Of a stretch of 64,000 bases of DNA, positions 1 to 64,000 are shown piece by piece. The notes beneath the pieces were generated by a model. The model did not search any database and was not told the origin of the DNA. It was given only the letters and a program-made list of their open reading frames with translations. Within the stretch, counting starts at the first letter, position 1, and the number at the start of each line of letters is the position of its first letter. This stretch comes from Nitrospirales bacterium (GTDB taxonomy: Bacteria > Nitrospirota > Nitrospiria > Nitrospirales > UBA8639), in assembly GCA_965207835.1 (NCBI GenBank), contig CBDBNQ010000002.1, forward strand, positions 1,713,224 through 1,777,223, written 5' to 3'. The position numbers and the translations under genes were made by a program.

Positions 1-329
1 CGGGGACGAAGTATTACTACTGATGTGCGCCGGCTCGGATAAAGCGACCCCCCTGACTACTCTGTCTCCAGAGAGAGCCCCTTGGGCTCTTGTCATCAGG
101 GGGGAACCTTTAGAATTGATGGTAACAGCTCCTACCACGGGATTCAATAGCCAGTTGCTGGACGCGCCACGTAGCGTTGGAGTCCAAGGTGGCGACTCTG
201 ACGAGACGAGTTGTTCCTTGCCATTACAGCGCACCCGCGCAGGAGGCGAGAAGTGTTCAAGGAGCATGAACAGGTCGTGCTTGCCGCCGAAGTTTTTGGT
301 GATGAGGGGGGATTCCGGTGTGGTCCGGA

Positions 330-716
330 TCACCAGAGCCGGCGAACGCCGTATTGATCGAAGAGTTTCTCAATCGAGATGAGGACCAAGTTGCCGGACA
401 ATGCCTGCGCGATGAGCATTCTATCGAATGGATCGCGAATAGGATCAGGCAACGCGCCGGCGCGGGCTGCGTCCTCCACGGTTATTGGCAGTTCTTCGAA
501 GTTTTGTCCGGCTATTGCCCCGCTGATGTCGAGGGCTAGCTCCTCTGCCTCAGGGAGTTTGCCTAGCCGATGTTTGGTGGCGATCTCCCATGCCGACGCC
601 GCACTGATCAGCACGTCATTCGTCTCATCCACAATCGTCTGCCGCACCTCTTCAGACAGGCGTCTGCTGTCCGTAAACCACCAGAGAAACGTATGAGTGT
701 CCAACAGCGCCCGCAC
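330..716 (-). CDS. vapC: PIN-domain toxin, VapC family
   Basis: 128-aa ORF with an N-terminal LLDTHxFLW PIN-type start and conserved acidic residues. Starts 3 nt after the stop of the upstream antitoxin ORF. Confidence 0.85.
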   Translation of the reverse strand: MRALLDTHTFLWWFTDSRRLSEEVRQTIVDETNDVLISAASAWEIATKHRLGKLPEAEELALDISGAIAGQNFEELPITVEDAARAGALPDPIRDPFDRMLIAQALSGNLVLISIEKLFDQYGVRRLW

Positions 717-718
717 CG

Positions 719-952
719 CTATTCACCTTCCCATGCCTTCAATTCTTCCTCCGGTAGCGGATCGGAGAAACTGTCTGGAATGACGATCTTGCCTTTGAAG
801 ATGTCGGGCTGCCGCTTGCCCCGTTTTTGGACGCGGACGAGCCGGGCCACCGGCGTGCCGCTACGGGCGATAACGACTTCCTCCCCTGCCTCGACTTGCG
901 CAAGCAGGCGTGACAGGTTGGTTTTGGCTTCATGGACATTCACTTTTACCAT
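719..952 (-). CDS. Phd/YefM-type antitoxin paired with VapC
   Basis: 77-aa ORF. The N-terminus MVKVNVHEAKTNLSRLL..GEEVVI is typical of Phd/YefM antitoxins. Tightly coupled to the PIN gene. Confidence 0.8.
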   Translation of the reverse strand: MVKVNVHEAKTNLSRLLAQVEAGEEVVIARSGTPVARLVRVQKRGKRQPDIFKGKIVIPDSFSDPLPEEELKAWEGE

Positions 953-1066
953 CGCCGGCTCCTTGCTGACGTTATTAGCTAACAGTATGGCTAAGCATGG
1001 GGCTTGTCAAGCGGAGAGCGGTACGTTTCAGTTGCTGGAGTTGTCTCAGATCTGGAAATTTGTGGC

Positions 1067-1324
1067 TTACGTCAGCACTTCGAGTAGCGTTCCGGCGAAT
1101 GTTGCTTCCCCGATCAGTCGATCTTTCTCGGAAGCGATGTCAGATTTTCCCGACGTACCAAGATCGAAGACGATGGAACGGTCAATATTTCGTGGGGACT
1201 CAGCCAAATCCCGGTCCACCAGTCGACGGATATATTCGGCAAGTGAAACGCCAAGCTCAGCAGCACGCGCACGCATTCGTGTGTGCAACTCGGAATCGAA
1301 AGATATTTGCGTTCTAACCATCAT
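1067..1324 (-). CDS. Ribbon-helix-helix (CopG/MetJ-like) small protein, no adjacent toxin
   Basis: Internal ATG of track ORF 1067..1963. The 85-aa product begins MMVRTQISFDSELHTRMRARAAELGVSLAEYIRRLV (RHH pattern). The rest of the long ORF is antisense to hsdR and judged spurious. Confidence 0.55.
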   Translation of the reverse strand: MMVRTQISFDSELHTRMRARAAELGVSLAEYIRRLVDRDLAESPRNIDRSIVFDLGTSGKSDIASEKDRLIGEATFAGTLLEVLT

Positions 1325-1393
1325 TATGTCGCTACCATACTGTCTGCTTAATGGCGTATCAAGGTATTTCATGATGCTCATGGAGGGCATCTC

Positions 1394-4357
1394 GTGAGCG
1401 ATCTCAAGATTAGCGAGGCTGCCTCGGTCCAGTTCCCCATGGTTCGTCACGCGGCGGAGGTCGGCTGGATACCGCTCCCGCCGGAAGTGGCGATGCATAA
1501 GCGTGGCGGCGAGGCCGGCATGCTGTTCCGGGACGAACTCGAAGGCGCACTTGGACGGTTCAATCCCTGGATGACGGACGACGTCATCCGTTCCGTAGTT
1601 GAGAGGATCGAGGCGATCCCTCCGGCCATCGAGGGGAACCGCGAGATGCTGGCTTGGTTGCACGGCGAGCGGCAATGGTACGACGAGGATGAAAAGCGTC
1701 ACCGGCGCGTCCGGCTCGTCGATTTTGAAACGCCGAATGCCAACGTCTTTCACGTCACCTGGGAGTGGAAACTCAAGCCCCCGGCCCGTAAGGGCAACCG
1801 GGCGGACGTGATGTTCGTGATCAACGGTGTGCCGGTTGCCATCGTCGAGCACAAGAACCCCAAGGACGCCGATGCCATCGAGCGGGCCGTCACACAACTG
1901 CGACGCTACGAGATTGAGACCCCCGAGTTGATAGCCTCGCCGCAACTCTTCAACGTCACGCACCTGATCGAATACTGGTACGGCGTCACCTGGAATGCGT
2001 CGCGCCGGTACATGGCGCGTTGGAAGGAACGGCCCGAGGAAAGCTACCGGTTTGCCGTCCAGTCGTTCTTTGAGCCTACCGATTTTCTGCGCACGTTACG
2101 GGACTGGGTTCTCTTCTACGTCGAGGACGGTGAGACCAGAAAGTCGGTGCTGCGGCAACATCAGCGCCGCGCCATCGACCGTATTGTTTCCCGTTGCGAG
2201 GAGCCGGCGAAGCGCCGCGGGCTCATCTGGCATACGCAGGGTTCCGGCAAGACCTTTACGTTGCTCACGGCCGCGCGCCTGATCCTGGAGCGCGCGGACC
2301 GGTTCCGCACACCGACGGTCGTCGTGGTCGTGGACCGGATGGAGCTTGAAGGGCAGCTCAAGGGTTGGGTTGAGCGGCTGCTCGGCGAGATGCAGCAGCA
2401 GGATATCGCGGTCTGGCGCGCCAGTTCCAAAGCCGAACTCCGGGATCTGTTTGAAACCGACACGCGCGGTCTGATCCTTTCGATGATTCACAAGTTCGAG
2501 GGCATCGAGAAGGACGCCAATTCCCGGGACAACGTCTACGTGTTTATCGACGAGGCGCACCGGTCGGTGGCCAAGGATCTGGGCACGTACCTGATGGCGG
2601 CCTTGCCCAACGCGACGATTATCGGGTTCACCGGCACGCCGATCGACAAGACGGCCCAGGGCGAGGGCACGTTCAAGATCTTTGGCACTGACGATGAATT
2701 GGGTTATCTCGACAAGTACACCATCGCCGAGTCGATTGAAGACGAGACGACGCTGCCGATTCACCACACGATGGCCCCGAGCGAGATGACGGTGCCGGCG
2801 GAACGACTCGACAAGGAATTCTTCGCCCTGGCCGAATTCGAGGGCGTCACGGACGTTGATGAACTCAATAAAGTCCTTGATCGAGCCGTCGGTCTGCGCA
2901 CGTTCCTCACTGCTGATGACCGGATCGAGAAAGTCGCGGCGTTTGTGGCCGCGCACTTCAGGGAGAACGTGGACCGGCTCGGCTATAAGGCGTTTCTCGT
3001 GGGCGTGAACCGGGAAGCCTGCGCCAAGTACAAGCGCGCGCTTGATAGGCTGCTGCCACCCGACTGGACCGCGCCGGTGTATACGGAAAACGTCAACGAC
3101 GTGGTGGAGCGTCCGCTGGTCGCTGAACTTCAGCTTTCCTCGGAACGCGAGGAGGACGTGCGTCTCATATTCAAGCGGGCAGGTGAGAATCCGAAAATCC
3201 TCATTGTCACCGACAAGCTGCTGACGGGCTATGACGCGCCTCTTCTGTATTGCATGTATCTCGACAAACCGATGCGCGATCACGTGCTCTTGCAGGCGAT
3301 TGCGCGCGTGAACCGCCCGTACGTGGATGCAACCGGCACCCGCAAGCGCATCGGTCTCGTGGTCGACTTCGTCGGGGTGTTACGCGAGTTGCGGAAGGCG
3401 CTCCGGTTTGACTCCACGGATGTGAGCGGCGTGATTGAAGATCTCGATCTGCTGCTGGCTGACTTTTTAGACAGGATCGAGCGGGCGAGAGCGGACTACC
3501 TCGCCGGAAAAGGAAGCGACGCTGCTGACGAGCACCTTGAGGATATTGTCTACGGACGTTTCCTGGACCCGGAGCCGCGCAAGGTGTTCTTTGAGACTTA
3601 CAAGGAGATCGAGGCGCTTTGGGAAATTCTCTCGCCTTCACCCGAGCTTCGCGATCATATCGTGACGTACAAGCGGCTTGCGCAACTCTATGCAGCCGTT
3701 CGGAACGCCTACACCACCAGGGTCAACTACGTGATAGACCTCGCCAACAAGACGCGCTCGCTGATCCAAGATGGTGCCGTTCAGCAAGGCCTCGGCTACC
3801 TGACGAAAACCGTCACGTTCGACGTGAACACCCTCGAAGCGCTTCGAGGTGAATCAGGGTCCGACGAGGCCAAGGTCTTCAACCTTGTGCGCGGCCTTCG
3901 ACGAGAGATCGAGGAAGATCGGGATTCGGCGTCCGTGCTGAGACCACTGAAGGAGCGCGCAGAGCAAGTCCTGAAGGATCTGGAGGAGCGGAAGACGACC
4001 GGGCTCGCGGCAATGGATCTGCTGGCCGACATTGCCAGGGAAAAGGAAACGGCTGTCAAGGCGGCGAAAGAAAGTGGCCTCTCGCCGCGTGCATTTGGCG
4101 TGTATTGGACACTGAAGAACGATCCGGGCTTCGAAACAACCGGCATCGCAGCCATGGATTTGGCGAAGGAAACGGAAGATCTTCTCACGCGCTTCCCTAA
4201 TGCTGCTGTCAACCCCGATGAGCAACGGCGTCTGCGCATGGTTCTTTATCGACTGCTTCTGGGACTGGATAAGGAGGAACGGAGCCGTGTCGTGAAGCTC
4301 GTCCTCTCAATACTTTTGGGTGAAGGCGCCGATGCGGACGAACGACAAGCGACGTGA
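1394..4357 (+). CDS. hsdR: Type I restriction enzyme R subunit
   Basis: 987 aa. Has an N-terminal HsdR nuclease-type region ([16 protein letters not shown]). SF2 motifs are present: HTQGSGKT Walker [13 protein letters not shown] box, [29 protein letters not shown] lies upstream of a GTG start. Confidence 0.9.
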
Positions 4358-4634
4358 GTTCATTCGCACCCGCGTTATCTACTGGGCGCAACGACTGAAA
4401 GTCCGTCCGCGCTTGGTCCGGGTTCAGCATATGACGCAAAAGTGGGGCTCATGTTCCACGTCGGGCACCGTGACCCTGGCATACGACCTGGCCGATAGGG
4501 AATTGAGCTTCCAAAATTTTGTCATCGCGCACGAACTGCTCCACCTTCGCGTGCCCAACCACGGCAAACTTTTCAAGGCATTGATGACGGCTCACGTGCC
4601 TGACTGGAAAAGACACGATGTCAACAGGCAGTAG
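4320..4634 (+). CDS. Short DUF45/YgjP-like zinc metallopeptidase
   Basis: 104 aa with a KWGSCS motif and an HELLHL zinc-binding motif. Overlaps the hsdR 3-prime end, a frequent partner position. Shorter than my recollection of typical family members. Confidence 0.7.
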
Positions 4635-4685
4635 CCTTCGCCGTTCGGGGTTGTACGGGACAGTAAACTTGTTCATGAGTGTGTT

Positions 4686-4988
4686 ATGATCGACGAAGCG
4701 GTATCCAAGAACGGTGTTGTGATTCGCCTCACCGATGAACGCTGGGCTCATATTACCGAGGAGCACTGTGAATTGGCCGGTTTGCGTTCAGAAGTGTTGG
4801 AAACCGTCTTGTTGCCGGAGCGGATACTCGTCGGTGGCGAAGGCGAACTGATTGCAATACGGAAGATGGGACATGACAAACATCTGATAGTCGTCTATCG
4901 GGAACAGGGGCATGACGGGTTTATTATCACCGCGTTTTTAACCAGCAAAACTCGATTGCTTGCGAAGAGGAGACAGATATGGCCATAG
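4686..4988 (+). CDS. Small conserved hypothetical protein, possible toxin-like partner of DUF2283
   Basis: 100-aa ORF that overlaps the following DUF2283 ORF by 10 nt. Family not recognised with certainty. Confidence 0.5.
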   Translation: MIDEAVSKNGVVIRLTDERWAHITEEHCELAGLRSEVLETVLLPERILVGGEGELIAIRKMGHDKHLIVVYREQGHDGFIITAFLTSKTRLLAKRRQIWP

Positions 4989-5221
4989 CCGATTTTCAGG
5001 AATACTTGAAGCTGATCCCCATTGTTAATCGTGCACCACAGCATGCTGTCTGGTTAACGTTTGATGCCGAGGCGGACACACTTTATGTGAACTTTAAAAA
5101 GCCCAGCTACGCCACTGACAGCGAGATGTCCGAGGATGACGTCATTGTCCGCTATGAGGGGAAAACGGTGATTGGCTTCACGGTTTTACACGCCAGCAAA
5201 CGACCACCGAAGACGGCATAG
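4979..5221 (+). CDS. DUF2283-family small protein
   Basis: 80 aa with an FDAEADTLYV motif and an IGFTVLHASK tail, characteristic of DUF2283. Confidence 0.7.
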   Translation: MAIADFQEYLKLIPIVNRAPQHAVWLTFDAEADTLYVNFKKPSYATDSEMSEDDVIVRYEGKTVIGFTVLHASKRPPKTA

Positions 5222-5307
5222 TCCCATTTTTCTGATCGGGAAATGGCCAATCCGCCGGTCGTCGCTGTCTACCCGATCCAAAATACCAATAAATATTTGA
5301 GGGAACC

Positions 5308-5502
5308 ATGAAGGTGAAATACGACCAGGAAGTCGACGTGTTGACCATTCAACTGAGCAATGCTCCCGTTGAGGAAAGTGACCAGGATAAATCGGGGGTT
5401 ATTCTCGATTACGACAGGGATGGCAACATCGTCGGGCTTGAAATCCTGAGTGCCTCCAAGCGGATAGAAAATCCTCGAACATTGGAATTTGCGGTGGTTT
5501 AG
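5308..5502 (+). CDS. DUF2283-family small protein (second copy, stand-alone)
   Basis: 64 aa with YDQEVDVLTIQL and NIVGLEILSASK motifs. Confidence 0.7.
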   Translation: MKVKYDQEVDVLTIQLSNAPVEESDQDKSGVILDYDRDGNIVGLEILSASKRIENPRTLEFAVV

Positions 5503-5539
5503 TTCACTTGTTGTGTGACATGCCCTATGTCGAGCCAGC

Positions 5540-7960
5540 TTGAATCTGCGGTCATCTCTTAACCGCCCCCCAATGGACAACAACGCTCTTTCATGCTGGA
5601 ATCCGCGGCGGTGGTATGGGGAACTGCGGCACGTTTGGCGCGATACCCGTCTGTTGGTCCTATCCGCGCAGATTGCGGCTATTTATGCGGCCGTGCTGAT
5701 TCCGTTCAAGGTGGGGATTCCCATCATCCCCGGCTTTGTGGAACTGAGACCGGCCAACGTCATTCCCATCGTCAGTTCGTTGCTCTTCGGTCCGGCCGCG
5801 GCGTGGGGCGCGGGAATCGGCAACGTGATCGGAGATTGTTTCGGCACGCTGGGACCGGCCAGTCTCTTCGGGTTTCTGGGAAATTTTCTCTATGGGTACG
5901 TGCCGTACCTGTTGTGGGGAAACCTGGGGTGGTTGTCGTCGGGGCGGGAACCTATGGTGCGTTCCTGGAGGCAGGGCGTGGAATACGTGATCGTCTGTGT
6001 CTTCGCATCCCTGGTGTGTGCCGCCACGATCGGGTGGGGCGTGGAATTGTTGGGCCTCCTTCCGTTTTGGCTCTTGTTCCCCGCCATTTTTTTGAACAAT
6101 CTGGTGATGGCGACGGTACTCGGCCCGCCGCTGCTGTTGTTCCTCTATCCGCGAATCAAGCGATGGAACCTGTATTACCGTGATCTGACGTTCATGGATG
6201 CGGTCGGAGAGAAGCAAGAGCCTTCCGGGGATCTTCTTCCTTCAGCGTCGTCACCACCGGCGAAAGCCGGGTCCGTGGCTGTCTCCATTCAGGACGTGAC
6301 GTTTCGCCCGATGCATGCGGAGCAGCCCGTGCTCAAACATGTATCTCTGGACGTTCAACGTGGAGAATTGGTCGTCCTGATGGGTCGGAGTGGATCGGGG
6401 AAGTCTTCATTCTGCTACGCCTTGAACGGGTTGGTGCCGCAATTTATTCAAGGCGAATGGACCGGCGCGGTGACGGTACACGGACAATCCACGACGCAAT
6501 CCCCGGTGTGGCAACAGGCCAATGGCGTCGGCATGGTGTTTCAGGATTTCGAAACGCAATTGGTTTCGACCAACGTGGAGACGGAACTTCGATGCGCCCT
6601 GGAAGCACAGGGAGTCACGCATGACGTGACCGACGAAGAATCCTTTCACGAGCACGTGCGACGCCTCCTTGATCTGGTCGGGTTGCCGGGTCTGGAGCGG
6701 CGTGACCCGTTTTCCTTGTCGGGCGGGCAACGGCAGCGCCTGGTGGTGGCATCGGTCCTGGTCCGGGAACCCCGGGTGATCGTCATGGACCAACCGTTGA
6801 CCGATCTCGACCCGGTGGGCAGACGGCAGTTTCTCCGCCTCCTGGCGGAATTGAAAGCCAAAGGGATCACCATCATTGTCGCCGCACATGGGGTCGAAGA
6901 CTTCAGGGAAGCCGATCGGGTGTGCGTGCTGGATCAAGGAGAAATGGTGTGGCAAGGCACTCCTCGTGAATTGCTGAGTCAGCCCGATCTGGCCGAACGA
7001 TACGGCGTGCCCTCCTATCCGTTGGCAGCATGTTTCCAGGGAAGGGGCGTTCAAGTCTTGCCGGCGACGGTTGAAGAAGCATGGCACTTGGCTGATACGC
7101 TTGGCCTGAGCATCGTCGCGCCGAAGTCACACGAGCAGGATTCAGACGTGGTCCGTTCCGAACCTCCCGCAACCGTGCTGGAACTCAGCAACGTGTCGGC
7201 GCAGTACCAGCCGGGCGTTCCGGCACTCTCCCGGGTTTCCGTATCGTTTCAGGCCGGGGAATTCGTGGCGATTCTCGGGCAGAATGGTTCGGGGAAGAGC
7301 ACACTGGCAAAATTATGCAATGGGCTCCTGTTGCCGTCGGAAGGCCGCGTGTTGGTTCTCGGAAAGGAGAGGCAATCAACCGGGGCGTTGTCGTCCATCG
7401 TCGGATACGTTTTTCAAAATCCCGATCATCAGATTTTTGCGGAAACCGTGCGCAAGGAAATTGCCTTTGGTGCGGAGAACGCAGGCTGTTCACCCGGTGA
7501 ATGCGAAGTCCGCGTCACCGAAGCGCTGCAAGCAGTCGGGTTGACCGGGGCCGAAGAGCGGGACCCGTTTTCTTTGACGAAAGGCGAACGTCAGCGCGTG
7601 GCGGTTGCGTCCATTCTTGCCGCCAAGCCTCGCATCCTGATTGTGGATGAGCCCACCACCGGGCTCGACGCGGAGGAATCGGCTCGCATGATGAACATGA
7701 TGCGCACGCTGAACCAACAGGGCCACACCATTATCGTGATTACCCATGACATGGGGATCGTTGCGAACTACGCGACGCGATGCGTGCTGATGCGGGATGG
7801 CACCATATTGGCGGATGGGCCGACGCGAGAAGTGTTTTCGGACCCTGAACTTCTGAGGTCTACGGCCTTGGCGTTGCCGGCCCTGACCCGGTTCACCCAG
7901 CGGTGGGGCGTGACGCTGCTGACAATAGAGGAAGTGCGGAGGGCTTGGCGCGCGTCATGA
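5540..7960 (+). CDS. ECF-type transporter fusion: QueT-like S-component membrane domain plus two ABC ATPase domains (EcfA-EcfA')
   Basis: 806 aa. The N-terminal ~210 aa are polytopic membrane sequence resembling QueT/ECF S components. Two ATPase cassettes follow: GRSGSGKSS..LSGGQRQR..IVMDQP and GQNGSGKST..LTKGERQR..LIVDEPT. The start codon is uncertain (alternative ATG at 5573). Confidence 0.85.
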   Translation: MNLRSSLNRPPMDNNALSCWNPRRWYGELRHVWRDTRLLVLSAQIAAIYAAVLIPFKVGIPIIPGFVELRPANVIPIVSSLLFGPAAAWGAGIGNVIGDCFGTLGPASLFGFLGNFLYGYVPYLLWGNLGWLSSGREPMVRSWRQGVEYVIVCVFASLVCAATIGWGVELLGLLPFWLLFPAIFLNNLVMATVLGPPLLLFLYPRIKRWNLYYRDLTFMDAVGEKQEPSGDLLPSASSPPAKAGSVAVSIQDVTFRPMHAEQPVLKHVSLDVQRGELVVLMGRSGSGKSSFCYALNGLVPQFIQGEWTGAVTVHGQSTTQSPVWQQANGVGMVFQDFETQLVSTNVETELRCALEAQGVTHDVTDEESFHEHVRRLLDLVGLPGLERRDPFSLSGGQRQRLVVASVLVREPRVIVMDQPLTDLDPVGRRQFLRLLAELKAKGITIIVAAHGVEDFREADRVCVLDQGEMVWQGTPRELLSQPDLAERYGVPSYPLAACFQGRGVQVLPATVEEAWHLADTLGLSIVAPKSHEQDSDVVRSEPPATVLELSNVSAQYQPGVPALSRVSVSFQAGEFVAILGQNGSGKSTLAKLCNGLLLPSEGRVLVLGKERQSTGALSSIVGYVFQNPDHQIFAETVRKEIAFGAENAGCSPGECEVRVTEALQAVGLTGAEERDPFSLTKGERQRVAVASILAAKPRILIVDEPTTGLDAEESARMMNMMRTLNQQGHTIIVITHDMGIVANYATRCVLMRDGTILADGPTREVFSDPELLRSTALALPALTRFTQRWGVTLLTIEEVRRAWRAS

Positions 7961-8733
7961 ACCTGTCACTGTACGTCGATGCACGGACGTGGGTGCACCG
8001 GCTGGACGGCCGGACAAAAATCCTCTGCCTGCTCGGGCTCTTTTCCTTGAGCCTGTTGTTTTCAGACCCGGTGTACTTGCTTGGGCTCTGCGCGGGTGTC
8101 CTGGCCCTGGTTCTCTGGGCGCACAGTCTTCACAATCTGAAAAAGATTTGGATCCTGCTGGTGCTGTTGTTTGTGTACAGCGTCGCGCTCTGGCCCTTCT
8201 TCGTGGAGGGGACCACCCCGCTGTTCACGATGGGCGGGCTGACCGTCATGCAGGAAGGCGTGCTGTATGGTATGGGTATGGGCCTGCGGCTGAATGCCAT
8301 GCTCATCAGCGGCATTGTGCTCTTGTCGACCACGGGCATTGAAGAGCTTGCCGAGTCCTCGAATCGATTGGGCATACCCCGTCCTCTGGGGTTTTCGTTG
8401 TCGCTCGCTTTCCGATGGGTTCCCACGTTGCTGGGCTCAATCGGGGCCGTGATTCAGGCCCAGCGCTCGAGAGGGTTGGACGTGCAATCCAAGGGTGTGT
8501 TTGGAAAAATCCGCCGGTACCCTCCGTTGATCGTGCCGTTGATCGGTCATACCCTTCGCCAGACTAATCTACTCGCCATGGCCTTGGAATCCAAAGGCTT
8601 TGGAACCGGACAGGTTCAACGTCTCTTGTTTGTTTCGAAAATGCAAGGGGCTGACTTTGCGGCTCTTGCGGTAATTGCCGTCCTGGTGTTGGGAAGTGTC
8701 TGGATGAGGTTTAACGGGTATGGTACTATTTGA
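7957..8733 (+). CDS. ecfT: ECF transporter transmembrane T component (CbiQ family)
   Basis: The ATG at 7957 overlaps the upstream stop (ATGA). Hydrophobic protein beginning VHRLDGRTKILCLL. Conserved position downstream of the ATPases. Confidence 0.85.
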   Translation: MNLSLYVDARTWVHRLDGRTKILCLLGLFSLSLLFSDPVYLLGLCAGVLALVLWAHSLHNLKKIWILLVLLFVYSVALWPFFVEGTTPLFTMGGLTVMQEGVLYGMGMGLRLNAMLISGIVLLSTTGIEELAESSNRLGIPRPLGFSLSLAFRWVPTLLGSIGAVIQAQRSRGLDVQSKGVFGKIRRYPPLIVPLIGHTLRQTNLLAMALESKGFGTGQVQRLLFVSKMQGADFAALAVIAVLVLGSVWMRFNGYGTI

Positions 8734-8803
8734 ACGGAACCGGTGACGTGCAGCGGACTCGCACGTCCAACTTACGGCGTTTAGCAGGAAAGGTGGTGGC
8801 GGG

Positions 8804-9733
8804 ATGAAAGGGTCTGTGGCGTTGGTGAAAATGATGAGTGCCGTGTGTATCCTCCTGTTGGTACAGGGTCCCTCTGTCCCTGCGCAGGGTGGAGGATCAA
8901 GCGAACCCACGAAAACGATCATCGGTGACTTGCTGGACGTGGACCGGGACTTCTACATCGTGCGAGGCGAACGGGGCGAGATTCAAATCGAAGCCACACA
9001 CAAGACCGAGATCACGGAAGAATTCGGATACGGCGACCGCATCAAGGCCTTGGTGCTGATGAACAACAAGGCGTTGAAGATCGAGCGCGCCGGACCCGAT
9101 GACGTGACGGGCGTGACGGAAAACCTGCCGGTCACAGCGCAAGTCTCTGAAGCCCAACAAGACGCCAAGGGGGAAGCTCCTGCGCCGGCCGCACAACCCA
9201 AGCAACCAGAATCCAAAACCATTGTGGCCGATCTGCTGGACGTTGATCGTGATTTTTACATCGTGCGGGGCGAACGGGGCGAGATTCAAATCGAAGCCAC
9301 GCACAAGACCGAGATCACGGAAGAATTCGGATACGGCGACCGCATCAAGGCCTTGGTGCTGATGAACAACAAGGCGTTGAAGATCGAGCGCGCCGGGCCC
9401 GATGACGTGACGGGCGTGACGGAAAATGTGCCGGTCACCGCGCAAGCGCCTGTAGCTCCAGAGGGCGGTAAAGAGCAAGCCCCTGCGGCCCCGGCGCAGC
9501 CGAAGCAACCGGAATCCAAAACCATTATTGGCGATCTGCTGGACGTTGATCGGGATTTCTACATCGTGCGGGGCGAGCGAGGCGAGATTCAAATCGAAGC
9601 CACGCACAAGACCGAGATCACGGAGGAATTCGGATATGGGGATCGGATCAAAGCGAAAGTCCTCATGAACAACAAGGCGTTGAAGATCGAGCGCGCCGGG
9701 CCGGATGACGTGTCGGGGGTCTACACGGAATGA
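8804..9733 (+). CDS. Secreted protein made of three ~101-aa tandem repeats, unknown function
   Basis: 309 aa. Has a signal-peptide-like N-terminus (MKGSVALVKMMSAVCILLLVQGPSVPAQG). The unit KTI(I/V)(G/A)DLLDVDRDFYIVRGERGEIQIEATHKTEITEEFGYGDRIKA.VLMNNKALKIERAGPDDV occurs three times, joined by Pro/Ala/Gln linkers. Confidence 0.75.
   Translation: MKGSVALVKMMSAVCILLLVQGPSVPAQGGGSSEPTKTIIGDLLDVDRDFYIVRGERGEIQIEATHKTEITEEFGYGDRIKALVLMNNKALKIERAGPDDVTGVTENLPVTAQVSEAQQDAKGEAPAPAAQPKQPESKTIVADLLDVDRDFYIVRGERGEIQIEATHKTEITEEFGYGDRIKALVLMNNKALKIERAGPDDVTGVTENVPVTAQAPVAPEGGKEQAPAAPAQPKQPESKTIIGDLLDVDRDFYIVRGERGEIQIEATHKTEITEEFGYGDRIKAKVLMNNKALKIERAGPDDVSGVYTE
8912..9712. repeat. Three tandem 303-bp repeats inside the CDS
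   Basis: Repeat units start at 8912, 9215 and 9518, an exact 303-bp period. The cores are nearly identical at the nucleotide level. Confidence 0.9.
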
Positions 9734-9771
9734 TGTAGCCAGAGATTGTTGTTTCCGGCAGTTTTTCTCCC

Positions 9772-11727
9772 TTACTCGTCCAGATTGGCGATAGGGAAGG
9801 CGTCCACCGGGTCGGCGGGGATGAAGCCGAAGATCTTCGAATAGAAATACAGTTCGTTGTCCAGGACCTGCTTGATGTGCTCGGCTCGTCGAAACCCGTG
9901 CTGCTCCCCTTCAAAGGCGATATAGGCGACGGGAAGCCCTTTCGATTTCACCGCGTTGAACATGTTCTCCGCCTGGTTCGGCGGAACCACTTTGTCCTCC
10001 AAGCCCTGAAAGAGAATGAGGGGAGCGGACAGCCGGTCGGTGAAATGAATGGGCGATCGCCGGTCATAGAGGTCTTTCCGTTCGGGCAGCGGACCGATCA
10101 GCCGGTCCAGGTAGCGTGATTCGAACTTATGGGTATCCCGAACAAGCGCTTCGAGGTCCGAGACGCCGTAGTAACTGGAGCCGGCCGTAAAGCAATCGCG
10201 AAACGTCAGGGCGCATAACGTGGTAAAGCCTCCTGCGCTTCCCCCCGTGATGGTCACGCGAGCCGGGTCCACGGCATCCCGGTCGATGAGCGCCGTGACC
10301 GCGCTGACGCAATCATCCACGTCGACAATGCCCCACTGACCGTTGAGGCGTTCCCGGTAGGCACGGCCGTATCCCGTACTCCCGCCGTAGTTCACGTCGA
10401 GCACGGCAAATCCCCGGCTGGTCCAGAATTGAATCATCAGGTTGAACGTCGGAGACGAAGCTCCGGTGGGGCCTCCGTGGCTTTTGACGAAGAGGGGCGG
10501 GCGCTCTGAAGGCGGAGCTTGATAATCCGCATTGTGCGGGGGGTAATAAAACGCGTGCCCGGTCGATCCGTCCCGGGTTGGATAGGTGACGGCGGAGGGC
10601 ATGGACAGACAACGGGGGTCCGGGGAAAAGTCTACCGAACGGCGAAGGACGGTCACGGCTTGCGAATTTGCATCAATCTGAATGATGGCCGTGGGGTCGG
10701 CTGGGGAACTGGCCGTACAAAGAATGCGGGATTGCTGCACGTGGACGTCGTCGAAGGTCGTGTATGGTAGTTCGAATCGTTCGAGCATGTGTCGTGCCGT
10801 GTCCAGACGTCCCAGGTACCAGAAGCCGTTCTGTGTATAGGCGCAGATCACGTGGTGAGGCGACTCGAACCCATAGAGTCTCTGGCCGAACACCCATTGC
10901 GGTGCACCGAATTCAGCCTCCATGGGATAGAGAGGGGCGACGTGCTCGTTGTCCAGGCGATACAGGTTCCACCAGCCGGACTGGTCGGACACGAAATGCA
11001 ACCGGCCATCCGGCGACCATTCCGGTTGAAAAATGGAGACGTCGGTTCCCCCGGCCACGCATCGTGACCTCAGGATCGAGCCGTCCTGCCCGAGATCGGC
11101 AACCCAGAGTTCCGTGCCGTCCCATGGCATGTTGGGATGATTCCAGGTCAGCCAGGCTAACTTCTGTCCATCCGGGCTCAGTCGCGGAGAGGCATAAAAA
11201 TCATTGCCCGAAACCAGAACGTCGCCGCACGTCGGACCTGAACCGTGGTCGAGAGCAATGCTCGCGATGGCGTTGCGGGGCTCCCGGTCGGAATCCGTGT
11301 GATCTTCACGAATGCACAGAAGCCGGCGCCGCCGAAGGTCCGTGATGCCATCGGCATAACACATGGGCGCGTCCGCGGTGACGGGCTCGGGCGCTCCGCC
11401 CGGGCGCAGTCGATAGAGCCGCTGATCGGAAAAATTGGAAAAATACACGACGCCATCCGCGACACAATACGCTCCACCTCCGTATTCGTGGACGCGCGTG
11501 CGAACGTTCAACGGGGCAGGGATCAGGGTTCGTTGGGTCCCGCCGGCGTCCTGTTGGACAATGGTGTTCCTCCCGCCTTCCTTGGGGCGGTTTTCGATCC
11601 AGAACACCCGGTCCCCATCGAGGGCGATTTGTCCGAGTCTGATGGATTCTGAAACAATCCGGTCAGAGGTCAGAGGAGAGTTCCATGACCCGTAAGGAGC
11701 GGTAAGCGGATTTGGCATAAGGAACAA
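9772..11727 (-). CDS. S9-family serine peptidase (prolyl oligopeptidase / acylaminoacyl peptidase-like)
   Basis: 651 aa. N-terminal beta-propeller-like region followed by a C-terminal alpha/beta hydrolase domain with a GGSAGG nucleophile motif. Confidence 0.85.
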   Translation of the reverse strand: MFLMPNPLTAPYGSWNSPLTSDRIVSESIRLGQIALDGDRVFWIENRPKEGGRNTIVQQDAGGTQRTLIPAPLNVRTRVHEYGGGAYCVADGVVYFSNFSDQRLYRLRPGGAPEPVTADAPMCYADGITDLRRRRLLCIREDHTDSDREPRNAIASIALDHGSGPTCGDVLVSGNDFYASPRLSPDGQKLAWLTWNHPNMPWDGTELWVADLGQDGSILRSRCVAGGTDVSIFQPEWSPDGRLHFVSDQSGWWNLYRLDNEHVAPLYPMEAEFGAPQWVFGQRLYGFESPHHVICAYTQNGFWYLGRLDTARHMLERFELPYTTFDDVHVQQSRILCTASSPADPTAIIQIDANSQAVTVLRRSVDFSPDPRCLSMPSAVTYPTRDGSTGHAFYYPPHNADYQAPPSERPPLFVKSHGGPTGASSPTFNLMIQFWTSRGFAVLDVNYGGSTGYGRAYRERLNGQWGIVDVDDCVSAVTALIDRDAVDPARVTITGGSAGGFTTLCALTFRDCFTAGSSYYGVSDLEALVRDTHKFESRYLDRLIGPLPERKDLYDRRSPIHFTDRLSAPLILFQGLEDKVVPPNQAENMFNAVKSKGLPVAYIAFEGEQHGFRRAEHIKQVLDNELYFYSKIFGFIPADPVDAFPIANLDE

Positions 11728-11823
11728 ATGTCCACCAATTCGTTGCCGGAATCAAGGGCCGAATACAAGAGGGGGAACCAGGAAAGAAAGTCCGCAGTTT
11801 TCACTCCCCTTTGTAAGGGGAGG

Positions 11824-13103
11824 TGTATAGACCGGGGACATCATTAACGGGTGTTCGGAGACATGGTTGACACATTGTGAGTTATTCGGAGGGGGCATGC
11901 AAATCAAGTTCGCGGATATATTGGTGACAAAAATAGATCCGCCACCGACCCTCTTGGGTGGTCGGCCGCAGGGCGACGGGGTAGCCGCGCAAGGCTTTGG
12001 TCACGTGGAAGGCGCGCCCGCGAAACGAGATGACGCCTTTGTCTTGCACGCGCCGGACGTGCGCGTCCGGGCCATAGTCAATGGGCGGGAGGGCCTCGGG
12101 AAACGGGCGGGGACTGGGGGTATAGCGCATCGCCGGAACCGCGAGGGCTAACGCGTCATGCGGGCGGTCCAAGTTATAGTGGTCGCGCCAGCGGTCAAAG
12201 TGCTGTTGGCAGTGGGGCAGATCGCGAAAGGTACGCTGGTGGAGTAATTCGGCCTTGAGGGTGCGATGGAAGCGTTCGTCTTTGCCCAGGGTTTGGGGGT
12301 GGGCCGGCCGGGCATGCGTGAGGGTAATGCCCAAGCGCATAAGCCAGACGGTCAGGGCCGTGAAGGGGCTGAGGGTGAGCGGCACGCCCCAAGGCGGGCC
12401 ATTATCCATCAACAGGCGGGCGGGCAAGCCATAGCGGCGGAAGGTCTGCGTCAAGTGGGTTTGGACGGTGCGACCCTGTTCATTGGGACAGGCGTGCAGG
12501 CAGAGGGCGAAGCGGGAGCAGTCGTCCAGCACGGTCAGAGGATGGCACCGGCCGGTGGCCAGGGCGAAATGGCCTTTGAAATCCATTTGCCATAAGGCAT
12601 TGGGCGTGGTGTGCGCAAAACGCTGCCAGGCCCGGGGGGGCGCGGTGGCGGGGAGGCCGCTGGTGCGGCGCAGAATCGCCGTGATGGTACTGGGCGCCGG
12701 GACCGGCTGATACCCGAGCGCGCGCAGGCGGGCGTGCAGTTTGCGGCCCCCCCAGGTAGGATGCTGGGTGCGCAAGGTCACGACCGCCGCTTCGAGATCG
12801 GGCGCCGTGCGGTGCGGCGTCTGGTGCGGGCGGCGGGACCGATCCGCGAGGCCCGCCACGCCGGCAGTGGCGTAGCGGGCCAGCCATTTATAGGCGGTCG
12901 GGGGGCTGATCTCGAACCGGCGACAGAGCGCCCGCAGGGATGTCCCCGGCTGCTGGGCTAAGAGCATGAATTCGTGGCGTTGAGACATGGTTGACACCTC
13001 TTTCCAAGGCATGGCGGTCCTCCTGTCATAGGGGTGAAGCCATGCAGTTTAAAGTGTCAACCATGTCCCCGAACAGGTGTCAACCATGTCCCCGGTCTAT
13101 ACA
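11824..13103 (-). mobile_element. IS481-family insertion sequence
   Basis: 1280-bp unit with ~50-bp imperfect terminal inverted repeats starting TGTATAGACCGGGGACAT. Flanked by the 6-bp direct repeat GGGAGG (11818-11823 and 13104-13109). Encodes a single transposase. Confidence 0.85.
11882..13012 (-). CDS. IS481-family transposase (HTH + rve integrase core)
   Basis: 376 aa with an N-terminal HTH (SLRALCRRFEISPPTAYKWLARY) and a DDE integrase core (WQMDFK...). Confidence 0.9.
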   Translation of the reverse strand: MPWKEVSTMSQRHEFMLLAQQPGTSLRALCRRFEISPPTAYKWLARYATAGVAGLADRSRRPHQTPHRTAPDLEAAVVTLRTQHPTWGGRKLHARLRALGYQPVPAPSTITAILRRTSGLPATAPPRAWQRFAHTTPNALWQMDFKGHFALATGRCHPLTVLDDCSRFALCLHACPNEQGRTVQTHLTQTFRRYGLPARLLMDNGPPWGVPLTLSPFTALTVWLMRLGITLTHARPAHPQTLGKDERFHRTLKAELLHQRTFRDLPHCQQHFDRWRDHYNLDRPHDALALAVPAMRYTPSPRPFPEALPPIDYGPDAHVRRVQDKGVISFRGRAFHVTKALRGYPVALRPTTQEGRWRIYFCHQYIRELDLHAPSE

Positions 13104-13162
13104 GGGAGGATAGGAGGGGTAGAGTCAACCGTCCGGGGGCACGGAGGTGTTGCCGCGAAGGG

Positions 13163-13390
13163 CTAACTTTGAACGGAGGTAGCTTGAACAGAAGTGCAGT
13201 GCCGCTTATGTTCGCTTGAGGCGATGGTGACCAGGTCATGGATCTTGTCGAGACACCGCCCGCAAGCATCGTCGTCGTCGATACCCAGCGTGGCGGCCAG
13301 TTGTTTCGGGCAGGTTATGCCGGCGCGACCGAGGTCTTCGACGTCCGACTCTTTAATGCCTTTACAAACACAGAGGTACATGATGTTCAC
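13163..13390 (-). CDS. bfd: Bacterioferritin-associated ferredoxin-like [2Fe-2S] protein
   Basis: 75 aa. MYLCVCKGIKESDV...CPKQ...CGRC matches the Bfd cysteine pattern. Confidence 0.75.
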   Translation of the reverse strand: MNIMYLCVCKGIKESDVEDLGRAGITCPKQLAATLGIDDDDACGRCLDKIHDLVTIASSEHKRHCTSVQATSVQS

Positions 13391-13397
13391 CGAATGC

Positions 13398-13416
13398 GAT
13401 ATTGATTTCCGTTATC
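13398..13416. promoter_or_regulatory. Candidate Fur box upstream of bfd
   Basis: GATATTGATTTCCGTTATC matches the 19-bp GATAATGATAATCATTATC consensus at 14/19 positions. It lies only 8 nt from the first ATG, which is unusually close. Confidence 0.3.
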
Positions 13417-13481
13417 ATCTTTGGGCATTCTAATCGAGTCCCCGGCAGGCTGTCAAGCTTTTTTGTTGAGAACTTGTTTTG

Positions 13482-13531
13482 TTGACGACGTAGAATGACG
13501 TCATGATATTGACGATTGACGTAATTCGTCA
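13482..13531. promoter_or_regulatory. Cluster of TGACG/CGTCA pentamers (candidate operator) upstream of the HTH gene
   Basis: Six pentamers within 50 bp. They include the perfect palindrome ATGACGTCAT (13495-13504) and TGACGTAATTCGTCA (13517-13531). Confidence 0.35.
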
Positions 13532-13563
13532 TATGAGTGAAGTGCATGACGGAGGTGACGATC

Positions 13564-13866
13564 ATGGCTAGAGAGCCAATCCATCCAGGCGAGTTTCTGT
13601 CAGATGAGTTGCAAGAAATTGAAATGACGGCAACCGAGTTATCACGTCAGATTGACGTGCCGCCCAATCGTATTTCGCAGATCGTTCGATGCAAGCGTGA
13701 TATTACGGCCGATACCGCCTTGCGCCTTGGTCAGTTTTTTGGGACTGGACCGGAGCTATGGTTAAACCTCCAAAAGGCTTATGATCTGGACAAGGCCAAA
13801 GCATCACTCGGGACAAAAATTCGCAAAATACATCGCTGGCAACCCGAAGGACACGTGGCAGGATAA
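13564..13866 (+). CDS. HigA-like XRE-family HTH protein with no adjacent toxin
   Basis: Starts at MAREPIHPGEFL. Has the EMTATELSRQIDVPPNRISQIVRCKRDITADTALRL HTH typical of HigA/VapI. Confidence 0.75.
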   Translation: MAREPIHPGEFLSDELQEIEMTATELSRQIDVPPNRISQIVRCKRDITADTALRLGQFFGTGPELWLNLQKAYDLDKAKASLGTKIRKIHRWQPEGHVAG

Positions 13867-13868
13867 TC

Positions 13869-16800
13869 TTGCAACCCATGGACCAATCTTCCTATCCGGA
13901 AGCGCTCCGGACACAACTGGCAGTCCGGCTGAGTCCGGACAGTGCGCAACACGTCGCCGCGGCTCTTTTTGAAACGGGCGGGGCCGTCCACGTCTCCGAA
14001 TTATTAAACGAACTCTTGGAGCGTTCCGGCAAACTCGCGGGACAGGCTATGGACGAGCTTCCCGAGATGCTGGAACGGTGTGGTCCCGAACCGGTCGTCT
14101 CATGGCTGGACGTGGCCGTGACCCTGGCAGGGCTGTCGGGGGCGATCACCTTGAAATACCTGAAAGAGAGCCCGCGTCTTTTGGGCGTCCTGGATTCCGC
14201 CGTGCTTCGTCAAGCGGTGCTCGAGACGACGCTGGAACTCGCCGACAACGACTCGGAGTTTGCAGCCAACTGCGCGTTTGAATTCTTTCGAAAGGCACCG
14301 GAACTGTTGCTCGCGGATTCACAAACCGACTTGGCTCAATGGGCGGAAATTGGCCGGGAACTGACGGATTGGAATGACGTGTTGGGCATCGAGTTTATCC
14401 GGGAATGTCCGAGGGTGGCCGAAGTCCTGGCTTTGGAAGAGGTGCGGCCCTGGGTGGCCTTCGGTATGAAACTGATGACGCAAAATAGTTTGGGAAAACC
14501 CGATTACGTGGGGATTCTGGAATTCTTTCGCACGAGTCCCGGCCTGCTCGGAGAAATCCCCGATACGGGCTTGCATCCCCAAATTATAAGCGTGGGCTCG
14601 ACCCTGGCGGATCAATCGCCTGAAACGGCCCTGACCTTGTTGGCTGAAGCGCCGGGGCTGATGGCGCTCCTGCCCTCGGCGGAACGGCGCATGAAAGTCC
14701 TCCAATACGGAGGGCTGCTGGCCGAACGGGATGCCGGCGTGACTATGGAATATTTTCGCCGGGCACCGGAGGTAATCCGTCTGGGTGATGGCGCGGAAGG
14801 CCGGGACGAAGCCTTTGAAACGTGGTTCCGTGGTGGTATGGAAGTGTTGGACTACAGCCCGGAGGGCGCACGCGCGTATTTTGCTCTCGAAACCTCGAAG
14901 GCATTGAGCGCGATCGAACAGGCGACCAACAACGTGCCGCTTCGACAGGTGGCGCGTTCGTTGAAACTGCTGGGCCACATGATCTGCGGCCAACCCGTGC
15001 AGATTGAATCCCTGGCCGATGCGACGCAACGGCCTCGACTGGAGATGAACGCCGAGGGCCCCATGGTCTATCTGCCTTCGATCATGAACCGGTTTTCGGT
15101 GAAGGACCAGAACGCTCGAAGCTATACAGTCACGTTGGCGCATGAGGTCGGGCACGTGGAGTTTGGAACGTATCGAATCGATATGCCGTTGCTTCGGACC
15201 CTGGCGCAACGGGTGGCGGATCGCTATCGACTCGATGCGAGTGCTCCGGACATCGACTGCTTGACGGATTTTTTTGCCCTCTATCCGCAAAAAGGGGTGA
15301 TCCGGGATCTGTGGACCATCCTTGAAGACGCACGCGTGGAGTTCTTATTGCAGCAGGAATATCCGGGACTTCGGGATGATTTGGCCGCCGTGTCCAGAGC
15401 GTCGGTGCAGACCCGGTCCTTGCTCCATGGCATGACGGCCAGGGAGATGGTGCTGGACGAGTTGTTGCTGTTATTTATGCAAGGAACGGAAAGACCGCAG
15501 ATTCCGGAGAACTTTCAGCGGGTTGTGGACCGGTGTTGGGACGTGGCGCGGACGATTCAGGACCCTCACGCCACGAATGAGCAATCCATCGATCTGGCAG
15601 ACAGGATCTATCAGGTGCTGGATGAGATGATCGGCAGCCTGGAAAGCGTTGTTCCGGATGAAACGGATTCGACGCCGGAGGACAAGGAGGTGGGCATGGG
15701 GCCTCGTGCGGCGGAAGAAACCGCGGGCGGGTATCGAAGCATTACGAATTGGGTCTATCGTGGTGAAATGAATCCGGATTTCGTCCGTGGTGAATCGGCG
15801 GAAACGGATGAAGGCCCGGATGTCCCGGAACAGCCGGAACTGGATTTGGAAACTGCCGGCGCGCCTTCTCCCACTCCGGCGGGTCGAACCGAAGAGATGG
15901 AAACAGGGGAAGCTCATCAGGACGATGCTGATGAACCTGGGGTGCAGCGGTCCGTGCTTGACGAGTATCTGCACGTGCAAGGCGCGGGCGACGGGTTGTT
16001 ACCCGTGCCATCCGGTCAGGAGCAGACGTACGTGTACCCGGAATGGGATGGCGGGATCCAGGACTACCGGCTCAAATGGTGCCGGGTGGTCGAGCGTCCC
16101 GGCGAAGATGGCGGTCAGGATTTCGCTCAACGGGTCATGGAAAAACATGCCCCGGCTATCCGGGTCCTGCGGCGCTATTTTGAAACCATGCGGCCTACGG
16201 GCTTGCAGCGAGTCCACGGCTATGACCATGGCGAGCATTTGGATTTGGATGCCGCGATTCGTCTCGTGGCGGAACGGCGGGCGGGAATCGACCCCTCCGA
16301 CCGGATCTATGACCGGCGTGACAAACGTGAACGCCAGGTCGCCGCGGCGTTTTTGGTCGACATGAGCGGCTCCACGGGCCGGCAATTGGAAACGGGACAG
16401 CGTCGTGTGATCGACGTGGAGAAGGAAGGATTGATTGTGCTTACCGAGGCCTTGGAGGCCATAGGAGACCAATATGCGTTATACGGTTTCTCTGGCCAAG
16501 GGCGGCACCTGGTTGATTTCATGGTGCTGAAGGATTTCAGCGACACCCGGCGCTATCAGATCGGCCAGCGCATTGCGGCCATGACGCCGTTGCAGCAAAA
16601 CCGTGACGGGGCCGCAATCCGGCATGCCGTTCAGAAATTGCTGCGCTGCCCGGCCCGGCACCGGCTGCTCGTCCTGCTGAGTGACGGGCGCCCCCTTGAT
16701 GGGGATTATGGAGAGGAATATGCCTTGGAGGATACCCGCATGGCACTGCGAGAGGCGCGGCAGCAGGGGATCAGTCCTTTTTGCCTGACCATCGATCAAC

Positions 16801-16919
16801 AGGCGAGCGGCTATCTCAAACGCATGTACGGCGACGTTCAATACCTCGTCCTGGATGATATCCTGACCTTGCCTGAACGGTTGCCACGCGTGTATCAACG
16901 TTTGACGGGAAGATCGTGA
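13869..16919 (+). CDS. Large NorD/CbbO-like protein with C-terminal von Willebrand A domain and a central HExxH motif
   Basis: 1016 aa. Has a YPEWD motif, then a vWA MIDAS motif DMSGST and LLSDGRP. TLAHEVGHVEF lies mid-protein, followed by an acidic low-complexity linker. Start is TTG 13869 or ATG 13878, 3-12 nt after the HTH gene stop. Confidence 0.75.
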   Translation: MQPMDQSSYPEALRTQLAVRLSPDSAQHVAAALFETGGAVHVSELLNELLERSGKLAGQAMDELPEMLERCGPEPVVSWLDVAVTLAGLSGAITLKYLKESPRLLGVLDSAVLRQAVLETTLELADNDSEFAANCAFEFFRKAPELLLADSQTDLAQWAEIGRELTDWNDVLGIEFIRECPRVAEVLALEEVRPWVAFGMKLMTQNSLGKPDYVGILEFFRTSPGLLGEIPDTGLHPQIISVGSTLADQSPETALTLLAEAPGLMALLPSAERRMKVLQYGGLLAERDAGVTMEYFRRAPEVIRLGDGAEGRDEAFETWFRGGMEVLDYSPEGARAYFALETSKALSAIEQATNNVPLRQVARSLKLLGHMICGQPVQIESLADATQRPRLEMNAEGPMVYLPSIMNRFSVKDQNARSYTVTLAHEVGHVEFGTYRIDMPLLRTLAQRVADRYRLDASAPDIDCLTDFFALYPQKGVIRDLWTILEDARVEFLLQQEYPGLRDDLAAVSRASVQTRSLLHGMTAREMVLDELLLLFMQGTERPQIPENFQRVVDRCWDVARTIQDPHATNEQSIDLADRIYQVLDEMIGSLESVVPDETDSTPEDKEVGMGPRAAEETAGGYRSITNWVYRGEMNPDFVRGESAETDEGPDVPEQPELDLETAGAPSPTPAGRTEEMETGEAHQDDADEPGVQRSVLDEYLHVQGAGDGLLPVPSGQEQTYVYPEWDGGIQDYRLKWCRVVERPGEDGGQDFAQRVMEKHAPAIRVLRRYFETMRPTGLQRVHGYDHGEHLDLDAAIRLVAERRAGIDPSDRIYDRRDKRERQVAAAFLVDMSGSTGRQLETGQRRVIDVEKEGLIVLTEALEAIGDQYALYGFSGQGRHLVDFMVLKDFSDTRRYQIGQRIAAMTPLQQNRDGAAIRHAVQKLLRCPARHRLLVLLSDGRPLDGDYGEEYALEDTRMALREARQQGISPFCLTIDQQASGYLKRMYGDVQYLVLDDILTLPERLPRVYQRLTGRS

Positions 16920-16965
16920 CGCTTGGCTGCAATCTGTCATTGATATGTGTTCACTCATTCCCTTC

Positions 16966-17146
16966 GACTTCACTACGTTACGCTCAGGACGGGCGTTGAC
17001 ACTTTCGTTGTCTCTTCCCGTCATCCCCGGCACAAAGAATTGGATCCGCGATTCAGGATGTCGGGGACGGATCCAGGGTTTGTTGCTTTTTTCTCCCTCT
17101 CCCCTGGAGGGAGAGGGTTGGGGTGAGGGGGCATGGTCAACGAACG
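16966..17146. repeat. Mosaic REP-like intergenic repeat cluster
   Basis: Contains three modules seen elsewhere in the window: ACGCTCAGGAC, GTCATCCCCGG...CGGGGACGGATCCAGGG, and the palindrome CCCTCTCCCCTGGAGGGAGAGGGTTGGGGTGAGGG. Confidence 0.6.
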
Positions 17147-17183
17147 AGTGAATATTGCCACTGTTTACGGATAAATCAACTTG

Positions 17184-17594
17184 ATGAGTGCTGACTCCCC
17201 TGAACAAACAATTCCGCCCTGGCTGTACAAGCTGTTTACCGGGCATCAGTATCCGTACGTCCGTCGCCTGGCCAAATTTGAGAAAAAGGATCGAAAACGC
17301 GGCGAGATGAGTTCCGAACCGTCTCGCGAAGAGATTGATGCCAAATTCTGGGAAGTGTATCCTCGATCCTCAACCAGAATTTTGCAGGAAGTGAAACAGG
17401 GCATGATCGTGAGCTTCACGGAGTTGGGCTCCTATCCGCCCGGAGGCTATCAGGAATTGGTGGACACGCCGGAAGAGTTCCTGGCCCGGGAATATGGAAG
17501 AAAAAAAATCAAGGTGAATTTTTACGACGGAGACAACTTCGTCTGCACCATCAATTTCAAAGTCGGAGGGTGGGCCAGTCATGACGACGACTAG
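17184..17594 (+). CDS. Hypothetical protein
   Basis: 136-aa ORF upstream of mdh on the same strand. No recognisable motifs. Confidence 0.45.
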   Translation: MSADSPEQTIPPWLYKLFTGHQYPYVRRLAKFEKKDRKRGEMSSEPSREEIDAKFWEVYPRSSTRILQEVKQGMIVSFTELGSYPPGGYQELVDTPEEFLAREYGRKKIKVNFYDGDNFVCTINFKVGGWASHDDD

Positions 17595-17639
17595 GGAGAC
17601 TGGCTGGCAGCGTGACTATAATCTAACGTCAGGTGCGTC

Positions 17640-18581
17640 ATGAGTCGACAGAAAATCACCATCGTCGGGGCAGGCAACGTCGGGGGATCCGTTGCGCAGA
17701 GACTGGCCGAGAAGAGTGGATACGACATCGTCCTGGTGGATATTGTGGAAGGCCTGCCGCAGGGTAAAGCCCTGGACTTGGCGCAGGCCGGCGCGGTGTG
17801 CGGCTATGACTCGCCGATTCGTGGAACCGAGCGGTATGAGGATACGGCGGATTCCGACGTGGTGGTGGTGACGTCCGGGATTGCCCGGAAGCCCGGCATG
17901 AGCCGGTCCGAATTACTGGAAACCAACACCAACATCGTGCGATCCGTCGTGCAGGAAGTGGCTACCCGTTCTCCCGCGGCCGTGCTGGTCATCGTGGCCA
18001 ATCCGTTGGACGCCATGACGTACGTCGCCTACCGGGTGAGCGGGTTTCCCAAACAACGGGTCGTGGGCATGGCCGGGATTCTGGACTCCGCCCGCTTCTG
18101 CACGTTTATCGCCCAGGAGTTGAACGTCTCGGTCCACAACGTCCACGCCATGGTGTTGGGCGGGCATGGGGATGCGATGGTGCCCCTCATCCGACATACC
18201 ACGGTGGCCGGTCGTCCCGTGGATCAATGGATGTCGCAAGAGCGGCTTGATGCCCTGGTGAAGCGAACACGCGGCGGCGGTGGAGAAATCGTCAGTCTCC
18301 TCAAGACGGGGAGTGCCTATTACGCGCCTGCGGCATCGGTGGTCGAAATGGTCGAGGCCATTATCCGTGATGAACACAAAGTGCTGCCCTGTGCTGCCCT
18401 GTGTGAAGGCGAGTACGGCCTGAAAGGGACGTATATGGGGGTGCCGATCCGATTGGGGAAAACCGGCGTCGAAGAAATTCTCGAATATGACCTGACGCCC
18501 GACGAAAAAGCCGCGTTCGAAGAATCGGCCCAGGGCGTCAGGGAACTATGCCAAGAAGTCGATAAAATCCTCGGCTTGTAA
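17640..18581 (+). CDS. mdh: Malate dehydrogenase (LDH-like MDH family)
   Basis: 313 aa. [11 protein letters not shown] Rossmann motif and full-length similarity to bacterial LDH-type MDH. Confidence 0.92.
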
Positions 18582-18585
18582 TCCG

Positions 18586-18723
18586 CTACTGCAATTTCTC
18601 AGCCAGCACCTTTTCCGTTTGTTTCCTGCGGTATTCTTCCAGGCTCTTTTTGATCCCCGAATCTTCCAGCGCCAGGATCGCGGCCGCGATCCTGGCGGCG
18701 TTGGCTGCGCCGGCTTCGCCGAT
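18586..18723 (-). pseudogene. Orphan fragment equivalent to the last 45 codons plus stop of purE
   Basis: Aligns codon for codon with 20781-20918 (109/138 nt identical by my count). Would encode [45 protein letters not shown]. An in-frame stop lies immediately upstream, so it is not part of a gene. Confidence 0.65.
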
Positions 18724-18785
18724 GAATTGAAGGCTGCGTCAAGCGTGACGATGTAGTGACATTATAGCTGCCGCGCGGTCAGTAA

Positions 18786-19325
18786 TCATGGGTGATGCCT
18801 CCAATCAAAACGAACTTCAATCTCCCGCAGCATGTCAAACGTATCCTGGTAAATGACGCCGAACTGTCGGCAAACGTTGGGTAGAGGCACTCGTTTCTTT
18901 ACATCCGGGTTGAATTTCTCCTGGGTAACCACGGTTGCGTTATGTCCCTTGGCGTAGGCGGCAACCCACCCATCGGCTACTCTTGCGAACTCCGCTTTTG
19001 CGTCAGGTCGAAATTGGTCATTTCTTCGGACCCAGTCCATCATTTCCGCGAAAGCATCTACGACCGACTGCTCTGCTGATGATATGAAGAGATCGTTTGG
19101 TGCATTTTTCACCCACTCGGCCAACTTGTCTGGAGTATCCTGATTATTTGGCCCTTCCATCAATTCAGCACGAACCCGATCTATACTCAACATTCGTCTC
19201 TCTTGGCTATAGTGTGTCAGGCATTCCCAGAAACCGGGGCACAGGTCTTGCGCGTAGTAGCGACGGTGTGCCTCTATGAAGATGTTCGTATCTAACACAA
19301 ACAACTTTTGCGCGTGGTTCATCAA
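18786..19325 (-). CDS. DUF4411-like (PIN-like fold) protein
   Basis: 179 aa. FVLDTNIFIEAHRRYY...FWE...ADGWVAAYAKGHNATVVTQEK...VPLPNVCRQFGV matches my recollection of the DUF4411 pattern. Confidence 0.65.
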   Translation of the reverse strand: MMNHAQKLFVLDTNIFIEAHRRYYAQDLCPGFWECLTHYSQERRMLSIDRVRAELMEGPNNQDTPDKLAEWVKNAPNDLFISSAEQSVVDAFAEMMDWVRRNDQFRPDAKAEFARVADGWVAAYAKGHNATVVTQEKFNPDVKKRVPLPNVCRQFGVIYQDTFDMLREIEVRFDWRHHP

Positions 19326-20494
19326 AGTAGCATGCTCATCTTTTTCGGCATTCTTTCAAAGGTATCTCCTTTCAGGCCGGTGAGGCTATACGCTTCACGA
19401 TAGAGCAGTCGCCCTTCTTTGACCGCGCGGATGATTGCGGTGCCAAAGCGTGGGCCTATGCGCCATTTCTGGGTGTTCCAAAAATCGCCGCCGTCTGCTT
19501 GGTCCTGTTGTCGGCTGTGCCATTCAGTGTCCTGATATTCCTGATAGAACCTGAAGAATTCATCCTGATCGATTAAATCGAGATCAAGGGCACGACGCGC
19601 TGCCACAAGAGAACTGACTTTGAAGTGACGAGCAATCGCCTGATAACGATCATTCGCTTGCTTGGCGGTATGCCAGAAATTGTTTAAATCGTCCTTCGGT
19701 ACCAGAAATTCAGCAGCCGCCTGATTGCAGAAACGCTCTGTGGCATGGGGCGCTGGCTGCAAGTTTTGGAAAATGGATACACCTGTCTCTCCCACAAAGA
19801 GGTGTGCCAGTTCGTGGGCGAAAGTGAACATCTGCGCTGCCTTGAAGTCAGCGCTATTTACAAAGATAAGTGGAGCATACTCGTCAACGAGAGCAAAACC
19901 TTGAAACTCATCAGAGGCTAGCTTGCGTCGCGTGTTGTTTCCCACGATGCCATTGAAAACCACCAGGACACCGGCATCTTCTGCTTGATCCCGTAGAACC
20001 TTAAGCGCATCCGTCCAAGTGGACACTTGCGAGGCCCAGTCGTGGGACAGTTGCAATGCCTCACGCATGGCAGCAGCGACTTGCCGTGGATGTGCATCAA
20101 TTCTGTAGGCTCCAACGAAGTTCAGAGGTGCGGCGTCATCTTCAATGAGTTCATCGCGCATCCAGGCCTGCCGTCGCTGCATAATCTCCACGGTTTCGAG
20201 AAGGTCTGGACTCGGCCGCGGCGGTGTGTCATCGCTTCGGGTCCGGAAATCAGGTATTGGCAAGTGGTCCTCAGGTGGTTCTGTTAGGTACAGAAAACCC
20301 AGAGGGGTATGGGTACGTTGGGCAAGCCTATCTGCCTGGGCAACACTGATCCTACCGGATTGTTCCCACTCCAAGACGCGTTCTGGTCTCACCTGCATCT
20401 TTTGGGCAAGTTCATCCTGGCTGACGCGCAGTCGCTCTCGTGCCCATCGCAACACGTCAGGCTGCAACGTTATCTTCAAGCCTCGGCTACTCAT
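19322..20494 (-). CDS. XRE-type HTH fused to ImmA/IrrE (COG2856) zinc metallopeptidase
   Basis: 390 aa with an N-terminal HTH (RVSQDELAQKMQVRPERVLEWEQ) and an HELAHL zinc motif. 4-nt overlap with the downstream DUF4411 gene. Confidence 0.8.
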   Translation of the reverse strand: MSSRGLKITLQPDVLRWARERLRVSQDELAQKMQVRPERVLEWEQSGRISVAQADRLAQRTHTPLGFLYLTEPPEDHLPIPDFRTRSDDTPPRPSPDLLETVEIMQRRQAWMRDELIEDDAAPLNFVGAYRIDAHPRQVAAAMREALQLSHDWASQVSTWTDALKVLRDQAEDAGVLVVFNGIVGNNTRRKLASDEFQGFALVDEYAPLIFVNSADFKAAQMFTFAHELAHLFVGETGVSIFQNLQPAPHATERFCNQAAAEFLVPKDDLNNFWHTAKQANDRYQAIARHFKVSSLVAARRALDLDLIDQDEFFRFYQEYQDTEWHSRQQDQADGGDFWNTQKWRIGPRFGTAIIRAVKEGRLLYREAYSLTGLKGDTFERMPKKMSMLL

Positions 20495-20780
20495 GGAGTC
20501 TGCTCTTTATCCAGAGAACGCATCAGAATGTTAGTAGCACCATTACTTGGTCCGACTCGTCGGAGTCATCTGGCAGGTCGTCCGTCACCTCACGCCGCTC
20601 AGTTTGCCAGTAACCACAATGGCAATCAAGCGGGAGCTATTCGAAGGATAGCAAGACGCGGGGAAAGCGGGTGGACGGTGAGGGAAGGAACGGGTCAAAG
20701 AAAGCAGGGGCTCTCGCGATATAAGATCTGTTACAAAAGGCTGAACACGAAAAATCAAGAAATCGTGAGACACCCTGTCA

Positions 20781-21278
20781 TCACTGGAGTTTCTCAGCTA
20801 ACACTTTTTCCGTTTGTTTTCTGCGGTACTCTACCAACCGTTCTTTGATCCCCGAATCTTCGAGGGCCAGAATCGCGGCGGCGAAGAGGGCGGCATTGGA
20901 CGAGCCGGCTTCACCGATGGCCAGGGTGGCGACGGGAATGCCCTTGGGCATTTGGACGATGGAGAGCAGGGAATCGAGACCTTGCAGCGCTTTGGATTGC
21001 ATGGGTACACCCAGAACCGGCAAGGTCGTCTTGGCCGCAATCACGCCCGGCAGGTGAGCCGCGCCGCCGGCGCCTGCGATCATGACGCGAATCCCTCGTG
21101 ACTCGGCTTGGCTCACGTATTCGAATAAGGCATCAGGAGCCCGGTGAGCGGAAATCACACGACATTCATTGGCAATGCCAAGCTGCGTCAACGTCTCGCT
21201 GGCCAACCGCATGACGTCCCAATCGCTTTTACTACCCATCACAATGCCGACTAACGGCGTATCGTTTGCTGAAGCCAC
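20781..21278 (-). CDS. purE: 5-(carboxyamino)imidazole ribonucleotide mutase
   Basis: 165 aa with [15 protein letters not shown] and [10 protein letters not shown] motifs. Confidence 0.92.
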
Positions 21279-21418
21279 GAGCGTTCCTCCTTAACCGAAA
21301 TGGGATCGTGAAAGTGGAGCGTTTCGGAAACTCCTTACTGACAGGACAAGAGTGTACTGACTCGTCATTTCATTTACAATCTCACGAGCCGGGTGAATCG
21401 ACACGAGAAAAGATGGAC

Positions 21419-21520
21419 ATAGCAGGACATAGCAAAAAAATAGCAGAAACATAGCATTGGCATAGCATAATCATAGCAGAGTATAGCATAAGCATAGCAT
21501 TGATATAGCAAAACATAGCT
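21419..21520. repeat. Array of ten ATAGCA motifs at 10-11 bp spacing
   Basis: Motif starts at 21419, 21429, 21440, 21451, 21462, 21473, 21483, 21494, 21505 and 21515 (the last is ATAGCT). AT-rich island within a GC-rich genome. Confidence 0.85.
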
Positions 21521-21780
21521 AACTATAAGTACATATAATCGTAAGGCAGAACATAGCGTGAGATGGCGTTCAGGGTCATGTATCGCAATGATTTGCGGAT
21601 GCGGCCTGTTAAGAACGAACATGCCAGGGCACGGTGAACACACGGGCCGAACGGCTGGATGTGCTGGAGTCTAACTCATTGACGTGCAAAGGGTTTTGGT
21701 GCCCGTGTGCAGGAGAACGGCTTGACTGAATGGATGAGAGCCTGTAAATGTTTCATCATTCGTTGATAGGATAATCGGTC

Positions 21781-21863
21781 TACCTCCCCTTGCCCCTCCT
21801 TACAAAGGAGGGAAATGAAGAAGTTCCCTCTCCCCCGGCGGTAGAGGGTTAGGGTGAGGGGGG
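21781..21863. repeat. REP-like intergenic repeat cluster
   Basis: Contains CCTCCCCTTGCCCCTCCTTACAAAGGAGGG plus TTCCCTCTCCCCCGGCGGTAGAGGGTTAGGGTGAGGG modules. Confidence 0.6.
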
Positions 21864-21932
21864 AATGGCCGACGAATGCATGAACACATACAATGACAGC
21901 TTGGGCGCGTCTCCCGGATTGAGGCATTTTTT

Positions 21933-23240
21933 ATGACGGAAGCATTTCCCCTTCGATTACTGGCTCCGCTCGATGGTGAGCCGTGGGATATTGACGGCTA
22001 CGTCAAACGCGGCGGGTATGAGGCGTGGCAACAAGTGATTCGGGACGCCGACCCCGACAGGGTGATTGGTGAGTTGAAGCGAGCGAGTCTGCGAGGCCGG
22101 GGCGGAGCCGGATTTCCGACGGGCTTGAAATGGGATAAGGTCGTGCATCACCGGGAGACGGAACGATATTTCGTCTGCAACGCCGGCGAGCATGAGCCGG
22201 GCACGTTCAAAGACCGGTACCTTGTCGAGCACCACCCGCATCAGTTGATTGAAGGATGTTTGATCGCGGCCTTTACCATTGGTGCGCGGGAGGCCTACAT
22301 TTATTTGAACGCTGAATTTCTGGCAGCCCGGGCGAGTCTGGAAAAGGCCTTGGAGCAAGCCAGGACACGTGGATTTCTCGGCCAAAACGTTCTGGGGTCC
22401 GGGATGGACCTTGAATTGGAGATTTTTGAAGGGCATGGAAGTTACGTCGCCGGCGAGGAAACCGCGATGTTGGAGTCCATGCAGGGTCGTCCGGCGCAAC
22501 CAAAGGAAAAGCCGCCGTTTTACCCCACCGAGTTCGGGCTTCACGGAAAACCGACCCTGGTGAACAACGTCGAAACCCTGTCTCACGTGCCGCACTTGTT
22601 GCGCAATGGGGCGCAATGGTTTACGGCAGTGGGTGCGGAAAAGAGTCCAGGAACCATGTTGTTTTCGTTGAGCGGGGCCGTCAATCGTCCGGGCGTGTAT
22701 GAATTGCCTTTGGGGACGCCGTTGCGCCATCTGATCGAAGAATGCGGAGGAGGCGTTCCACATGGCCGCGGGCTCAAAGCCATCTTTCCTGGGGGACCGT
22801 CCTTTGCCATGATGGGGCCTGAAGCCTTGGACCTGCCCATGGATTTCGATGCCTTGAAGCAGGCCGGGACCGGGTTGGGGTCGGCCGGGGTGATTGTCGT
22901 CGATGATGCCACCTGTATGGTGGGTCAGACCCTCAAGCTCTCAACGTTTTTTCGGGAGGAAAGTTGCGGGCAATGTCCGCCCTGCAGGATTGGGACGGAG
23001 CATCTGGAAGAACTGGTGGCGAAAATCGAGGAGGGGAACGGGACACGGGAAGATCTGGATAAACTCTTGCAGATTTGCGGGTTCGTCAAAGGCACGGGCT
23101 ATTGCACGTTGGTGACGGGCGCCGCCGTCCTGGTCCAAAACAGTCTTCGGCTGTTCCGGCACGAATTCGAGGAGCACGTCGCCAAGCGAGCGTGTCCGTT
23201 TCATCCGACCGCCACGGAACCGGCGATTGCCGTGGGGTGA
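21933..23240 (+). CDS. NuoF-like NAD(H)/FMN-binding [4Fe-4S] flavoprotein (complex I 51-kDa subunit family), stand-alone
   Basis: 435 aa with GRGGAGFPTG, GEHEPGTFKDR and ESCGQCPPCRIG motifs. No nuoE or nuoG neighbours. Confidence 0.85.
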   Translation: MTEAFPLRLLAPLDGEPWDIDGYVKRGGYEAWQQVIRDADPDRVIGELKRASLRGRGGAGFPTGLKWDKVVHHRETERYFVCNAGEHEPGTFKDRYLVEHHPHQLIEGCLIAAFTIGAREAYIYLNAEFLAARASLEKALEQARTRGFLGQNVLGSGMDLELEIFEGHGSYVAGEETAMLESMQGRPAQPKEKPPFYPTEFGLHGKPTLVNNVETLSHVPHLLRNGAQWFTAVGAEKSPGTMLFSLSGAVNRPGVYELPLGTPLRHLIEECGGGVPHGRGLKAIFPGGPSFAMMGPEALDLPMDFDALKQAGTGLGSAGVIVVDDATCMVGQTLKLSTFFREESCGQCPPCRIGTEHLEELVAKIEEGNGTREDLDKLLQICGFVKGTGYCTLVTGAAVLVQNSLRLFRHEFEEHVAKRACPFHPTATEPAIAVG

Positions 23241-23250
23241 GTGATTCCTG

Positions 23251-23598
23251 ATGCCACGTGTCACCTTTATTCATCCTGAAGGCACGAGCGGAGAGGTTCC
23301 GGAGAACGTTTCCCTGCTTGATGCCGCTGAGCAGTTGGGGTTTCCACTCAATCACGATTGCGGGGGGAGCGCCTCGTGTTCGACCTGCCGCGTCGAAGTG
23401 ATTATGGGCGGAGAGCATTTGTCCGAAATAGATTTTGAAGAGCAGGACCTGCTCGATCGCGAAGCATTAACCGAATCCTATCATCGTCTGAGTTGCCAGG
23501 CCTTGATCCTGGGAGACGTTGTCGTGCAGGTGCCCGAAGAAAAATGGGCGTCTGCGGCTGCCGATCAGCCGGACTCCTCGAATGCCACAGAAAGTTGA
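23251..23598 (+). CDS. [2Fe-2S] ferredoxin (adrenodoxin/putidaredoxin-like cysteine spacing)
   Basis: 115 aa. CGGSASCSTCRV plus a distal LSCQ cysteine. Confidence 0.8.
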   Translation: MPRVTFIHPEGTSGEVPENVSLLDAAEQLGFPLNHDCGGSASCSTCRVEVIMGGEHLSEIDFEEQDLLDREALTESYHRLSCQALILGDVVVQVPEEKWASAAADQPDSSNATES

Positions 23599-23622
23599 CC
23601 CGTGAGCCGGAGCGGAACGGCG

Positions 23623-24084
23623 ATGAACGAAACCATCAGCGTGACCCGTCCATACCGGTTCTGCGCGGCGCATCGGTTGCATACCAATGCCTTGCCCGAT
23701 GACGTCAATCGAAAAATCTACGACAAGTGCAACAATCCCAATGGACATGGCCACAACTACACCGTGTTCGTGACGGTCACCGGAGAATTGGATCCCAAGA
23801 CCGGCGACGTGACGGACGTCGAAGCTTTGGACCGCCTGGTGAACCGGAAAATTGTGGAACGCTTTGATCACCGTCATCTGAATCACGACCCGGCGTTTCA
23901 GCAGGTCGTGACTACCGGTGAAAATCTTGTCAAATTCATTTGGGATGAATTGGTGAACGACGTCCCGGTGGGACAATTGAAAAAAATCGGGCTGATTGAA
24001 ACGCGTGACAATTATTTCGAATATCAGGAGTCCGTGTTACCTGAACCTCAGCGACCTGAGAAGAGGTCGTTCGATACCCGATGA
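23623..24084 (+). CDS. queD: 6-carboxy-5,6,7,8-tetrahydropterin synthase / 6-pyruvoyl-tetrahydropterin synthase family
   Basis: FCAAHRLH and [11 protein letters not shown] motifs. ATG at 23623 chosen over GTG at 23602. Confidence 0.85.
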
Positions 24085-24728
24085 ATAAGCGTCAATCTTC
24101 CAAGGCCTCGCCAAAGCAGCGCGCGCGGGCGACGAAGACGTTTTCAGACTTCGCCCAAAAGCCCGGCGACGGCAACGCGATCCAACCGTTGATCACACAA
24201 CTTCTCAAAGCGCTGGGAGAAGATCCGAAACGCAGCGGATTGGAGAAAACGCCCGAGCGCATCGCCAAGTCCCTCGCGTTTTTGACGAAAGGGTATACTC
24301 AGGACATCAAAGAGATCATCAATGGGGCCCTGTTCCCGCTCGAATATGACGAGATGGTCATTGTCCGCGACATTGATTTTTACAGCTTATGCGAACATCA
24401 CCTGCTCCCGTTTTTTGGAAAGTGTCACGTGGGGTATATCCCAAACAAACGGGTTGTTGGCCTCAGTAAACTGCCGAGGATCGTCGAAGCGCTGAGCCGG
24501 CGGCTTCAGGTGCAGGAGCGCCTGACCGTGGAAATTGCGGAGACGCTTAAGACGGAACTGAACCCCTTGGGGGTAGGGGTCGTCGTCGAAGCCCAACACC
24601 TGTGCATGATGATGCGCGGCGTCGAAAAGCAAAATGCCATCGCCGTCACGAGTCACATGCTGGGAGGGTTTCGCAAGCAACAACAAACGCGCGAAGAATT
24701 TCTGAAGCTCATCGGCCGCTCCATTTGA
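24081..24728 (+). CDS. folE: GTP cyclohydrolase I
   Basis: 215 aa. [20 protein letters not shown] motif. ATGA overlap with queD. Confidence 0.92.
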
Positions 24729-24844
24729 GCCCGAAGGGCTCTCTCCGGCCCGTTGCTGCGCCGACACGCAACTCGTAGGGGCACCCCCCTGTGGTTGCCC
24801 ATGTCCAAGGACGGTTGTGGGGCGGGCAGGCACAGGGCCTGCCC

Positions 24845-25648
24845 CTACGAATCCAAACGTTCCACCGGCGTCAAAAAACTCAGGATTGCCTTGTTGAAGG
24901 CGGCAGGGTTTTCCATATTCGAAAGGTGCCCGGCCTGTGGGATACGCATAAAGGTTGCCCCGGGGATCTGGTTGGCCATGCTTTCCACTTCCTCGGGTGG
25001 TGAGGCGAGGTCCTCTTCGCCGGCCAGCACCAACGTTGGAACGGAAATGGTGTTCAACAGCGGAGTGGCGTCCGGCCGCTCTTCCATGGCCATGAGATCG
25101 CCCACAATTCCGGAAACCTGGTTGCCGGTGATGATCGTACGCAACTGACCCTGCAAGTCTGCGCGGTGTTCACAGGCAGCGGGGCTCAACAGTTTGGGCA
25201 ACATGAGATCGGCGATGACCGACGCTCCCCGGCGATACGCGATCTGGGCCATAGAGAATCGAGCGGCCTTGGCGTCAGGTGTGTCGGCCGTTGCCCGGGT
25301 ATCAGCCAACACAAGCGCTTGAAAGCGTTCAGGGTGCTTTCGATACAGCGCAAAAAGGATATATCCGCCCATGGACAATCCTACGAACGTCGCCCGGGCA
25401 ATACCCCGGTGCGCCAGCAAGCCGTGGACGTCATCCGCAAACTGGTCCAGGGTATAGCGCCACATCGGCGCATCGGATTCACCATGCCCTCGCAGGTCGA
25501 TCGTGACGACACGATACCGATCCGATAGTCCGGCAATCTGTGGTGCCCACATCGTCCGATTGAGCGGAAACGCGTGGAGAAACACGACCGGAGGCCCTTG
25601 TCCCTCATCCGAATAGGCAAGGTCGATGTCGTTAATGCGAATCTTCAT
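24845..25648 (-). CDS. Alpha/beta-fold hydrolase
   Basis: 267 aa with a VVFLHAFPLN start, a GLSMGG nucleophile elbow and a C-terminal GH. Confidence 0.8.
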   Translation of the reverse strand: MKIRINDIDLAYSDEGQGPPVVFLHAFPLNRTMWAPQIAGLSDRYRVVTIDLRGHGESDAPMWRYTLDQFADDVHGLLAHRGIARATFVGLSMGGYILFALYRKHPERFQALVLADTRATADTPDAKAARFSMAQIAYRRGASVIADLMLPKLLSPAACEHRADLQGQLRTIITGNQVSGIVGDLMAMEERPDATPLLNTISVPTLVLAGEEDLASPPEEVESMANQIPGATFMRIPQAGHLSNMENPAAFNKAILSFLTPVERLDS

Positions 25649-25791
25649 CGGGGATCTCTGAAGTTTACAGGCGGAGTAGGGCGATCATCATCCGGTATAG
25701 CCGTGAGTAGACAGCTTGCCCGTCATTTCATTTGCACCGGGTTTCAATGGCGTTATAGCATGCCGATAACGTAGGCCTCAGAAAAAACGTG

Positions 25792-27093
25792 ATGTCTGAC
25801 GAGACTCCACCTGACCTGTTCTCTGCCGCTCCACGGTCGAATCCTAAGTCAAAACGCACATCGGCGCAAATGCCGTCCACTCCGCTCGCCGAGCGGCTTC
25901 GTCCCCGAACGTTTGACGAATTTGTCGGACAGGACCACGTGCTCGCCGGGCATCAATCGCTCCGGCAGGCCATTGAAAACGACCGGGTTCCGTCGCTCAT
26001 TCTTTGGGGTCCGCCCGGGTCGGGAAAAACAACCCTGGCCCACATCATCGCTCAAAAGACGAAAGCGGCATTCGTGGCCTTTTCCGCAGTGATCAGCGGT
26101 GTACCCGAACTGCGAGGGATCATTAAGGAAGCCGTGCAGCGACGGCGCATTCATGACCAGGGCACGATTCTCTTCGTGGATGAAATTCACCGGTTCAACA
26201 AAGCGCAGCAGGACGCTTTTCTGCCTCATGTCGAAAAGGGGGACATCATTCTCATCGGCGCGACTACACAAAACCCTTCCTTTGAGGTCATTGCCCCGCT
26301 TCTATCCCGGTCCATGGTCGTGACGCTCAATGCGTTGGATGATGAGGCGATGGGCATGATCCTGGATCGGGCCCTGAACGACGTCGAGCGCGGGTTGGGA
26401 AAATCCGGGGCGACTTTCACGGATGAAGCCAGGCAGTATGTGATCCGGTACGGGAACGGGGACGCGCGGTCAATGCTCACGGCCCTGGAATACGTGGTCC
26501 TGCAGGCCGCGTCCTCTTCCGGGAAGCCGGTCACCCTTGACGCTCCACAACTGGAGGAAATCCTTCAGCAACGTGTGAGATACGACAAGGACGGCGAAGA
26601 GCATTACAACCTGATTTCCGCTTACATCAAAAGCATGCGGGATTCCGATGCCGATGCCGCGTTATATTGGCTGGCCCGGATGCTGGAAGGTGGTGAAGAC
26701 CCCAAATTCATTGCGCGACGCATGGTCATCTTCGCCTCGGAAGACGTGGGCAACGCCGAGCCCATGGCCGTGGTTGTGGCCACGTCGATTTTCCACGCCG
26801 TGGGAATGATCGGGCTGCCCGAAGCCCAAATCAATTTGGCGCAGGGCACCACGTATTTGGCGGCCTGTCCCAAGAGCAACGCGTCCTACGCAGGACTGAT
26901 CGAAGCGCGAAAGGATGCCAAGGCATTCGGCAATCTGCCCGTCCCTCTGCATTTACGGAATGCCGTGACGTCGCTGATGAAAGACCTGGGCTATGGAAAA
27001 GGGTATCGCTACGTCCATCATGACGAAAAGGCGCGAATCGAACAGACCCACTTACCGAAAGAACTGGAAAAGAAAAAGTATTATCGGCCCTGA
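25792..27093 (+). CDS. rarA: Replication-associated recombination protein A (AAA+ ATPase)
   Basis: LWGPPGSGKTT Walker A, LFVDEIHRFNK Walker B, and a MgsA-type C-terminal domain. Confidence 0.9.
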   Translation: MSDETPPDLFSAAPRSNPKSKRTSAQMPSTPLAERLRPRTFDEFVGQDHVLAGHQSLRQAIENDRVPSLILWGPPGSGKTTLAHIIAQKTKAAFVAFSAVISGVPELRGIIKEAVQRRRIHDQGTILFVDEIHRFNKAQQDAFLPHVEKGDIILIGATTQNPSFEVIAPLLSRSMVVTLNALDDEAMGMILDRALNDVERGLGKSGATFTDEARQYVIRYGNGDARSMLTALEYVVLQAASSSGKPVTLDAPQLEEILQQRVRYDKDGEEHYNLISAYIKSMRDSDADAALYWLARMLEGGEDPKFIARRMVIFASEDVGNAEPMAVVVATSIFHAVGMIGLPEAQINLAQGTTYLAACPKSNASYAGLIEARKDAKAFGNLPVPLHLRNAVTSLMKDLGYGKGYRYVHHDEKARIEQTHLPKELEKKKYYRP

Positions 27094-27113
27094 CCGCGGG
27101 TTCGGGATGTTCG

Positions 27114-28954
27114 TCAGTCGACCTTCGCCAGTTGGTCTTTGAGTTCCGCGAGTTGAGTGGAAAGGGTTGACCACCGGCTGGTCAGGACGTCCAGTTCCTC
27201 TTTCCAGCTTTCGTGTTCCTGGTGCAACTCGTTCCACCGGGGAAAATCCTGGTAGAGTTCCGGTGTCGTCAGTTCCTCCGTCCGGGCTTTGATCCGGTCT
27301 TCCAGGGCCGTAATTTCCTCTTCCGACCGGGCTACCTGTTTTTCCAACCGGTTGATCGTCTTGGTCATGTCACGGCGAGTGGGTTTCTCCGGCGGCGGGC
27401 TTGCCTGTGCCGTGGGCAAGGCTTGCCGGGCTTTTGGGGTTTTTTGTCCGGGGAGCGTCCGGGCTTCTTCCTGTGCTTTCAAGGTCTCGAGTTCTTGTGA
27501 ACGTTTCCACAAATAATATTCATAATCTCCCAGGTAATCCTTGACGCGGCCGTCTTCGATTTCCACGACACGGGTCGCGACGCGACTCAGAAATACCGGA
27601 TCATGAGAGATGAACACGATCGTCCCTTGAAAATCGATGAGCGCATCGGTGAGCACGTCGACGGAGGTAGGATCCAGGTGATTGGTGGGTTCGTCCAACA
27701 AGAGCGTGTTTGCCGGTTCCACAAGCATGCGAGCCAGCGCCACCCGGTTGCGTTCCCCGCCGCTCAGGGCCTTGATCGGTTTTTTCTGATCCTGTCCGGA
27801 AAACAGAAGATCCCGGCCGTCTTTCGCAAATAATTCGTCTCGGCCTGGGGCGCGGCTTCGGTCAAGGATTCCAGAATCGAATGCTCGGGGTTCAGGATCT
27901 CCGCTTGGTGTTGGGCGAAATAGTGCAGTGTCACTCCATGGCCTTCCTGCCGGGTGCCGGCTTCGAACGGTAACACGCCGGCGAGCATTTTCAATAAGGT
28001 GCTTTTCCCCGCACCGTTTTCTCCGACCAACGCGACGCGTTGTGCGCAGTCGATGGAAAAGTGCAGCCCCTCATAGACGACGTTGTCGCCGTATTGTTTG
28101 CAGACGTCGTTCAGTTCCAACACGCGGATCCCGCTCTTCGCGGGTTGTGGAAACTTGAATCGGAGCCGTTTGGGATCCCGTTGAGTTTCGAGGAGTTTGA
28201 TCTTTTCCAACTGCTTGAGGCGGGATTGCACCTGTTTGGCTTTGGTTGCCTTATACCGGAAGCGATCCACAAACTTTTGAACGCGCGCGACCTCCTTGGC
28301 CTGACGTTGGGCGGCTGCGGTTTGTTGTGTATCGAGCTGAGCCCGTTGTGACTGAAAGGTCTGGTAGTTGCCCCGATATTCCAGGATCTGACGATGACGG
28401 ATTTCCCAGATGTGCGTGGTCAACCGGTCGAGAAATTTTGTGTCGTGGCTGATGACGAGCATGGTCATTTTCGAGGCGAGCAGGAAGGATTCGAACCAGG
28501 CTTGCGTGGGTTTGTCCAGGTGGTTCGTCGGCTCGTCCAGCAGCAGCACGTCGGGGTTGGTCAGCAGCAGATGCCCAAGAGCCACCCGCATACGATAGCC
28601 GCCGGAATACGTTTGCAGGGATCGCTGCCAGTCTGTCTCTCCAAACCCCAGACCCGATAAAATTCGTTTGGCTTCATGTTCCGGATACTGCTCCCGGTGA
28701 GCCGCTTGGAGCACGGTCAGGTCCGTGGGAGTGTCGAGTTCTTGGGGGAGATATCCAATACGGAGCCAGGGCCGTTTGCGAATGGTCCCGTCGTCAGGCG
28801 AATCCTCGTCGATGATCATCCGGAGCAAGGTCGTTTTCCCCGTGCCGTTTCGACCGACGAGGCCAACCCGGGTTTCTGGACGGAGATGGGCCGACGCCTC
28901 GGAGAAAAGCGTTTTCGTCGGGTACTGTTTAGTCAAAGATTCAATGTGGATCAT
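27114..28954 (-). pseudogene. ABC-F family ATPase split by a single-base frameshift
   Basis: ORFs 27764..28954 and 27114..27743 together give two ABC cassettes plus a C-terminal coiled coil. The reading frame changes at the A4 run 27800-27803. One added base restores ...AGIFCFSGQDQKKPIKALSGGERNRVALARML... Confidence 0.8.
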
Positions 28955-29047
28955 CGTTCAATCCGGCAATCCAAACATCAGCTTGGGCTTCAAAACCGGG
29001 AGAAAAAATACGGAAAAGGGAGGCGGGATCCGACCACTACGAGTAGT

Positions 29048-29123
29048 TGGTGGAGCTGGCCGGGATTGAACCGGCGACCTCGTGAATGCCATTCACGCGC
29101 GCTCCCAACTGCGCCACAGCCCC
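29048..29123 (-). tRNA. tRNA-Ala (anticodon GGC)
   Basis: 76-nt cloverleaf folded by hand, with the G3:U70 Ala identity pair, anticodon loop ATGGCAT and an encoded CCA. Confidence 0.9.
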
Positions 29124-29290
29124 ACTCGAATGTATTTTCGGAAGAATCAGGCAGCACCCGAACAGCGGTGAATCTAACATGCAGGGTAGGATCGGTCAAG
29201 GTTGTGGGTGGGGTCGATCTCTCATTCTGTACCAACCATGTATAAAAATAAGGTGGCAACCGCATGGCACACTTTGATATGAAGAAAGGC

Positions 29291-30703
29291 ATGACTGACG
29301 TGAGAGTTCGTTTTGCGCCGAGTCCTACGGGGTATCTCCACATCGGAGGCCTGCGTACGGCCTTGTTCAACTGGTTGTTCGTACGACGGCATGGCGGCAC
29401 ATTCATTTTGCGGATTGAGGACACGGATCGCGACCGATCAACCGACGCCGCCATCAAGGCGATTCTGGATGGACTGCGCTGGGCCGGACTGGATTGGGAT
29501 GAGGGCCCGCATCGTCAAAGTGACCGGTTGGATCTCTACCGGCAAAAAGCCATGGAATTGCTCGACCGGGGTCAAGCCTATTGGTGCCTCTGTACGCCGG
29601 AAGAACTCGAAGCGCGGCGGAAGGAAGCTCAGGCCAAAGGGGAATCCCTCAAGTACGACGGCCGGTGCCGTGAGCGCGGCCTGACTGCTCCTGCGGAACC
29701 GGCGGCGCTCAGGTTTCGATCTCCGCAAGAAGGGCAAACCGTTGTCGAGGACCTGATCAAAGGCTCCATCGTGTTCGACAACACCGTACTGGACGACCTC
29801 ATCATTCTTCGGTCGAACGGCTATCCCACGTACAATTTGTCCGTGGTGATCGATGACGCCCTCATGGGAATCACGCACGTGATTCGCGGTGATGATCACG
29901 TCAACAACACCCCGCGCCAAGTGCCCCTGTTCGAAGCGTTGGAGTATCCAGTGCCCAAGTTTGCCCACGTACCGATGATTTTGGGTGAGGATAAATCCCG
30001 GCTGTCCAAACGACATGGCGCCACTTCGGTCCTGGCTTACGAGGAAATGGGATATTTGCCGCAGGCGCTGGTGAATTACCTGGTCAGGCTGGGATGGTCA
30101 CACGGAGACCAGGAAATTTTTTCAATTCGGGAGATGATCGAAAAATTTTCATTTGACCACGTGCAACCATCCGCCGCGGTGTTCAACCTGGAAAAATTGC
30201 AGTGGCTCAACGCGGAATACATCAAACAAGGTGAGTCCCGGCACCTCGCGAAATTGTTAGGTCCCTTTTTGGAAAAGCAGGGATATGACCTGAACGAAGT
30301 CGTTCAGCCATGCGGCGGTATTGAAGCGGTGGTCGCGCACCTGCGCGAGCGCGCCAAAACGTTGGTCGAAATGGCGGACTGGACTATGCCGTATATTGTG
30401 GACCCCGTGGCGATGGACGAAGCCGCGGCCGGCAAGTTTCTCACCCCCGCAATTGCGCCCAGTCTGTACAAGTTTGCCGAACGGGCTAAGACAGTCGAGC
30501 CCTTTTCCAAAGAAACGCTCGAACCCGTGGTGCACGCCATCCTCGAAGAAGAACAGTTGAAGATGGGAAAATTGGCTCAACCGTTACGCGTTGCCCTCAC
30601 TGGAAGAACCTTTAGCCCGGGAATTTATGAAGTTATGGAATTACTGGGTAAGGATCGCACCCTCATACGCATTGAACGGGCGCTTCATCGAATTGGTTCG
30701 TAG
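29291..30703 (+). CDS. gltX: Glutamate--tRNA ligase
   Basis: RFAPSPTGYLHIGG (HIGH) and LSKRHG (KMSKS-type) motifs. Start chosen by analogy to known GltX N-termini. Confidence 0.92.
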   Translation: MTDVRVRFAPSPTGYLHIGGLRTALFNWLFVRRHGGTFILRIEDTDRDRSTDAAIKAILDGLRWAGLDWDEGPHRQSDRLDLYRQKAMELLDRGQAYWCLCTPEELEARRKEAQAKGESLKYDGRCRERGLTAPAEPAALRFRSPQEGQTVVEDLIKGSIVFDNTVLDDLIILRSNGYPTYNLSVVIDDALMGITHVIRGDDHVNNTPRQVPLFEALEYPVPKFAHVPMILGEDKSRLSKRHGATSVLAYEEMGYLPQALVNYLVRLGWSHGDQEIFSIREMIEKFSFDHVQPSAAVFNLEKLQWLNAEYIKQGESRHLAKLLGPFLEKQGYDLNEVVQPCGGIEAVVAHLRERAKTLVEMADWTMPYIVDPVAMDEAAAGKFLTPAIAPSLYKFAERAKTVEPFSKETLEPVVHAILEEEQLKMGKLAQPLRVALTGRTFSPGIYEVMELLGKDRTLIRIERALHRIGS

Positions 30704-30722
30704 TGTCTGAAAATTCTGCGTC

Positions 30723-31382
30723 TCAGACCAAGGCGTCTGTCAGTTCCTCGCTACGATGCGCTGGGGCGAAGTCAAGAGCCGGCTTATCGCCAGGAGGCAA
30801 AAGGAGTTCCACTTGTTTTGCGATTGACTCAAGCAAGGATTTCTCGGGACGGCTGCGGGAGAGCACAAGCAATCCCATGTACAAACCCAGGATGGCGCTT
30901 GCGGCCTGGGCCGGCATCACCGACTTGGCGATTTCTCCGATGGCGAGACCCTGTTCGATCCTTTTTCTGAAAAATTGTCGCTCCATGTGGGTGAAGGCCC
31001 GGCTGACGAACTTGGCCACCTCCTTGTCATGTGCTGATAATTCCACGGCCACATTGACCAGAAAACACCCATTGCGTGACCGGTGTTTCTCCACCGCCTT
31101 GATTGCGTCCTGGAATAACCCGAGGATGGCCTGGCGTGGCGACGGCATTTTCAACCGCTTTGCAACCTCGGCTCGGCGGTAGACACGGTCGTATCGGCGC
31201 AACGTATCGAGGAAGAGGGTGCGCTTATCGCTGAACGCGTTATACAGACTGGCGCGTTGGATCTGCATGTGGTCGAGGAGGTCGTTTAAGGACGTGGCTT
31301 CATAGCCACGTTTCCAGAAGGCCCTCATAGCTTTGTCCAAGACTTCATCGACGTCGAATTCTTTTTTTCTAGGCATCACCAA
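30723..31382 (-). CDS. TetR/AcrR-family transcriptional regulator
   Basis: 219 aa with an N-terminal TetR HTH (FWKRGYEATSLNDLLDHMQIQRASLYNAF). Confidence 0.85.
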   Translation of the reverse strand: MVMPRKKEFDVDEVLDKAMRAFWKRGYEATSLNDLLDHMQIQRASLYNAFSDKRTLFLDTLRRYDRVYRRAEVAKRLKMPSPRQAILGLFQDAIKAVEKHRSRNGCFLVNVAVELSAHDKEVAKFVSRAFTHMERQFFRKRIEQGLAIGEIAKSVMPAQAASAILGLYMGLLVLSRSRPEKSLLESIAKQVELLLPPGDKPALDFAPAHRSEELTDALV

Positions 31383-31452
31383 CCCGCTGAATAATAAAAA
31401 TGATATTCTTAGGTCGTAAGGCTATACATAAATGGGGATAATTTCAAGCATT

Positions 31453-31470
31453 TCGGAATGTTCATTCTGA
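31453..31470. promoter_or_regulatory. Candidate TetR operator palindrome
   Basis: TCGGAATGTTCATTCTGA, with a GAATG-N2-CATTC core, ~75 bp upstream of the tetR-family start. Confidence 0.25.
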
Positions 31471-31659
31471 TACGAACGGTCTAAAAAGGCGAAGACTCGA
31501 CGGGTTGAGGGGGGATCTCCTTGCCGGCATCCGTGATCCATAAAGGCACCTTTCCCAATTCCATGGGGAAATCGTTAAGCAAAGTCAGGACAGGTCACGT
31601 CACAATCGAGGTCATTTCTTGACTCAAAGAAAAGTCTCCGTTTAAGCTTTTCCCTGGAC

Positions 31660-31733
31660 TGGGGGATCGTCTAAGGGTAGGACATCAGATTCTGGATCTG
31701 AGCGTGAGGGTTCGAATCCTTCTCCCCCAGCCA
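31660..31733 (+). tRNA. tRNA-Gln (anticodon CTG)
   Basis: 74-nt cloverleaf folded by hand, with anticodon loop TTCTGGA and an encoded CCA. Confidence 0.9.
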
Positions 31734-31947
31734 ACCTCCGTAGCCGTCAACGTTCAGTGTATGGTCGGATAACGAATAGAAGGCAGGGGTGTGACGTATA
31801 TCCAGTACTGGCCAATTCGCGCTCAGCTTCGGGCTGAAATACGCTTTTTGATCCTGACGCCGGGCCACGCCGGTCACCGTATCAGACAGGCCGGACACGG
31901 GGTCTTGGCACCTCCTGATCAAAAACGCAAGAAAAAGACGTTTGCGC

Positions 31948-33627
31948 ATGTCCAATCCTCAGCAGGCTTCCACAGACTTCATTCGCGCGATTGTGGCGCA
32001 GGACCGGGAGAGCGGGAAATTCGACGGCGTTGTGCATACACGTTTCCCGCCGGAACCCAATGGCTATCTTCACATCGGCCACGCCAAATCCATTTGTTTG
32101 AATTTCGGCATTGCGCAGGAAGTTGCCGGGGGGCTGTGTAATTTACGGTTCGACGACACCAACCCCGCCAAGGAAGACGTGGAATACGTGGAATCCATTC
32201 AGGAAGACGTGCGCTGGCTGGGGTTCGACTGGCAGGACCGGCGTTTCTTCGCCTCGGATTATTTCGAGAAGTTATATGAGTATGCGGTGTGGTTGATCAG
32301 GAAAGATAAGGCCTACGTGGATAGTCTGACCGCGGACGAGATTCGATCCTACCGGGGGACCCTGACGGAGCCGGGCAAGGAGAGCCCATATCGAACGCGA
32401 TCGGTGGAGGAGAATCTTGACCTGTTCTCGCGGATGTGTGCCGGCGATTGCGAAGAAGGGGCGCACGTGCTCCGTGCCAAAATCGACATGGCCTCGCCCA
32501 ACATCAATATGCGCGACCCCACGCTTTACCGGGTCCGGCGGGTTTCGCATCACCGGACGGGCACTGCGTGGAACATCTATCCCACGTATGATTTTGCGCA
32601 TCCGCTATCTGACTCCATCGAAGGCATTACGCATTCCCTCTGCACCCTGGAGTTTGAGGACCATCGGCCCTTGTACGATTGGGTGCTGGACGAATGTGAA
32701 GTGATCTGCCATTCCCAGCAGATTGAATTCGCGCGCTTGAATCTGACGCACACGGTGATGAGCAAGCGGAAGCTGTTGGAACTCATCGAAGAGTCGCACG
32801 TGTCCGGATGGGATGACCCGCGTCTCCCCACGCTGATGGGCTTGCGCCGTCGCGGCTATCCCCCGGAGGCGATCCGGCGGTTTTGCGAGCACGTCGGGGT
32901 GGCGAAACGCGACAGTGTGGTGGAGGTGAGCCTGTTGGAGCATTGTGTCAGGGAGAACCTGAATGCGAGTGCGCAACGAATCATGGCCGTGCTCCGGCCT
33001 CTGCGTGTCGTCATTACCAATTACCCGGAAGGTCAAGTGGAAGACATGCAGGCGGTCAATAATCCCGAGGATCCCGAGATGGGGAGCCGGGCGGTCCCGT
33101 TTTCCCGCGTTCTTTATATCGAGCGTGAAGATTTTCGTGAAGATCCGCCGAAAAAATATTTTCGGCTCTCGCCCGGCCAGGAGGTGCGGTTGCGCTATGC
33201 CTACATCATTCGATGCGAGGACGTGATCAAGGATGAGCAGGGAGAGGTCGTTGAAGTCCGTTGCACGTATGATCCGGAAACGAAGAGCGGATCAGGACAG
33301 CCTGGTCGAAAGGTGAAGGGCACCATTCACTGGGTGTCCGAGCCACATGCGCTCGAAGCCGAAGTGCGGTTATTCGATCATCTGTTTTCCGATCCCAATC
33401 CCGAAAAGGACGGCCGGGACTACCGGACCGTGCTCAATCCGAACTCGGTGGAACGGTTGCAGAGCTGCCGGGTCGAACCGGCGTTGCAGGGAGCGGTTGC
33501 CGGCCAACGGTTTCAGTTCGAACGGCAAGGCTATTTCTGCGTGGATTCCGATTCGACCGGCCAACGGCTCGTCTTCAACCGCACCGTCGCCCTCCGCGAT
33601 TCCTGGTCGAAACTCGAAAAGCAATAA
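31948..33627 (+). CDS. glnS: Glutamine--tRNA ligase
   Basis: [17 protein letters not shown] (HIGH) and VMSKR (KMSKS) motifs, plus a GlnRS-type C-terminal beta-barrel region. Confidence 0.92.
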
Positions 33628-33814
33628 AAATTTTTCTGTCATCCTTGCGCACGCGAGGAACCAGGGTCTTTATCCTTACGAACGGCGCAAGAAAGAAAGA
33701 CCCTGGATCCCCGATCAAGTCGGGGATGACAGCAGGGGAATAACCGTAAGTCGGGTTGGCCCTTCGACTACGCTCAGGACAGGCGTAGCGTAACCCGACA
33801 GCGTGCCTTCTATT
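33521..33814. repeat. Direct repeat copy 1 (last 107 bp of glnS plus downstream REP-rich spacer)
   Basis: 294 bp, ~284/294 identical to 36745-37038 by my count. Confidence 0.9.
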
Positions 33815-33869
33815 GCATCGGCATCGATATCTTGACCGTTCCTCCAACGAAGGAATAGATAAGTGAGTC

Positions 33870-34831
33870 ATGGCTGTCAACAGAGATAAACCTGACCGGT
33901 GGAGACAGGATATTGCGCAGTCGGTGGATATGTACAACGACTGGTTCGTACGGTTTGCGCCGGCGGCTTATCGCACGACGAGGGTGCAGACAACAAAGGA
34001 GGTCGAGGCGACACTGAAAGCGACGAACAATTTGTCAGATATCAGCGTGGCGTTGCTAAAAGCAAAGCCCTCTGCCCTACCGACATTGCGGATGTCTACC
34101 TGCCCACCTTTGGCCGTGGATCGTTTGATCGGTCTGGCAGGTATTTCGAAGAATCTTGTTAAGGTAATGGAAAAGGAAGCGAAACTCCCGCCACTGATGC
34201 CACAACGGGAGCTGGACAGTGATCTCGAGAAAATCGGGGAGACTATCGAGAAGATGGCCGACCCGGACATCTTCGTCTGGCTGGAACGTGGCGACAATCC
34301 GTCTAAACAGGAATTACACCGAGCGGCGACGATCGTTGCGGACCGTCTGTGTGGTGCGGTTGCAAATCCGATTATTCGGAATGCGCAGGAAAAGCGCCAA
34401 CTTGGCGCAGTTGCGGAGTGGCTGACGGCGTTGGGCTATCAAAATCTGCCTGCAGGTGAAGGCACAAAATATAGCGACATGCAGCCAGGGACATTCTCGT
34501 TCCGGCTGAATGTTCCAATTAAGCAGAAAAAACCCGCAGATCGGTCAACATTCCTGTGGACGCTGTCATCATGCCGAAGAGCGCAAAAACAGGTGAGTTG
34601 CCGTTACTCGTCGAAGCGAAATCAGCGGGTGATTTCACGAATGTTAACAAACGGCGCAAGGAAGAGGCCGCAAAGATGAACCAGTTGCGACGGACTTATG
34701 GCAAGGACGTACGGTTCATTTTATTCCTATGCGGATATTTCGACAGCGGCTATCTCGGTTATGAAGCTGCGGAAGGCATTGACTGGGTGTGGGAGCACCG
34801 TATAGACGATCTCGGGGAGTTTGGACTTTAG
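33870..34831 (+). pseudogene. Type II restriction endonuclease (XamI-like by recollection), frameshifted
   Basis: ORFs 33870..34679 and 34556..34831 are two frames of one gene. The frame change must lie between 34523 and 34556, and an A6 run sits at 34527-34532. One added base restores ...NIPVDAVIMPK...LPLLVEAKSAGDFTNVNKRRKEE (D...E.K nuclease-like motif). Confidence 0.65.
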
Positions 34832-36425
34832 ATGGCGAAAGATATAACCAGAGCATTGGAAGAGCAACGACTGGCACTGCAGAGAGAACTGGATGCCGGT
34901 AAGGAACAGGCGGAACGGAACCGTATGGGCCAGTTTGCGACGCCTACTGAGCTGGCCGTTGACATACTTCGGTACGTAAAGGCACATCTCGTAGGGAAAA
35001 GCAGGAAGGTGCGCTTTATCGATCCGGCTCTTGGAACCGGCTCGTTCTATTCAGCCTTGCTTGAGGTGTTTCCAAAGCGACACATTGCTGTCGCCGTTGG
35101 CTATGAAGTAGATCCGTATTATGGCGCGCCGGCGGCAAAACTGTGGGACGGGACCGGGCTGGATACTCGACTGGCGGATTTCACCCAGGCCGGTCCGCCG
35201 CCGGAAGCTGCAAAGTTCAATCTGCTGATCTGTAATCCGCCCTATGTGCGGCACCATCATATCATCAACGAGGAAAAACAACGGTTAAAAAGCAAGACAC
35301 GCGACGCCTCTGGCGTAACTATCAGTGGCTTGGCCGGCTTGTATTGCTACTTCCTGGGGTTATGTCATGCATGGATGGCAGATGGCGGCTTGGCTGATAC
35401 CGAGCGAATTCATGGACGTCAACTATGGCACTTCGGTGAAGGGCTATCTGCTTAATAAAGTGACGCTACAGCACATTCACCGCTTCGACCCGAAAGAAGT
35501 GCAATTCGGCGATGCGCTAGTATCGTCGGTAGTTGTCTGCTTCCGCAAGAAAGTCCCACCGCAGGGACACGCGGTGCGGTTTACCTATGGCGGCTCATTG
35601 GAACAGCCGAAACTTGAACTTCTGGTGCCGGTTGATACATTGCGTAACGATCCGAAGTGGACGCGGTACCCAATGAAGCAGAGATTTGAAGCAGCGAATG
35701 GACCGGTTCTGGGCGATTTCTTCAAGATAAAGCGTGGTCTGGCGACGGGGAATAACAATTACTTCATTTTGTCGGCTGACGACATCAAACGCCGTGAACT
35801 GCCGATGGAGGCGTTTCGGCCGATATTGCCCAGTCCACGCTACCTGTCAGAAGATGAGGTTCCGGCGGACAGTACAGGTAACCCCGTGCTGAAACGACGG
35901 GTATTCCTGCTGGATTGCCGGTTGGAGGAACCGGAGGTCGAGAGGCGGTATCCGAAGTTGTGGGCCTATCTGGAAGAAGGAAAGGCTCAAGGCATCGCCG
36001 CACGTTATCTCTGCCGGCACAGAACGCCATGGTACATACAGGAGAATCGCCCACCATCGCCGTTCCTGTGCACCTATCTTGGCCGAAGTGACACGAAGAA
36101 CGGTCGTCCGTTTCGCTTCATTCTCAATCATTCGCAGGCAACGGCCGCGAATGTGTATTTGATGCTCTATCCGAGGGGGTCGGTCGAACGCGCCTTGAAG
36201 GATAACCCAACGCTCAAAAGGCAGATCTGGGAATTTTTGAACGAGATTTGCCCGAAGGTGATGCTCGGTGAGGGTCGGGTCTACGGCGGTGGACTCCACA
36301 AGCTGGAGCCGAAGGAACTTGACAACGTCCCTGCTGTGAGGATCGCAGAACTGCTGCCAGAGCCAGCGCGGCCTCGTGAACAGAAGCAGGTCGATCTGTT
36401 CGAGCCAGTCTTCGGGAGCTTTTGA
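34832..36425 (+). pseudogene. Gamma-class N6-adenine DNA methyltransferase (Eco57I/TaqI-like), frameshifted
   Basis: Motif I DPALGTGSF precedes motif IV NPPYVRHH. ORFs 34832..35455 and 35325..36425 join if one T of the TT at 35390-35391 is removed, giving ...HAWMADGGWLIPSEFMDVNYG... Confidence 0.75.
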
Positions 36426-36578
36426 AGAATCGCTTTAGTAATATTCACCGGTGTGTCTGGAAGAATGATGACAGACCGAAAGGAAAAAATCAGAGGGTTC
36501 AGGGCACGACGCGTTGCGGGACAGGACACCCCTGGTGGTCGCCTTCATTCTCGCTTTTGCTTGAAAGGAGGAATCGCT

Positions 36579-36719
36579 ATGGGAAAAACAATGCTGAAGT
36601 ATACCGGTCACACGACCGCCCTGGTTGCCATTAGTTGGTTCTTGTTACTTGTTGGACAGCTTACTGAGTTGCAACTTGTCTCTATCCCGATATTGGCGAT
36701 TGCCAGGGTCCTGCCCTGA
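36579..36719 (+). CDS. Small hydrophobic ORF at the island edge
   Basis: 46 aa, preceded by AAAGGAGG 6 nt upstream of the ATG. One predicted membrane helix. No homology recognised. Confidence 0.3.
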   Translation: MGKTMLKYTGHTTALVAISWFLLLVGQLTELQLVSIPILAIARVLP

Positions 36720-36744
36720 GCCCTCTGAGAAAACAGCGATAGTC

Positions 36745-37038
36745 AACGGCAAGGCTATTTTTGCGTCGATCCCGATTCGACCGGCCAACGGCTCGTATTC
36801 AATCGCACCGTCGCCCTCCGCGATTCCTGGTCGAAACTCGAAAAGCAATAAAAATTTTTCTGTCATCCTTGCGCACGCGAGGACCCAGGGTCTTTATCCT
36901 TACGAACGGCACAAGAAAGAAAGACCCTGGATCCCCGATCAAGTCGGGGATGACAGCAGGGGAATAACCGTAGGTCGGGTTGGCCTTTCGACTACGCTCA
37001 GGACAGGCGTAGCGTAACCCGACAGCGCGCCTTCTATT
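36745..37038. repeat. Direct repeat copy 2 (non-coding duplicate of the glnS 3-prime end plus spacer)
   Basis: See copy 1. Ends at the metF stop codon. Confidence 0.9.
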
Positions 37039-37921
37039 CCATAAGCATGTCGACGCGCTGGAGCCCCAGCGTTTCGTAAATCTGTAACGAGGCCCTGGAT
37101 TTGTTCAGGGTGTAGAGATGCACCCCAAGGACCTTGTTATCCAGCAGGTCCAAGACCTGTTCCGTGGCCCAATGGATGCCGATCTTTTCGGCCTGGGTGT
37201 CATCCTTTGCGCTCGCCAGGGCGCGAAGCAATCTTCCCGGAAAGCGTGCGCCCAAGGCGAGTTCCGCCATCCGCTTCATCCCTTTCAGTGAGGTAATCGG
37301 CATGATGCCCGCGATGATGGGGACGTGGATCCCGGCCAGTTGGCACCGTTCGCAGAAATCGTAGAAGTCGCGATTGTCGAAAAACAGTTGCGTGCAGATG
37401 TAGTCGGCGCCGGCGTCGACTTTGGCCTTGAGATACTCGATTTCCTGGAGCCGGTTGGGTGTGTCGGGATGGCCTTCGGGGAATCCCGCTACGCCGATCC
37501 CCATATGAGGAAAATGTTTTTTGATAAAAGCGACCAGTTCCACGGCGTGGCGGAAGTCCTGCTCGGACGGATCGCACGGCTCCTGGCTGGGCGGGTCGCC
37601 GTGCAGGGCCATGATGTTACGGATGCTGTGTTCGTCATACCGTTGGAGAATCCGGAAAATTTCATCCCGGCTCGACTTCACACACGTCAGGTGCGACACG
37701 ATCGTCAGATTTGTCTCATTGTGCAACTTGACGACCAGGTCATGAGTCAGGTCGCGCGTTGATCCACCTGCGCCATAGGTGACGCTGACGTAGGCGGGTT
37801 TCAGAGGAATCAATTTCTGAATAGTATGAAACAACGACTCCGACGCAGCCTCACTCTTTGGAGGAAAAAACTCAAAACTGATTGCAGGCTGGCTTTGCCG
37901 AAACACTTCTGCTATATGCAT
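37034..37921 (-). CDS. metF: Methylenetetrahydrofolate reductase
   Basis: 295 aa with FEFFPPK and VTYGAGGS motifs. Confidence 0.9.
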   Translation of the reverse strand: MHIAEVFRQSQPAISFEFFPPKSEAASESLFHTIQKLIPLKPAYVSVTYGAGGSTRDLTHDLVVKLHNETNLTIVSHLTCVKSSRDEIFRILQRYDEHSIRNIMALHGDPPSQEPCDPSEQDFRHAVELVAFIKKHFPHMGIGVAGFPEGHPDTPNRLQEIEYLKAKVDAGADYICTQLFFDNRDFYDFCERCQLAGIHVPIIAGIMPITSLKGMKRMAELALGARFPGRLLRALASAKDDTQAEKIGIHWATEQVLDLLDNKVLGVHLYTLNKSRASLQIYETLGLQRVDMLME

Positions 37922-37995
37922 GCAAAATCCTTTTTGTGAAATGATGCGTGCATCGTTCGCCTAACAGTACTAGACCGGGGGAAATGAGGCAATAG

Positions 37996-39339
37996 TTGAT
38001 AGAAATCACGTGTGTTCAAGGTAGCCTCCTCGACGTTGAGACCCAGGCTATCGTCAATGCCGCGAACAGTTACGGCCTCATGGGCGGAGGCGTGGCTGGG
38101 ATCATCCGGCGCGCCGCCGGGTCGCAGGTGGAAGATGAGGCGCGTGAACAGGCACCGATACCCGTGGGTGATGCCGTGCTGACGTCTGGCGGGCGCACGC
38201 GTTTCGAGGGGATTATTCATGCGCCGACCATGCCGGAGCCGTCCATGCGCATCCCCGTCCAAAACGTGAAATTAGCCACACAAGCCGCGCTCCGGCTTGC
38301 CGATGAACAGGGCTTTGTCTCCCTCGCCATTCCCGGTATGGGCACGGGGGTCGGCAGGGTCGCTCCCGAGGAAGCCGCGCAAGGGATGGTGGAAGTCATT
38401 CGACAATTTCAGCCCCGCTCCCTGCAATCGGTCATTCTGGTGGATATTGATCCCGTGATGGTCCGGGCCTGGCAGGCTACGCTGTCCCGGCCCCCGGCAC
38501 TCGAAGACGAATTTTGCGACATCGTGAAAAAGGCACGGAAGGGGAGAGGGCAAACAATCTCCGGCGCGGCGGAAACCGCGCAGCTTCGCAAAGACGATTG
38601 GGAGAGCCTGGAACAGGGTGCCCGTGCCCCGTCGGAACACGAGGTTCAGGCTATGGCCCGGGTTCTGGCCCTCAGATCTGAGGCGCTGAGCGCAGTGTCC
38701 ATAGGGGGGTGGGTGCCGCATTCATCTCCGGCGTGGGTCTCTTCGCTGGTAGTGACGGTGTTGGGTGACATCGGGGGCTACGAAGTCAAAGGGTACGTTT
38801 TAATCGATCCGCAAACCAAACAAGCGATCTTTATCGATACGGCGTATAATGCGGAGGCCATGCTGGCCGTACTTGACGTGCAACACGCGACGTTGACCGG
38901 CGTGTGCCTTACGCATGGGCACATGGATCATGCCGGGGGGCTGGATCGGATTTTGTCTGAATGGTCCGTACCGGTGTATCTTGGAGAAGGAGATTTTCCT
39001 TTGTTGCCTTGGAAGCCACCAAAAGACAGGGTCGTTGTTCCCGAGGATGGCCGGATCATTGCCGCGGGGGACTTGAAAGTCGAATGTCTCGCCACACCCG
39101 GCCATACTCCCGGCGGGATTTGCTATAACGTGCAATCTCGAGGCCAGGCGCTCTGTTTCGTCGGGGATACGCTGTTTGCCGGGTCCGTGGGCGGGTCCAA
39201 TCCGCTGTCGTTGTATGCGGAGCATTTGGCATCGGTTCGTCGCCGGGTCTTGCAGTTGGATCCGAACACGGTGTTGCTCCCCGGGCACGGGCCGCCGACC
39301 ACGGTCAACGAAGAACGTCTCATGAATCCCTTTGGTTGA
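37996..39339 (+). CDS. Fusion protein: N-terminal macro domain plus C-terminal metallo-beta-lactamase-fold hydrolase
   Basis: 447 aa. Macro motifs AIVNAANSYGLMGGGVAG and IPGMGTGVG. MBL motif THGHMDHAGG with downstream TPGHTPG and LPGHG. TTG start. Confidence 0.8.
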   Translation: MIEITCVQGSLLDVETQAIVNAANSYGLMGGGVAGIIRRAAGSQVEDEAREQAPIPVGDAVLTSGGRTRFEGIIHAPTMPEPSMRIPVQNVKLATQAALRLADEQGFVSLAIPGMGTGVGRVAPEEAAQGMVEVIRQFQPRSLQSVILVDIDPVMVRAWQATLSRPPALEDEFCDIVKKARKGRGQTISGAAETAQLRKDDWESLEQGARAPSEHEVQAMARVLALRSEALSAVSIGGWVPHSSPAWVSSLVVTVLGDIGGYEVKGYVLIDPQTKQAIFIDTAYNAEAMLAVLDVQHATLTGVCLTHGHMDHAGGLDRILSEWSVPVYLGEGDFPLLPWKPPKDRVVVPEDGRIIAAGDLKVECLATPGHTPGGICYNVQSRGQALCFVGDTLFAGSVGGSNPLSLYAEHLASVRRRVLQLDPNTVLLPGHGPPTTVNEERLMNPFG

Positions 39340-39363
39340 TTCGGGTACCACCCTTCACTCGTT

Positions 39364-40344
39364 ATGGATCAGCAACAATTTCCTCCCGGACCGCAAAAAG
39401 GGTTTCCCGATGACCCGAAGGACCGGCCGCATGCACACGATGAATGGTCGCCGGAGTGGGAACGGTCCGAGCCCGAGCCGGAAAGTGCGGTATCGGTCCT
39501 GTATCTACCGCTCGGCTTGTTCCTGGTAACCGTCTTCACCACGTTTTGGGCTGGTGCGTATCAGGTCAATACCGAGCCAGTATCAGGCGCATGGGATTTC
39601 CTTGCGCGCTATCCCGGCAGCCTGTGGAACGGGTGGCCGTTCGCCTGTACGTTGTTGGGGATCCTCGTCACGCACGAATTCGGGCACTTTTACTTGTCGC
39701 GTGTTCACAGTGTCCCGGCGTCGCTGCCGCTGTTCATTCCGGGTCCTCCGCAATTTATCGGGACGTTCGGTGCCGTGATTCGCATGCGCTCACCTATTAT
39801 GAATCGTCGTGCCTTGTTCGATATTGGCGTGGCCGGACCCATTGCGGGATTTCTCGTGGCCGTGCCGGCCCTGCTCATCGGGCTGTCCTATTCAAAGGTC
39901 GAACCTACGATGGGTTTCTATGGCCTGCAATTGGGGGAACCGTTGTTGCTGCAATTTTTCGCGTGGCTCATGTTTGGACCGATCCCCGAGACCTATGACA
40001 TCGTGCTGCATCCCGTGGCCTTTGCGGCCTGGTTCGGGTTTTTCATTACCGCGCTGAACCTGATCCCGATCGGGCAACTCGACGGCGGGCACGTGGCCTA
40101 TGCGCTGTTCGGACCCCGTCAACGCAGCCTGGCACTTGCGGCGATTCCCATCCTGTTGGTCCTGGGGCTCTGGGGGTGGCCGGGGTGGATTGTGTGGGCG
40201 TTTCTGGCCGGCATGGTCGGGATCAGTCATCCGCCGGTAATCGATCCGGGAACGGAATTGGGCCGCGGCCGGCTCTGGGTGGGCTGGGGTGCCCTGGCTA
40301 TTTTTCTCGTCAGCTTTTCGCCGGTCCCCTTTTATTTCGGCTGA
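39364..40344 (+). CDS. M50-family (site-2 protease-like) membrane metalloprotease
   Basis: Polytopic membrane protein with HEFGHF and NLIPIGQLDGGH motifs. Confidence 0.85.
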   Translation: MDQQQFPPGPQKGFPDDPKDRPHAHDEWSPEWERSEPEPESAVSVLYLPLGLFLVTVFTTFWAGAYQVNTEPVSGAWDFLARYPGSLWNGWPFACTLLGILVTHEFGHFYLSRVHSVPASLPLFIPGPPQFIGTFGAVIRMRSPIMNRRALFDIGVAGPIAGFLVAVPALLIGLSYSKVEPTMGFYGLQLGEPLLLQFFAWLMFGPIPETYDIVLHPVAFAAWFGFFITALNLIPIGQLDGGHVAYALFGPRQRSLALAAIPILLVLGLWGWPGWIVWAFLAGMVGISHPPVIDPGTELGRGRLWVGWGALAIFLVSFSPVPFYFG

Positions 40345-40468
40345 GGATTGCTGACAAAAGAAAACCGACAGCAGCGTCGAACGAGAATGGTCGGGTTACG
40401 CCTTCGGCTAACCCGACCTACAAATGCTAATGCCGCCGAATGGTTCTAAAACGAAAGAGAGCACGTCG

Positions 40469-41818
40469 ATGAAGCATTTGGAATCCTACATCCGGTCGGT
40501 CCGGACACACTTTGAGGAGATGCTCGGACAGGCGGTCGAAATCCAATCGGTGAGTTCCGATCCCTCACGCGGGAAGGATATCGCCCGGATGGCTACCGTG
40601 GCGGCGCAGTATCTACGGCATCTCGGGGCGCGAGCGCGGATTGCGACCACCAAGGGTTATCCCGTGGTATCGGGCGGCTGGCAGGTCGGGAAGCAGTATC
40701 CCACGTTGACGATTTACAATCATCTGGACGTGCAACCCGCCCAGGAACCGGAGTGGTTGCAGGAACCGTTCGTCTTTCGCAAACAGGGGGACACCTATGG
40801 GGGCCGGGGCACCACCGATGACAAAGGCCCGGCGTTGGCCGCGTTCCTGGCCGCCAGGTATGCCGTGGAGCAGGGGATCGCGTTGAATATCCGGTTTCTC
40901 TGGGAATTGGAAGAAGAAATCGGCAGCCCGAATTTCCAGGATGCCCTGGACCAGCGGAGCGCGGTCCCGCGTCCGGATTCGGTCCTGGTGTCGGATACCA
41001 TCTGGGTGTCGCGCCAACGTCCGGCCATTTCCACGGGGCTGCGCGGGATGTTGGCTGTCCGGCTGACCCTGCGCACGGGAACCACCGACGTGCATTCCGG
41101 CTTGACCGGCGGCGGGGCCAGAAACCCGCTGACCGAACTCTGCGAAGCCGCGCAGTCGTGTGTGGATGCGCGAACCGGCCGCGTGACCATTCCCGGGTTT
41201 TACGATGAGGTGGTGCCGCCCACGGCCGGGGAAATGAAGCAATTCCTCTCCTCGGGCTTTCAGGTGGACCGGTTCAAGAAGGTGTACGGGTTCCGGTCGA
41301 TTCGCACGCGAAACCGTGCCGAGCTGATCGAACGGATCTGGGCTGCCCCCACCTTCGAGGTGCATGGGTTGGTGGGCGGGTACATGGGGCCAGGCGTGAA
41401 AACCGTGGTTCCGCCGTCCGGGGAATTGAAGGTGAGCATGCGGCTGGTCCCGAACCAGCATCCCGCAACGATATTCGCCCGGTTGAAGGCCCATCTCAAT
41501 AAACTGAATCCGGATATCCGGGTTGAAGCCGACGGACAACTCGAACCGTTTCGGGGCGTGACGCAGGGACCATATGCCGACGCGCTTCGTCAGGCGATGC
41601 GCACGGGATTCGGCAAGAACCCGTCATTGGTCCGGGAAGGGGGATCGATCGGCGCCGTGTCCCTGATGGAGCAGGTGTGGCAGGTGCCCATTCTCTTCTG
41701 CGGGTTGAGCCTGCCGGAGCACGGCTATCATGCGCCGAACGAGAATTTCGATTGGGGCCAGGCGTCCGGCGGCATCCGCACCTTCGTCGACTACTTCTCC
41801 CGCATTGCTGCCTTATAA
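40469..41818 (+). CDS. M20-family dipeptidase/deacylase
   Basis: YNHLDVQP, GRGTTDDKGP and PEHGYHAPNE motifs. Start taken at MKHLESY. Confidence 0.85.
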   Translation: MKHLESYIRSVRTHFEEMLGQAVEIQSVSSDPSRGKDIARMATVAAQYLRHLGARARIATTKGYPVVSGGWQVGKQYPTLTIYNHLDVQPAQEPEWLQEPFVFRKQGDTYGGRGTTDDKGPALAAFLAARYAVEQGIALNIRFLWELEEEIGSPNFQDALDQRSAVPRPDSVLVSDTIWVSRQRPAISTGLRGMLAVRLTLRTGTTDVHSGLTGGGARNPLTELCEAAQSCVDARTGRVTIPGFYDEVVPPTAGEMKQFLSSGFQVDRFKKVYGFRSIRTRNRAELIERIWAAPTFEVHGLVGGYMGPGVKTVVPPSGELKVSMRLVPNQHPATIFARLKAHLNKLNPDIRVEADGQLEPFRGVTQGPYADALRQAMRTGFGKNPSLVREGGSIGAVSLMEQVWQVPILFCGLSLPEHGYHAPNENFDWGQASGGIRTFVDYFSRIAAL

Positions 41819-41841
41819 ACTCCTCTCCTTCGGCCCTTTCC

Positions 41842-41960
41842 CGTCATCCCCGATTTCTCCTTCTGTCATCCTCGACATTTTTAATTGAGGATCCAGTGTC
41901 TTTGTTTTTGTATTTCTCCCTCTCCCGCTGGAGAGGGCAGGGGTGAGGGGAGGGGCGAAA
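41842..41960. repeat. REP-like intergenic repeat cluster
   Basis: Contains GTCATCCCCGAT..., GTCATCCTCGAC...GAGGATCCAGTG and CTCCCTCTCCCGCTGGAGAGGGCAGGGGTGAGGGG modules. Confidence 0.6.
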
Positions 41961-41977
41961 CCCCGCAAATGGACCCG

Positions 41978-43351
41978 TCACGCTTTACGCCGCACCATGA
42001 TCCGCAATGGCGTCCCCTCGAACCCGAACGTGGCCCGGAGTTGGTTTTCCAGGTAACGCAGGTACGCGGGGGTGAGCACGGCCGATTTGCCCGCGAACAG
42101 CGCGAAAGTGGGTGGTTTGGCCGCGACCTGGGTCATATAGAGTGATTTCGGCGGATTTCCCTTTTTCACGGTAAGCGGATTATCCGTCAACGCCTTTTGG
42201 AGGAATTGATTGAGGCGACCGGTGGGTACCCTGTACGAAAACGCGTCCATAACCCGGGTGATAGTGCTGAACACGTGATCGACGGTCTTGGGCGAAAGTG
42301 CTGACCCGAAGACTACGGGCACAAAGGTGAAGAAGGGAAACTGCCGCTGCAACTCCAGAGTAAATTTCTTCTTGGCCTCGCGTTGGTCCCGGCGCAGATC
42401 CCACTTATTGACGAGCATGACGCAGCCCCGTCCCTGCCGTTGGATCAGCCCCGCAATTTTGGTGTCCTGGTCAGTGACGCCCTCGACCCCATCAATTAAC
42501 AACACTCCGATGTCCGACCGCCCCAACGCTCTCATGGTCCTGGCGACGCTATAGCCTTCGATGCCCGGCTCCACGCGACCGCGACGCCGCAGCCCAGCCG
42601 TGTCCGTCAACAGAAATGATTGGCCCTCGCGTTCCAGTTGCGTGTCCACGGGGTCGCGCGTGGTGCCGGGCACGTCGCTGACGAGGGCGCGCTCCTCTCC
42701 CAGGATGGTGTTCACCAGCGTGGACTTGCCCACGTTGGGACGCCCGACCACGGCCACCCGGGTCGTGGCGGTTTCCGCCAGGTCCTCGTCATGCGCCGGT
42801 AGGAGATGCAGAAACGCCTCGAGCAGGTCATCCACCCCGTTGCCGTGTTCCGCCGAGATGGGGAACAGCACGTCCTTGCCGAGAGCATGGAAGTCCGCCA
42901 GCAGGGGTTCCAAGGCCGGGGTATCGACTTTATTGACCACCCAGAACGTGGGTTTGTCCACCCCGTGGAGCCCGTCCACGATTTCCCGGTCCACTGGCGT
43001 GAGCCCGGCCCGGCCATCCATGATCACGAGCAGAATATCCGCTGCGGTGAGGGCAGTTTGCGATTGCCGGCGGATGAGCCCGAGCATGCCGTCGGTGGAG
43101 GTGGGATCCAGCCCGCCGGTATCAACGAGCTGAAAGCGACGGCCCTGATACGTGCACTCGGCGTAAAGCCGGTCCCGGGTCACGCCCGGCCGGTCGTCCA
43201 CAATGGCGTTCCTGGTCCCCAGTATCCGGTTGAACAGCGTCGATTTGCCGACGTTCGGCCTCCCAATCACGGCCACCAGCGGCACCCCAGACGGCCGCAA
43301 CCCAGGCAGAAACGCCTGCCGATTCGCTCGCGCTGAGGATTTCCGTTTCAT
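41978..43351 (-). CDS. der: Ribosome-biogenesis GTPase Der (EngA)
   Basis: Two GTPase domains (GRPNVGKST twice) plus a KH-like C-terminus. Start trimmed to the ATG at 43351 because the longer track ORF runs through REP repeats. Confidence 0.92.
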   Translation of the reverse strand: MKRKSSARANRQAFLPGLRPSGVPLVAVIGRPNVGKSTLFNRILGTRNAIVDDRPGVTRDRLYAECTYQGRRFQLVDTGGLDPTSTDGMLGLIRRQSQTALTAADILLVIMDGRAGLTPVDREIVDGLHGVDKPTFWVVNKVDTPALEPLLADFHALGKDVLFPISAEHGNGVDDLLEAFLHLLPAHDEDLAETATTRVAVVGRPNVGKSTLVNTILGEERALVSDVPGTTRDPVDTQLEREGQSFLLTDTAGLRRRGRVEPGIEGYSVARTMRALGRSDIGVLLIDGVEGVTDQDTKIAGLIQRQGRGCVMLVNKWDLRRDQREAKKKFTLELQRQFPFFTFVPVVFGSALSPKTVDHVFSTITRVMDAFSYRVPTGRLNQFLQKALTDNPLTVKKGNPPKSLYMTQVAAKPPTFALFAGKSAVLTPAYLRYLENQLRATFGFEGTPLRIMVRRKA

Positions 43352-43386
43352 GGTCAAGGGTGTTTTCTCTTTCTTTTGTCTTTGCC

Positions 43387-43478
43387 TGTCATCCCCGACC
43401 TGATCGGGGATCCAGTGTCTTTTCTTTCGCCTTTGTATTCGTAGCCGCGCCATCCCCCGATCAAGCCGAGGGCAGGCC
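43387..43478. repeat. REP-like hairpin modules
   Basis: GTCATCCCCGACCTGATCGGGGATCCAGTG and CCATCCCCCGATCAAGCCGAGGG. Confidence 0.55.
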
Positions 43479-43490
43479 CATGGCGCGTTC

Positions 43491-43584
43491 CTCCAAGCAG
43501 CATAAGATGCTATCGCTACAACCTGAAAATGAATGTTCTCCGGCAGGCAGAGGAAATGAGGAACCAAAAATCCAGTCTACGGGC
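43491..43584. repeat. Direct repeat copy 1 flanking higBA
   Basis: The 70-bp core 43515-43584 matches 44370-44439 at 64/70. The leading CTCCAAGC.GCATAAG is also shared. Confidence 0.8.
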
Positions 43585-43683
43585 GGGTAAATGGAAAAGA
43601 CAAGTCGTTACATGGGGAGGCATTTCATGGCGGCGCGGTCTCGAGTGATTCCCCGAGACAGGCCGAAGCGACCTGCAGGTGGG

Positions 43684-43980
43684 CTACCCCAGCGCCGCAG
43701 CCGGTTGGACGCCGTCGATTAGCCGATGTTTCTCCCCGGCCAGCTTGCGAAAGTCACACTCGACTTGGATGCCGTGCCAGAACTGGTCTGACTGGCCGAA
43801 GAAGGCGCCGAATCGAATCGACATGGCCGGCGTAATCGACCGGCGGCCATGCACGATTTCATTGATCGCGCGCGGGGCCACACCGATGGCACGTGCCATG
43901 GCGTTCTGCGAAATCCCCATCGGCTTCAGGTACTCCTCAAGCAAAATCTCGCCGGGTGTGATAGGCATGTCCATATTCAT
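43684..43980 (-). CDS. higA: HigA-family antitoxin (XRE HTH)
   Basis: 98 aa. [44 protein letters not shown]. Confidence 0.8.
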
Positions 43981-44006
43981 ATCCTATAACGTCATAAGGT
44001 CATTTT

Positions 44007-44285
44007 TCAATGATAATCCACGATCGCCACCTGTTCCGGTCAGGCATCGGTCCATCTGAAGACGATACGCCATTGGTCGTTGATGCGAATGGAATGAAAG
44101 CCCGAATGCCGCCCGCTCAGAGCTTCCAGCCGGTTACCGGGCGGGACGGCAAGGTCACTGAGAGCACCGGCTTGATTCAATTGAATCAATTTTCGTAGCG
44201 CAACTCGCGATAGCGCGGCAAACCGCCGATTGCGTTCCAACGTGAATAGTTCTTCCGTATCCCTGTCCGCAAATGATCGGATCAT
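44007..44285 (-). pseudogene. higB: HigB-type (RelE superfamily) toxin with an in-frame premature TGA
   Basis: The 81-aa ORF ends ...[14 protein letters not shown] at TGA (44040-44042). The same frame continues PEQVAIVDYH to a second stop at 44007-44009, matching the usual HigB C-terminus. Confidence 0.7.
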
Positions 44286-44321
44286 GACTAACGCCTAGCT
44301 GCGCCATCTCATAGCACTCTC

Positions 44322-44439
44322 CTCCAAGCCGCATAAGGCATGTCCCGGGCTTTGACCCGGGATGCTGCAGCTACAACGTGAAAAAGAATGTACTCCGGCA
44401 AGCAGAGGAAATGAAGAACCCAAAATCCAGTCTACGGGC
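44322..44439. repeat. Direct repeat copy 2 flanking higBA
   Basis: As copy 1, but carries an extra ~24-bp GTCCCGGGCTTTGACCCGGGA hairpin module. Confidence 0.8.
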
Positions 44440-44539
44440 TCTCTTCGTTGCGGTGCGAACAGAGAACGCTAGGCGAAATCTCAAAGGAGAGTCAAATTTT
44501 GGGACTTATATACAATACTAGACAGGGCCAACAAATTTC

Positions 44540-44568
44540 TTGACACTAACTCCTATTTTTGGTACATT
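44540..44568 (+). promoter_or_regulatory. Candidate sigma70-type promoter for the transposase
   Basis: TTGACA (44540-44545), 17-nt spacer, TACATT (44563-44568). AAAGGAG lies upstream of the ATG at 44606. Confidence 0.4.
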
Positions 44569-44605
44569 ACTAGACACCAAACACAAGCCAAAAGGAGTGT
44601 CAGGC

Positions 44606-45559
44606 ATGCCGAAGAAAGCCCCTGGAAAGTACTACCGACATGGAATCAGCTTGGTGGAATTGATTGACCGTTTCCCCGACGAAGCCTCAGCGCGGACCTG
44701 GTTTGAGTCGATTCGATGGGCCAAAGGCCGGTCGTGTCCACATTGTGCATCCGCTGACACCAAGCCGGTTCCGAACGACAATCCCATGCCGTACCATTGT
44801 GGAGCCTGTCGCAAGTATTTCAGCGTCAAGACGGGCACGGTGATGCAATCCAGTAACCTGTCCTTGCGGAAGTGGGTCGTTGGGTTTTATCTGATGTCTA
44901 CGAATCTCAAGGGCGTTTCCAGCATGAAACTCCACCGGGATTTGAAGGTTACACAAAAGACGGCCTGGATGATGGCCCAGAAGATTCGACAAGCTTGGAA
45001 GAGCGACCAAACGGCCTTGCTTGGGCCGGTCGAAGTCGATGAAACGTATATCGGCGGCAAAGACAAAAACAAGCATGCCAGCAAAAAGACGCAACGCGGG
45101 AATGCCTATGGAGTGAAGCAAGCCGTGGTCGGCATGAAGTCCCGGACCACGAATCAGATTGCGGCCCAACCGATTGATCCAGTCAGCGCCACCACGTTAC
45201 AACGATTTGTCAAAACGAATGCGCCGGACAGAACCCAAGTCTATAGCGATACAAAGCGCGGATACTGGGGCTTACGGAAGGCCGGGTATACCGTGGATCA
45301 AGTGAACCATTCGGCTGGGGAATATGTCCGTGATATGGCCCACACCAATGGCATTGAATCCTTTTGGGCGATGTTGAAGCGAGGCTATCACGGCACCTTT
45401 CACAAGATGAGTGCCAAGCATCTACATCGCTATGTAGATGAGTTTTCCGGTCGGCATAACGTGCGTGAGTTGGATACGATTCAGCAAATGACCGTCATGG
45501 TTCACGGGGTGGTAGGGAAGCAGTTGCCGTATCGGGAGTTGATTGCCAATGCTAGCTAA
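44606..45559 (+). CDS. IS1595-family transposase (zinc ribbon + DDE)
   Basis: CPHC...CGAC zinc-ribbon motif, then KWVVGFYLM...VEVDETYIGGK..., typical of ISXO2-like/IS1595 transposases. Confidence 0.85.
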   Translation: MPKKAPGKYYRHGISLVELIDRFPDEASARTWFESIRWAKGRSCPHCASADTKPVPNDNPMPYHCGACRKYFSVKTGTVMQSSNLSLRKWVVGFYLMSTNLKGVSSMKLHRDLKVTQKTAWMMAQKIRQAWKSDQTALLGPVEVDETYIGGKDKNKHASKKTQRGNAYGVKQAVVGMKSRTTNQIAAQPIDPVSATTLQRFVKTNAPDRTQVYSDTKRGYWGLRKAGYTVDQVNHSAGEYVRDMAHTNGIESFWAMLKRGYHGTFHKMSAKHLHRYVDEFSGRHNVRELDTIQQMTVMVHGVVGKQLPYRELIANAS

Positions 45560-46535
45560 GGTCGGGCAACGGAAGAAGGGCCGGTCGAGGGGGGTTCTGT
45601 TCACACATCCAGCCCAACCTGTCTTCACGTATCGGCAAGCGGTTTTCTATCAGGCAGACTGCTTTGATTGGTTGGAGAAGTGCCCTGATCAGAGCCTGCA
45701 CGCAATTGTAACGGACCCACCTTACGGCCTTCTGGAATATTCCGAAACCGAGCAGCAAAAACTTCGGAATGGCCGAGGCGGAGTCTGGCGGCTCCCTCCG
45801 TCTTTTGATGGGAATGAACGGTCCCCGGTCCCGCGTTTTACCGTCTTGACTGACGAGGACTTGGCGAGAATGCATACGTTCTTTGTCCGGTTCGGCAAGA
45901 CCTTGGTTCGGGTGCTCGTTCCGGGTGCGCACGTCTTCCTTGCGTCGAATCCACTTCTCTCCCACATTGTTGCCTCAGCTCTATCAGGATCAGGGCTGGA
46001 AAGCCGAGGGATGATTATTCGATGTGTCATGACGATGAGAGGTGGGGACCGTCCCAAGAACGCCCATGAAGAATTTCCAGACATCAGTGTGCTGCCCCGC
46101 TCCATGACCGAGCCGTGGTTGTTATTCAGAAAGCCTCTTGAGGGCCGGGTTCAAGATACTCTTCGCAAGTGGGGGACTGGTGGGTTGCGTCGCATATCAG
46201 GCAACCAGCCTTTTGGGGATCTGATACGTTCCCATCCGACTCGCTCGAACGAGAAACGATTGGCCCCACACCCTTCTTTGAAACCTCAAGCCTTTCTCCG
46301 GCAGGTCGTCCGTGCGGCTCTTCCGTTGCAGATGGGGATTATCTGTGACCCGTTTGCGGGGTCCGGCTCAACGTTGGCCGCAGCCAATCATATGGGTTAT
46401 GAAAGTATTGGGATTGAAAGCTCGTCGTATTATACGGGGATGGCACAAAGAGCGGTGCCGGTTCTTGAAAAGATCAGGTGTCTAAGTACACCCAGTTCTG
46501 ACGCCACTTTTGAATGCCTTGCTTGTCGAGGGTAG
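45549..46535 (+). CDS. Beta-class DNA methyltransferase (N6-adenine or N4-cytosine; DPPY type)
   Basis: Motif IV TDPPYG precedes motif I DPFAGSGST (the PF01555-type order). The start overlaps the transposase stop. Confidence 0.85.
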   Translation: MLAKVGQRKKGRSRGVLFTHPAQPVFTYRQAVFYQADCFDWLEKCPDQSLHAIVTDPPYGLLEYSETEQQKLRNGRGGVWRLPPSFDGNERSPVPRFTVLTDEDLARMHTFFVRFGKTLVRVLVPGAHVFLASNPLLSHIVASALSGSGLESRGMIIRCVMTMRGGDRPKNAHEEFPDISVLPRSMTEPWLLFRKPLEGRVQDTLRKWGTGGLRRISGNQPFGDLIRSHPTRSNEKRLAPHPSLKPQAFLRQVVRAALPLQMGIICDPFAGSGSTLAAANHMGYESIGIESSSYYTGMAQRAVPVLEKIRCLSTPSSDATFECLACRG

Positions 46536-47085
46536 ACGTTCTGGTACCCAATGCCCCTCGTGGATTGTTGCGAAAATCGGAGATTTCGACATGACCCAAA
46601 TAGATTTCTGTGAACGTCAGCGGTGCCCGATCAACCAGCGGTTCAGTTTTGTCGTCGATACGATAGACAAACACACAAAACCATTGCTTCCTGGCTCCGT
46701 GGGTATCCACGGCCCCGCCTCTCTTTTGAGTGCATTTGATCTCAACACCTTGTTCTGGTGCGCCGGATTTTACGGCATTGTTGGGGTGGATACCATTTAC
46801 AATGAGATCGGGGTGGCCGTTATGGTAGGTGTTTTCGACAAGCGTTGTCGAATGGCTAGCTAATCCAGAAGTCACAAGGTCAGATAGAACGCCGGACATG
46901 ATTGCAGACCGCACAATGTCATCTAAACGTCGTAGGCCCTTGGCTAAAAGGGCCGTGTTCACATCATGGAATAAGTCGTACACGTCCTGCATGGCCAATG
47001 CGAAGTCTTTAATCCGAAGATTAAAAGGCAGGTCGGCTTCTTGGTTGAATTTTGTGTCGTTCGGAGTTTGACGAATGATAGCCAT
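46474..47085 (-). CDS. Putative type II restriction endonuclease (PD-(D/E)XK signature)
   Basis: 203 aa. GHPDLIV ... GVEIKCTQK fits PD...(D/E)XK. Convergent with the methyltransferase, with a 62-nt overlap. Confidence 0.55.
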   Translation of the reverse strand: MAIIRQTPNDTKFNQEADLPFNLRIKDFALAMQDVYDLFHDVNTALLAKGLRRLDDIVRSAIMSGVLSDLVTSGLASHSTTLVENTYHNGHPDLIVNGIHPNNAVKSGAPEQGVEIKCTQKRGGAVDTHGARKQWFCVFVYRIDDKTEPLVDRAPLTFTEIYLGHVEISDFRNNPRGALGTRTSTLDKQGIQKWRQNWVYLDT

Positions 47086-47130
47086 GTGGAGAGGATATGG
47101 CCCTGATAACGCTCAAATCAAGGTAAGATT

Positions 47131-47292
47131 ATGAAACCCTCAAAATTCATAACCCCCAAACCAAAGCGTCCCCGTGGTCGTCCGGTGATACGAATCATTG
47201 AGCCGATTGACGCCACGCCCGAAGAGATGGCGCAAGCTATGTTTCGAGCCGCAGACCGCGAACGGGATGAGCGGGGCAAGAAAACAGGGTAA
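47131..47292 (+). CDS. Small basic ORF with AT-hook-like PKRPRGRP motif
   Basis: 53 aa, below the ORF-track length cutoff and read directly from the sequence. Lies inside the IS unit. Weak RBS. Confidence 0.3.
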   Translation: MKPSKFITPKPKRPRGRPVIRIIEPIDATPEEMAQAMFRAADRERDERGKKTG

Positions 47293-47409
47293 GCCCGGAT
47301 GTCTAGTATTGTATATAATTCCCCAAATTTTCGCTTGACAGTTCATTCCGTTGCTGCCACCTTATTTCCCCTTGTGCGTAGTATTCACAATTCAAAAAAG
47401 GAGGGAGTC

Positions 47410-47619
47410 ATGATGAGGCTCGCTGCTTATTTGCTGTTGGTATTGCTATGTTCAGTTGTATTGGCGGTCCCGGTGTTCGCTCAGTCTGGGTCTGGGAGTG
47501 CTGTATATGGCATGGTTCAGGAAGATCCTGCACCTGCTCCTGAACCCTGTACGCCTGCTCCCGATAAACCCTGTCCTGAACCGGAACCGGAACCGGAACC
47601 GGAACCGGAAAAGTCATAA
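47410..47619 (+). CDS. Small secreted Pro/Glu-repeat protein
   Basis: AAGGAGGGAG RBS, then MMRLAAYLLLVLLCSVVLAVPVFAQ signal-like sequence, then a PEPEPEPEPEPE tail. Followed by a strong terminator. Confidence 0.55.
   Translation: MMRLAAYLLLVLLCSVVLAVPVFAQSGSGSAVYGMVQEDPAPAPEPCTPAPDKPCPEPEPEPEPEPEKS
47581..47610. repeat. (CCGGAA)5 hexanucleotide tandem repeat within the CDS
   Basis: Five perfect units, preceded by CCTGAA. Confidence 0.9.
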
Positions 47620-47626
47620 AAGCAGA

Positions 47627-47660
47627 AAGGGGTGCTACCTCGGTAGCACCCCTTTTCTTC
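47627..47660 (+). terminator. Rho-independent terminator
   Basis: GGGGTGCTACC / GGTAGCACCCC stem followed by TTTTCTTC. Confidence 0.7.
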
Positions 47661-47754
47661 ATTCTTTCCCCGGCCCCTTCCTCCAAGTCTCGCAGGCATG
47701 TCTCTGCCCCTGAGCAGGGATCGCGTGGACAAAGGCAAAGCAAAAAGCAAAGAC

Positions 47755-47891
47755 GCTGGATCCTCGATTAAAGATGTCGAGGATGACAGAAGGGGGGAAA
47801 GCGCCCTCACCCCGGCTCTCTCCCGGAGGGCGAGGGTGAAAAAAAGAGAAAGGCCCTCTACCTCCCCTCGCCCCTCCTTACAAAAGAGGGG
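47755..47891. repeat. REP-like intergenic repeat cluster
   Basis: Contains GGATCCTCGATTAAAGATGTCGAGGATGAC, GCCCTCACCCCGGCTCTCTCCCGGAGGGCGAGGGTG and CCTCCCCTCGCCCCTCCTTACAAAAGAGGGG modules. Confidence 0.6.
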
Positions 47892-47897
47892 AACTTA

Positions 47898-48425
47898 CTA
47901 CATGTGCAAATGTTTCATGGCGGCGGCGCAGAGGATGATGAAGATGCCCATCCAGAGGCCGGCTTTTTGGAAGGGAATGGGTTCGACGATCTGTTCTTCT
48001 TTTTCCTGTTCGTCTTCGTCGCCCGTGGGTTCGATGCGGAAGATGACGGTATACAGAAACAAGGTCAAAATGCCGAGCACCAAGGTGAGCTTGATGAAGA
48101 AGATCGTCAGATACTTGGCGTTGTTGGACAGGCCGAAGCCGGTTTGCATTTCCATGGCTTCGCTCACGTAATGCAGGTTGATGCCGCCCGTAAAGAGGAT
48201 CACCACCAGCAGCATGCCCACTACCTTGCGATACTGCTTGTAGAACGTGTCACAGATGGGTTTGATGTATTCCCTGGGCACGGACGATTGGAGCCCCGGT
48301 GTCACCGCCAGGACCAGGAACGCGAGCCCGCCGATCCACACGACGGCCGAGAGCAGGTGCAGCCAGTGATTGACAATGGGAATGATTTTGTTGATATCGG
48401 ACAGCGTGGCCAGGAGGGCATTCAT
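47898..48425 (-). CDS. CopD-like integral membrane protein
   Basis: 175 aa from MNALLATL. HWLHLLSAVVWIGGLAFLVL helix plus three further hydrophobic segments. The start overlaps the radical-SAM stop by 1 nt. The long track ORF N-terminus was rejected. Confidence 0.6.
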   Translation of the reverse strand: MNALLATLSDINKIIPIVNHWLHLLSAVVWIGGLAFLVLAVTPGLQSSVPREYIKPICDTFYKQYRKVVGMLLVVILFTGGINLHYVSEAMEMQTGFGLSNNAKYLTIFFIKLTLVLGILTLFLYTVIFRIEPTGDEDEQEKEEQIVEPIPFQKAGLWMGIFIILCAAAMKHLHM

Positions 48426-49783
48426 CAGAATTTGAACACCGGTTTCTCGTTGCCGAAGCGTTTTTGGCGAAGCTCTTCCATCAATTCGACGGTGATGCGC
48501 GGGACGTTGTGCTCGCGGGCGTGCCGTTCGGTGCCTTTTTTCACCATGGCGCGCAGGAAGTAGGGAATCCGGCTTAACCGTGCCTGCGCGGCTTCGTCCC
48601 ACTCCACCTCGACGTCCTCCGGTACGTTGAATGCGACTTGGATCTTTTCCCCGCCCTTGGGCGTATACAGGCACCACTCGTCCTCGTCCATCCAGTCCCC
48701 GTGATCCACGTAGGGCCGCGCGCGGCAGCCGCCGCAGATCTCGCTGTATTCGCAGTCTCCGCATTTGCCCTTCAGGTGGGGGTACCGGAACGAGTCGAAG
48801 ATGTCCGACTTTTCCCACAGGTCCACGAAACTCGTGGTCCGGATGTTGCCGGCCGACAGGGGCATGTAGGGACAGGGGGTCAGGTCGCCGTTGGGCGTGA
48901 CCCGCGCGTAATTCGTCCCGGCCAGGCAGCCCCCGCCCATGTATCCCTGCGCCTTGGTGATCGGGGAGTCGGGGTCTTTTTCATAGGCGAGGCGCTTGAA
49001 GTGTGGGGCGCACCGCGCGCGTACCAGCATGTCAGAGTACCGGTCCTGGCTCTCCACCAGGAAGGCCAGCACTTCCTCATACTGTTCAGGGCTGATATCG
49101 GTCAGTTCCTCGCCTCGTCCCGTGCAGACCATGAAGAAGACGTTCAGCACCCGCGCGCCCAAGCCGTGGGCCCAGTCGATCACGTCCGGCAGTTCCTTGT
49201 AGTTCATGGGTTGGGCGCTGAAGTGCACTTGGAATTGCAGGCCATTTCGTTTGCAGGCCTCGATGCCCGCAACCGCCGCCTCCCAGGCCCCGGGTATGCC
49301 GCGAAACGCGTCATGTTTGGCTGCGTCCAGGGAGTCGATGCTGATGCCCATGCCCATGACGCCGATCTCGACGAGTTCGCGGGCGAGGCGATCGTTGATC
49401 AGCATGCCGTTGGTGCCGAAGACGACCATGAACCCCTGGCTCACGGCGTGGCGGGCGATGTCCAGGATGTCCGGTCTGACCAGGGGTTCGCCCCCGGTGA
49501 TGACCAGCAGGCAGCCTTTATTGACCTCGGCGATCTGGTCGATCAGCCGGTAACATTCCTCGGTCGAAAGCTCGTCGGATCCCCCGCCGGCCTTGGTGGT
49601 CGCGTCCAGGTAACAGTGGTCACACTTGAGGTTGCAGCGTTTGGTCAGGTTTAGGGCGACGAGATAGGGCTTGAAATCATCGACGGTCCGGCCGTCGCCG
49701 GGACCTGGAGAGGTAAACCCGGTGACGCGAGTGTCGAGCCCTTCCCGTTGCGGGGCGTTGATGACAGGGAGAGATTTGCCCAT
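48425..49783 (-). CDS. Radical SAM / SPASM protein with C-terminal PCP_red-like domain
   Basis: CNLKCDHCY cluster motif. Cys-rich SPASM region (CPYMP...CGDCEYSEICGGCRARP). ~70-aa tail WDEAAQARLSRIPYFLRAMVKKGTERHAREHNVPRITVELMEE. Confidence 0.85.
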   Translation of the reverse strand: MGKSLPVINAPQREGLDTRVTGFTSPGPGDGRTVDDFKPYLVALNLTKRCNLKCDHCYLDATTKAGGGSDELSTEECYRLIDQIAEVNKGCLLVITGGEPLVRPDILDIARHAVSQGFMVVFGTNGMLINDRLARELVEIGVMGMGISIDSLDAAKHDAFRGIPGAWEAAVAGIEACKRNGLQFQVHFSAQPMNYKELPDVIDWAHGLGARVLNVFFMVCTGRGEELTDISPEQYEEVLAFLVESQDRYSDMLVRARCAPHFKRLAYEKDPDSPITKAQGYMGGGCLAGTNYARVTPNGDLTPCPYMPLSAGNIRTTSFVDLWEKSDIFDSFRYPHLKGKCGDCEYSEICGGCRARPYVDHGDWMDEDEWCLYTPKGGEKIQVAFNVPEDVEVEWDEAAQARLSRIPYFLRAMVKKGTERHAREHNVPRITVELMEELRQKRFGNEKPVFKF

Positions 49784-49789
49784 GGCTCC

Positions 49790-51829
49790 CTATTGTTGAG
49801 CGCCTGCACCGGTCAGTTTGGCGATGATGTCCTTGACGTTGCCGGACTTCATGGCTTCTTCCATGGTGTGTTTGGCTTGCTCTATCCCTTCGTTCGCCAC
49901 GTCGATGGTGATGTGCGTGGTGCCCAGCTTTTCGGCGTGCTTGATAATGAGTGCTTTGGTGCAATCGCGCATGAACCCTTCCGGGGCGCGTTCCAAGCGC
50001 TTCATGGCCTCGGGCTCCCAACGATAGGGCGAGTCGGGTTCCGGCTCGCTTGTCGGTGTGGCGGGTTGTTCCGCATTGGCGAAAATCGGTGTGTAGTCTT
50101 CGTTGGCGGCTTCGTCAATCATGGGCGAGGCATACTCCAGGGTGATCGTGGTCATGCCGAGCTTCCTGGCGGATTTTTCGATCTTGGCTTTGGCTCGGCG
50201 GCGTTGGAATCCTGCGGGGACCGCCCTGATGGCTTCCTTGGCGTCCTTGGTCCATTGCATGGGCACGTCGTCGTAAGCCAGTTGCGTTTCCAGGACCCCT
50301 TCCTGCTTGGCCGCGGCGTCAAACACGCTCTTGTCGACGGTTTTGAAGCCGTCGCCCGCTCCCCCGCAAATCGGGCACTTGACGGGTTGAGCGCCTTTTC
50401 CGATGTAGCCGCATCCGTTGCAGACGTAATACGGCTGGGCCATGCGGTCCAGATAAGATTGCGTGGATGGGCTCACCGCGGAATTCGCTACGGGCTCCTT
50501 TTCTTCAACCACCTGGTTGACCATGCCGCTGAGGGTCGAACCCATGATGTCCTGGGCCACGGCGTCATCGGCCTGCATCCGGTCGCGGTCGATGCCGGCT
50601 TCGTCGAGTTGGCCGCCCAGGGCCTTCATAGCATCCATGGCTCCTTTGGGCAGGATGTCGCCGACCGCGTCGTCCACCACCGAATTGCTAATGATGGTGT
50701 GGCCTTTTTCAATGGCATAGCGGTGAATGGCGGTTTTGGCGACGCCGCGCGCGAACACCGGCACCTTTTCCATGCGCAGTAGGGCTTCCTCGGTCCAAGC
50801 GATGGTGTATTCCGCCTGGGTGTCGATCGGCGGCACGAATCTTTTGTTGGAGATCAGGATGTTACAGGAGGCCGCCCGGAGCAGGTTTTCGGTGTTGCTG
50901 CCGATGTCCATGTCGTCGTCGCTGTGCACGCCGATACGCCCGACGATCAGCAGCCAGGGTTGTTCCTTACGCACGTACTGGATGACTTTTTCAAACGCCT
51001 TACCGTCCAGGAGCGTGGTGCGGATGTCCGACCCCTCTTCCTGAGCCATTTCCCGGGAAATGTCCAGGTGCGATTGATAGATTTTGGCCAGCCCGCTGTC
51101 GATCACTTCCTCGTGGAGTTTTTCCTGTTCCTTGAAGCGAAAGACTTTGCCGGCCTCTTCGTTCAGGACTCCGGAAATGCTGTGGAACGCGGCGTAGTGG
51201 AAATACGGATCGAACGCGGAAATGGCCTCGACCGGTTTGTTCAGGGCTTTCCCCAGGGCGAGGCCGGTTTTCAACCCGCCGAAGCTGTACGGGCTGCCGT
51301 CCACGGCCACGACGATTTTCCCCCCGTTCATGGGCTTCAGGTCTTTCACGATGAACATGTCCGAATTGCGAACCCGGCGCAGGACCCGTTCGGTATTGCT
51401 GCCGATCACGGAATCTTTCACGGCGCCCACCCCGAGCGAGCCCATAATGGTCAGATCGTAGGCGTTGGTGTTGATGTCTTCGGCCAACACCTTCCAATTG
51501 CGACCCTCGAGGGACCGGCGTTCCAGGGGGAGATTCGACTCGGTACATCTCTGATCCACGTAGTCCAGATAGGAATCGGTGATGATCTGGAGCCCGCGTG
51601 TGATGAGAGAGTCGTGAATCTTGCGTTGGCGGTCGAGTTCTTTTTCGTCGTGATATTCCTCGGGCAGGCCCGCTTCCATCTGCTTGAACCGCTTGTCGTG
51701 CATCTTGGCGGCATAGACGTGGCTGCCGACGATTTTCGACCCGAATTCCTGTGCCAACCGCACACCCAGGTCGACGGCCATATTGGAATGGTCGGAATTG
51801 TCGACCGGGATGTAGATGGTTTTATACAT
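49790..51829 (-). CDS. Multidomain protein: two universal-stress (USP) domains, three PCP_red-like domains and a rubredoxin-like CxxC...CxxC knuckle
   Basis: 679 aa with two USP modules (IYIPVDNSDHS..., IVVAVDGSPYS...). The motif W(T/E)xEAxxxxxxxPxFxRxxxxxxIExxA-like recurs three times. Also has YVCNGCGYIGKGAQPVKCPICG. Confidence 0.75.
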   Translation of the reverse strand: MYKTIYIPVDNSDHSNMAVDLGVRLAQEFGSKIVGSHVYAAKMHDKRFKQMEAGLPEEYHDEKELDRQRKIHDSLITRGLQIITDSYLDYVDQRCTESNLPLERRSLEGRNWKVLAEDINTNAYDLTIMGSLGVGAVKDSVIGSNTERVLRRVRNSDMFIVKDLKPMNGGKIVVAVDGSPYSFGGLKTGLALGKALNKPVEAISAFDPYFHYAAFHSISGVLNEEAGKVFRFKEQEKLHEEVIDSGLAKIYQSHLDISREMAQEEGSDIRTTLLDGKAFEKVIQYVRKEQPWLLIVGRIGVHSDDDMDIGSNTENLLRAASCNILISNKRFVPPIDTQAEYTIAWTEEALLRMEKVPVFARGVAKTAIHRYAIEKGHTIISNSVVDDAVGDILPKGAMDAMKALGGQLDEAGIDRDRMQADDAVAQDIMGSTLSGMVNQVVEEKEPVANSAVSPSTQSYLDRMAQPYYVCNGCGYIGKGAQPVKCPICGGAGDGFKTVDKSVFDAAAKQEGVLETQLAYDDVPMQWTKDAKEAIRAVPAGFQRRRAKAKIEKSARKLGMTTITLEYASPMIDEAANEDYTPIFANAEQPATPTSEPEPDSPYRWEPEAMKRLERAPEGFMRDCTKALIIKHAEKLGTTHITIDVANEGIEQAKHTMEEAMKSGNVKDIIAKLTGAGAQQ

Positions 51830-52259
51830 GAGAAGCCTCCTTACGAAACTTCACGAGTTTATTCGAGTCCCACACCTGCAGCCGAATGCGAGAAGTCGCA
51901 CCTCAAGCGCAAAAAAATTGAAGGCGGATCTTAGCACCTGGCGTTCAGGCAATGCAACAAAATGTGGGTGCATCACTTGTAGATAGGGTCCAGTCTTCGG
52001 CATCAAGTCGTCTTTGGAATCATGCGAATCCTGCCGGCATTGAAAATTTTTTGAAATCCGTTTAGTATCTGCCGCATCCGTTCACGGCAGGAAAGGTACG
52101 GGAAACTCCTGGAAGTGCGAGGAGGGGGTTCTCTTTGTCCATATCGAGAGAGGATCTGCTAGGACGCTTGAGTTCATTCCAGTTTGGCTTGGGCTTATAT
52201 GGGAAATACTGGCAACTATTTGAAAATACTTGATTTTTTTCAATGCGAGAACGTTGTAT

Positions 52260-52290
52260 TTGACAAACCTACCTCGTTTTTCTTTATGGT
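52260..52290 (+). promoter_or_regulatory. Candidate promoter for metK
   Basis: TTGACA (52260-52265) and TATGGT (52285-52290), separated by a 19-nt spacer that is longer than optimal. Confidence 0.3.
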
Positions 52291-52422
52291 AGGCGGTCTT
52301 TGGGCTGCCATCTGTGGTGTTCTGGGCAACCCGATTCTTTAACGCTTCAACAAGGCACTCCTTTCCTGCAGGATGGACGGGAGCTGCCTTTTTGTTTATT
52401 GAGCCAGGGAAAGGTGACCGTA

Positions 52423-53580
52423 ATGAGTCAACAGAATTTTTTGTTTACCTCCGAGTCCGTGACCGAGGGGCATCCGGACAAAATCGCCGACCAGATATCC
52501 GATGGCATCCTGGATGCCATTATGGCCAAGGATAAAAATTGCCGCGTGGCGTGTGAGACGATTCTGACGACCGGTTTGGCGTTCGTGGCGGGAGAAGTTT
52601 CCACGAAGGCCTACGTGGAAATACCGGATATTATTCGAGAAACCATCCGTGACGCGGGCTATACCGATGCCACGTGGGGGTTCGATTACCGCACCTGCTC
52701 GGTATTGACGGCGATTGATGCCCAATCAGGTGATATTGCCATGGGTGTGGATACCGGCGGAGCAGGTGATCAGGGATTGATGTTCGGCTACGCCGCTAAC
52801 GAGACGAGCGAATTGATGCCCATGCCGATCGTGTTGGCCCATCGTCTGACGAAACGCTTGGCGGAGGTCCGGAAGACGAACCTGTTACCTTGGGTGCGCC
52901 CGGACGGCAAGGCCCAGGTGACCGTCGAGTATAAGAACGGTAAGCCGGTCCGCATCGATACGATCGTGGTCTCGACCCAGCATAGCGACAAGGTGACGTC
53001 CAAGAAAATCGAGCAGGAAATTAAGGAAAAAGTCATCAAACCCGTGATGCCAAAGGGGATCTTCAACCCGAACAAGGTGACGTTTCACATCAACCCGACG
53101 GGCCGGTTCGTGACGGGGGGGCCCATGGGCGATACCGGGTTGACCGGTCGCAAGATCATCGTCGATACCTATGGAGGCGTGGGGAGTCACGGCGGCGGGG
53201 CCTTTTCCGGCAAGGACCCCAGTAAGGTGGATCGGTCGGCGTCGTACATGGCCCGGTATATTGCCAAGAATATCGTGGCGGCGAAATTGGCCGAGAAATG
53301 TGAAGTGCAATTGGCGTACGCGATCGGGGTGCCGGAACCCGTCTCCGTGCTGGTCGACGCAAAAGGGACGGAGAAAGTCGCGATTGAGGTCATCGACAAA
53401 CTGATCCGGAAACATTTCCCGATGACCCCGCGTGGAATCATCGATCATTTGAAACTGCGACGTCCTATTTATAAACAGACGGCTGCCTACGGGCACTTTG
53501 GGCGAAGCGGCCCGGGGTTCACCTGGGAAAAAACAGATAAGTCCTCGATTTTGAAACAGGCCGTCGACGTGTACCTGTGA
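52423..53580 (+). CDS. metK: S-adenosylmethionine synthase
   Basis: [19 protein letters not shown] and GGGAFSGKD motifs. ATG at 52423. Confidence 0.95.
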
Positions 53581-53622
53581 CGTTGAGGGTTGATCGAGTC
53601 CAAGCAGAAGGGAGCGACGAGC

Positions 53623-55005
53623 ATGAGTACAACTGCGCAACTGGAGAACACGGTGTGTGATTATAAAGTGGCGGATATCAGCTTGGCTGACTGGGGCCGG
53701 AAAGAGATTCAGATAGCCGAAACGGAAATGCCCAGCTTGATGGCCTTGAGGGAGAAATATCGAGCGGCGCAGCCCCTCAAGGGTGCCAGGATTCTCGGGT
53801 GCATTCATATGACGGTCCAGACGGCTGTCCTGATTGAGACCCTGATGGAGTTGGGAGCCGAAGTGCGGTGGTCCTCGTGCAACATTTTCTCCACACAGGA
53901 TCACGCCGCGGCCGCGATCGCGGCCCGGGGCATTCCGGTGTACGCCTGGAAAGGCGAAACGCTCGAAGAATATGACTGGTGCCTCGAGCAGACCATTCTG
54001 AAGGATGGCCGGCCCTGGGACGCCAACATGGTCCTGGATGACGGGGGTGATTTGACCCTGATGCTCCACGAAAAGTATCCGGCGATGTTGGATAAAATCC
54101 ACGGCATCACGGAAGAGACCACCACGGGGGTGTACCGGCTGCAGGAGCGGCTGGAAAACGGCACCCTGAAAGTGCCGGTCGTCAACGTCAACGATTCCGT
54201 CACGAAGTCGAAAAACGACAATAAATACGGATGCCGGCACAGTTTGAACGACGCAGTGAAGCGTGGCACGGACCATCTCTTATCCGGGAAAAAAGCCCTG
54301 GTGGTCGGGTATGGCGACGTGGGGAAAGGGTCAGCCCAATCCCTGCGCCAGGAAGGCATGATCGTACGCGTGTCGGAAATCGACCCCATTTGCGGGATGC
54401 AGGCCTGCATGGACGGCTTTGAGGTCGTATCGCCCTACAACGATGGAATCAATACGGGGAACGTGGAAGACATCAACGCGGCGCTGTTGGGCAGTACGGA
54501 CCTGGTCGTGACGGCTACCGGCAATTATAACGTCTGTGACGCCGCCATGTTGCAAAAGCTCAAACCGGGAGCCGTGGTCTGCAATATCGGCCATTTCGAC
54601 AATGAAATCGATACGGCCTACATGCGGAAACATTGGGAGTGGGATGAAGTCAAGCCGCAAGTGCATAAGATCTATCGGAGCGCGCTTGCCAACGACCATC
54701 TGATCCTCCTGTCCGAAGGGCGTCTGGTCAATCTGGGCAATGCGACCGGTCATCCTTCCCGGATTATGGACGGGTCCTTTTCCAACCAGGTCCTGGCACA
54801 AATTTATCTGTTCGGGAAGAAATTCGCCGATACTCCCGGGGCTCCGGTCACGGTTGATGTGCTGCCGAAGAAGCTGGATGAAGAAGTGGCCGCCTATATG
54901 GTGCGCGGGTTCGGTGGGACGTTGACCAAACTCACCAAAGAACAGGCCTCCTACATCAATGTGTCCGTCGAAGGCCCGTTCAAACCGGAAGCCTACAGGT
55001 ACTGA
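53623..55005 (+). CDS. ahcY: Adenosylhomocysteinase
   Basis: [16 protein letters not shown] start and [11 protein letters not shown] motif. ATG at 53623 with a GAAGGGAG RBS. Confidence 0.95.
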
Positions 55006-55199
55006 TTCGCTGGAATTGCAGCGTGGACTGCTGGGTCAAAAGCCTCATGCAGCCGGTCTGGACAATGGCCTAAATATCCGGCCTGTTGGGGCTTTTTCCA
55101 GGTTGCGAAATTCCGTGCACCGGCATACAGTAGTAGTAGTCCGACAATTGCGCTATCAGTACACATTTATATTCTGTTGGGGATTGAGGAATTAAGCCC

Positions 55200-55814
55200 A
55201 TGCCGACAATGTATGAGGTTCTACCAGGTCCGGAACATTTTCTGCCCCCGGCGGCAGCCAGTATGGGCATTCGTTTGCCGGATCCGGGGCAGGCACATAT
55301 TCATGGAAAAATCGTCAACGAGGATGAGGCCATGGAAGTCGCGGCCCGTAAATTCTTATCGGCCAAGGTTCCGACGATCTTCCCGGGTCCGCTGGTTCTG
55401 TGGGCCTGGAATGAAAAAGCGGCCAAGAAGGCCACGGCAATCAGGCACCTCTATGAAACGATCAAGGAAAGTGTCACCCCGTCCCAACAGGCGATGCTCA
55501 TTCCCATGCCCGATTACCGGCCCAAATATCCGAAGATCAACCCTGAAATCGAAATCAATCCCAACCATCCCAACCTCACAATTTGGCATAACAAGATCGA
55601 TGCCTGCATGTTCGTCGGGGTGCATTGCCATCAGGCGAACCTGTCCCTCAAGATTATCCGGGGCGGCACGTATTGTTATACCATCGCCATGTGCGCCCAG
55701 GCGGGCCATGAAGACGCCATGGTATCGTTCCGTGATGCGACGGCCGACAAAATCATGAAATTGGCCGATTGGGTGAAAAAGTTAAAAGGGTCGGTCGAGC
55801 CGCCGAAAGACTGA
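55200..55814 (+). CDS. Extra (delta-like) subunit of five-subunit 2-oxoacid:ferredoxin oxidoreductase
   Basis: 204-aa ORF heading the OFOR cluster. Assigned by position only, by analogy to the Hydrogenobacter five-subunit enzymes. Confidence 0.6.
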   Translation: MPTMYEVLPGPEHFLPPAAASMGIRLPDPGQAHIHGKIVNEDEAMEVAARKFLSAKVPTIFPGPLVLWAWNEKAAKKATAIRHLYETIKESVTPSQQAMLIPMPDYRPKYPKINPEIEINPNHPNLTIWHNKIDACMFVGVHCHQANLSLKIIRGGTYCYTIAMCAQAGHEDAMVSFRDATADKIMKLADWVKKLKGSVEPPKD

Positions 55815-55943
55815 ATGTCGGGCGTCAGCAATTTTTTATTTATTTACCGTTCATGTGGCGCTACAATGCAGCAATATTTCCCGTTCAGATGAAACGCCCT
55901 GTGAGCAGAAGCCGGTAGTCCTAATACAAAAGGAGGCGCAGTC

Positions 55944-57152
55944 ATGGCAACGCAATCGTTAGTCGGGACCAAGAACAGAGCCGGTCAGGTGGTCGCCGAT
56001 CCCTGGAAGATGTTGCATGAAGCCGAGCGAACCCCCTGCTTTTTTACGGGCAGTGAAGTCATCAAGGAAGCGATCCGGCGGGCCAATTGCGACGTGATGA
56101 TTGCCTATCCGATTACCCCGCAGAGTGAAGCCGCGGCGTTGATCGGTGAATTGTTTGCCGAAGGGTTTATCGGCGACTACTTTCGCGGGGAAAGCGAGTT
56201 CGCGGTCATGTCCCAATGTGCCGGGGCGGCCTTCGGCGGCGCACGCGTGTTCACCACAACCGCGGGTCCGGGCACTATGCGTGCCATGGAGAACTTTCCG
56301 ATGTGGGCCGGGGCGCGGCTGCCCATTCAAATGATCGTGACCTGTCGAGGCATCAACTCGCCGCTCTCCATCCAGCCGGACACGTTGGAAATTTCGTATC
56401 TGTTGAACACCGGGATGCTGGTCTGGCACGCCGAGACGGCACAGGACTTTTATGACTGGATTTTGAAGGGGTACATGGTGTCGGAAGAACCTGACGTGCA
56501 TTTGCCGTTGGCGCTGTGTTGCGACGGGTTTTTCGTGACCCACACCAAAGACGTGGTCAACCTGACGCCCGCGGACGTGTGCTTACCGCCCTATGACCCG
56601 TACCGGTCGCCGGTCCCGTGTATGGACATGGAATGCCCGCCGGTCCGCATGATGCGTGACCCGTTCGTCATGAAGAGTAACTATATCAGTTATGCCACCC
56701 ATGCAAGCTGGCAACAGGAAGTCTGGGCGGCGGTGGAGCGGTCCCGGAAGCACACCATCCGGTGGTTGGACGGCTTGATTGAAGTGGACCGGCCCAATGC
56801 CGAGATTTTGATCGTCTCATCCGGCACCGCGGTGTCCCAGGGTCGTGAAGCCCAAGCCCTCCTGGAAGAGGACGGCATTGACGTGGGCATCGTCAAAATC
56901 AAATCCCTGCGACCGTGGCCGGGAGACGAAATTCGGGAAGCCACCAAAAATGCCAAGCACATCATCGTGCCGGAGTTCAATGTCACGGGTTGGCTCGCCA
57001 AAGAAATCCGTGCCACGATTTCGGATGCGGATCGCGTGTATGCCGGTCCTCACGTCTGCGGAGGCATGACCATGCCGCCTGAAGTCATCGTGGCCGACCT
57101 GAAAAAGCATTTAGGCGTTAAAGCCGAAAGTTTGGCCGGACGAGGGAGCTGA
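55944..57152 (+). CDS. 2-oxoacid:ferredoxin oxidoreductase alpha subunit
   Basis: 402 aa. IAYPITPQSE start region typical of the POR/KOR alpha subunit. AAAGGAGG RBS. Confidence 0.85.
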   Translation: MATQSLVGTKNRAGQVVADPWKMLHEAERTPCFFTGSEVIKEAIRRANCDVMIAYPITPQSEAAALIGELFAEGFIGDYFRGESEFAVMSQCAGAAFGGARVFTTTAGPGTMRAMENFPMWAGARLPIQMIVTCRGINSPLSIQPDTLEISYLLNTGMLVWHAETAQDFYDWILKGYMVSEEPDVHLPLALCCDGFFVTHTKDVVNLTPADVCLPPYDPYRSPVPCMDMECPPVRMMRDPFVMKSNYISYATHASWQQEVWAAVERSRKHTIRWLDGLIEVDRPNAEILIVSSGTAVSQGREAQALLEEDGIDVGIVKIKSLRPWPGDEIREATKNAKHIIVPEFNVTGWLAKEIRATISDADRVYAGPHVCGGMTMPPEVIVADLKKHLGVKAESLAGRGS

Positions 57153-57228
57153 CGCGGTGTTACTGCCGTCCAGTCCACCCGGCATGTGAATGACCATGAA
57201 ATTTCCGAATATGCGCTAGGAGGAGACC

Positions 57229-58149
57229 ATGAGCAAGGAACGTATTAAGATAGCTCCCGAAATGTTCGATATTATGCCCGAGGAGTACCAGGATCTGGTT
57301 GAACGCGCCACGTACGGGAAGGATGGTCGCGGGTGGAAGGATATCGGGACCTCGAAGGAATTGATTGAAGAGCATTCGTTGTGTGCCGGGTGTCCGGAGT
57401 CCATGGCGTTCCGGTATATCCTGGCGTCATTGCCGGCCCCCGAGGATACCGTGATGGTGGGATCCACCGGCTGCACCAGCCTGGTCTTCCCCCATGTGGG
57501 CGTCCACAATATTCATTCCCTCTTCGGCAACCAGAACGCCATTGCCTCCGGGCTCAAACGCGCGCTCAGCGTGCGGTTCCCCGGCCGAGTCAAGGACGTG
57601 GTGGTGTTGGCGGGTGACGGGGCCACGGTGGATATCGGTCTCGATATGACGCTGCAAGCCTGGTTCCGGCAGGAAAAATTCACGACCATTTGTTTCGACA
57701 ACGAGCTCTACGCCAACACGGGCGGCCAGGAGAGCGGACTGATGCAAAAAGGGTTCGTGGCCAAGATGGCGCCCGTGGGCAAGACCTTTGAAAAGGTGAA
57801 ATTGCCGGAAATCGCGCGTGAGTCCGGATGTCACTACGTGGTGAATTGTACGGTCAGCAAACCAAACCTGGTGGAAAAAGTCATCAAGAATGCGATCCAC
57901 GTGGCCCGCGAGATCGGACCCACGTATTTGCAGCTCTACACCCCGTGCATCCTGGAAATCGGGAAGAACAGCATGGAAGGCTTGCAGGAAATGCGGGACT
58001 CCGAGAAGCCGACCGAACGGTTTGCATATAAAGAATACGTCAGCGATGAAGCCAAGGAATTGTTGACCGAACTGGCGGCGAAGGAAAAAGAGCGAAAGGC
58101 CGCCGCGAAAAAGCAATTGGCTGAAAAGCAACTGGCGGGCAAGGCCTGA
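57229..58149 (+). CDS. 2-oxoacid:ferredoxin oxidoreductase beta subunit (TPP-binding)
   Basis: CAGCPES cysteine motif and GDGATVDIG TPP motif. Confidence 0.85.
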   Translation: MSKERIKIAPEMFDIMPEEYQDLVERATYGKDGRGWKDIGTSKELIEEHSLCAGCPESMAFRYILASLPAPEDTVMVGSTGCTSLVFPHVGVHNIHSLFGNQNAIASGLKRALSVRFPGRVKDVVVLAGDGATVDIGLDMTLQAWFRQEKFTTICFDNELYANTGGQESGLMQKGFVAKMAPVGKTFEKVKLPEIARESGCHYVVNCTVSKPNLVEKVIKNAIHVAREIGPTYLQLYTPCILEIGKNSMEGLQEMRDSEKPTERFAYKEYVSDEAKELLTELAAKEKERKAAAKKQLAEKQLAGKA

Positions 58150-58177
58150 GCCTTTCCGGCGGAAGGGGGACATCGTC

Positions 58178-58873
58178 ATGATCAAGCGGAGACTGAATAT
58201 TCGCATGTCGGGGCTTGGAGGTCAGGGTGCCGTGACGGCTGCGCACGTGTTGGCCATGGCGGCCTCCCGTGATGGCAAATTTGCAATCTCGAATCCCTTT
58301 TTCGGTGCGGAAAAGCGGATGGCACCGGCTGAGAGTTATTGCCGGATCGGCGTGAGCCGGATCTACGACCGGGGGGAGTTGGTGTTCCCCGACGTGATCG
58401 AAGTGTTTCACCCGCAGGTCGTGACGATGGGCAAGAGTTACACCATGCCGTTTTACTCTGGCATCAAGGAAAACGGCGTTGTCATCATCAATTCCGACAT
58501 GCCGCTGTTGTCGGATGAGGACGTGAAGCGGTTGAAGGATCTGGACGTGGCGGTGTTTTATATCAAGGGCACCCAGGTTGCGTTGGAAGTGGCGGGTACG
58601 GAGCTTTCCACGAACATGACCATGATCGGATCGGTTGCCGGCATTACCAAGTGCGTTTCCCTTGAGGCGCTGGACGGTGCGTTGCAGGAGCGGTTCGGAA
58701 AGAAATTCGTGGCGTCCGGCGGTACGGCTACCTTGGATGAAGCCATCAAGAAGAAATTCGCCAAAAAAGAGATGCTGTTGAAGAAAAACCTTGAGACAGT
58801 CGTTCGGGCATACGAAATGGCGTCGGAATGGGCGGAAAAGAACAATATCGAACTGGCCGTTGCTGCGGCATAA
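58178..58873 (+). CDS. 2-oxoacid:ferredoxin oxidoreductase gamma subunit
   Basis: IRMSGLGGQGAVTAAHVLA, typical of the gamma-subunit N-terminus. Confidence 0.8.
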   Translation: MIKRRLNIRMSGLGGQGAVTAAHVLAMAASRDGKFAISNPFFGAEKRMAPAESYCRIGVSRIYDRGELVFPDVIEVFHPQVVTMGKSYTMPFYSGIKENGVVIINSDMPLLSDEDVKRLKDLDVAVFYIKGTQVALEVAGTELSTNMTMIGSVAGITKCVSLEALDGALQERFGKKFVASGGTATLDEAIKKKFAKKEMLLKKNLETVVRAYEMASEWAEKNNIELAVAAA

Positions 58874-58894
58874 ATGGGATAAACAGGAGTCTGC

Positions 58895-59173
58895 ATGTAT
58901 AATGTAGCGCAAGTGACGGATGAAAAATGTGTCGCGAAAAAGGGCTGTCGGTTGTGCATCATGTACTGCCCCGAGGCCAACTGCCTGGATCTGAACGTCG
59001 AGAAAATGGTGGCGGAAGTCATCATCAATCGCTGCAAGGGGTGTGAATTGTGTAAGGTCGTTTGCGACGCGGCCAAGCATGACGCCATCGACATGGTGGC
59101 GGTGAGTGCCAATGGCCAGTTGATGGAGAAGGCCGGCGAATCCGCCGGTTTGGGGCAGGCCTATCAGGGGTAA
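58895..59173 (+). CDS. 2x[4Fe-4S] ferredoxin-like subunit of the OFOR
   Basis: 92 aa with CVAKKGCRLCIMYCP and CKGCELCKVVC cluster motifs. Confidence 0.8.
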   Translation: MYNVAQVTDEKCVAKKGCRLCIMYCPEANCLDLNVEKMVAEVIINRCKGCELCKVVCDAAKHDAIDMVAVSANGQLMEKAGESAGLGQAYQG

Positions 59174-59199
59174 TTTCGTCCACCAGGTATCGGTATAGG

Positions 59200-59242
59200 G
59201 CCCTGCGGCAGACGCCTTGATTGTCGCGGGGCTTTGTTTTTT
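59200..59242 (+). terminator. Candidate terminator after the OFOR cluster
   Basis: GCCCTGCG / CGCGGGGC stem (one G:U pair, 17-nt loop) followed by TTTGTTTTTT. Confidence 0.45.
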
Positions 59243-59289
59243 CTTGAGAGAGACCCCTGTGCGATTCGCATGAAACAGAGGGTGCGGAC

Positions 59290-59553
59290 ATGAGCGATGA
59301 CCTCAGAGAACTCATGGGTGAGATCACTCAGAGCATGACCAATTTCCACGACCGGTTGGAGAGCCGGGCTCAGGAAATGGAACTCATGGGTGGGGACCCC
59401 GATGTCGTTAAAAAACTGGCCATCGGTGCCGATGCCATGAAAGACAGCGCCAACATCTATTTATCATGGGCGAGGCATTACGTGGCCTTATCCGAAGGCG
59501 GCGCTGCCGAAGCCGAAGAAGGCGAAGAAGATTCCGACGACTTTCAGTTTTGA
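59290..59553 (+). CDS. Hypothetical small acidic protein
   Basis: 87-aa ORF with an acidic C-terminus. No recognised motifs. Confidence 0.45.
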   Translation: MSDDLRELMGEITQSMTNFHDRLESRAQEMELMGGDPDVVKKLAIGADAMKDSANIYLSWARHYVALSEGGAAEAEEGEEDSDDFQF

Positions 59554-59710
59554 GGTTTCCCAATAACCCAGAAAGCCAAGTTTGAGATTTGCTTCAGCCG
59601 GTTCCCGTTATTGCTCAACCCATCTCTCCCGTATATGATGGCAAGTGTTGCCAGTAGAATAGTCACCGACAACAGACAAATTGCTAGAGCCATCAGCCTA
59701 ATATAGACGT

Positions 59711-59786
59711 TCCTCGGTAGCTCAGTTGGTAGAGCGGTCGGCTGTTAACCGATTGGTCGCAGGTTCGAGTCCTGCCCGGGGAGCCA
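59711..59786 (+). tRNA. tRNA-Asn (anticodon GTT)
   Basis: 76-nt cloverleaf folded by hand, with anticodon loop CTGTTAA and an encoded CCA. Confidence 0.92.
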
Positions 59787-59823
59787 CATATAGAGTCCTG
59801 CGTATTCCGCAGGATTCTCGATT

Positions 59824-59859
59824 AAGCCCCATAACTCATCGAAGTTATGGGGCTTTTTT
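59824..59859 (+). terminator. Rho-independent terminator after tRNA-Asn
   Basis: AAGCCCCATAACT / AGTTATGGGGCTT stem followed by a T-run. Confidence 0.7.
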
Positions 59860-60145
59860 GTGCATTGCCGCCTGTTAATAGCAAATAGAAATGTCCGGTT
59901 CTGCAGCAAATGAACTGTCCGCTTGTGAGCCTTGCACCGGGAGATAACAGAACCCCCTCTTCTCTGTGAGCACCTCCCGGATCCCCCGAAAACTACTCCA
60001 GGTTTCTTCTTCTCCACAAAAGAGCTGGACCTGCCCCCAAAAACTAGGCCACTGGTTCTGCGAAATTAGAGACTTTATCGAGGATGGTGGGCAGGAGCGT
60101 GTCGAGTTCGAGGGTGGTTTGCAAGGCGAATCATCGGCCAGTTGC

Positions 60146-60397
60146 TCATGATTTCCCTCCGAATAATCGTTCCACCACTTCATCTCGGTTCACGCCAAAG
60201 TGACTGGCCACGTCAGTAAGGATGGAACGGAGTGTCCCGACGCGTAACGGATTATACCGAGGAATGGTGAGATGGTGCTCGTCCTGTTGGCGCGTCGTGA
60301 GGCGAAGATGGCTTCCTGTTTGTCTGGTGACTTGATACCCCAGGGCTTTCAGTGCTGCGACAAGCTCGTCAGCCGAGAGGTCCCGGGGCAGCCTCAT
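60146..60397 (-). CDS. hicA: HicA-family mRNA interferase toxin
   Basis: 83 aa. LVAALKALGYQVTRQTGSHLRLT...HHLTIP pattern. Confidence 0.8.
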   Translation of the reverse strand: MRLPRDLSADELVAALKALGYQVTRQTGSHLRLTTRQQDEHHLTIPRYNPLRVGTLRSILTDVASHFGVNRDEVVERLFGGKS

Positions 60398-60600
60398 ACG
60401 GCGATAACTTCTTCTTTGACGTGGTGGAGCCGGAGGATCTTCGGCTGTTGTCCCTCTTCAAAGTGACACCGAACCGCATCGCGGACGTTGGCATGGAGTT
60501 CGTTGAGCGAGTCGGCCTCCGTAAAAATGGATTCGCCGAGGGCGCGGGCCATATAGCCTCCTTCAGCGGCTTCTTCAATGATAAAAATAATTTCGTTCAT
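60394..60600 (-). CDS. hicB: HicB-like antitoxin (short form)
   Basis: 68 aa from MNEIIFIIEEAAEGGYMARALGESIFTEADSLNEL. 4-nt overlap with hicA. Confidence 0.65.
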   Translation of the reverse strand: MNEIIFIIEEAAEGGYMARALGESIFTEADSLNELHANVRDAVRCHFEEGQQPKILRLHHVKEEVIAV

Positions 60601-60843
60601 GGTTGGGCCTCCGCATGGTTTGGATTTCTTATCTACTGTCCATGATCCTTGCTTGTTTGGCAAGGCCGTTTAAAATCGTGGGGAAACACGTGAGGCTCGC
60701 ACCATGAGTAAATTGACGCCGAAGGCCTTCATGCGCCAAGCTCACGAGACCAGAAAATTCGCATAGAAGCTGGACCAACTTCGGGAGCAGGTCCACTCCC
60801 TGATCAGCTTGGAAATCGTCGTGTCGGTGTTTAACAGGGAGGA

Positions 60844-60931
60844 TGGTGCCGAAGGCGGGATTTGAACCCGCACACCCCCATGGGGCGCTAGACCCTGAAT
60901 CTAGTGCGTCTGCCAGTTTCGCCACTTCGGC
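60844..60931 (-). tRNA. tRNA-Leu (anticodon CAG)
   Basis: 88-nt class II tRNA with a long variable arm, anticodon loop TTCAGGG and an encoded CCA. Confidence 0.9.
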
Positions 60932-61114
60932 ATTGAACTTGTCCTGAACGGAGTGAAGGAATCGTGATTATCAGCTTTTGCCCGGATGGGCGTCAAGCCG
61001 CGCAACCTTGCCGTCTGTAGCGGGAATCCATTTCATTGATGGGCAGACTTTCCATAATTGTAGCCATTCTTAATCAGGGGATCGGGGACGACAGGAGGAA
61101 ATTCTGTGGCGGCC

Positions 61115-62593
61115 TCATGGCGCCGAAGTCGTATGGGAGGATTCGGAAAGTTCAGGAGATTGTTGGAGCCAAAGGCGGTGCTGGCCTTGGAGGTCCTCGG
61201 TGTCGCCGGCAAGGATGATCTGTTCTCGAATGAGTCCGGCGACGCCGAGTAAAAACGGGGCTGGAATCTGCGGGGCATTTTCTGCGATCAACACGTCGAA
61301 GCGTATGCGTTTGAACAAGGGATCGGTCACGATTCTCCCCGGGGTCGAGACAACCAACCGTTTGTTCTGCATGAAGGCCTGCCGGTTGGTGGCCTCGCTG
61401 GCGGCCAGCAGCTCACGAACTTTCTGGGTACCCCCAAGCTTGGAAATGTCGTCTTTCAACGCTTCGTATTCCGGCCGCATCTCTTTCGGCATCGCGGCCT
61501 CGGGAGACAATTCGCGGATCCGGGCTTGTGCGATCTCCACCTCTTTCATCAGGGCCGCGATGTTGCCGGTATAGAGTTTCCGATATTCGCTCAGGGTTTC
61601 CACGTTCTTGCCCATGGTCTGCATGCCGAGCCGTTTCCAGATGGGCAGGCTTTCGTACTTGGCGAGCAGGTGGTCGATCTCTTTGATTTTCCGCTGAAAC
61701 TCACTCACCTGAGCCATGAGCCGCCATTCCAGTAATTTGACTTCATCCATGTCCCGTCGTTTCTGCCCTTTGTAGGCCAGGACCGGGATGAGTTCGCGAA
61801 AGCGCTCATATTTCTGGCGAAGGGTATCCTTGTGCGACCGGGATTTGGCGAAAAATTTGTGCATTTGGACTTCGAATCCCAATTGGCCGAGTGAAATGCC
61901 TTCGGCTTGCTGGAGCATCGCAATTTCGTAACGGCTCAACAGACTGGCAAAAGGCAGGGCGGCGTTCCGCAGGGTTTTGGCCAGGAAGCCGAGTAAGCGG
62001 TCCACGGCGTCGTGTGTAGGCGCCACCAGCAGCACGCGTTTATTGTGTCGCATCAGGTTCACTGCCAGCGTACCGAGTTTGGTCCAACGCGCGGTTTGGT
62101 CATCATGCCAGACGGTAGTCAGGATGGCTGCCGATGCCCCGGTCCTCGCCGAGGCATTGGCTTCGTTCTGTTCCGGGTCCAGCCAGGGTGCCAGCCGCTC
62201 GGCGGGTCCCAGGGCGTAGGATTCGGGGTGCGCCGCCATGTCGGCCAGTCGCTCGGAGGCCAAGCGAAAGAATTCCGTGGTATCCGGCACGAGCGTATTG
62301 TCGAGTGTGGATTGCCCCAATGTCTCCTGGGTCTGGACCAGGGCAGTGTCGCCCTGTCGCCGCAGCAGGAAGCCGCCGGTAGGTTCCAGGTCTCCAGGCG
62401 GCACGATGGTGACGGGTACGTCTTCCAGAAACGTCGTGCCCGCGGGGACATCCATGGCATACAGGTGCAGGGTGCCGGCTGTCCCGAGATCCTGGGTCGC
62501 GCGGGATTCGATCAACGTGTCGGATGCCACCGCGGCGTCTTTGTGGTCCGCCAACCGGGCGGCAAATGCGTTGAGGAGGTCGGGCAGTTTCAT
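61115..62593 (-). CDS. Degenerate SF1 (Upf1/AAA_11-like) helicase-related protein lacking catalytic motifs
   Basis: RVLLVAPTHDAVDRLL resembles motif Ia. FDVLIAENAPQ replaces the DEAxQ motif II, and ILAGDTEDLQ resembles motif III. The P-loop position reads WHDDQTARWT. A long coiled-coil insert is present and there is no second RecA domain. Confidence 0.6.
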   Translation of the reverse strand: MKLPDLLNAFAARLADHKDAAVASDTLIESRATQDLGTAGTLHLYAMDVPAGTTFLEDVPVTIVPPGDLEPTGGFLLRRQGDTALVQTQETLGQSTLDNTLVPDTTEFFRLASERLADMAAHPESYALGPAERLAPWLDPEQNEANASARTGASAAILTTVWHDDQTARWTKLGTLAVNLMRHNKRVLLVAPTHDAVDRLLGFLAKTLRNAALPFASLLSRYEIAMLQQAEGISLGQLGFEVQMHKFFAKSRSHKDTLRQKYERFRELIPVLAYKGQKRRDMDEVKLLEWRLMAQVSEFQRKIKEIDHLLAKYESLPIWKRLGMQTMGKNVETLSEYRKLYTGNIAALMKEVEIAQARIRELSPEAAMPKEMRPEYEALKDDISKLGGTQKVRELLAASEATNRQAFMQNKRLVVSTPGRIVTDPLFKRIRFDVLIAENAPQIPAPFLLGVAGLIREQIILAGDTEDLQGQHRLWLQQSPELSESSHTTSAP

Positions 62594-63081
62594 GGTTCGC
62601 GGCTGGGATCGAGCGACTGCTGAATACAAATGGCGACGCAGCCCAGTCCACCCGTGATTGGGTTGCGATCAAAAGCGCACCCTCGATTCTTGGCACAGGC
62701 CGTGACAAACGGAACGTGCTGCGCGAAATCGAGGTCGTCGAGCACGTGGGCTTGCAGGCGGCCATCGTCCAGTACCGACAGGATGAGCGCACGGTTGTGA
62801 TTATCATCTTCCAATACAGCGGATTTCGGCGACGGCGCGATCTTGGCGCGGGCCGCTTGAACGTGCGGCAACTCTACGACTGCCTTGACCAGATGCTCCG
62901 GCGGATGAATCGTCCTTTGACTCAGCCGGACGTTTAACGACGTCAGGTCGAGGACGTCCCGGTTAGTGGCCTGAGCCAAGGCGACGTTTGCGGCCCGTTG
63001 CGCGACAAACGCATGAGACATGACCAAGACTAGGGCCAGACAGCCGATACTCAGGTACCACAAAACCGCGTGACGCAGCAT
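62590..63081 (-). CDS. Hypothetical exported or membrane-anchored protein
   Basis: 163 aa from MLRHAVLWYLSIGCLALVLVMSHAFVAQ, with four Cys near the C-terminus. ATGA overlap with the helicase-like gene. The longer track ORF is antisense to rplI and was rejected. Confidence 0.5.
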   Translation of the reverse strand: MLRHAVLWYLSIGCLALVLVMSHAFVAQRAANVALAQATNRDVLDLTSLNVRLSQRTIHPPEHLVKAVVELPHVQAARAKIAPSPKSAVLEDDNHNRALILSVLDDGRLQAHVLDDLDFAQHVPFVTACAKNRGCAFDRNPITGGLGCVAICIQQSLDPSREP

Positions 63082-63237
63082 GAAGGCATTGTAGTGGACC
63101 CTTGCAGGACGTGTCCAGCGTGATGGAGCCGGGATGGTGTAACGACCGGTGTACCAGGCACTGGCTTCAAATTGACATTTTCCCCATACGGACCTTATGA
63201 TGCTATCCTTTGACGGAGAAGAGGAGGCAGAGTGACG

Positions 63238-63774
63238 ATGAAGGTGATTCTTCAAGAAAATATCGACAGTTTGGGGTACGTGGGAGACGTACTCGACGTG
63301 GCCAACGGCTATGCACGGAACTACTTGCTCCCGCGTCAAAAAGCCTTGGAGGCCAACCCCCGTAACGTGAAGGCCCTGGAACATGCCAAGCGAGTGACGG
63401 CCCATAAGGCAAGGAAAGTCGAACACGGTATCCAGGAACTTGCGACGAAACTGTCTGGCGTCTCGCTTACGTTTCCGGTCCAGACCGGCAAGGATGACAA
63501 GCTGTTCGGGTCCATCACCACGAAGGACTTGGAAGCCGGGTTGTCTGCCGAAGGCTTCGACGTGGACCGTCGAAAGATTCAATTGGCAAATCCCCTGAAA
63601 GAGTTGGGCACGTTTACCATCGGCATCAAGTTGCACCGGGACATCACTGCGAATGTGTCCGTGAGTCTTGTGAAACAGGGTGGAGAGGCTCAGGCTGAGA
63701 CCCTAAGCGATGAAGCCGCGGATGCGACCGACGCCGTTGCTCCGGCGGAAGCACCTGAGCCGCAGGACGAGTGA
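63238..63774 (+). CDS. rplI: 50S ribosomal protein L9
   Basis: [33 protein letters not shown], with an acidic C-terminal extension. Confidence 0.92.
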
Positions 63775-64000
63775 TGGCCTACGTTGTCGGGACCCTGAAA
63801 GCCGTTCAACAAGAAGATCCCGAGGTCTACGCGGCTTTTCGCGCCGAAGAAAAGCGACAGCGCGATAAGTTGGTGCTGATTGCCTCGGAAAATTATGCGA
63901 GTCCTGCGGTCCTGGCCGCGCAAGGGTCGCTGATGACCAACAAGTACGCGGAAGGCTATCCTCGGCGGCGCTATTACGGCGGCTGCCAGTTTGTGGATGA
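63774..64000 (+). CDS. glyA: Serine hydroxymethyltransferase, 5-prime partial (runs off the window)
   Basis: Read directly from the sequence: ...[61 protein letters not shown] overlap with rplI. Confidence 0.9.

Follow-up and report, generated by a model that had tools for sequence, protein, structure and literature searches.

The window, that is, the whole stretch of 64,000 nucleotides that was analysed, contains a variable gap between mdh (malate dehydrogenase) and purE (N5-CAIR mutase). Two co-oriented genes were found in this gap, one encoding an HTH (XRE) protein fused to an M78/ImmA-IrrE zinc peptidase (HTH-M78) and the other a DUF4411 PIN-like protein. They are bracketed by two diverged copies of the purE 3' end, one attached to the functional gene and the other lying as an orphan beside mdh. 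The features are collected in Table 1. Pfam profile searches bore out the identities of mdh, purE and both cassette genes given in the original prediction.

Table 1. Features of the purE-mdh gap and its borders (positions within the 64,000-nt window).
Feature	Coordinates	Strand	Evidence or remark
mdh (malate dehydrogenase)	17640..18581	+	Pfam Ldh_1_N 2.2e-37, Ldh_1_C 2.8e-34; conserved right-hand border of variable gap
Orphan purE 3' fragment, codons 121-165 + stop	18586..18723	-	4 nt from mdh stop
Perfect palindrome, 28 nt (CGCCAGGATCGCGG/CCGCGATCCTGGCG)	18670..18697	.	Inside orphan; repeat search
Non-coding tail of cassette, 62 nt	18724..18785	-	Present in 4/4 cassette-bearing genomes; ends at orphan junction
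DUF4411 PIN-like protein, predicted toxin (nuclease)	18786..19325	-	PF14367 6.4e-46
HTH (XRE) + M78/ImmA-IrrE zinc peptidase fusion, predicted antitoxin/regulator	19322..20494	-	Peptidase_M78 7.1e-16, HTH_3 3.9e-5
Cassette-specific upstream region, presumed promoter/operator	20495..20697	-	Conserved in cassette-bearing loci only
83 nt 3' of purE, left-hand constant flank of hotspot	20698..20780	-	Common to relatives with other cargo
Attached purE 3' end, codons 121-165 + stop, 'KERLVEY' allele class	20781..20918	-	
Functional purE (N5-CAIR mutase)	20781..21278	-	Pfam AIRC 8.8e-64

The DUF4411 protein matched PF14367 over positions 1–159 of 159 with 156.5 bits (cut-off 23.5). Among 20 homologues, the acidic residues D12, E54 and D118 were invariant and E136 nearly invariant. 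The AF2 model had a pLDDT of 86, and its top 26 Foldseek matches were VapC, FitB or PIN proteins, while the match to the Pfam PIN profile was sub-threshold (19.9 vs. 23.6 bits). The peptidase gene yielded 58.6 bits for PF06114 (cut-off 22) and 24.0 bits for PF01381 (cut-off 23); the HTH_3 domain is N-terminal, and the HELAH zinc motif (HExxH) can be read in the translation. The identity of the module was also backed by NCBIfam matches.

The 4-nt overlap originally assigned to the two genes holds if DUF4411 starts at TTG; if it starts at ATG, which is the choice of gene callers in the relatives, the overlap is 1 nt (TGATG). An overlap of 1 or 4 nt was kept in every locus seen. An inverted repeat, TTGCCA-N10-TGGCAA, lies at 20604–20625 within the region upstream of the cassette genes, for which an operator role is presumed. 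A promoter and terminator scan returned no more hits than were obtained in shuffled sequences, and an Rfam search of the tail and the spacer gave nothing credible.

The pair had been read as a toxin-antitoxin or abortive-infection module, and this reading holds; the pairing has already been described as a predicted toxin-antitoxin module. Modules composed of HTH-DUF955 and DUF4411.1 were reported as a three-component toxin-antitoxin system (Matelska et al. 2017, PMC5499597). They comprise the same two Pfam families (HTH-DUF955 being COG2856/ImmA), with DUF4411 downstream of the fused HTH-peptidase and likewise a single-domain protein with conserved acidic residues, so that no architectural difference was apparent. 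COG2856-Xre systems are the subject of a separate paper (PMC2701414).

A solved complex is also available: PDB entries 9VZY and 9VZZ combine, in one entry, an HTH cro/C1-type protein of 393 aa and a DUF4411 protein of 162 aa. HTH-M78 matched chain A of 9VZY at E 1.7e-18 (residues 11–358), and the DUF4411 protein matched the DUF4411 chain at E 5e-4. Both matches were nearly full length, although distant in sequence, and by analogy they would imply direct binding of the partners. No paper on 9VZY was found in a literature search and, despite the solved complex, no published function of the HTH-M78/DUF4411 family.

Two further systems were compared. Zn-peptidase antitoxins have been validated in defence in RosmerTA (Millman et al. 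2022 preprint; Ernits et al. 2023), where ImmA-type antitoxins were also reported in association with PIN-like domains. As in RosmerTA, with its swappable toxin, the putative antitoxin in the window combines an HTH with an ImmA-like Zn-peptidase. It matched 14 RmrA profiles of PADLOC, the best at 7.2e-17, and positions 7–305 of 373 of PDLC03953 aligned to residues 12–327. In contrast, an adjacent catalogued RmrT toxin is absent: at E <= 0.01, no PADLOC family, RmrT included, matched the DUF4411 protein, and a membrane-depolarising protein, as opposed to a PIN nuclease, is among the RmrT toxins characterised. In its predicted fold, DUF4411 can be superposed on the VapC toxins of VapBC systems (TM about 0.7 on the target), with four conserved acidic residues and a sequence identity of 14–18%. 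The VapBC antitoxin, however, is a small VapB, whereas a 390-aa HTH-metallopeptidase is present here.

On analogy with these systems, the pair is a predicted toxin-antitoxin, probably anti-phage, module of an already described type. It would span about 18724 to 20697, with the HTH + M78 (ImmA/IrrE, COG2856) protein translationally coupled to DUF4411. The HTH-peptidase would bind and neutralise the DUF4411 nuclease and also repress the operon that encodes it, until a signal arising from phage or stress inactivated the HTH-peptidase. The freed PIN-like nuclease would then cut RNA, leading to cell arrest.

The fragment beside mdh had been described as repeating the final 45 codons and stop of purE, with truncation by an upstream in-frame stop. 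Both points were confirmed: the copies are about 80% identical, and the fragment has a genuine in-frame stop upstream and lacks a preceding start codon. The repeat search returned a single direct repeat of 137 nt (18588–18724 and 20783–20919, 81% identity, spacing 2195), and in the pairwise alignment the similarity broke off sharply at 18723/20918. A profile search, proposed as a check of the purE-like reading, supported it, since the 45-residue orphan matched Pfam AIRC positions 115–147 of 148 at E = 1.4e-5, compared with 4.2e-6 for the functional copy. Synteny pointed the same way: in the empty-site relatives, a full purE occupies this place.

The window purE was 97% identical in amino acids to P0001. 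An exact-sequence look-up gave no record matching the window purE or mdh, and a GTDB genome scan with purE gave relatives of at most 68% identity, mdh being adjacent in none of them. The gene order big-ORF / orf137 / mdh was kept in 80 metagenome loci.

Related loci belong to a clade of marine Nitrospira-like bacteria. Eight related genomes carried differing defence cargo between purE and mdh, including an OLD-like ATPase, GmrSD, AbiJ, DUF2971 and Type ISP enzymes, whereas in the empty-site relatives mdh and purE are convergent without an insert. The orphan junctions were located at four positions (codon 121, about 148, about 153 and codon 5), and one relative retains a nearly full second purE. 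The bracket had been tied to the cassette, which was not borne out, given the eight relatives with differing cargo and orphans cut at different points; as judged from sequence, the bracket goes with the hotspot and not with the present cassette. Outside these loci, the purE 3' duplication was found in 0 of 80 other genomes, which ruled it out as a general att site.

The two purE copies of the window grouped with the island-bearing clade (78–90%), apart from the empty-site clade (61–79%); these and the following comparisons of purE ends cover 42–45 codons in a handful of metagenome contigs. The orphan was 83–86% identical to the functional alleles L086_B, L085_A, L084_A and L083_A, compared with 80–81% for its own attached copy. 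The attached end was closest to L084 (88%) and L081 (87%) and least like L085 (78%). Orphan and attached copy fall into different within-clade allele classes, and both classes, KKxLEEY and KERLVEY, exist as working genes. The orphan also carries L to R and F to I changes at positions that are otherwise invariant or conservative. Between the window and L085, purE was 93% identical in the 5' part and 78% in the 3' part, which places a breakpoint near codon 120. In the island-bearing clade, the 3' segment of purE was more diverged than the 5' part (16.7% vs. 9.0%); the corresponding values in the empty-site clade were 12.4% and 16.9%.

Since mdh and purE are convergent without an insert in more distant relatives, the orphan can be read as the resident purE end. 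Its ancestral position beside mdh, its different allele class and the changes at invariant residues together indicate that the fragment stems from the resident purE, whose tail was displaced, and not from a recent duplication; the original prediction had likewise disfavoured a recent target duplication. The resident tail would have been stranded when DNA bearing a different purE 3' end from within the clade was joined at codon 120/121.

It had further been proposed that an imported purE end displaced the resident one together with the cassette. The displacement stands, but the cassette as its vehicle is unsupported on three grounds. The attached purE end and the 83 nt downstream are shared with L081 and L087, which carry other cargo, the homology of the window to both stopping at 20698 in blastn and in the multiple alignment. 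In L087, the end of mdh and about 40 nt of the orphan beside it are 96% identical to the window despite the absence of the cassette. Finally, the cassette was 94–96% identical in nucleotides across four genomes, whereas the attached purE ends of the same four genomes were only 78–88% identical. The flanking purE ends thus appear not to have travelled with the cassette. The other lineage that had been invoked as the donor would be another species of the same clade.

The cassette itself has spread recently, as its identity of 94–96% compares with 87–92% for a nuoF-like core gene. At third codon positions, divergence was 0.06–0.13 for the cassette and 0.20–0.29 for the core gene. At either border, a few tens of bases sufficed for similarity to fall from that of the cassette to that of the flanks, and the GC content was about 50% in the cassette vs. 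about 60% in the flanks. Conservation of the tail was established by aligning the window with L084, L085 and L086. The window and L085 have the same junction of tail (...GCAGCCTTCAATTC) and ATCGGCGAAGCCGGC, with a near-identical core of 15 nt, ATCGGYGAAGCCGGC, at the same nucleotide; from nucleotide 16 on, the two orphans share only 82% identity. In L085, the orphan is followed by about 100 nt of purE-downstream sequence.

As originally noted, no recombinase gene is present between mdh and purE in the window. Neither a tyrosine nor a serine recombinase was found in the eight related islands, two of which were followed for 10 kb; IS1595 and IS3 transposases were seen far downstream in L171. An integrase elsewhere in the window near four tRNA genes was considered and rejected, the ten ORFs tested coding for housekeeping enzymes or one restriction enzyme (XamI), or giving no family match. 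A phage-borne cassette is likewise without evidence, since an IMG/VR scan with HTH-M78 gave no relatives and the matches in a phage collection were limited to two records with about 30% identity.

Taken together, the locus probably represents a toxin-antitoxin, likely anti-phage, cassette in a purE-mdh hotspot, with the orphan as the stranded tail of the resident purE and with turnover of cargo that requires no recombinase. The bracket would be older than, or independent of, the latest arrival of the cassette. Cargo would most likely be exchanged by homologous or homology-facilitated illegitimate recombination, with purE and either the orphan or mdh as arms and without a dedicated recombinase at present. 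The shared junction of the window and L085 and the sharp borders of the cassette are nevertheless more readily explained by a site-specific event than by ordinary homologous recombination, and a recombinase may act in trans.

The latter observations lead to an alternative, rated as rather unlikely, in which an integrative element targets purE codon 120/121 through an attachment site with a replacement 3' end, its integrase being lost or acting in trans; every integration would restore purE and strand the previous end. The elements e14 and phage 21 integrate in this manner in the 3' end of E. coli icd, providing a substitute end. The arrangement in the window is similar in its intact gene with an imported, diverged 3' end and in the former end lying as a direct repeat on the far side, but no integrase or phage genes are present, the cargo is replaced between genomes and the junction positions vary. 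The same-nucleotide junction with its 15-nt core, joined to orphans of different allele class, would be explained, as would the sharp cassette boundaries and the excess divergence of the purE 3' end, seen only in the island-bearing clade; the purE-downstream sequence behind the L085 orphan is expected of a former attached end (tandem accretion). Of the features of integrative elements, the direct repeat of a gene 3' end with an intact purE restored is present, while a recombinase gene is lacking and the replacement end does not share the low divergence of the cassette. The absence of recombinases from eight islands, the 78–88% vs. 94–96% identities, the junctions at other codons and the 0/80 count of duplications elsewhere argue against it. 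It is highly improbable that an enzyme encoded at another locus moves the cassette as an integron gene cassette or a small non-autonomous transposon, even though its 2 kb form a discrete, sharply delimited unit less diverged than the core genome, and toxin-antitoxin cassettes are common in chromosomal integrons. An attC-like hairpin or RNA element was looked for in the tail and the spacer, where folds were no better than in shuffled sequences (z of -0.5 and -0.2 for the two strands of the 62-nt tail), terminal inverted or direct repeats of the cassette were not above chance (score 17; shuffle mean 14.8, sd 2.4), neither an integron integrase nor a transposase was seen nearby, and distant copies, which lie within R-M operons, lack ends of this kind.

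Duplication of the resident purE 3' end in situ upon insertion, of the target or tandem type, with subsequent decay of the copy left unused and without any imported end, is very unlikely. The changed invariant residues imply that part of the difference between orphan and attached copy is decay, and five or six of the approximately 28 differences can be attributed to one palindrome-making event. Against this stand the greater similarity of the orphan to alleles that function in other genomes than to the attached copy of the window, the existence of both allele classes as working genes and the breakpoint near codon 120. A non-immune role of the pair, either as a switch of stress responses comparable to IrrE/DdrO or ImmA/ImmR, or as an addiction module stabilising the island, was considered improbable, although less so than in-situ duplication. 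In the available accounts, M78 peptidases with XRE partners govern DNA-damage responses and element induction, and toxin-antitoxin pairs stabilise islands. The output of IrrE/DdrO and ImmA/ImmR, however, is transcription and not a coupled PIN nuclease. Homologous pairs are moreover nested in type I R-M operons and adjoin DarTG, Abi and AAA_15/21 genes, and the amino-acid divergence of the cassette is high relative to synonymous divergence, as in defence genes. The natural variants and the recurrent nesting in type I R-M operons support an immune role of the family.

With turnover free of a recombinase as the preferred reading, the locus is a tidy example of a defence hotspot of this kind and not a new kind of system. 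Defence hotspots flanked by core genes and free of mobile-element markers have been described in Pseudomonas and E. coli pangenomes. They likewise occupy a fixed site between conserved genes and hold different defence systems in each strain, whereas here part of one border gene exists in duplicate, and the 3' end of this gene shows unusual diversity. The locus documents such a hotspot between two housekeeping genes outside model organisms, and a two-gene toxin-antitoxin cassette that crosses species boundaries without a visible mobility gene. It also indicates that a border gene can record past exchanges of cargo in stranded, mosaic 3' ends, and it makes near-identical natural variants of the HTH-M78/DUF4411 family available, with recurrent type I R-M contexts.

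A more tentative idea, itself doubtful, is that the orphan and purE form a portable pair of homology arms, or that the 15-nt core at codon 121 is the recognition site of an undiscovered recombinase acting in trans. If the arms were portable, DNA of the form purE - cargo - purE(121-165) would enter relatives with a single purE by plain double crossover, leaving purE intact, regenerating the orphan and making a recombinase unnecessary. Seeding and reloading of the defence hotspot would then be self-perpetuating.

The palindrome inside the orphan is the longest zero-spacer palindrome of the 64-kb window, the next longest measuring 18 nt, and the longest palindrome arm averaged 8 over 50 shuffles. 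The two radical amino-acid changes of the orphan are due to this palindrome.

Within positions 17000-22500 of the window, the repeat search returned one long direct repeat, 18588-18724 versus 20783-20919 (137 nt, 81% identity, 2195 nt spacing), formed by the working 3' end of purE and an orphan copy beside mdh. In pairwise alignment, the similarity ended sharply at 18723/20918 and, on the other side, just past the stop codons. Read in the purE frame, the orphan had an in-frame stop six codons upstream and no preceding start codon. Its 45-residue peptide alone matched Pfam AIRC over positions 115-147 of 148 (E = 1.4e-5, compared with 4.2e-6 for the working end), which bears out the purE-like reading of the original prediction; the predicted genes and families also agreed with the profile search. 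The two-gene cassette between the copies (HTH-M78, i.e., HTH_3 plus Peptidase_M78, and DUF4411) had a GC content of 0.48-0.52, compared with about 0.6 in mdh and purE.

Table. Features of the window and of related loci (L numbers, mostly metagenome contigs)
Feature	Locus	Position	Support or content
1016-aa ORF	window	13869-16919	no Pfam or NCBIfam match
137-aa ORF	window	17181-17594	no Pfam or NCBIfam match
mdh	window	17640-18581	gene call
Orphan purE 3' end	window	18586-18723	
Perfect palindrome	window	18670-18697	28 nt, zero spacer
DUF4411	window	18786-19325	family match 6.4e-46
HTH_3 + Peptidase_M78	window	19322-20494	HELAH motif
Working (attached) purE 3' end	window	20781-20918	
purE	window	20781-21278	gene call
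AT-rich tract	window	21429-21513	
GC-rich palindromic repeat	window	17094-17131, 21825-21862, near 33657, 36885, 41856, 47745	
XamI-type ORF	window	33870-34679	restriction-endonuclease match, 1.9e-67
purE-mdh gap, alternative cargo	L081	8702-12354	322-aa protein, 180-aa protein, 645-aa AAA_15/21 ATPase, 54-nt purE remnant, 139-aa ORF
purE-mdh gap, alternative cargo	L087	1499-3220	first two L081 genes (322-aa, 180-aa type), 40-nt purE remnant
purE-mdh gap	L083		GmrSD_C and other genes
purE-mdh gap	L084, L085, L086		same cassette right after purE; then Type ISP, AbiJ, DUF2971 genes, or second purE
Second purE, 3' of cassette	L086	7826-8309	codons 5-165
HTH-M78/DUF4411 pair	L167	4899-9609	directly 5' of hsdR, overlapping it
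Island with HTH-M78/DUF4411 pair	L169	4630-15173	HsdS fragment, AAA_15/21 genes, DarT-Macro, hsdR
Acetobacter plasmid	L172 (NZ_CP043507.1)	68919-78390	hsdM-hsdS-ImmA/IrrE-DUF4411-Abi-hsdR

The order big ORF, 137-aa ORF, mdh, (purE), nuoF-like gene was kept across Nitrospira-type metagenome contigs. In L088, L091, L092, L093 and L096, mdh and purE were convergent and separated by only 50-100 nt, representing empty sites. In the clade nearest to the window (purE 93-97% identical at the amino-acid level), the gap was occupied, with contents differing between genomes. The purE-mdh gap of this Nitrospira-like clade is thus a defence hotspot in which purE ends are stranded and mosaic. The second purE of L086 was 92.8% identical in nucleotides to the first, lacked a start codon and promoter, and was followed by a Macro-domain fragment, a 172-aa ORF and mdh. 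No tyrosine or serine recombinase was found in any purE-mdh island examined, the only transposases being IS1595 and IS3, approximately 9 kb downstream in L171. In more distant Nitrospira loci (L094-L166), no purE turned up in the interval from mdh to the nuoF-like gene, which comprised ~200 nt or ~970 nt of other sequence; convergent mdh/purE is therefore specific to the marine clade.

Among the alternative cargo, the 321/322-aa protein had no Pfam match on record; by eye only, its C-terminal half resembles nucleoside 2-deoxyribosyltransferase. The 180-aa protein looked secreted, and the ATPase was present in L081 only.

Homology between the window and L081/L087 ran through purE and ended 83 nt past its stop, at 20698, exactly where cassette-specific sequence begins. 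Among the window, L084, L085 and L086, the two cassette genes were 94.0-96.0% identical, compared with 86.8-91.6% for the nuoF-like core gene and 89.7-93.1% for the 5' part of purE. Third-codon-position divergence was 0.06-0.13 in the cassette versus 0.20-0.29 in the core gene, with similar amino-acid divergence. On these grounds, the common ancestor of the cassette is much younger than that of the genomes, and the cassette moved between them. The attached purE ends did not travel with it, being only 78-88% identical among these four genomes. On both sides, a few tens of bases sufficed for similarity to drop from that of the cassette to that of the flanks. Judged from these comparisons, the purE bracket is not the cassette's own.

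The stop codons of the orphan and mdh are 4 nt apart, and in relatives with an empty site this is where the real purE ends. On the mdh side, L087 is the nearest relative and, despite its other cargo, matched the window at 96% identity over the end of mdh and the orphan's first 40 nt, so the orphan is older than, or independent of, the presence of the cassette. In a comparison of 15 3'-segment copies, all those of the island-bearing clade formed one cluster (78-90%), separate from the empty-site clade (61-79%). Two allele classes, both found as working genes, occurred within the island-bearing clade: KERLVEY (the window's attached copy, L081, L084, the first copy of L086, and L087) and KKNLEEY (L083, the attached copy of L085, and the second copy of L086), the latter being closest to the window orphan (KKSLEEY). 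The orphan resembled functional alleles of other genomes more closely (83-86%) than it did the window's attached copy (80-81%). Together with the two allele classes and the mdh-side position, this makes a duplication in situ of the window's own purE end a disfavoured reading. It is the resident purE end that survives, as a relic, in the orphan. The proposal that an imported end displaced the resident one is accordingly upheld, provided that the donor belonged to the same clade.

The orphan also carried L-to-R and F-to-I changes at positions conserved in 60 homologues. Both belong to the palindrome, the longest in the 64-kb window, which has a NotI site at its centre; its left arm reproduces the native right arm exactly in reverse complement. 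No T-run followed it on either strand. It is most simply read as a template-switch (quasipalindrome correction) mutation that arose in one step in unselected sequence.

For the arrival of the DNA, a site-specific, integrase-type event and recombination without a dedicated enzyme were weighed. The former would better explain the sharp cassette borders, and the window and L085 share the same junction, the tail abutting ATCGGCGAAGCCGGC, while their orphans differ from nucleotide 16 on (82% identity). The L085 orphan also retains ~100 nt of sequence from 3' of purE, as would be expected of a former attached end. Furthermore, divergence of the 3' segment exceeded that of the 5' part in the island-bearing clade alone (16.7% vs 9.0%), the empty-site clade showing 12.4% vs 16.9%. 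However, the islands examined contained no recombinase, the attached end was not co-inherited with the cassette, and orphan junctions also occurred at approximately codon 148 (L081), approximately codon 153 (L087) and codon 5 (L086).

Recombination without a dedicated enzyme is the preferred model. A donor segment purE-cargo-orphan would replace the end of the recipient's single purE via two crossovers, one within purE and the other joining the donor's orphan with the working 3' end of the recipient. purE would stay intact, and the new orphan would be mostly the recipient's former end; the junctions at codons 5, 148 and 153 would have arisen by illegitimate joining or by subsequent deletion. 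All structures seen fit this model, although an integrase would account better for the sharp borders. Integron and transposon origins of the cassette were tested and rejected.

The pairing itself has been described as a predicted three-component toxin-antitoxin module: outside Actinobacteria, DUF4411 genes lie 3' of fused DUF955-HTH genes (PMC5499597). The HTH-peptidase matched 14 PADLOC RmrA profiles (best 7.2e-17) as well as CapP, and an NCBIfam 'repressor/antitoxin' model far under its cut-off. RmrA is the antitoxin, a Zn-peptidase, of RosmerTA, a defence system with experimental support, and ImmA-type antitoxins have a recorded association with PIN-like toxins. In contrast, the DUF4411 protein matched none of the PADLOC models, so in PADLOC terms the cassette is not a called RosmerTA system. 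Both proteins matched components of a single solved PDB entry, 9VZY (HTH cro/C1 protein, E 1.7e-18, residues 11-358; DUF4411 protein, E 5e-4), indicating that homologous partners bind each other. Across 20 aligned DUF4411 homologues, D12, E54 and D118 were invariant and E136 nearly so. The best structural matches of the AlphaFold2 model (pLDDT 86) were VapC, FitB and other PIN toxins. The cassette adds a member to a known toxin-antitoxin/defence family that is structurally characterised but functionally little studied. The predicted sequence features hold and the genes were correctly identified, and the system is not of a new kind; what is new is local, namely the purE-mdh hotspot with its stranded and mosaic ends and a cassette crossing species without visible mobility genes.

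Related pairs, with peptidases 86% and 77% identical, were found in L167 and L169. The family was present in 39 plasmid records and nearly absent from phage collections. From genomic context, the homologous pairs point to a probable defence role. Type I R-M operons repeatedly harboured the pair between hsdS and hsdR, in some cases with a 4-nt overlap with hsdR, and one pair adjoined DarT-Macro.

Elsewhere in the window, the XamI-type ORF, right after tRNA-Gln and glutaminyl-tRNA synthetase, is by its strong profile match a further defence gene. The order of the two ORFs 5' of mdh was kept in 80 Nitrospira-type metagenome contigs, with amino-acid identities of 44-87% (1016-aa) and 66-92% (137-aa). 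In the AT-rich tract 5' of purE, where GC was down to 0.44, the motif ATAGCAnnnnn recurred at least four times with an 11-nt period. The recurrent, intergenic palindromic repeat (TCCCTCTCCCC..GGGAGAGGG..GGGTGAGGGGG) looks like a REP-type element; its copies flank the mdh-purE region on both sides and are present in related loci too.

Follow-up and report, generated by a model that had tools for sequence, protein, structure and literature searches.

Within the window, by which we mean the whole stretch of 64,000 nucleotides from a Nitrospirales bacterium that was analysed, a gap of 654 bp separates purE from a divergently transcribed gene for a NuoF-type subunit, and this gap contains a phased array of ten short repeat units (Table 1). 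A scan of the intergenic region for consensus promoters and terminators gave no excess over shuffled controls; the two putative promoters in Table 1 are taken from cross-species conservation and not from that scan. The block assigned to purE on the basis of consensus and conservation is invariant in all five array-bearing orthologues, its AGTGT.C is also invariant in array-less relatives, and the nearest array core starts 39 bp upstream of the presumed -35 hexamer. The putative nuoF-like operon promoter is situated about 200 bp downstream of the array; all seven aligned loci have CTTGAC there without change and a -10 region that is mostly invariant, with the array-less loci L160, L161, L162 and L164 reading CTTGACG ... 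TATAGT. In these four loci the purE/nuoF intergenic region is 300-500 bp long and carries no array, and the array together with its immediate surroundings is missing in relatives that retain purE/nuoF synteny; the array was thus gained in this clade. Target-site duplications were not recognisable at the boundaries of the inserted stretch. The hairpin module to the right of the array is 83% identical to positions 4116-4200 of locus L042, where it adjoins the L042 array; it is a separate dispersed repeat, not part of the array, and is often found beside arrays at other loci.

Table 1. Features of the purE/nuoF intergenic region and its flanks (positions in the window)
Feature	Position	Strand	Remarks
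purE (AIR carboxylase; Pfam AIRC)	20781..21278	-	left neighbour, transcribed away from the array
Putative purE promoter	21351..21379	-	-35 TTGTAA (21379-21374), 17-bp spacer, -10 TACACT (21356-21351)
Clade-specific insertion (approximate)	21385..21608	.	array plus ~35 bp on the left and ~90 bp on the right; boundaries approximate (from alignment)
Phased array, ten units	21418..21520	+	shares its anatomy with 48 arrays from 14 Nitrospirales MAGs
Core starts in the array	21418, 21428, 21439, 21450, 21461, 21472, 21482, 21493, 21504, 21514		
Decayed units right of the array	21552..21587	+	CATAGCG 21552-21558; TATCGCA 21581-21587
Putative promoter of the nuoF-like operon	21722..21750	+	-35 TTGACT (21722-21727), 17-bp spacer, -10 TAAATG (21745-21750)
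GC-rich REP-type hairpin module	21779..21865	.	CCCTCTCCC...GGTAGAGGG then GGGTGAGGGGGG
NuoF-type FMN/NADH-binding subunit gene	21933..23240	+	Complex1_51K, SLBB, NADH_4Fe-4S; right neighbour
2Fe-2S ferredoxin gene	23251-23598		after the NuoF-type gene

A first-pass annotation of this DNA had described ten copies of ATAGCA in helical phase. Direct reading and a pattern search bore out the positions and the spacings (10, 11, 11, 11, 11, 10, 11, 11 and 10 bp), with nine exact copies at 21419, 21429, 21440, 21451, 21462, 21473, 21483, 21494 and 21505, but the tenth copy, at 21515, reads ATAGCT. Seven of the ten ATAGC copies are preceded by C, and the cores comprise six CATAGCA, two TATAGCA, one AATAGCA and one CATAGCT, separated by spacers of 3-4 bp that are A-rich for the most part and no two of which are alike (TTGG, TAAT, GAGT and TAAG are among those that are not A-tracts). 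Elsewhere in the window ATAGCA occurs only ten times on both strands together, and the Poisson probability of finding at least nine copies in 92 bp at this background rate is 1.4e-25. Tandem Repeats Finder (TRF) reports an 11-bp period with only 73% matches. On the right-hand side, the two decayed units are off the register of the array and are kept among four array-bearing orthologues; CATCGCA-type variants are the most frequent decayed unit across the whole array family. The array was said to be AT-rich and non-coding, and it is: its GC content is 34.6% compared with 56.7% for the window, with a strong strand asymmetry (A 46%, T 19%), and the overlapping 89-aa open reading frame (21374-21643, minus strand), earlier dismissed as an artefact, is indeed one, as it has no Pfam match, a GC3 of 0.43 as opposed to 0.65-0.75 in real genes, and a frame disrupted by whole-unit indels of 10-32 bp among orthologues.

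Exact database look-ups of the PurE and NuoF proteins of the window returned no match, and relatives were found through pattern and protein scans. A scan of public genomes, seeded with three perfect cores 10-11 bp apart and extended into chains with an ATAGC anchor in steps of 9-12 bp, detected arrays of the same type at at least 27 chromosomal sites in 14 sponge-associated Nitrospirales MAGs, with at least seven arrays on a single chromosome of 2.5 Mb. These MAGs belong to lineage IVb and are Ca. Nitrosymbion-like. Among 118 genome and 40 viral matches, true arrays are limited to this Nitrospirales group; the viral contigs carry ordinary tandem repeats with identical units that are unrelated to the family, as do the genomes from outside the Nitrospirales, and in a degenerate 10-bp minisatellite of another organism (L057) the core decays as well. 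The search for further phased arrays proposed in the first-pass annotation thus succeeded, and it showed that the array, described there as a feature of the purE/nuoF region, recurs at unrelated intergenic sites.

The arrays are without exception intergenic and lie between divergent, tandem and convergent genes; some stretch from one stop codon to the other across a convergent gap, leaving only 8 and 15 bp to spare. Their neighbours include xthA, pvlArgDC, genes for a DHH phosphoesterase, a rhomboid protein, AcrB-type, DyP and TonB-receptor proteins, HsdM and HsdR, the thiC neighbourhood and others, and a function common to the array-flanking genes was looked for and not found. A loose, unquantified excess of restriction-modification and defence genes (HsdM, HsdR, DUF4143, TIR-like, PIN) was noticed near the arrays. 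Plotting array orientation against chromosome position in two complete genomes gave no clear replichore pattern, with small numbers and an origin that was not located. At some loci the arrays contain units of mixed orientation, inverted terminal units or perfect palindromes CATAGCATGCTATG. The array-bearing genomes are also rich in other short dispersed repeats, which the arrays often abut, and a Y1 (IS200/RAYT-like) transposase gene is present at one related locus.

Across the family the arrays consist of 4-17 units. Among 49 arrays, 46 spacings of 9 bp, 142 of 10 bp, 161 of 11 bp and 22 of 12 bp were counted, and the position matrix of the units shows C at 83%, then ATAGC (the search anchor), A at 95% and subsequently 50-65% A, where the choice of seed and chaining inflates the apparent invariance of the core and narrows the range of spacings. 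The mean spacing is 10.43 bp, the period per array is 10.43 +/- 0.16 bp, and phase coherence is maximal at 10.4-10.5 bp. Consecutive spacings show a negative correlation (r = -0.49, n = 289): a step of 9 bp is never followed by another 9, nor a step of 12 bp by 11 or 12. Shuffling the order of the spacings raises the RMS deviation from the lattice from 0.50 bp to 0.62 bp, and none of 2000 shuffles came down to the observed value. Spacing errors are thus compensated, and a 10.4-bp lattice places all cores on one side of the duplex, so that the one-face phasing first noticed at purE/nuoF applies to the family as a whole. The 427 units include 397 that are distinct, and a unit matches its neighbour exactly in only 9 of 378 adjacent pairs, in contrast to 52 of 82 in tandem repeats of unrelated taxa that match the same pattern.

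Conservation among relatives, which had been suggested as a check, was found at purE/nuoF in four other species, with arrays of 7, 11, 12 and 13 units, and ten array sites are common to two or more species. A comparison of ten orthologous pairs gave mismatch rates of 5.1% for cores, 28.2% for spacers and 16.0% for flanks; the core is thus about five times better conserved than the spacers, a comparison in which aligners favour placing core on core, and about three times better than the intergenic flanks. Indels between orthologous arrays are whole units (10, 11, 21, 23 and 32 bp). The first-pass annotation had named high length variability among close relatives without an effect on expression, and a common minisatellite scattered through the genome, as grounds against functional significance, and both are nominally seen here. 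All the same, a neutral minisatellite is hard to reconcile with the non-integer lattice, with an invariant core next to free spacers and with positions that are retained from species to species, and the two signs are therefore poor discriminators. A simple minisatellite or VNTR is likewise at odds with the mixture of 9- to 12-bp steps, the scarcity of identical neighbours and the confinement of variation to the spacers.

A broader version of this idea, which we regard as unlikely but consider seriously, is a selfish or neutral dispersed repeat of the MITE, BIME or minisatellite kind that spreads and grows by slippage or recombination and has no role for the host, its core being conserved by the needs of the copying machinery or merely by recent common descent. 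The ends of the arrays fit such an origin, as end modules are conserved at non-orthologous sites of one genome: shared left ends include a junction at which ...GCTTTGCGGAAC runs directly into ATAGCA and an 88-bp left module, and shared right ends read CATAGCAATGCGATGTTTGCACGAG or ...caagccttttgtctcc. So do the insertion at purE/nuoF that is missing in syntenic relatives, the gain and loss of whole units, the crowding of the genomes with other dispersed repeats and the single Y1 transposase gene. However, slippage by integral units cannot yield a 10.43-bp lattice with compensating steps of 9 and 12 or 10 and 11 bp, and homogenisation unit by unit would homogenise the spacers too, whereas nearly all units are distinct. 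Furthermore, cores are more conserved than neighbouring flanks, arrays at separate sites show baseline mutual similarity except for their ends and are thus not recent copies of each other, position is kept across species at ten sites, and the L057 minisatellite loses its core along with the rest. An element spreading through shared end modules could nevertheless persist without host function.

In several respects the arrays resemble REP/BIME elements, which in E. coli are bound by architectural proteins: they are lineage-specific, intergenic and modular, present in many copies of variable number, partly kept in position in related species, and, like REPs, often found at the 3' ends of convergent genes. 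REPs, however, are imperfect palindromes of 20-40 bp that form hairpins, whereas the array units are 7-bp direct repeats on a helical lattice with no potential to form hairpins.

A curvature prediction, also proposed in the first-pass annotation, yielded a strong bend. In a wedge model with parameters after the published Bolshoy/Trifonov table, the arrays are provisionally predicted to average 85 degrees per 100 bp compared with 23 degrees for random windows (99th percentile 60 degrees); the purE/nuoF array is predicted at 70 degrees per 100 bp, above the 99th percentile of the controls, and all 33 arrays that were analysed (56-149 degrees per 100 bp) exceed the 95th percentile. The arrays might act through structure alone, as phased A-tract bends at a plectoneme apex or in a curved upstream element that needs no dedicated binder. 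We consider this improbable, in spite of A-rich spacers phased at 10.4 bp, a strong predicted bend in every array, the occupation of every kind of intergenic setting, as expected of a topological element, and the precedent of the plasmid R1 parC site, which is intrinsically curved as well (PMC2241845). A-tracts would suffice for curvature and leave the near-invariant CATAGC, with C at position -1 (83%) and A at +5 (95%), unexplained, as they do the palindromes and the inverted terminal units at some loci, and many spacers are not A-tracts. The arrays share with phased A-tract clusters the intergenic location and the runs of about 100 bp of A-rich DNA in helical phase, but such clusters lack an invariant word other than A, which the arrays possess.

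The strand asymmetry could also point to an element acting as RNA, in which transcribed CAUAGCA (or UGCUAUG) would sequester or attract an RNA-binding protein, as repeat RNAs of the CsrB/RsmZ or TRAP type do. Consistent with this, in about 11 of 16 site groups the array and the gene upstream of it share a strand. Several arrays, moreover, begin 6-28 bp past a stop codon and would be part of a 3' untranslated region. We nevertheless hold this to be very unlikely. A compensating helical lattice is a property of duplex DNA; the arrays have no set orientation with respect to their neighbours, as they run antisense to purE, xthA, the gene for HsdM and that of the candidate protein described below; and some arrays hold both orientations. 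Flanking promoter and terminator pairs were not seen, with hardly any room for them in the convergent gaps, and the purE/nuoF array lies upstream of both putative promoters. An Rfam search of the window and 18 related loci detected tRNAs only, and a known structured RNA family is rejected in the absence of a covariance-model match.

An equally slight chance is left to a local operator of purE or the nuoF-like operon, or to the origin iterons of an integrated replicon, readings largely refuted by the distribution over many sites: the array does sit between divergent promoters, close to the putative -35 of purE, and is kept there in five species, but the same arrays accompany many unrelated genes, both promoters are retained in array-less relatives, a PurR-type palindrome is absent, plasmid genes were not found nearby (and neither rep nor par within several kb), and no plasmid-like skew or composition island was seen in the window.

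More specific identities fare no better. PurR operators are 16-bp palindromes of the type ACGCAAACGTTTGCGT in E. coli and paired PurBoxes at pur promoters in Bacillus; neither is present in the array, as the failure of the first-pass annotation to match a PurR box had suggested, and arrays also occur at loci other than pur. Iterons, which the same annotation had considered, are typically near-identical units of 17-22 bp that accompany a rep initiator gene, together with DnaA boxes or an AT-rich unwinding element, at one locus per replicon, whereas here there are many chromosomal copies without rep gene or origin context, and units of 9-12 bp have only a 7-bp core in common. CRISPR arrays consist of identical 24-48-bp repeats that alternate with unique spacers of about the same size, in most cases with cas genes close by; the 7-bp core, the spacers of 3-5 bp and the absence of cas genes from the annotated flanks agree with the earlier dismissal of this possibility. 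By reasoning from their geometry, the units do not form sigma-70 or sigma-54 promoters either.

The explanation we favour, and to which we give about an even chance, is that the arrays are a dispersed repeat module maintained as a cooperative protein-binding platform on one face of bent DNA. This is in line with the earlier suggestion of cooperative sites or bent DNA, which the conservation of the core relative to the spacers and the predicted bend fit. A sequence-specific protein would read the CATAGCA core in consecutive major grooves, while the A-rich spacer would provide a narrow minor groove and a bend, and cooperative head-to-tail polymerisation of the protein might then produce a nucleoprotein filament or arc of about 100-200 bp; this mode of action is modelled on ParR at parC and StbA at stbDR arrays. 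Both the binding of a protein and the role of the complex are what we infer. Since the settings of the arrays comprise divergent, tandem and convergent pairs of genes with unrelated functions, the complex is more likely architectural than a pathway-specific operator, and it might serve as a nucleoid anchor, as a topological or transcriptional insulator or roadblock, or as a site for a global regulator. At purE/nuoF it would be located 40-140 bp upstream of the putative purE -35, and its distance from the putative nuoF-like promoter, to which it is also upstream, would be about 200 bp.

Short direct repeats, one per helical turn, are familiar from plasmid centromeres and operators, in which a small protein polymerises along one face of bent DNA. 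In parC of plasmid R1, ten direct repeats with an 11-bp period each bind one ParR dimer cooperatively, the DNA is intrinsically strongly curved, and the repeats flank or overlap a promoter autoregulated by ParR (PMC2241845). The arrays are similar to parC in having direct repeats one helical turn apart (10.43 +/- 0.16 bp) on one face and an overall size of about 100-160 bp, with curvature that is predicted here. They differ in that parC is a single plasmid site with fixed 11-bp spacing beside parM and parR, whereas the arrays mix 9- to 12-bp steps around a 7-bp core and occur at least seven times per chromosome with no ParM or ParR genes seen nearby. StbA of plasmid R388, a small winged-helix-turn-helix protein, binds cooperatively to one face of stbDR arrays, in which a 9-bp core and a 2-bp spacer make up one turn and 2-10 repeats are found in the promoter of StbA itself and in four others (10.1101/2022.04.29.490116). 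StbA is confined to a handful of promoter sites on a plasmid, in contrast to the chromosomal arrays, which also fill convergent gaps and reach 17 units. Neither purE/nuoF nor most of the other sites lie in the promoter of a binder's own gene with a partner motor or plasmid backbone, as is the case for ParR and StbA; at these sites the flanking genes are housekeeping genes. A further parallel is parH, the centromere of TP228, where ParG binds short degenerate boxes separated by AT-rich spacers (PMC3130281). The parH site is on a plasmid and has 4-bp boxes and an 8-bp period, compared with a 7-bp core on the chromosome.

A similar unit design is that of the pho box, the direct-repeat operator of OmpR/PhoB-type regulators. 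It comprises a 7-bp core and an A/T-rich spacer of about 4 bp contacted in the minor groove, repeated every 10-11 bp and bound head to tail by winged-helix monomers. Pho boxes, however, occur as two to four units (more in Streptomyces) at a fixed distance from the -10 in the phosphate regulon, whereas the arrays extend to 17 units and have neither a coherent regulon nor a fixed relation to promoters. An OmpR/PhoB operator is therefore rejected, since the flanking genes are functionally unrelated and arrays are also found in convergent gaps devoid of promoters.

A lead for the array binder postulated in the favoured explanation is a clade-restricted protein of about 140 amino acids, which in an AlphaFold model consists of a long N-terminal helix (coiled coil), a linker and a winged helix. 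Its orthogroup is confined to array-bearing Nitrospirales MAGs, and in all six genomes examined its gene is preceded by an array of 6-11 units at -52 to -177; it is one of about 50 array-adjacent genes. Like StbA, this candidate has a winged helix and an array in its own promoter in addition to arrays elsewhere, but it is unrelated to StbA in sequence and has candidate status only. A weak PDB sequence match to a ParD ribbon-helix-helix antitoxin (E = 0.07) was discarded in view of the winged-helix fold of the AlphaFold model. The DNA-binding domain of Rok (5zuz) is among the weak winged-helix fold matches, which at E = 0.3 is not significant. The domain plan, in which a flexible linker joins an N-terminal coiled-coil oligomerisation helix to a DNA-binding domain at the C-terminus, resembles that of Rok and H-NS, but these proteins bind AT-rich DNA broadly and not a phased 7-bp word, and the candidate is without shown homology to them. 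None of three remote homologues has an array upstream of its gene, so that they provide no independent support for the binder idea, and the putative recognition helix is conserved even in remote, array-less homologues. ParM, ParA or TubZ genes were not seen at the candidate's locus.

Taken further, the favoured explanation would lead to a chromosome-wide architectural system, in which dozens of helically phased arrays, conserved in position, are coated by filaments of this clade-specific, Rok/H-NS-like protein and act to anchor the nucleoid or to insulate transcription units from each other; the array in front of the protein's own gene would mediate its autoregulation. We put this forward only tentatively and judge it more probably wrong than right by a good measure. 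Such a system would amount to an array-binding module of the StbA/ParR type deployed at many chromosomal sites.

A literature search for CATAGCA direct repeats gave nothing relevant, and a multi-copy, positionally conserved chromosomal family of such arrays was found neither in literature searches nor in the paper describing the genus; the CATAGCA array family is thus apparently undescribed, and we know of no described case in which arrays of this kind form a multi-copy chromosomal repeat family. If a dedicated binder exists, the arrays would represent a sequence-programmed system for nucleoid organisation or insulation in an uncultured, vertically inherited animal symbiont, and would offer a route to understanding how reduced symbiont genomes organise their transcription units. 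In practice, the arrays mark genomes of the Ca. Nitrosymbion-like lineage and probably cause breaks in assemblies, and annotation pipelines call spurious open reading frames across them, as illustrated by the 89-aa frame at purE/nuoF.

The array between purE and the NuoF-type gene is a real, non-random feature of the window. The first-pass annotation had counted ten ATAGCA copies, of which nine are exact and the tenth reads ATAGCT; the CATAGCA cores start one base ahead of the positions it gave, and its start-to-start spacings of 10, 11, 11, 11, 11, 10, 11, 11 and 10 bp were confirmed by reading the sequence. Only ten other ATAGCA copies were found by pattern search on both strands of the 64-kb window, and the chance of at least nine within 92 bp at the background rate is about 1e-25. 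The stretch was also correctly described as AT-rich in a GC-rich background (34.6% GC and 46% A in the array, 56.7% GC in the window). The array lies within the 654 bp that separate purE (minus strand) from the NuoF-type gene (plus strand), and the 89-aa ORF, as had been suspected, is an artefact with no family match, low GC3 and a frame broken by unit indels in relatives.

Coordinates of the array, of two conserved blocks in the same gap and of the genes for a candidate binding protein (L numbers denote comparison loci from public genomes)
Feature	Location	Strand	Basis or occurrence
Phased array, ten units	window 21418-21520	+	direct reading and pattern search
purE-side block, TTGTAA-N17-TACACT	window 21379-21351	-	invariant in five array-bearing orthologues
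nuoF-side block, TTGACT-N17-TAAATG	window 21722-21750	+	common to five array-bearing orthologues
Candidate gene	L107 4316-4741	+	
Candidate gene	L118 7109-7519	-	
Candidate gene	L239 4001-4432		
Candidate gene	L240 4001-4429		
Candidate gene	L241 3001-3429		
Candidate gene	L242 3001-3432		

Four further array loci are 82-92% identical to the window over purE and the nuoF-like gene. One of these belongs to 'Nitrospira sp. bin75'; the GTDB genus 'bin75' is now named Ca. Nitrosymbion, a sponge-associated genus of lineage IVb Nitrospirales whose genomes measure about 2.4 Mb at 56.9% GC (PMC11812461), and the paper describing it makes no mention of repeats. Conservation of the array in relatives is partial: it is kept in five species, with 7, 10, 11, 12 or 13 units, and it is absent from four more distant relatives of the same synteny, whose NuoF is 75-82% identical and whose purE/nuoF gap measures 300-500 bp. 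This indicates that the array was gained within the sponge-associated clade, along with about 120 bp of surrounding sequence. The purE-side and nuoF-side blocks are putative promoters on the grounds of conservation and consensus, the array-less relatives reading TTGACG...TATAGT at the latter. On this assignment, 39 bp would separate the start of the array from the purE -35 element and about 200 bp its end from the nuoF-side -35 element, the array being upstream of both. Right of the array, some 130 bp (window 21590-21720), including GAACGAAC and the invariant TAACTCATTGACGT.CAA.G, are conserved among the array-bearing orthologues, and the TAA..TTGA part of this block is also retained in the array-less relatives.

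The first-pass annotation had treated the array as a local curiosity of the purE/nuoF region, which under-interprets it. The genome search it had proposed for further phased ATAGCA arrays found many. Scanning one genome per species with the pattern CATAGCA-N3-4-CATAGCA-N3-4-CATAGCA gave at least 118 matching loci, and 47 of the 118 matches listed come from 14 Nitrospirales MAGs. All listed matches outside the Nitrospirales, and all 40 viral ones, are plain tandem repeats whose units are identical and 10 or 11 bp long, or else a microsatellite of 5-bp units. The Nitrospirales loci resemble the window array, with 4-17 cores, mixed spacings and differing spacers. Grouped by flank comparison, they represent at least about 27 chromosomal sites, at least ten of which are common to two or more species, and one complete 2.53-Mb chromosome carries at least seven. 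The window array therefore belongs to a family of motif arrays in helical phase that is specific to this lineage and, as far as we could find, undescribed in the literature; its known counterpart would be the one-turn direct-repeat protein-binding array.

With units aligned on ATAGC, the preceding position is C in 83% and the following position A in 95% of units, and the 3-5 bases 3' of the core are 50-65% A without a fixed sequence; decayed units are mostly one-base variants such as CATCGCA. Spacings across the family (9 bp, n = 46; 10 bp, n = 142; 11 bp, n = 161; 12 bp, n = 22) average 10.43 bp, with a period per array of 10.43 +/- 0.16 bp. Consecutive spacings are anticorrelated (r = -0.49), and cores deviate from the lattice by 0.50 bp RMS, a fit reached by none of 2000 order shuffles. 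Such compensating spacing excludes a slipping unit of integral length but can arise where cores have to stay on one face of B-DNA. Distinct sequences make up 397 of the 427 units, neighbouring units match exactly in only 9 of 378 cases, and length changes between orthologues comprise whole units (10, 11, 21, 23 or 32 bp). In ten orthologous pairs, mismatches affect 5.1% of aligned positions in cores, 28.2% in spacers and 16.0% in adjacent intergenic flanks, contrasts whose sizes, like that of the spacing pattern, are inflated because the seed demanded three perfect cores, chains were anchored on ATAGC with steps of 9-12 bp and aligners prefer cores, and whose direction is likely real. In contrast to the Nitrospirales arrays, the kilobase-scale degenerate 10-bp minisatellites of an unclassified bacterium (contig CBDDTI010000627.1, L057 1100-6300; TGCTATGTTG, TGCAATGTTG, TGCCATGTTT and similar) show core decay as fast as that of the rest of the unit.

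The arrays are invariably intergenic, yet are found in all gene arrangements. Between the convergent genes for xthA and pyruvoyl arginine decarboxylase the array fills the entire gap in four species, leaving 8 and 15 bp to the two stop codons; in five species it lies 28 bp past a stop codon between DHH phosphoesterase and rhomboid genes; at purE/nuoF it separates divergent genes. Further neighbours are AcrB-type, DyP, TonB-receptor, cytochrome, glycosyltransferase, HsdM, HsdR, RadC and AAA-DUF4143 genes. The flanking genes form no coherent regulon, the arrays have no fixed orientation relative to them, and an Rfam search of the window and 18 related loci gave no match for the arrays. Many arrays at non-orthologous sites have ends in common: the left junction ...GCTTTGCGGAAC|ATAGCAAAATCATAGCA recurs, eight loci share an 88-bp left module, and two right ends recur, one being an inverted variant core (CATAGCA-A-TGCGATG-TTTGCACGAG). 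The family thus behaves as a dispersed modular repeat, and these shared ends, together with a gain restricted to one clade, favour a repeat element without a host role. We consider this main alternative unlikely, as the helical lattice, the better conservation of cores than of flanks and the retention of positions across species speak against it.

A few loci have mixed core orientations, including the perfect palindrome CATAGCATGCTATG. At L018 660-840 and L090 5440-5560, units in both orientations precede a type I methylase gene with a fused N-terminal XRE HTH, and the 14-bp palindrome there looks like the operator of a dimeric HTH protein. Array-bearing genomes also hold several other short repeat families. 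Dispersed short repeats occur in the window (21779-21865, 41839-41949, 47728-47793) and at many loci, among them GC-rich hairpins (CCCTCTCCC...GGGAGAGGG then GGGTGAGGGG); other modules are GACACTGGATCCCCGAT... and CCTTCGACTTCGC...CTCAGGACAGGC, and GGATT runs lie directly upstream of some arrays. Some 4 kb from the candidate gene described below, a further gene (L239 8106-8432) weakly matches Y1 transposases (IS200/RAYT-like) and may be relevant to the spread of REP-like repeats in these genomes.

Curvature was predicted with a wedge model using the published Bolshoy/Trifonov parameters, and A-tract controls, phased and unphased, served to check it. In this model the 33 arrays bend by a mean of 85 degrees per 100 bp and random windows of the same loci by 23 degrees; the window array, at 70 degrees, exceeds the 99th percentile of the latter (60 degrees), in line with the bent DNA suggested initially. 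The constrained 7-bp word, the free A-rich spacer, the helical lattice and the predicted curvature together give the look of a cooperative one-face protein array: a protein would bind the cores cooperatively along one face of the DNA, and the array would form an architectural or insulating platform. In this proposed mode of working the family would resemble R1 parC, whose two sets of five 11-bp repeats are intrinsically curved and bind one ParR dimer per repeat (PMC2241845); the arrays of R388 StbA, a small winged-HTH protein targeting 9-bp repeats with 2-bp spacers, present as 2-10 repeats at its own and four other promoters (10.1101/2022.04.29.490116); and TP228 parH, an array of about 100 bp with short boxes and AT-rich spacers (PMC3130281). 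Unlike these, CATAGCA arrays are chromosomal and multi-site, are not linked to a partner motor gene and are not limited to promoters, and this context sets them apart from the class. For the same reasons we favour such a platform over a purE operator, a reading to which we would give about an even chance. The platform and the repeat element are compatible readings, since a module may spread and also be retained as a binding site.

In a conserved ileS-nadA-X-thiC-thi4 neighbourhood, one array site lies directly 5' of the gene of a clade-restricted protein about 140 aa long. Each of the six genomes inspected (63-94% protein identity) has a phased array of 6-11 TGCTATG units at positions -52 to -177 relative to the ATG, antisense to the gene and with the inverted-core end distal; two of the six also have a proximal inverted unit. 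In a word-index search all matches had at least 63% identity, and all named ones were sponge Nitrospira MAGs. The AlphaFold model (pLDDT 69.5) predicts an N-terminal helix of 45 residues, followed by a disordered linker and then a winged helix; Foldseek gave weak matches only, every one of them to a winged-helix domain (Rok, Fur and forkhead are among these), and there is a weak HARE-HTH match. A DNA binder that oligomerises would be expected to have this predicted domain plan, and autoregulation would fit. The orthogroup is narrow (4 matches at E <= 1e-30, full HMM search) and falls inside a wide unannotated family of the same domain plan (1451 representatives at E <= 1e-3); arrays were absent upstream of three of three remote family members. 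The evidence being circumstantial, the protein is a tentative and rather doubtful candidate for the array binder. Sinobacteraceae and Binatia are among the taxa with members of the wide family, whose genes often neighbour mobile or defence genes.

Some 900 bp from the window array, two genes with a 4-bp overlap are inserted between mdh and purE (18786-20494, minus strand), one for an XRE-HTH and M78 (ImmA/IrrE-type) peptidase and the other a DUF4411 (PIN-like) gene; together they look like a toxin-antitoxin or defence module. An apparent type I restriction-modification cluster, judged by ORF sizes, lies at 570-4634 (a 987-aa ORF and a small YgjP-type ORF), and the homologous flank in the related genome OZ243914.1 (L070 5012-5400) runs into a CATAGCA array instead. 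HsdM, HsdR, DUF4143, TIR-like or PIN genes are the neighbours of several further arrays, and arrays may be linked to the borders of defence islands. Elsewhere in the window, a segment of about 110 bp occurs twice, 3.2 kb apart (33631-33740 and 36855-36964), both copies resembling short parts of L085 and L006. A 303-bp tandem repeat (8931-9717; 2.6 copies, 88% identity), also present in L070, possibly encodes a repeated protein domain, since 303 is divisible by three, and a perfect hexanucleotide repeat, GAACCG x5.5, is located at 47578-47610.

Follow-up and report, generated by a model that had tools for sequence, protein, structure and literature searches.

Introduction

XamI (GTCGAC), an isoschizomer of SalI, belongs to a Type IIP restriction-modification (R-M) system. 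Defence hotspots that are flanked by core genes and lack mobility genes are known from Pseudomonas and enterobacteria, and homology-facilitated illegitimate recombination and gene conversion between dispersed repeats are known from naturally transformable bacteria. The insertion of R-M genes with long target duplication was described by Nobusato et al. (2000, Gene 259:99) and Furuta et al. (2010, NAR 38:2428, PMC2853133), the published repeats being 46–423 bp in length. The R-M island described here was found in a 64-kb stretch of DNA from a Nitrospirales bacterium (the window). It illustrates a known pattern clearly and is no new type of element.

The cassette and its boundary genes

Two convergent housekeeping genes enclose the island. 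On the left glnS (glutaminyl-tRNA synthetase; 31942/31948–33627, plus strand) is intact, with Pfam tRNA-synt_1c and C-terminal domains; its product is 91% identical to that of Nitrospira sp. bin75 and 83% identical to that of OZ244060. The right boundary gene of the hotspot, metF (methylenetetrahydrofolate reductase; 37034–37921, minus strand; PF02219), is also intact, with synteny in L002, L161, L163, L164 and L167. Pfam searches and ORF inspection bore out the original prediction that the segment holds only R-M genes and a tiny hydrophobic ORF; no integrase, transposase or terminal inverted repeat was found in 33.4–37.2 kb, again as predicted.

The portable 2.6-kb R-M unit starts with a conserved upstream region, CGATATCTTGACC...GGAATAGATAAG (33816–33869, plus strand), where homology with L161–L167 begins, the unrelated loci L165 and L166 included. 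This region would be the promoter, and a promoter consensus scan gave no match. It is followed by a XamI-family Type II restriction endonuclease pseudogene (R; 33870–34831, plus strand), in which PF09572 (RE_XamI) is split across two frames at profile positions 1–167 and 178–256 (of 256). The adjoining pseudogene (M; 34832–36425, plus strand) was matched by Pfam as a gamma-class N6-adenine DNA methyltransferase with the catalytic Eco57I-type methylase domain PF07669 and the target-recognition domain M_Eco57I_C; PF07669 and PF22837 are precomputed on the 98% homologue P0001. Motif I (FIDPALGTGSF) lies upstream of NPPY, which is the gamma-class order, and the closest solved structure is M.BseCI (E = 2e-5).

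The third component is a 46-codon hydrophobic ORF (36579–36719, plus strand) preceded by AAAGGAGG. A Pfam search of this ORF gave no match. Its frame is also open in L161 and L164; of the codons that differ from L164, 5 are synonymous and 10 non-synonymous, and purifying selection on the ORF is weakly suggested.

Distribution of the cassette

The cassette was found at the same glnS-metF site in five relatives: L161 (a sister 98% identical at the nucleotide level), L162, L163, L164 and L167. Its position and junctions are shared, the left junction CAT..GCAT|CGATATCTTGACC being common to all five. The cassette genes are intact in L161–L164, and M is split in L167. Other bacteria (L165 and L166) carry the 2.6-kb unit at unrelated loci, where the homology begins at 33816–33821. 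Homologues number in the thousands across several phyla; among the best 120 listed, identity is 68–98% (M) and 78–94% (R), and some of the homologues listed are annotated "XamI family restriction endonuclease". Plasmid-borne family members are 49–64% identical in amino acids over the full protein. The gene pair is a horizontally acquired, foreign unit, a reading that the sequence comparisons support.

Between M and metF, differing genes were found in L163, L164 and L167, and the end of an IS481-like transposase lies 3' of glnS in L001. The glnS-metF interval behaves as a recurrent insertion hotspot, with lineages differing in the cargo that lies right of M. The proposed ancestral arrangement of glnS, spacer and metF is supported by L002 (glnS 83% identical in amino acids), where the two genes are direct convergent neighbours with no R-M genes between them. 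A search for empty sites yielded this one in a more distant genome and none in a close relative; all close relatives carry the island, and the objection that every relative might do so with no empty-site allele holds in part. The spacer in L002 is 520 bp long and unalignable, so that the original target duplication stays putative.

Structure and origin of the direct repeat

Direct repeats of 294 bp with 284/294 identical positions had been noted at 33521–33814 and 36745–37038. They are present with 10 mismatches, and the homology extends further, to 33824 and 37048, giving 291/304 identical positions, ungapped, with 13 mismatches. Only these two copies of the full repeat lie within the 64-kb window. 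Copy 1 (33521–33824, plus strand) comprises the last 107 bp of glnS (33521–33627), genuine as predicted, a spacer (33628–33815) and, at its right edge, a microhomology of about 9 nt to the end of metF and the left end of the cassette. Copy 2 (36745–37048, plus strand) comprises a glnS 3' pseudo-fragment (36745–36851), a spacer (36852–37038) and, last, the first bases of the 3' end of metF. It is non-coding, as had been proposed, and enters the 3' end of metF by about 11–14 nt.

The 294-bp repeat is a composite of the 107-bp glnS end and a spacer of about 190 bp, the latter containing a native terminator hairpin and a dispersed hairpin element of about 110 nt. The MITE/REP-like hairpin-rich element (33634–33740, plus strand, with a second copy at 36858–36964; RNA fold z = -5.4) has 9-bp terminal inverted repeats, CTGTCATCC (33636–33644) and GGATGACAG (33724–33732). 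Copies with 75–78% identity over 90–112 nt lie at unrelated loci in L168–L174, and partial copies occur in the window at 43386–43428, 47740–47795 and 41855–41907; the element belongs to a dispersed family. It was not found in either spacer of L161. The second hairpin, GTCGGGTT...AACCCGAC (33750–33799, second copy 36974–37023), is the counterpart of the native bidirectional glnS/metF terminator hairpin that L161 has in its right spacer; the loop is larger in the window. The possibility that the whole 294 bp is a dispersed repeat present at many loci was not borne out: the repeat as a whole is locus-specific, and about 110 bp of it belongs to the dispersed hairpin family.

Of the five relatives L161 alone has a flanking repeat, which consists of the 107-bp glnS end only (pseudo-fragment at 9921–10027), and its left and right spacers are unrelated to each other. 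No long flanking repeats were found in L163, in L164 or at the cassette's other loci. L167 has a 13-nt trace, TCGAACGGCAAGG, upstream of metF (at 9239); elsewhere in the 2.2 Mb of loci searched this 13-mer is confined to glnS. The left spacer in the five cassette-bearing relatives is unrelated sequence of 57–264 bp. That of the window is a copy of its right spacer, and the cassette-upstream TTCGTTTCT, kept even at the unrelated loci L165 and L166, has been overwritten and lost. The left spacer of the window is thus a derived state.

Functional glnS in the window ends in the pseudo-copy allele (..EKQ*, vs ..EKK*), and its end shows 1/104 differences from the pseudo-copy of L161, compared with 6/104 from the functional copy of L161. 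The five differences within the glnS part of the repeat, four of them synonymous, are all alleles of the functional glnS of relatives, and so the divergence of the repeat is no clock. Across the window and L161, the four copies of the glnS end make up a mosaic not resolvable into a single history. The island edges are tracts of high divergence (about 4%) between the window and L161; the edges of either genome are therefore possibly recombinant imports, which weakens any polarity drawn from L161 alone. Divergence is 2.7% between the two spacer copies, higher than that of the R-M core between the genomes; the spacer may have come from the copy of another strain, or the event may lie further back than supposed.

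The best explanation overall, to which we assign a probability of about 0.7, is an old insertion of a portable XamI-family R-M cassette followed by later extension of the repeat and by decay. The 2.6-kb unit (promoter, R and gamma-class N6-adenine M), accompanied by the 46-codon ORF, would have entered the short terminator spacer where glnS and metF converge, in the ancestor of a Nitrospirales clade and without an integrase, and would then have been inherited at that site. In an earlier step than the extension, a glnS 3' pseudo-copy of at least 107 bp would have been placed at the far end of the island, beside the native spacer and metF. In the window lineage a one-ended homologous event, for which the 107-bp glnS repeat gave the anchor and the TTCT/CAT..GCAT microhomology the point of resolution, would have copied the right segment (glnS end, dispersed hairpin element of about 110 nt and terminator hairpin) over the left. 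The repeat would thereby have grown to about 300 bp; possible pathways are gene conversion and homology-facilitated illegitimate recombination. The mechanisms of both the original duplication and the extension are putative. Direct repeats of about 300 bp now allow RecA-mediated pop-out of the dead island.

A different route, which we regard as doubtful though the strongest of the competitors, involves no target duplication at any time. The glnS 3' pseudo-fragment and native spacer would have been patched in later from an island-free strain (glnS-spacer-metF), through homology in metF and an illegitimate join where the small-ORF module ends on its right; variable cargo, the 442-aa gene of L164 for instance, would have been replaced. 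The lack of long repeats in L163 and L164 and at the other loci agrees with such a patch, as does the homology of L164 to the window, which ends no more than 2 nt from the start of the glnS fragment and gives way to a different gene. The pseudo-copies also share clade-specific glnS states (GGCCAACGG) with the functional copies of the window and L161, and the island edges are recombination tracts. However, L167, of the other subclade, keeps the 13-nt start of the glnS fragment between cargo and metF, and the fragment therefore predates the window/L161 lineage. The W2 glnS-end copy, moreover, has several ancestral-type states, and a coincidence of breakpoints would be required.

The original prediction had the insertion occur in the window lineage in one step, duplicating the whole target of about 294 bp, with the 10 mismatches as later decay. 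The island does have the published hallmarks (R and M inside, an insert below 20 kb, a repeat above 30 bp, no mobility genes), published repeats often cross the stop site of a gene, and a genuine case lies in the same window at mdh/purE. This model is nevertheless improbable and is largely refuted by L161–L167. Five relatives share the cassette and its left junction with no repeat or with the 107-bp part alone, conserved cassette sequence is missing at the left junction of the window, and neither L161 spacer holds the hairpin element that lies in both copies. The glnS-part differences, being functional alleles, are not random decay. Production of the 294-bp duplication by the R-M insertion is not supported by these sequences; insertion with long target duplication is plausible at the R-M island for the 107-bp core only.

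Other bracketed cassettes in the window

The same bracketed architecture had been reported at 18586–20918 and 43491–44439, and both sites are real. The second cassette (18588–20919) has repeats of 137 bp with 81% identity (18588–18724 and 20783–20919) around a DUF4411 gene (18786–19325, minus strand) and an HTH/Peptidase_M78 gene (19322–20494, minus strand). A purE-3' pseudo-copy (18588–18724) adjoins the mdh stop, and the functional purE 3' end lies at 20781–20919. The mdh/purE site is empty in L168, L169, L170 and L173, with the genes 4 bp apart, and L171, L172 and L174 have other cargos with shorter purE fragments. Both purE-3' copies of the window align to the single copy of the empty-site relatives, and duplication lengths vary with cargo. 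Insertion with long target duplication is demonstrated for this cassette by the empty sites of close relatives, and the mechanism operates in this genome. The third cassette (43506–44439) has 79-bp direct repeats with 89% identity (43506–43584 and 44361–44439) and contains HigA-like (43684–43980, minus strand) and HigB-like (44040–44285, minus strand) genes.

The geometry at glnS and at purE alike, an intact gene end beside the island and a displaced pseudo-end beside native downstream DNA, is also the classic one for an integrase-borne element. The R-M island could then be the remnant of an element site-specific for the glnS 3' end, with the repeats as attL/attR and with the integrase and most cargo lost; such repeats are the alternative class of flanking direct repeats in Furuta et al. 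(PMC2853133). We consider this origin unlikely. No integrase or recombinase was found in the interval in six genomes or in four mdh/purE islands, the purE duplications range with cargo from about 41 to 137 nt, unlike a fixed att site, and the glnS repeat is missing from L163 and L164.

Inactivation of the R-M system

Comparison with intact relatives confirmed the prediction that both enzyme genes are frameshifted and the system inactivated. The R frameshift lies, as predicted, at the A6 run at 34527–34532. L161 has A7 and other relatives have an interrupted run of equal length, and the window is accordingly one base short (A7 to A6). The R orthologues of L161–L165 and L167 are intact, at 320 aa. 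The position given for the M frameshift (TT at 35390–35391) also held, but the change is not a single-base indel: at about 35383–35392 the window reads GGCGGCTTGG where L161, L162, L163 and L167 read GGCGGCTTGGCGGCTTGG and L164–L166 have variants, so that 7/7 relatives have 8 more bases. The M lesion is a slippage deletion that removed a single unit of an 8-bp tandem repeat. Compared with the seven relatives both lesions are derived, and decay would have proceeded by two replication-slippage deletions, one in each gene.

The R-M core differs by about 0.6% from intact L161. Lineage-specific substitutions (3 synonymous and 1 non-synonymous in R, 4 and 2 in M) show no relaxed selection. Since relatives carry a mostly intact cassette at the same site, the island is old and the window copy died recently.

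The ABC-F gene of the window is also split, by a 1-nt deletion, and a single-base assembly error is therefore possible for the R lesion. A dead M together with a live cognate R would be lethal, for which reason the R lesion is probably real. We infer that the R indel is biological and not a base-calling error; any order in which R and M were inactivated is likewise presumptive. That the repeat, the frameshifts or both are assembly or base-calling errors and the system is intact is very improbable: the R lesion is a homopolymer-length change and the ABC-F split a third single-base coding indel, yet 13 positions separate the repeat copies, L161 provides an independent assembly of the 107-bp part, base-calling errors do not take the form of the 8-bp loss between perfect direct repeats seen in M, and the remaining indels between the window and L161 are all intergenic.

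Comparison with known systems

Like XamI systems (Pfam PF09572; NCBI "XamI family restriction endonuclease"), the island has R followed by an NPPY N6-adenine methyltransferase, and the repaired R is a full-length PF09572 match. It differs in that both genes are inactivated, and its kinship to GTCGAC enzymes is by family match only; GTCGAC is mildly under-represented (17 observed vs 28 expected).

The proposed extension resembles gene conversion and homology-facilitated illegitimate recombination in that one side is anchored by homology (107 bp of glnS at about 95% identity) and the other ends in a few bases of microhomology (TTCT/CAT..GCAT), but it is deduced from the end-product only. With core-gene-flanked hotspots the island shares a fixed interval between housekeeping genes and defence or addiction cargo that varies by strain; examples across the intervals are R-M, DUF4062, Abi_alpha, Type ISP R-M, D12 methyltransferase and DUF4411/ImmA. 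Unlike those hotspots, the window intervals lie between convergent genes with stops 4–45 bp apart, and the filled sites bear duplicated 3' gene ends of variable length.

Relative to insertions with long target duplication, the repeat of the R-M island is multi-event, 107 bp being common to the sister and the rest secondary copying. Other relatives have the same R-M insertion with no repeat, there is no alignable empty site, the Nitrospirales host is not among the taxa listed, and the other two window sites carry toxin-antitoxin-like cargo instead of R-M genes. The likeness lies in an insert of about 2.9 kb with R and M and no mobility gene, and in long, target-derived direct repeats that cross the stop codon of a gene and have lengths within the published range. 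The defining relation of empty site to filled site is seen in the same window, at the mdh/purE cassette.

Sequences compared

Comparator contigs (L161 to L167) were those of matches to the repaired M and R proteins. The protein searches returned thousands of homologues from several phyla; the best 120 listed were 68–98% (M) and 78–94% (R) identical to the query and included a 98% M on a 2.61-Mb circular contig and one 94% R. The sister genome L161 was 98% identical to the window at the nucleotide level across 17 kb. L162, L163, L164 and L167 were more distant clade members (glnS approximately 88% identical in nucleotides), while L165 and L166 were unrelated loci from other genomes. The window was placed in the Nitrospirales by glnS, the product of which was 91% identical in amino acids to that of Nitrospira sp. 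bin75 (L001); the product encoded in OZ244060 (L002, a 2.46-Mb Nitrospirales chromosome) was 83% identical to that of the window. Only these two were obtained in the genome scan with glnS, and a JGI metagenome scan with the same query gave no relative above 75% amino acid identity, and hence no empty glnS-metF site from that source. The lineage is uncultured and probably host-associated or marine. The mdh/purE locus was compared with close relatives (mdh 96% identical in amino acids; L168 to L174). Fit to insertion with long target duplication was assessed with the criteria of Furuta 2010 (PMC2853133).

Gene content of the island

The direct repeat at 33521–33820 and 36745–37044, located by repeat search and pairwise alignment, encloses an R gene, an M gene and a 46-codon hydrophobic ORF (36579–36719) with a strong AAAGGAGG ribosome-binding site ahead of it. 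This is the content given in the original prediction, and base-by-base comparison over the span first proposed gave 284/294 identities. The R gene matched PF09572 (RE_XamI) above the gathering score in two frame fragments (227.8 and 138 bits) covering positions 1–167 and 178–256 of 256, a full-length match; no solved relative was found for R in a PDB sequence search. The M gene, inside the repeats with R, encodes an Eco57I-type N6-adenine methylase domain (PF07669) in which FIDPALGTGSF (motif I, approximately residue 62) precedes NPPY (motif IV, residues 134–137), the gamma-class order. The 98% M homologue has PF07669 and the C-terminal target-recognition domain PF22837 (M_Eco57I_C), and the nearest solved structure to M was M.BseCI.

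As had been predicted, the 2.9-kb insert was free of integrase and transposase ORFs and of terminal inverted repeats. No tyrosine or serine recombinase gene was found in this interval, either in the window or in L161, L163, L164 and L167. The G+C content of the insert (0.51–0.55) was slightly below that of the flanks (0.56–0.60); scanning the interval with Rfam and for tRNAs, promoters and terminators gave no useful information. The portable unit extends from 33816 to approximately 36425, homology to all seven relatives, L165 and L166 included, beginning at 33816–33821 (CGATATCTTGACC...) and stopping shortly before the M stop codon. Plasmid-borne family members, annotated as XamI family restriction endonuclease, were found in Psychrobacter, cyanobacteria, Corynebacterium and Ca. 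Manganitrophus. The description of a foreign, integrase-free and now-dead R-M island was borne out by the presence of the unit at unrelated loci and by the disruption of both genes. The L167 and L165 cassettes (4940–5037) share approximately 65 nt of extra sequence upstream of R, read by eye as the putative 3' end of another gene; this stretch is progressively trimmed through L166, L162–L164, L161 and the window.

The recognition sequence of XamI is GTCGAC. It occurs 17 times in the window versus 28 expected (ratio 0.6), a mild depletion that was too weak to serve as a guide to specificity. One such site (the canonical XamI/SalI target) lies at 37049–37054, in the 3' end of metF and right after the last base of the repeat copy adjoining metF, and none lies within the island; the abutting position may be a coincidence or may record a break-initiated event.

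The order glnS-R-M with the same left junction was found in L161, L162, L163, L164 and L167, followed, where the contigs extend that far, by metF and then a macro/MBL gene; the island is old at this site. Within the M-metF interval a DUF4062 gene was present in L163 and L167, the 46-codon ORF with a 442-aa gene in L164, and another gene in L162. In L002, glnS and metF are direct convergent neighbours 520 bp apart without R-M; the glnS part aligns with the window (82%), but the 520-bp spacer does not. The L001 contig stops 270 bp past glnS in an IS481-like transposase remnant. Because the M-metF cargo varies and this remnant follows glnS in L001, the glnS-metF interval was regarded as an insertion/replacement hotspot. 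The protein encoded at 37996–39339, a fusion of macro, HTH and metallo-beta-lactamase domains, is kept beside metF across the clade and gave a weak Anti-Pycsar Apyc1-like match in relatives.

Loss of function

Alignment of the window with L161 gave three coding indels over 17 kb, the remaining indels all being intergenic. Compared with the seven relatives, R is 1 nt short and M is 8 nt short, so that both reading frames are interrupted. Single-base frameshifts had been proposed for both genes, which holds for R and not for M. In R, the run at 34527–34532 is A6 where L161 has a pure A7; since the run is interrupted in deeper relatives, the slippery homopolymer arose in the lineage of the window and then slipped. 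In M, one 8-bp tandem unit was lost at approximately 35383–35392 (net frame effect +1), the window reading GGCGGCTTGG versus GGCGGCTTGGCGGCTTGG in L161, L162, L163 and L167, with same-length variants in L164–L166. The repair of M first suggested, deletion of one T, was rejected on the comparison with L161.

Base-calling artefacts do not take the form of an 8-bp deletion, and the death of M is therefore genuine. Since an active cognate R kills a cell that has no M, the R lesion is probably also real and not an artefact. The R-M core differs from that of L161 by approximately 0.6%, and the window-specific substitutions (3 synonymous and 1 non-synonymous in R; 4 and 2, respectively, in M) show no relaxed constraint; death of the system is recent. 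Independent decay of the same cassette was seen elsewhere: in L166 (5038–6000) R is split into ORFs of 172 and 133 aa with M intact, and in L167 (6001–7597) M is split into ORFs of 460 and 52 aa. Outside the island, an ABC-F ATPase gene (27114–28954, −) has a 1-nt deletion at 27807 giving ORFs of 396 and 209 aa; it is intact in L161 (613 aa), and the split reflects either true pseudogene formation or an indel in the assembly.

Structure and history of the repeat

Ungapped homology between the copies extends to 33824/37048 (304 bp, 13 mismatches), and only two copies were found in the 64-kb window. The left copy opens with the final 107 bp of glnS (31942/31948–33627, +); the right copy is non-coding and reaches approximately 11–14 nt beyond the stop codon of metF (37034–37921, −). 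The flanking repeat of L161 comprises only the 107-bp glnS end (6821–6927 versus 9921–10027, 95%), and its left (57 bp) and right (approximately 45 bp) spacers are mutually unrelated. The right spacer of L161 is a compact hairpin, GTCGGGTT-12 nt-AACCCGAC, with a T-rich run on one side and an A-rich run on the other, which is how a native bidirectional glnS/metF terminator should look. The window spacer consists of an L161-type hairpin with an enlarged loop and a hairpin-rich element of approximately 110 nt.

This element (33634–33740; second copy 36858–36964; fold z = −5.4) has 9-bp terminal inverted repeats (CTGTCATCC/GGATGACAG) and an inner GATCCCCGATCARGTCGGGGATC hairpin, and is situated in intergenic regions of the clade. 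Copies 75–78% identical across 90–112 nt were found at unrelated loci in L168–L174 (approximately 4324–4433), with partial copies in the window at 43386–43428, 47740–47795 and 41855–41907. An exact-pattern search for the motif in the fetched loci gave nothing, the diverged family being visible by BLAST, and no target-site duplication was identified for the element. It is probably a MITE/REP-like family.

The entire right-hand spacer of the window is also present on the left, where it replaces the short left spacer of every relative together with approximately 10 nt of sequence from upstream of the cassette (TTCGTTTCT), which is kept even in L166 and L165, the unrelated loci. The return to cassette sequence on the left falls within a TTCT/CAT..GCAT microhomology. 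A reading of the left-junction CAT..GCAT as a metF remnant, left by duplication into metF, was discarded, as the motif and the TTCGTTTCT ahead of it belong to the cassette upstream sequence at the unrelated loci. The last codon of the functional glnS of the window is Q, and K in all other functional genes; its end differs at 1/104 positions from the L161 pseudo-copy and at 6/104 from the L161 functional copy. From the right-hand spacer on the left and the pseudo-copy alleles in functional glnS it was concluded that right-to-left copying in the lineage of the window took in one segment, glnS end and spacer together, an event that would have been anchored in the 107-bp glnS repeat. The repeat is thus an older 107-bp duplication that was lengthened later, when a spacer with the dispersed hairpin element was copied secondarily.

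The 107-bp core may also, though less probably, be a later patch from an island-free allele. No second glnS fragment was found in L163 or L164, and the L162 contig stops before the right junction. In L167 the beginning of the fragment, TCGAACGGCAAGG, has survived between cargo and metF, and elsewhere in the 2.2 Mb of fetched loci this 13-mer was found only inside glnS. The 13-nt trace points to an old duplication, which would have been eroded in the other lineages. The glnS parts of the two window copies have five differences (four synonymous), all of them alleles of functional glnS in relatives; the copies are therefore trading sequence with functional alleles and cannot be dated by their divergence. 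Window and L161 differ in SNP density by region, with approximately 4% at both island edges and 0.6% in the core, a further indication of recombination tracts at the edges. The glnS-end copies, two in the window and two in L161, form a mosaic irreducible to one history.

Other bracketed cassettes

The bracketed-cassette architecture recurs in the window, as was predicted, at mdh/purE and at a HigBA locus. The mdh/purE cassette (18588–20919; hotspot 17640–21278) holds a DUF4411 gene and an HTH/Peptidase_M78 gene, and a 137-bp pseudo-copy of the purE 3' end adjoins the mdh stop codon. The site is empty in L168, L169, L170 and L173, where 4 bp separate the stop codons of mdh and purE, and both purE-end copies of the window align to the single purE end of these relatives. 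Other cargos were a D12 methyltransferase with two ORFs (L171), two ORFs (L172), and Abi_alpha with a Type ISP R-M (L174). The purE 3' pseudo-fragment lies beside mdh in every filled allele and differs in length in each (approximately 51 nt in L171, 41 nt in L172 and 43 nt in L174). No tyrosine or serine recombinase gene was found in the islands of these three relatives. Defence/addiction cargos make the convergent mdh/purE junction a polymorphic hotspot.

The HigB/HigA cassette (43506–44439) lies between 79-bp repeats. Immediately to its right (44540–46535) are an N6_N4 DNA methyltransferase gene and an IS1595-family transposase gene that overlaps its start. The stretch at 1352–4634 has more defence genes and what may be remnants of genes. 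Three tandem 303-bp units at 8912–9817, the second and third matching the first at 86% and 65%, lie in a 337-aa open frame without a Pfam match (8897–9910, −), adjoined by a prolyl-oligopeptidase-family gene.

Discussion

The glnS/metF island is a well-resolved example of R-M cassettes settling, persisting and dying without a mobility gene. It also calls for caution on two points: an insertion is not necessarily dated or recorded by a long flanking repeat, which grew here by secondary copying, and the mismatches between the repeat copies are imported alleles that do not time decay. As a lead, the mdh/purE site is probably more useful; because an empty allele and at least four different cargos occur among close relatives, it is a natural system for integrase-free turnover of defence genes and for the origin of long, variable target duplications.

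A broader interpretation, to which we would give roughly one chance in four, is that, in this Nitrospirales population, junctions of tightly abutting convergent housekeeping genes (glnS/metF, mdh/purE) act as integrase-free landing pads. Insertion and exchange of addiction and defence cassettes (R-M, toxin-antitoxin, Abi) there would follow a common mechanism duplicating a variable length of the 3' end of one gene. The duplicated ends would then be portable arms of homology through which cassettes excise, re-integrate and undergo gene conversion, even overwriting the functional gene end. If true, this would widen the 'long target duplication' life cycle of Kobayashi from R-M to defence cargo generally.

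Measured against insertion with long target duplication (Furuta 2010), the window has R and M homologues both inside the insert (PF09572, PF07669), and the insert is 2.9 kb (limit <20 kb) and free of mobility genes. The repeat, required to be >30 bp and not high-copy, is 294–304 bp in two copies, with approximately 110 bp of it in the dispersed hairpin family. Correspondence of both copies to one at an empty site was found at mdh/purE, where the cargo in the window is non-R-M. The 294-bp repeat is not shared by the genomes that share the insertion: L161 has 107 bp, L163 and L164 none and L167 a 13-nt trace. The interpretation first offered stands in part: the 294-bp repeat is not the footprint of R-M insertion, but the mechanism evidently operates in this genome, as seen at the mdh/purE empty site, and the R-M island belongs to an already known pattern.
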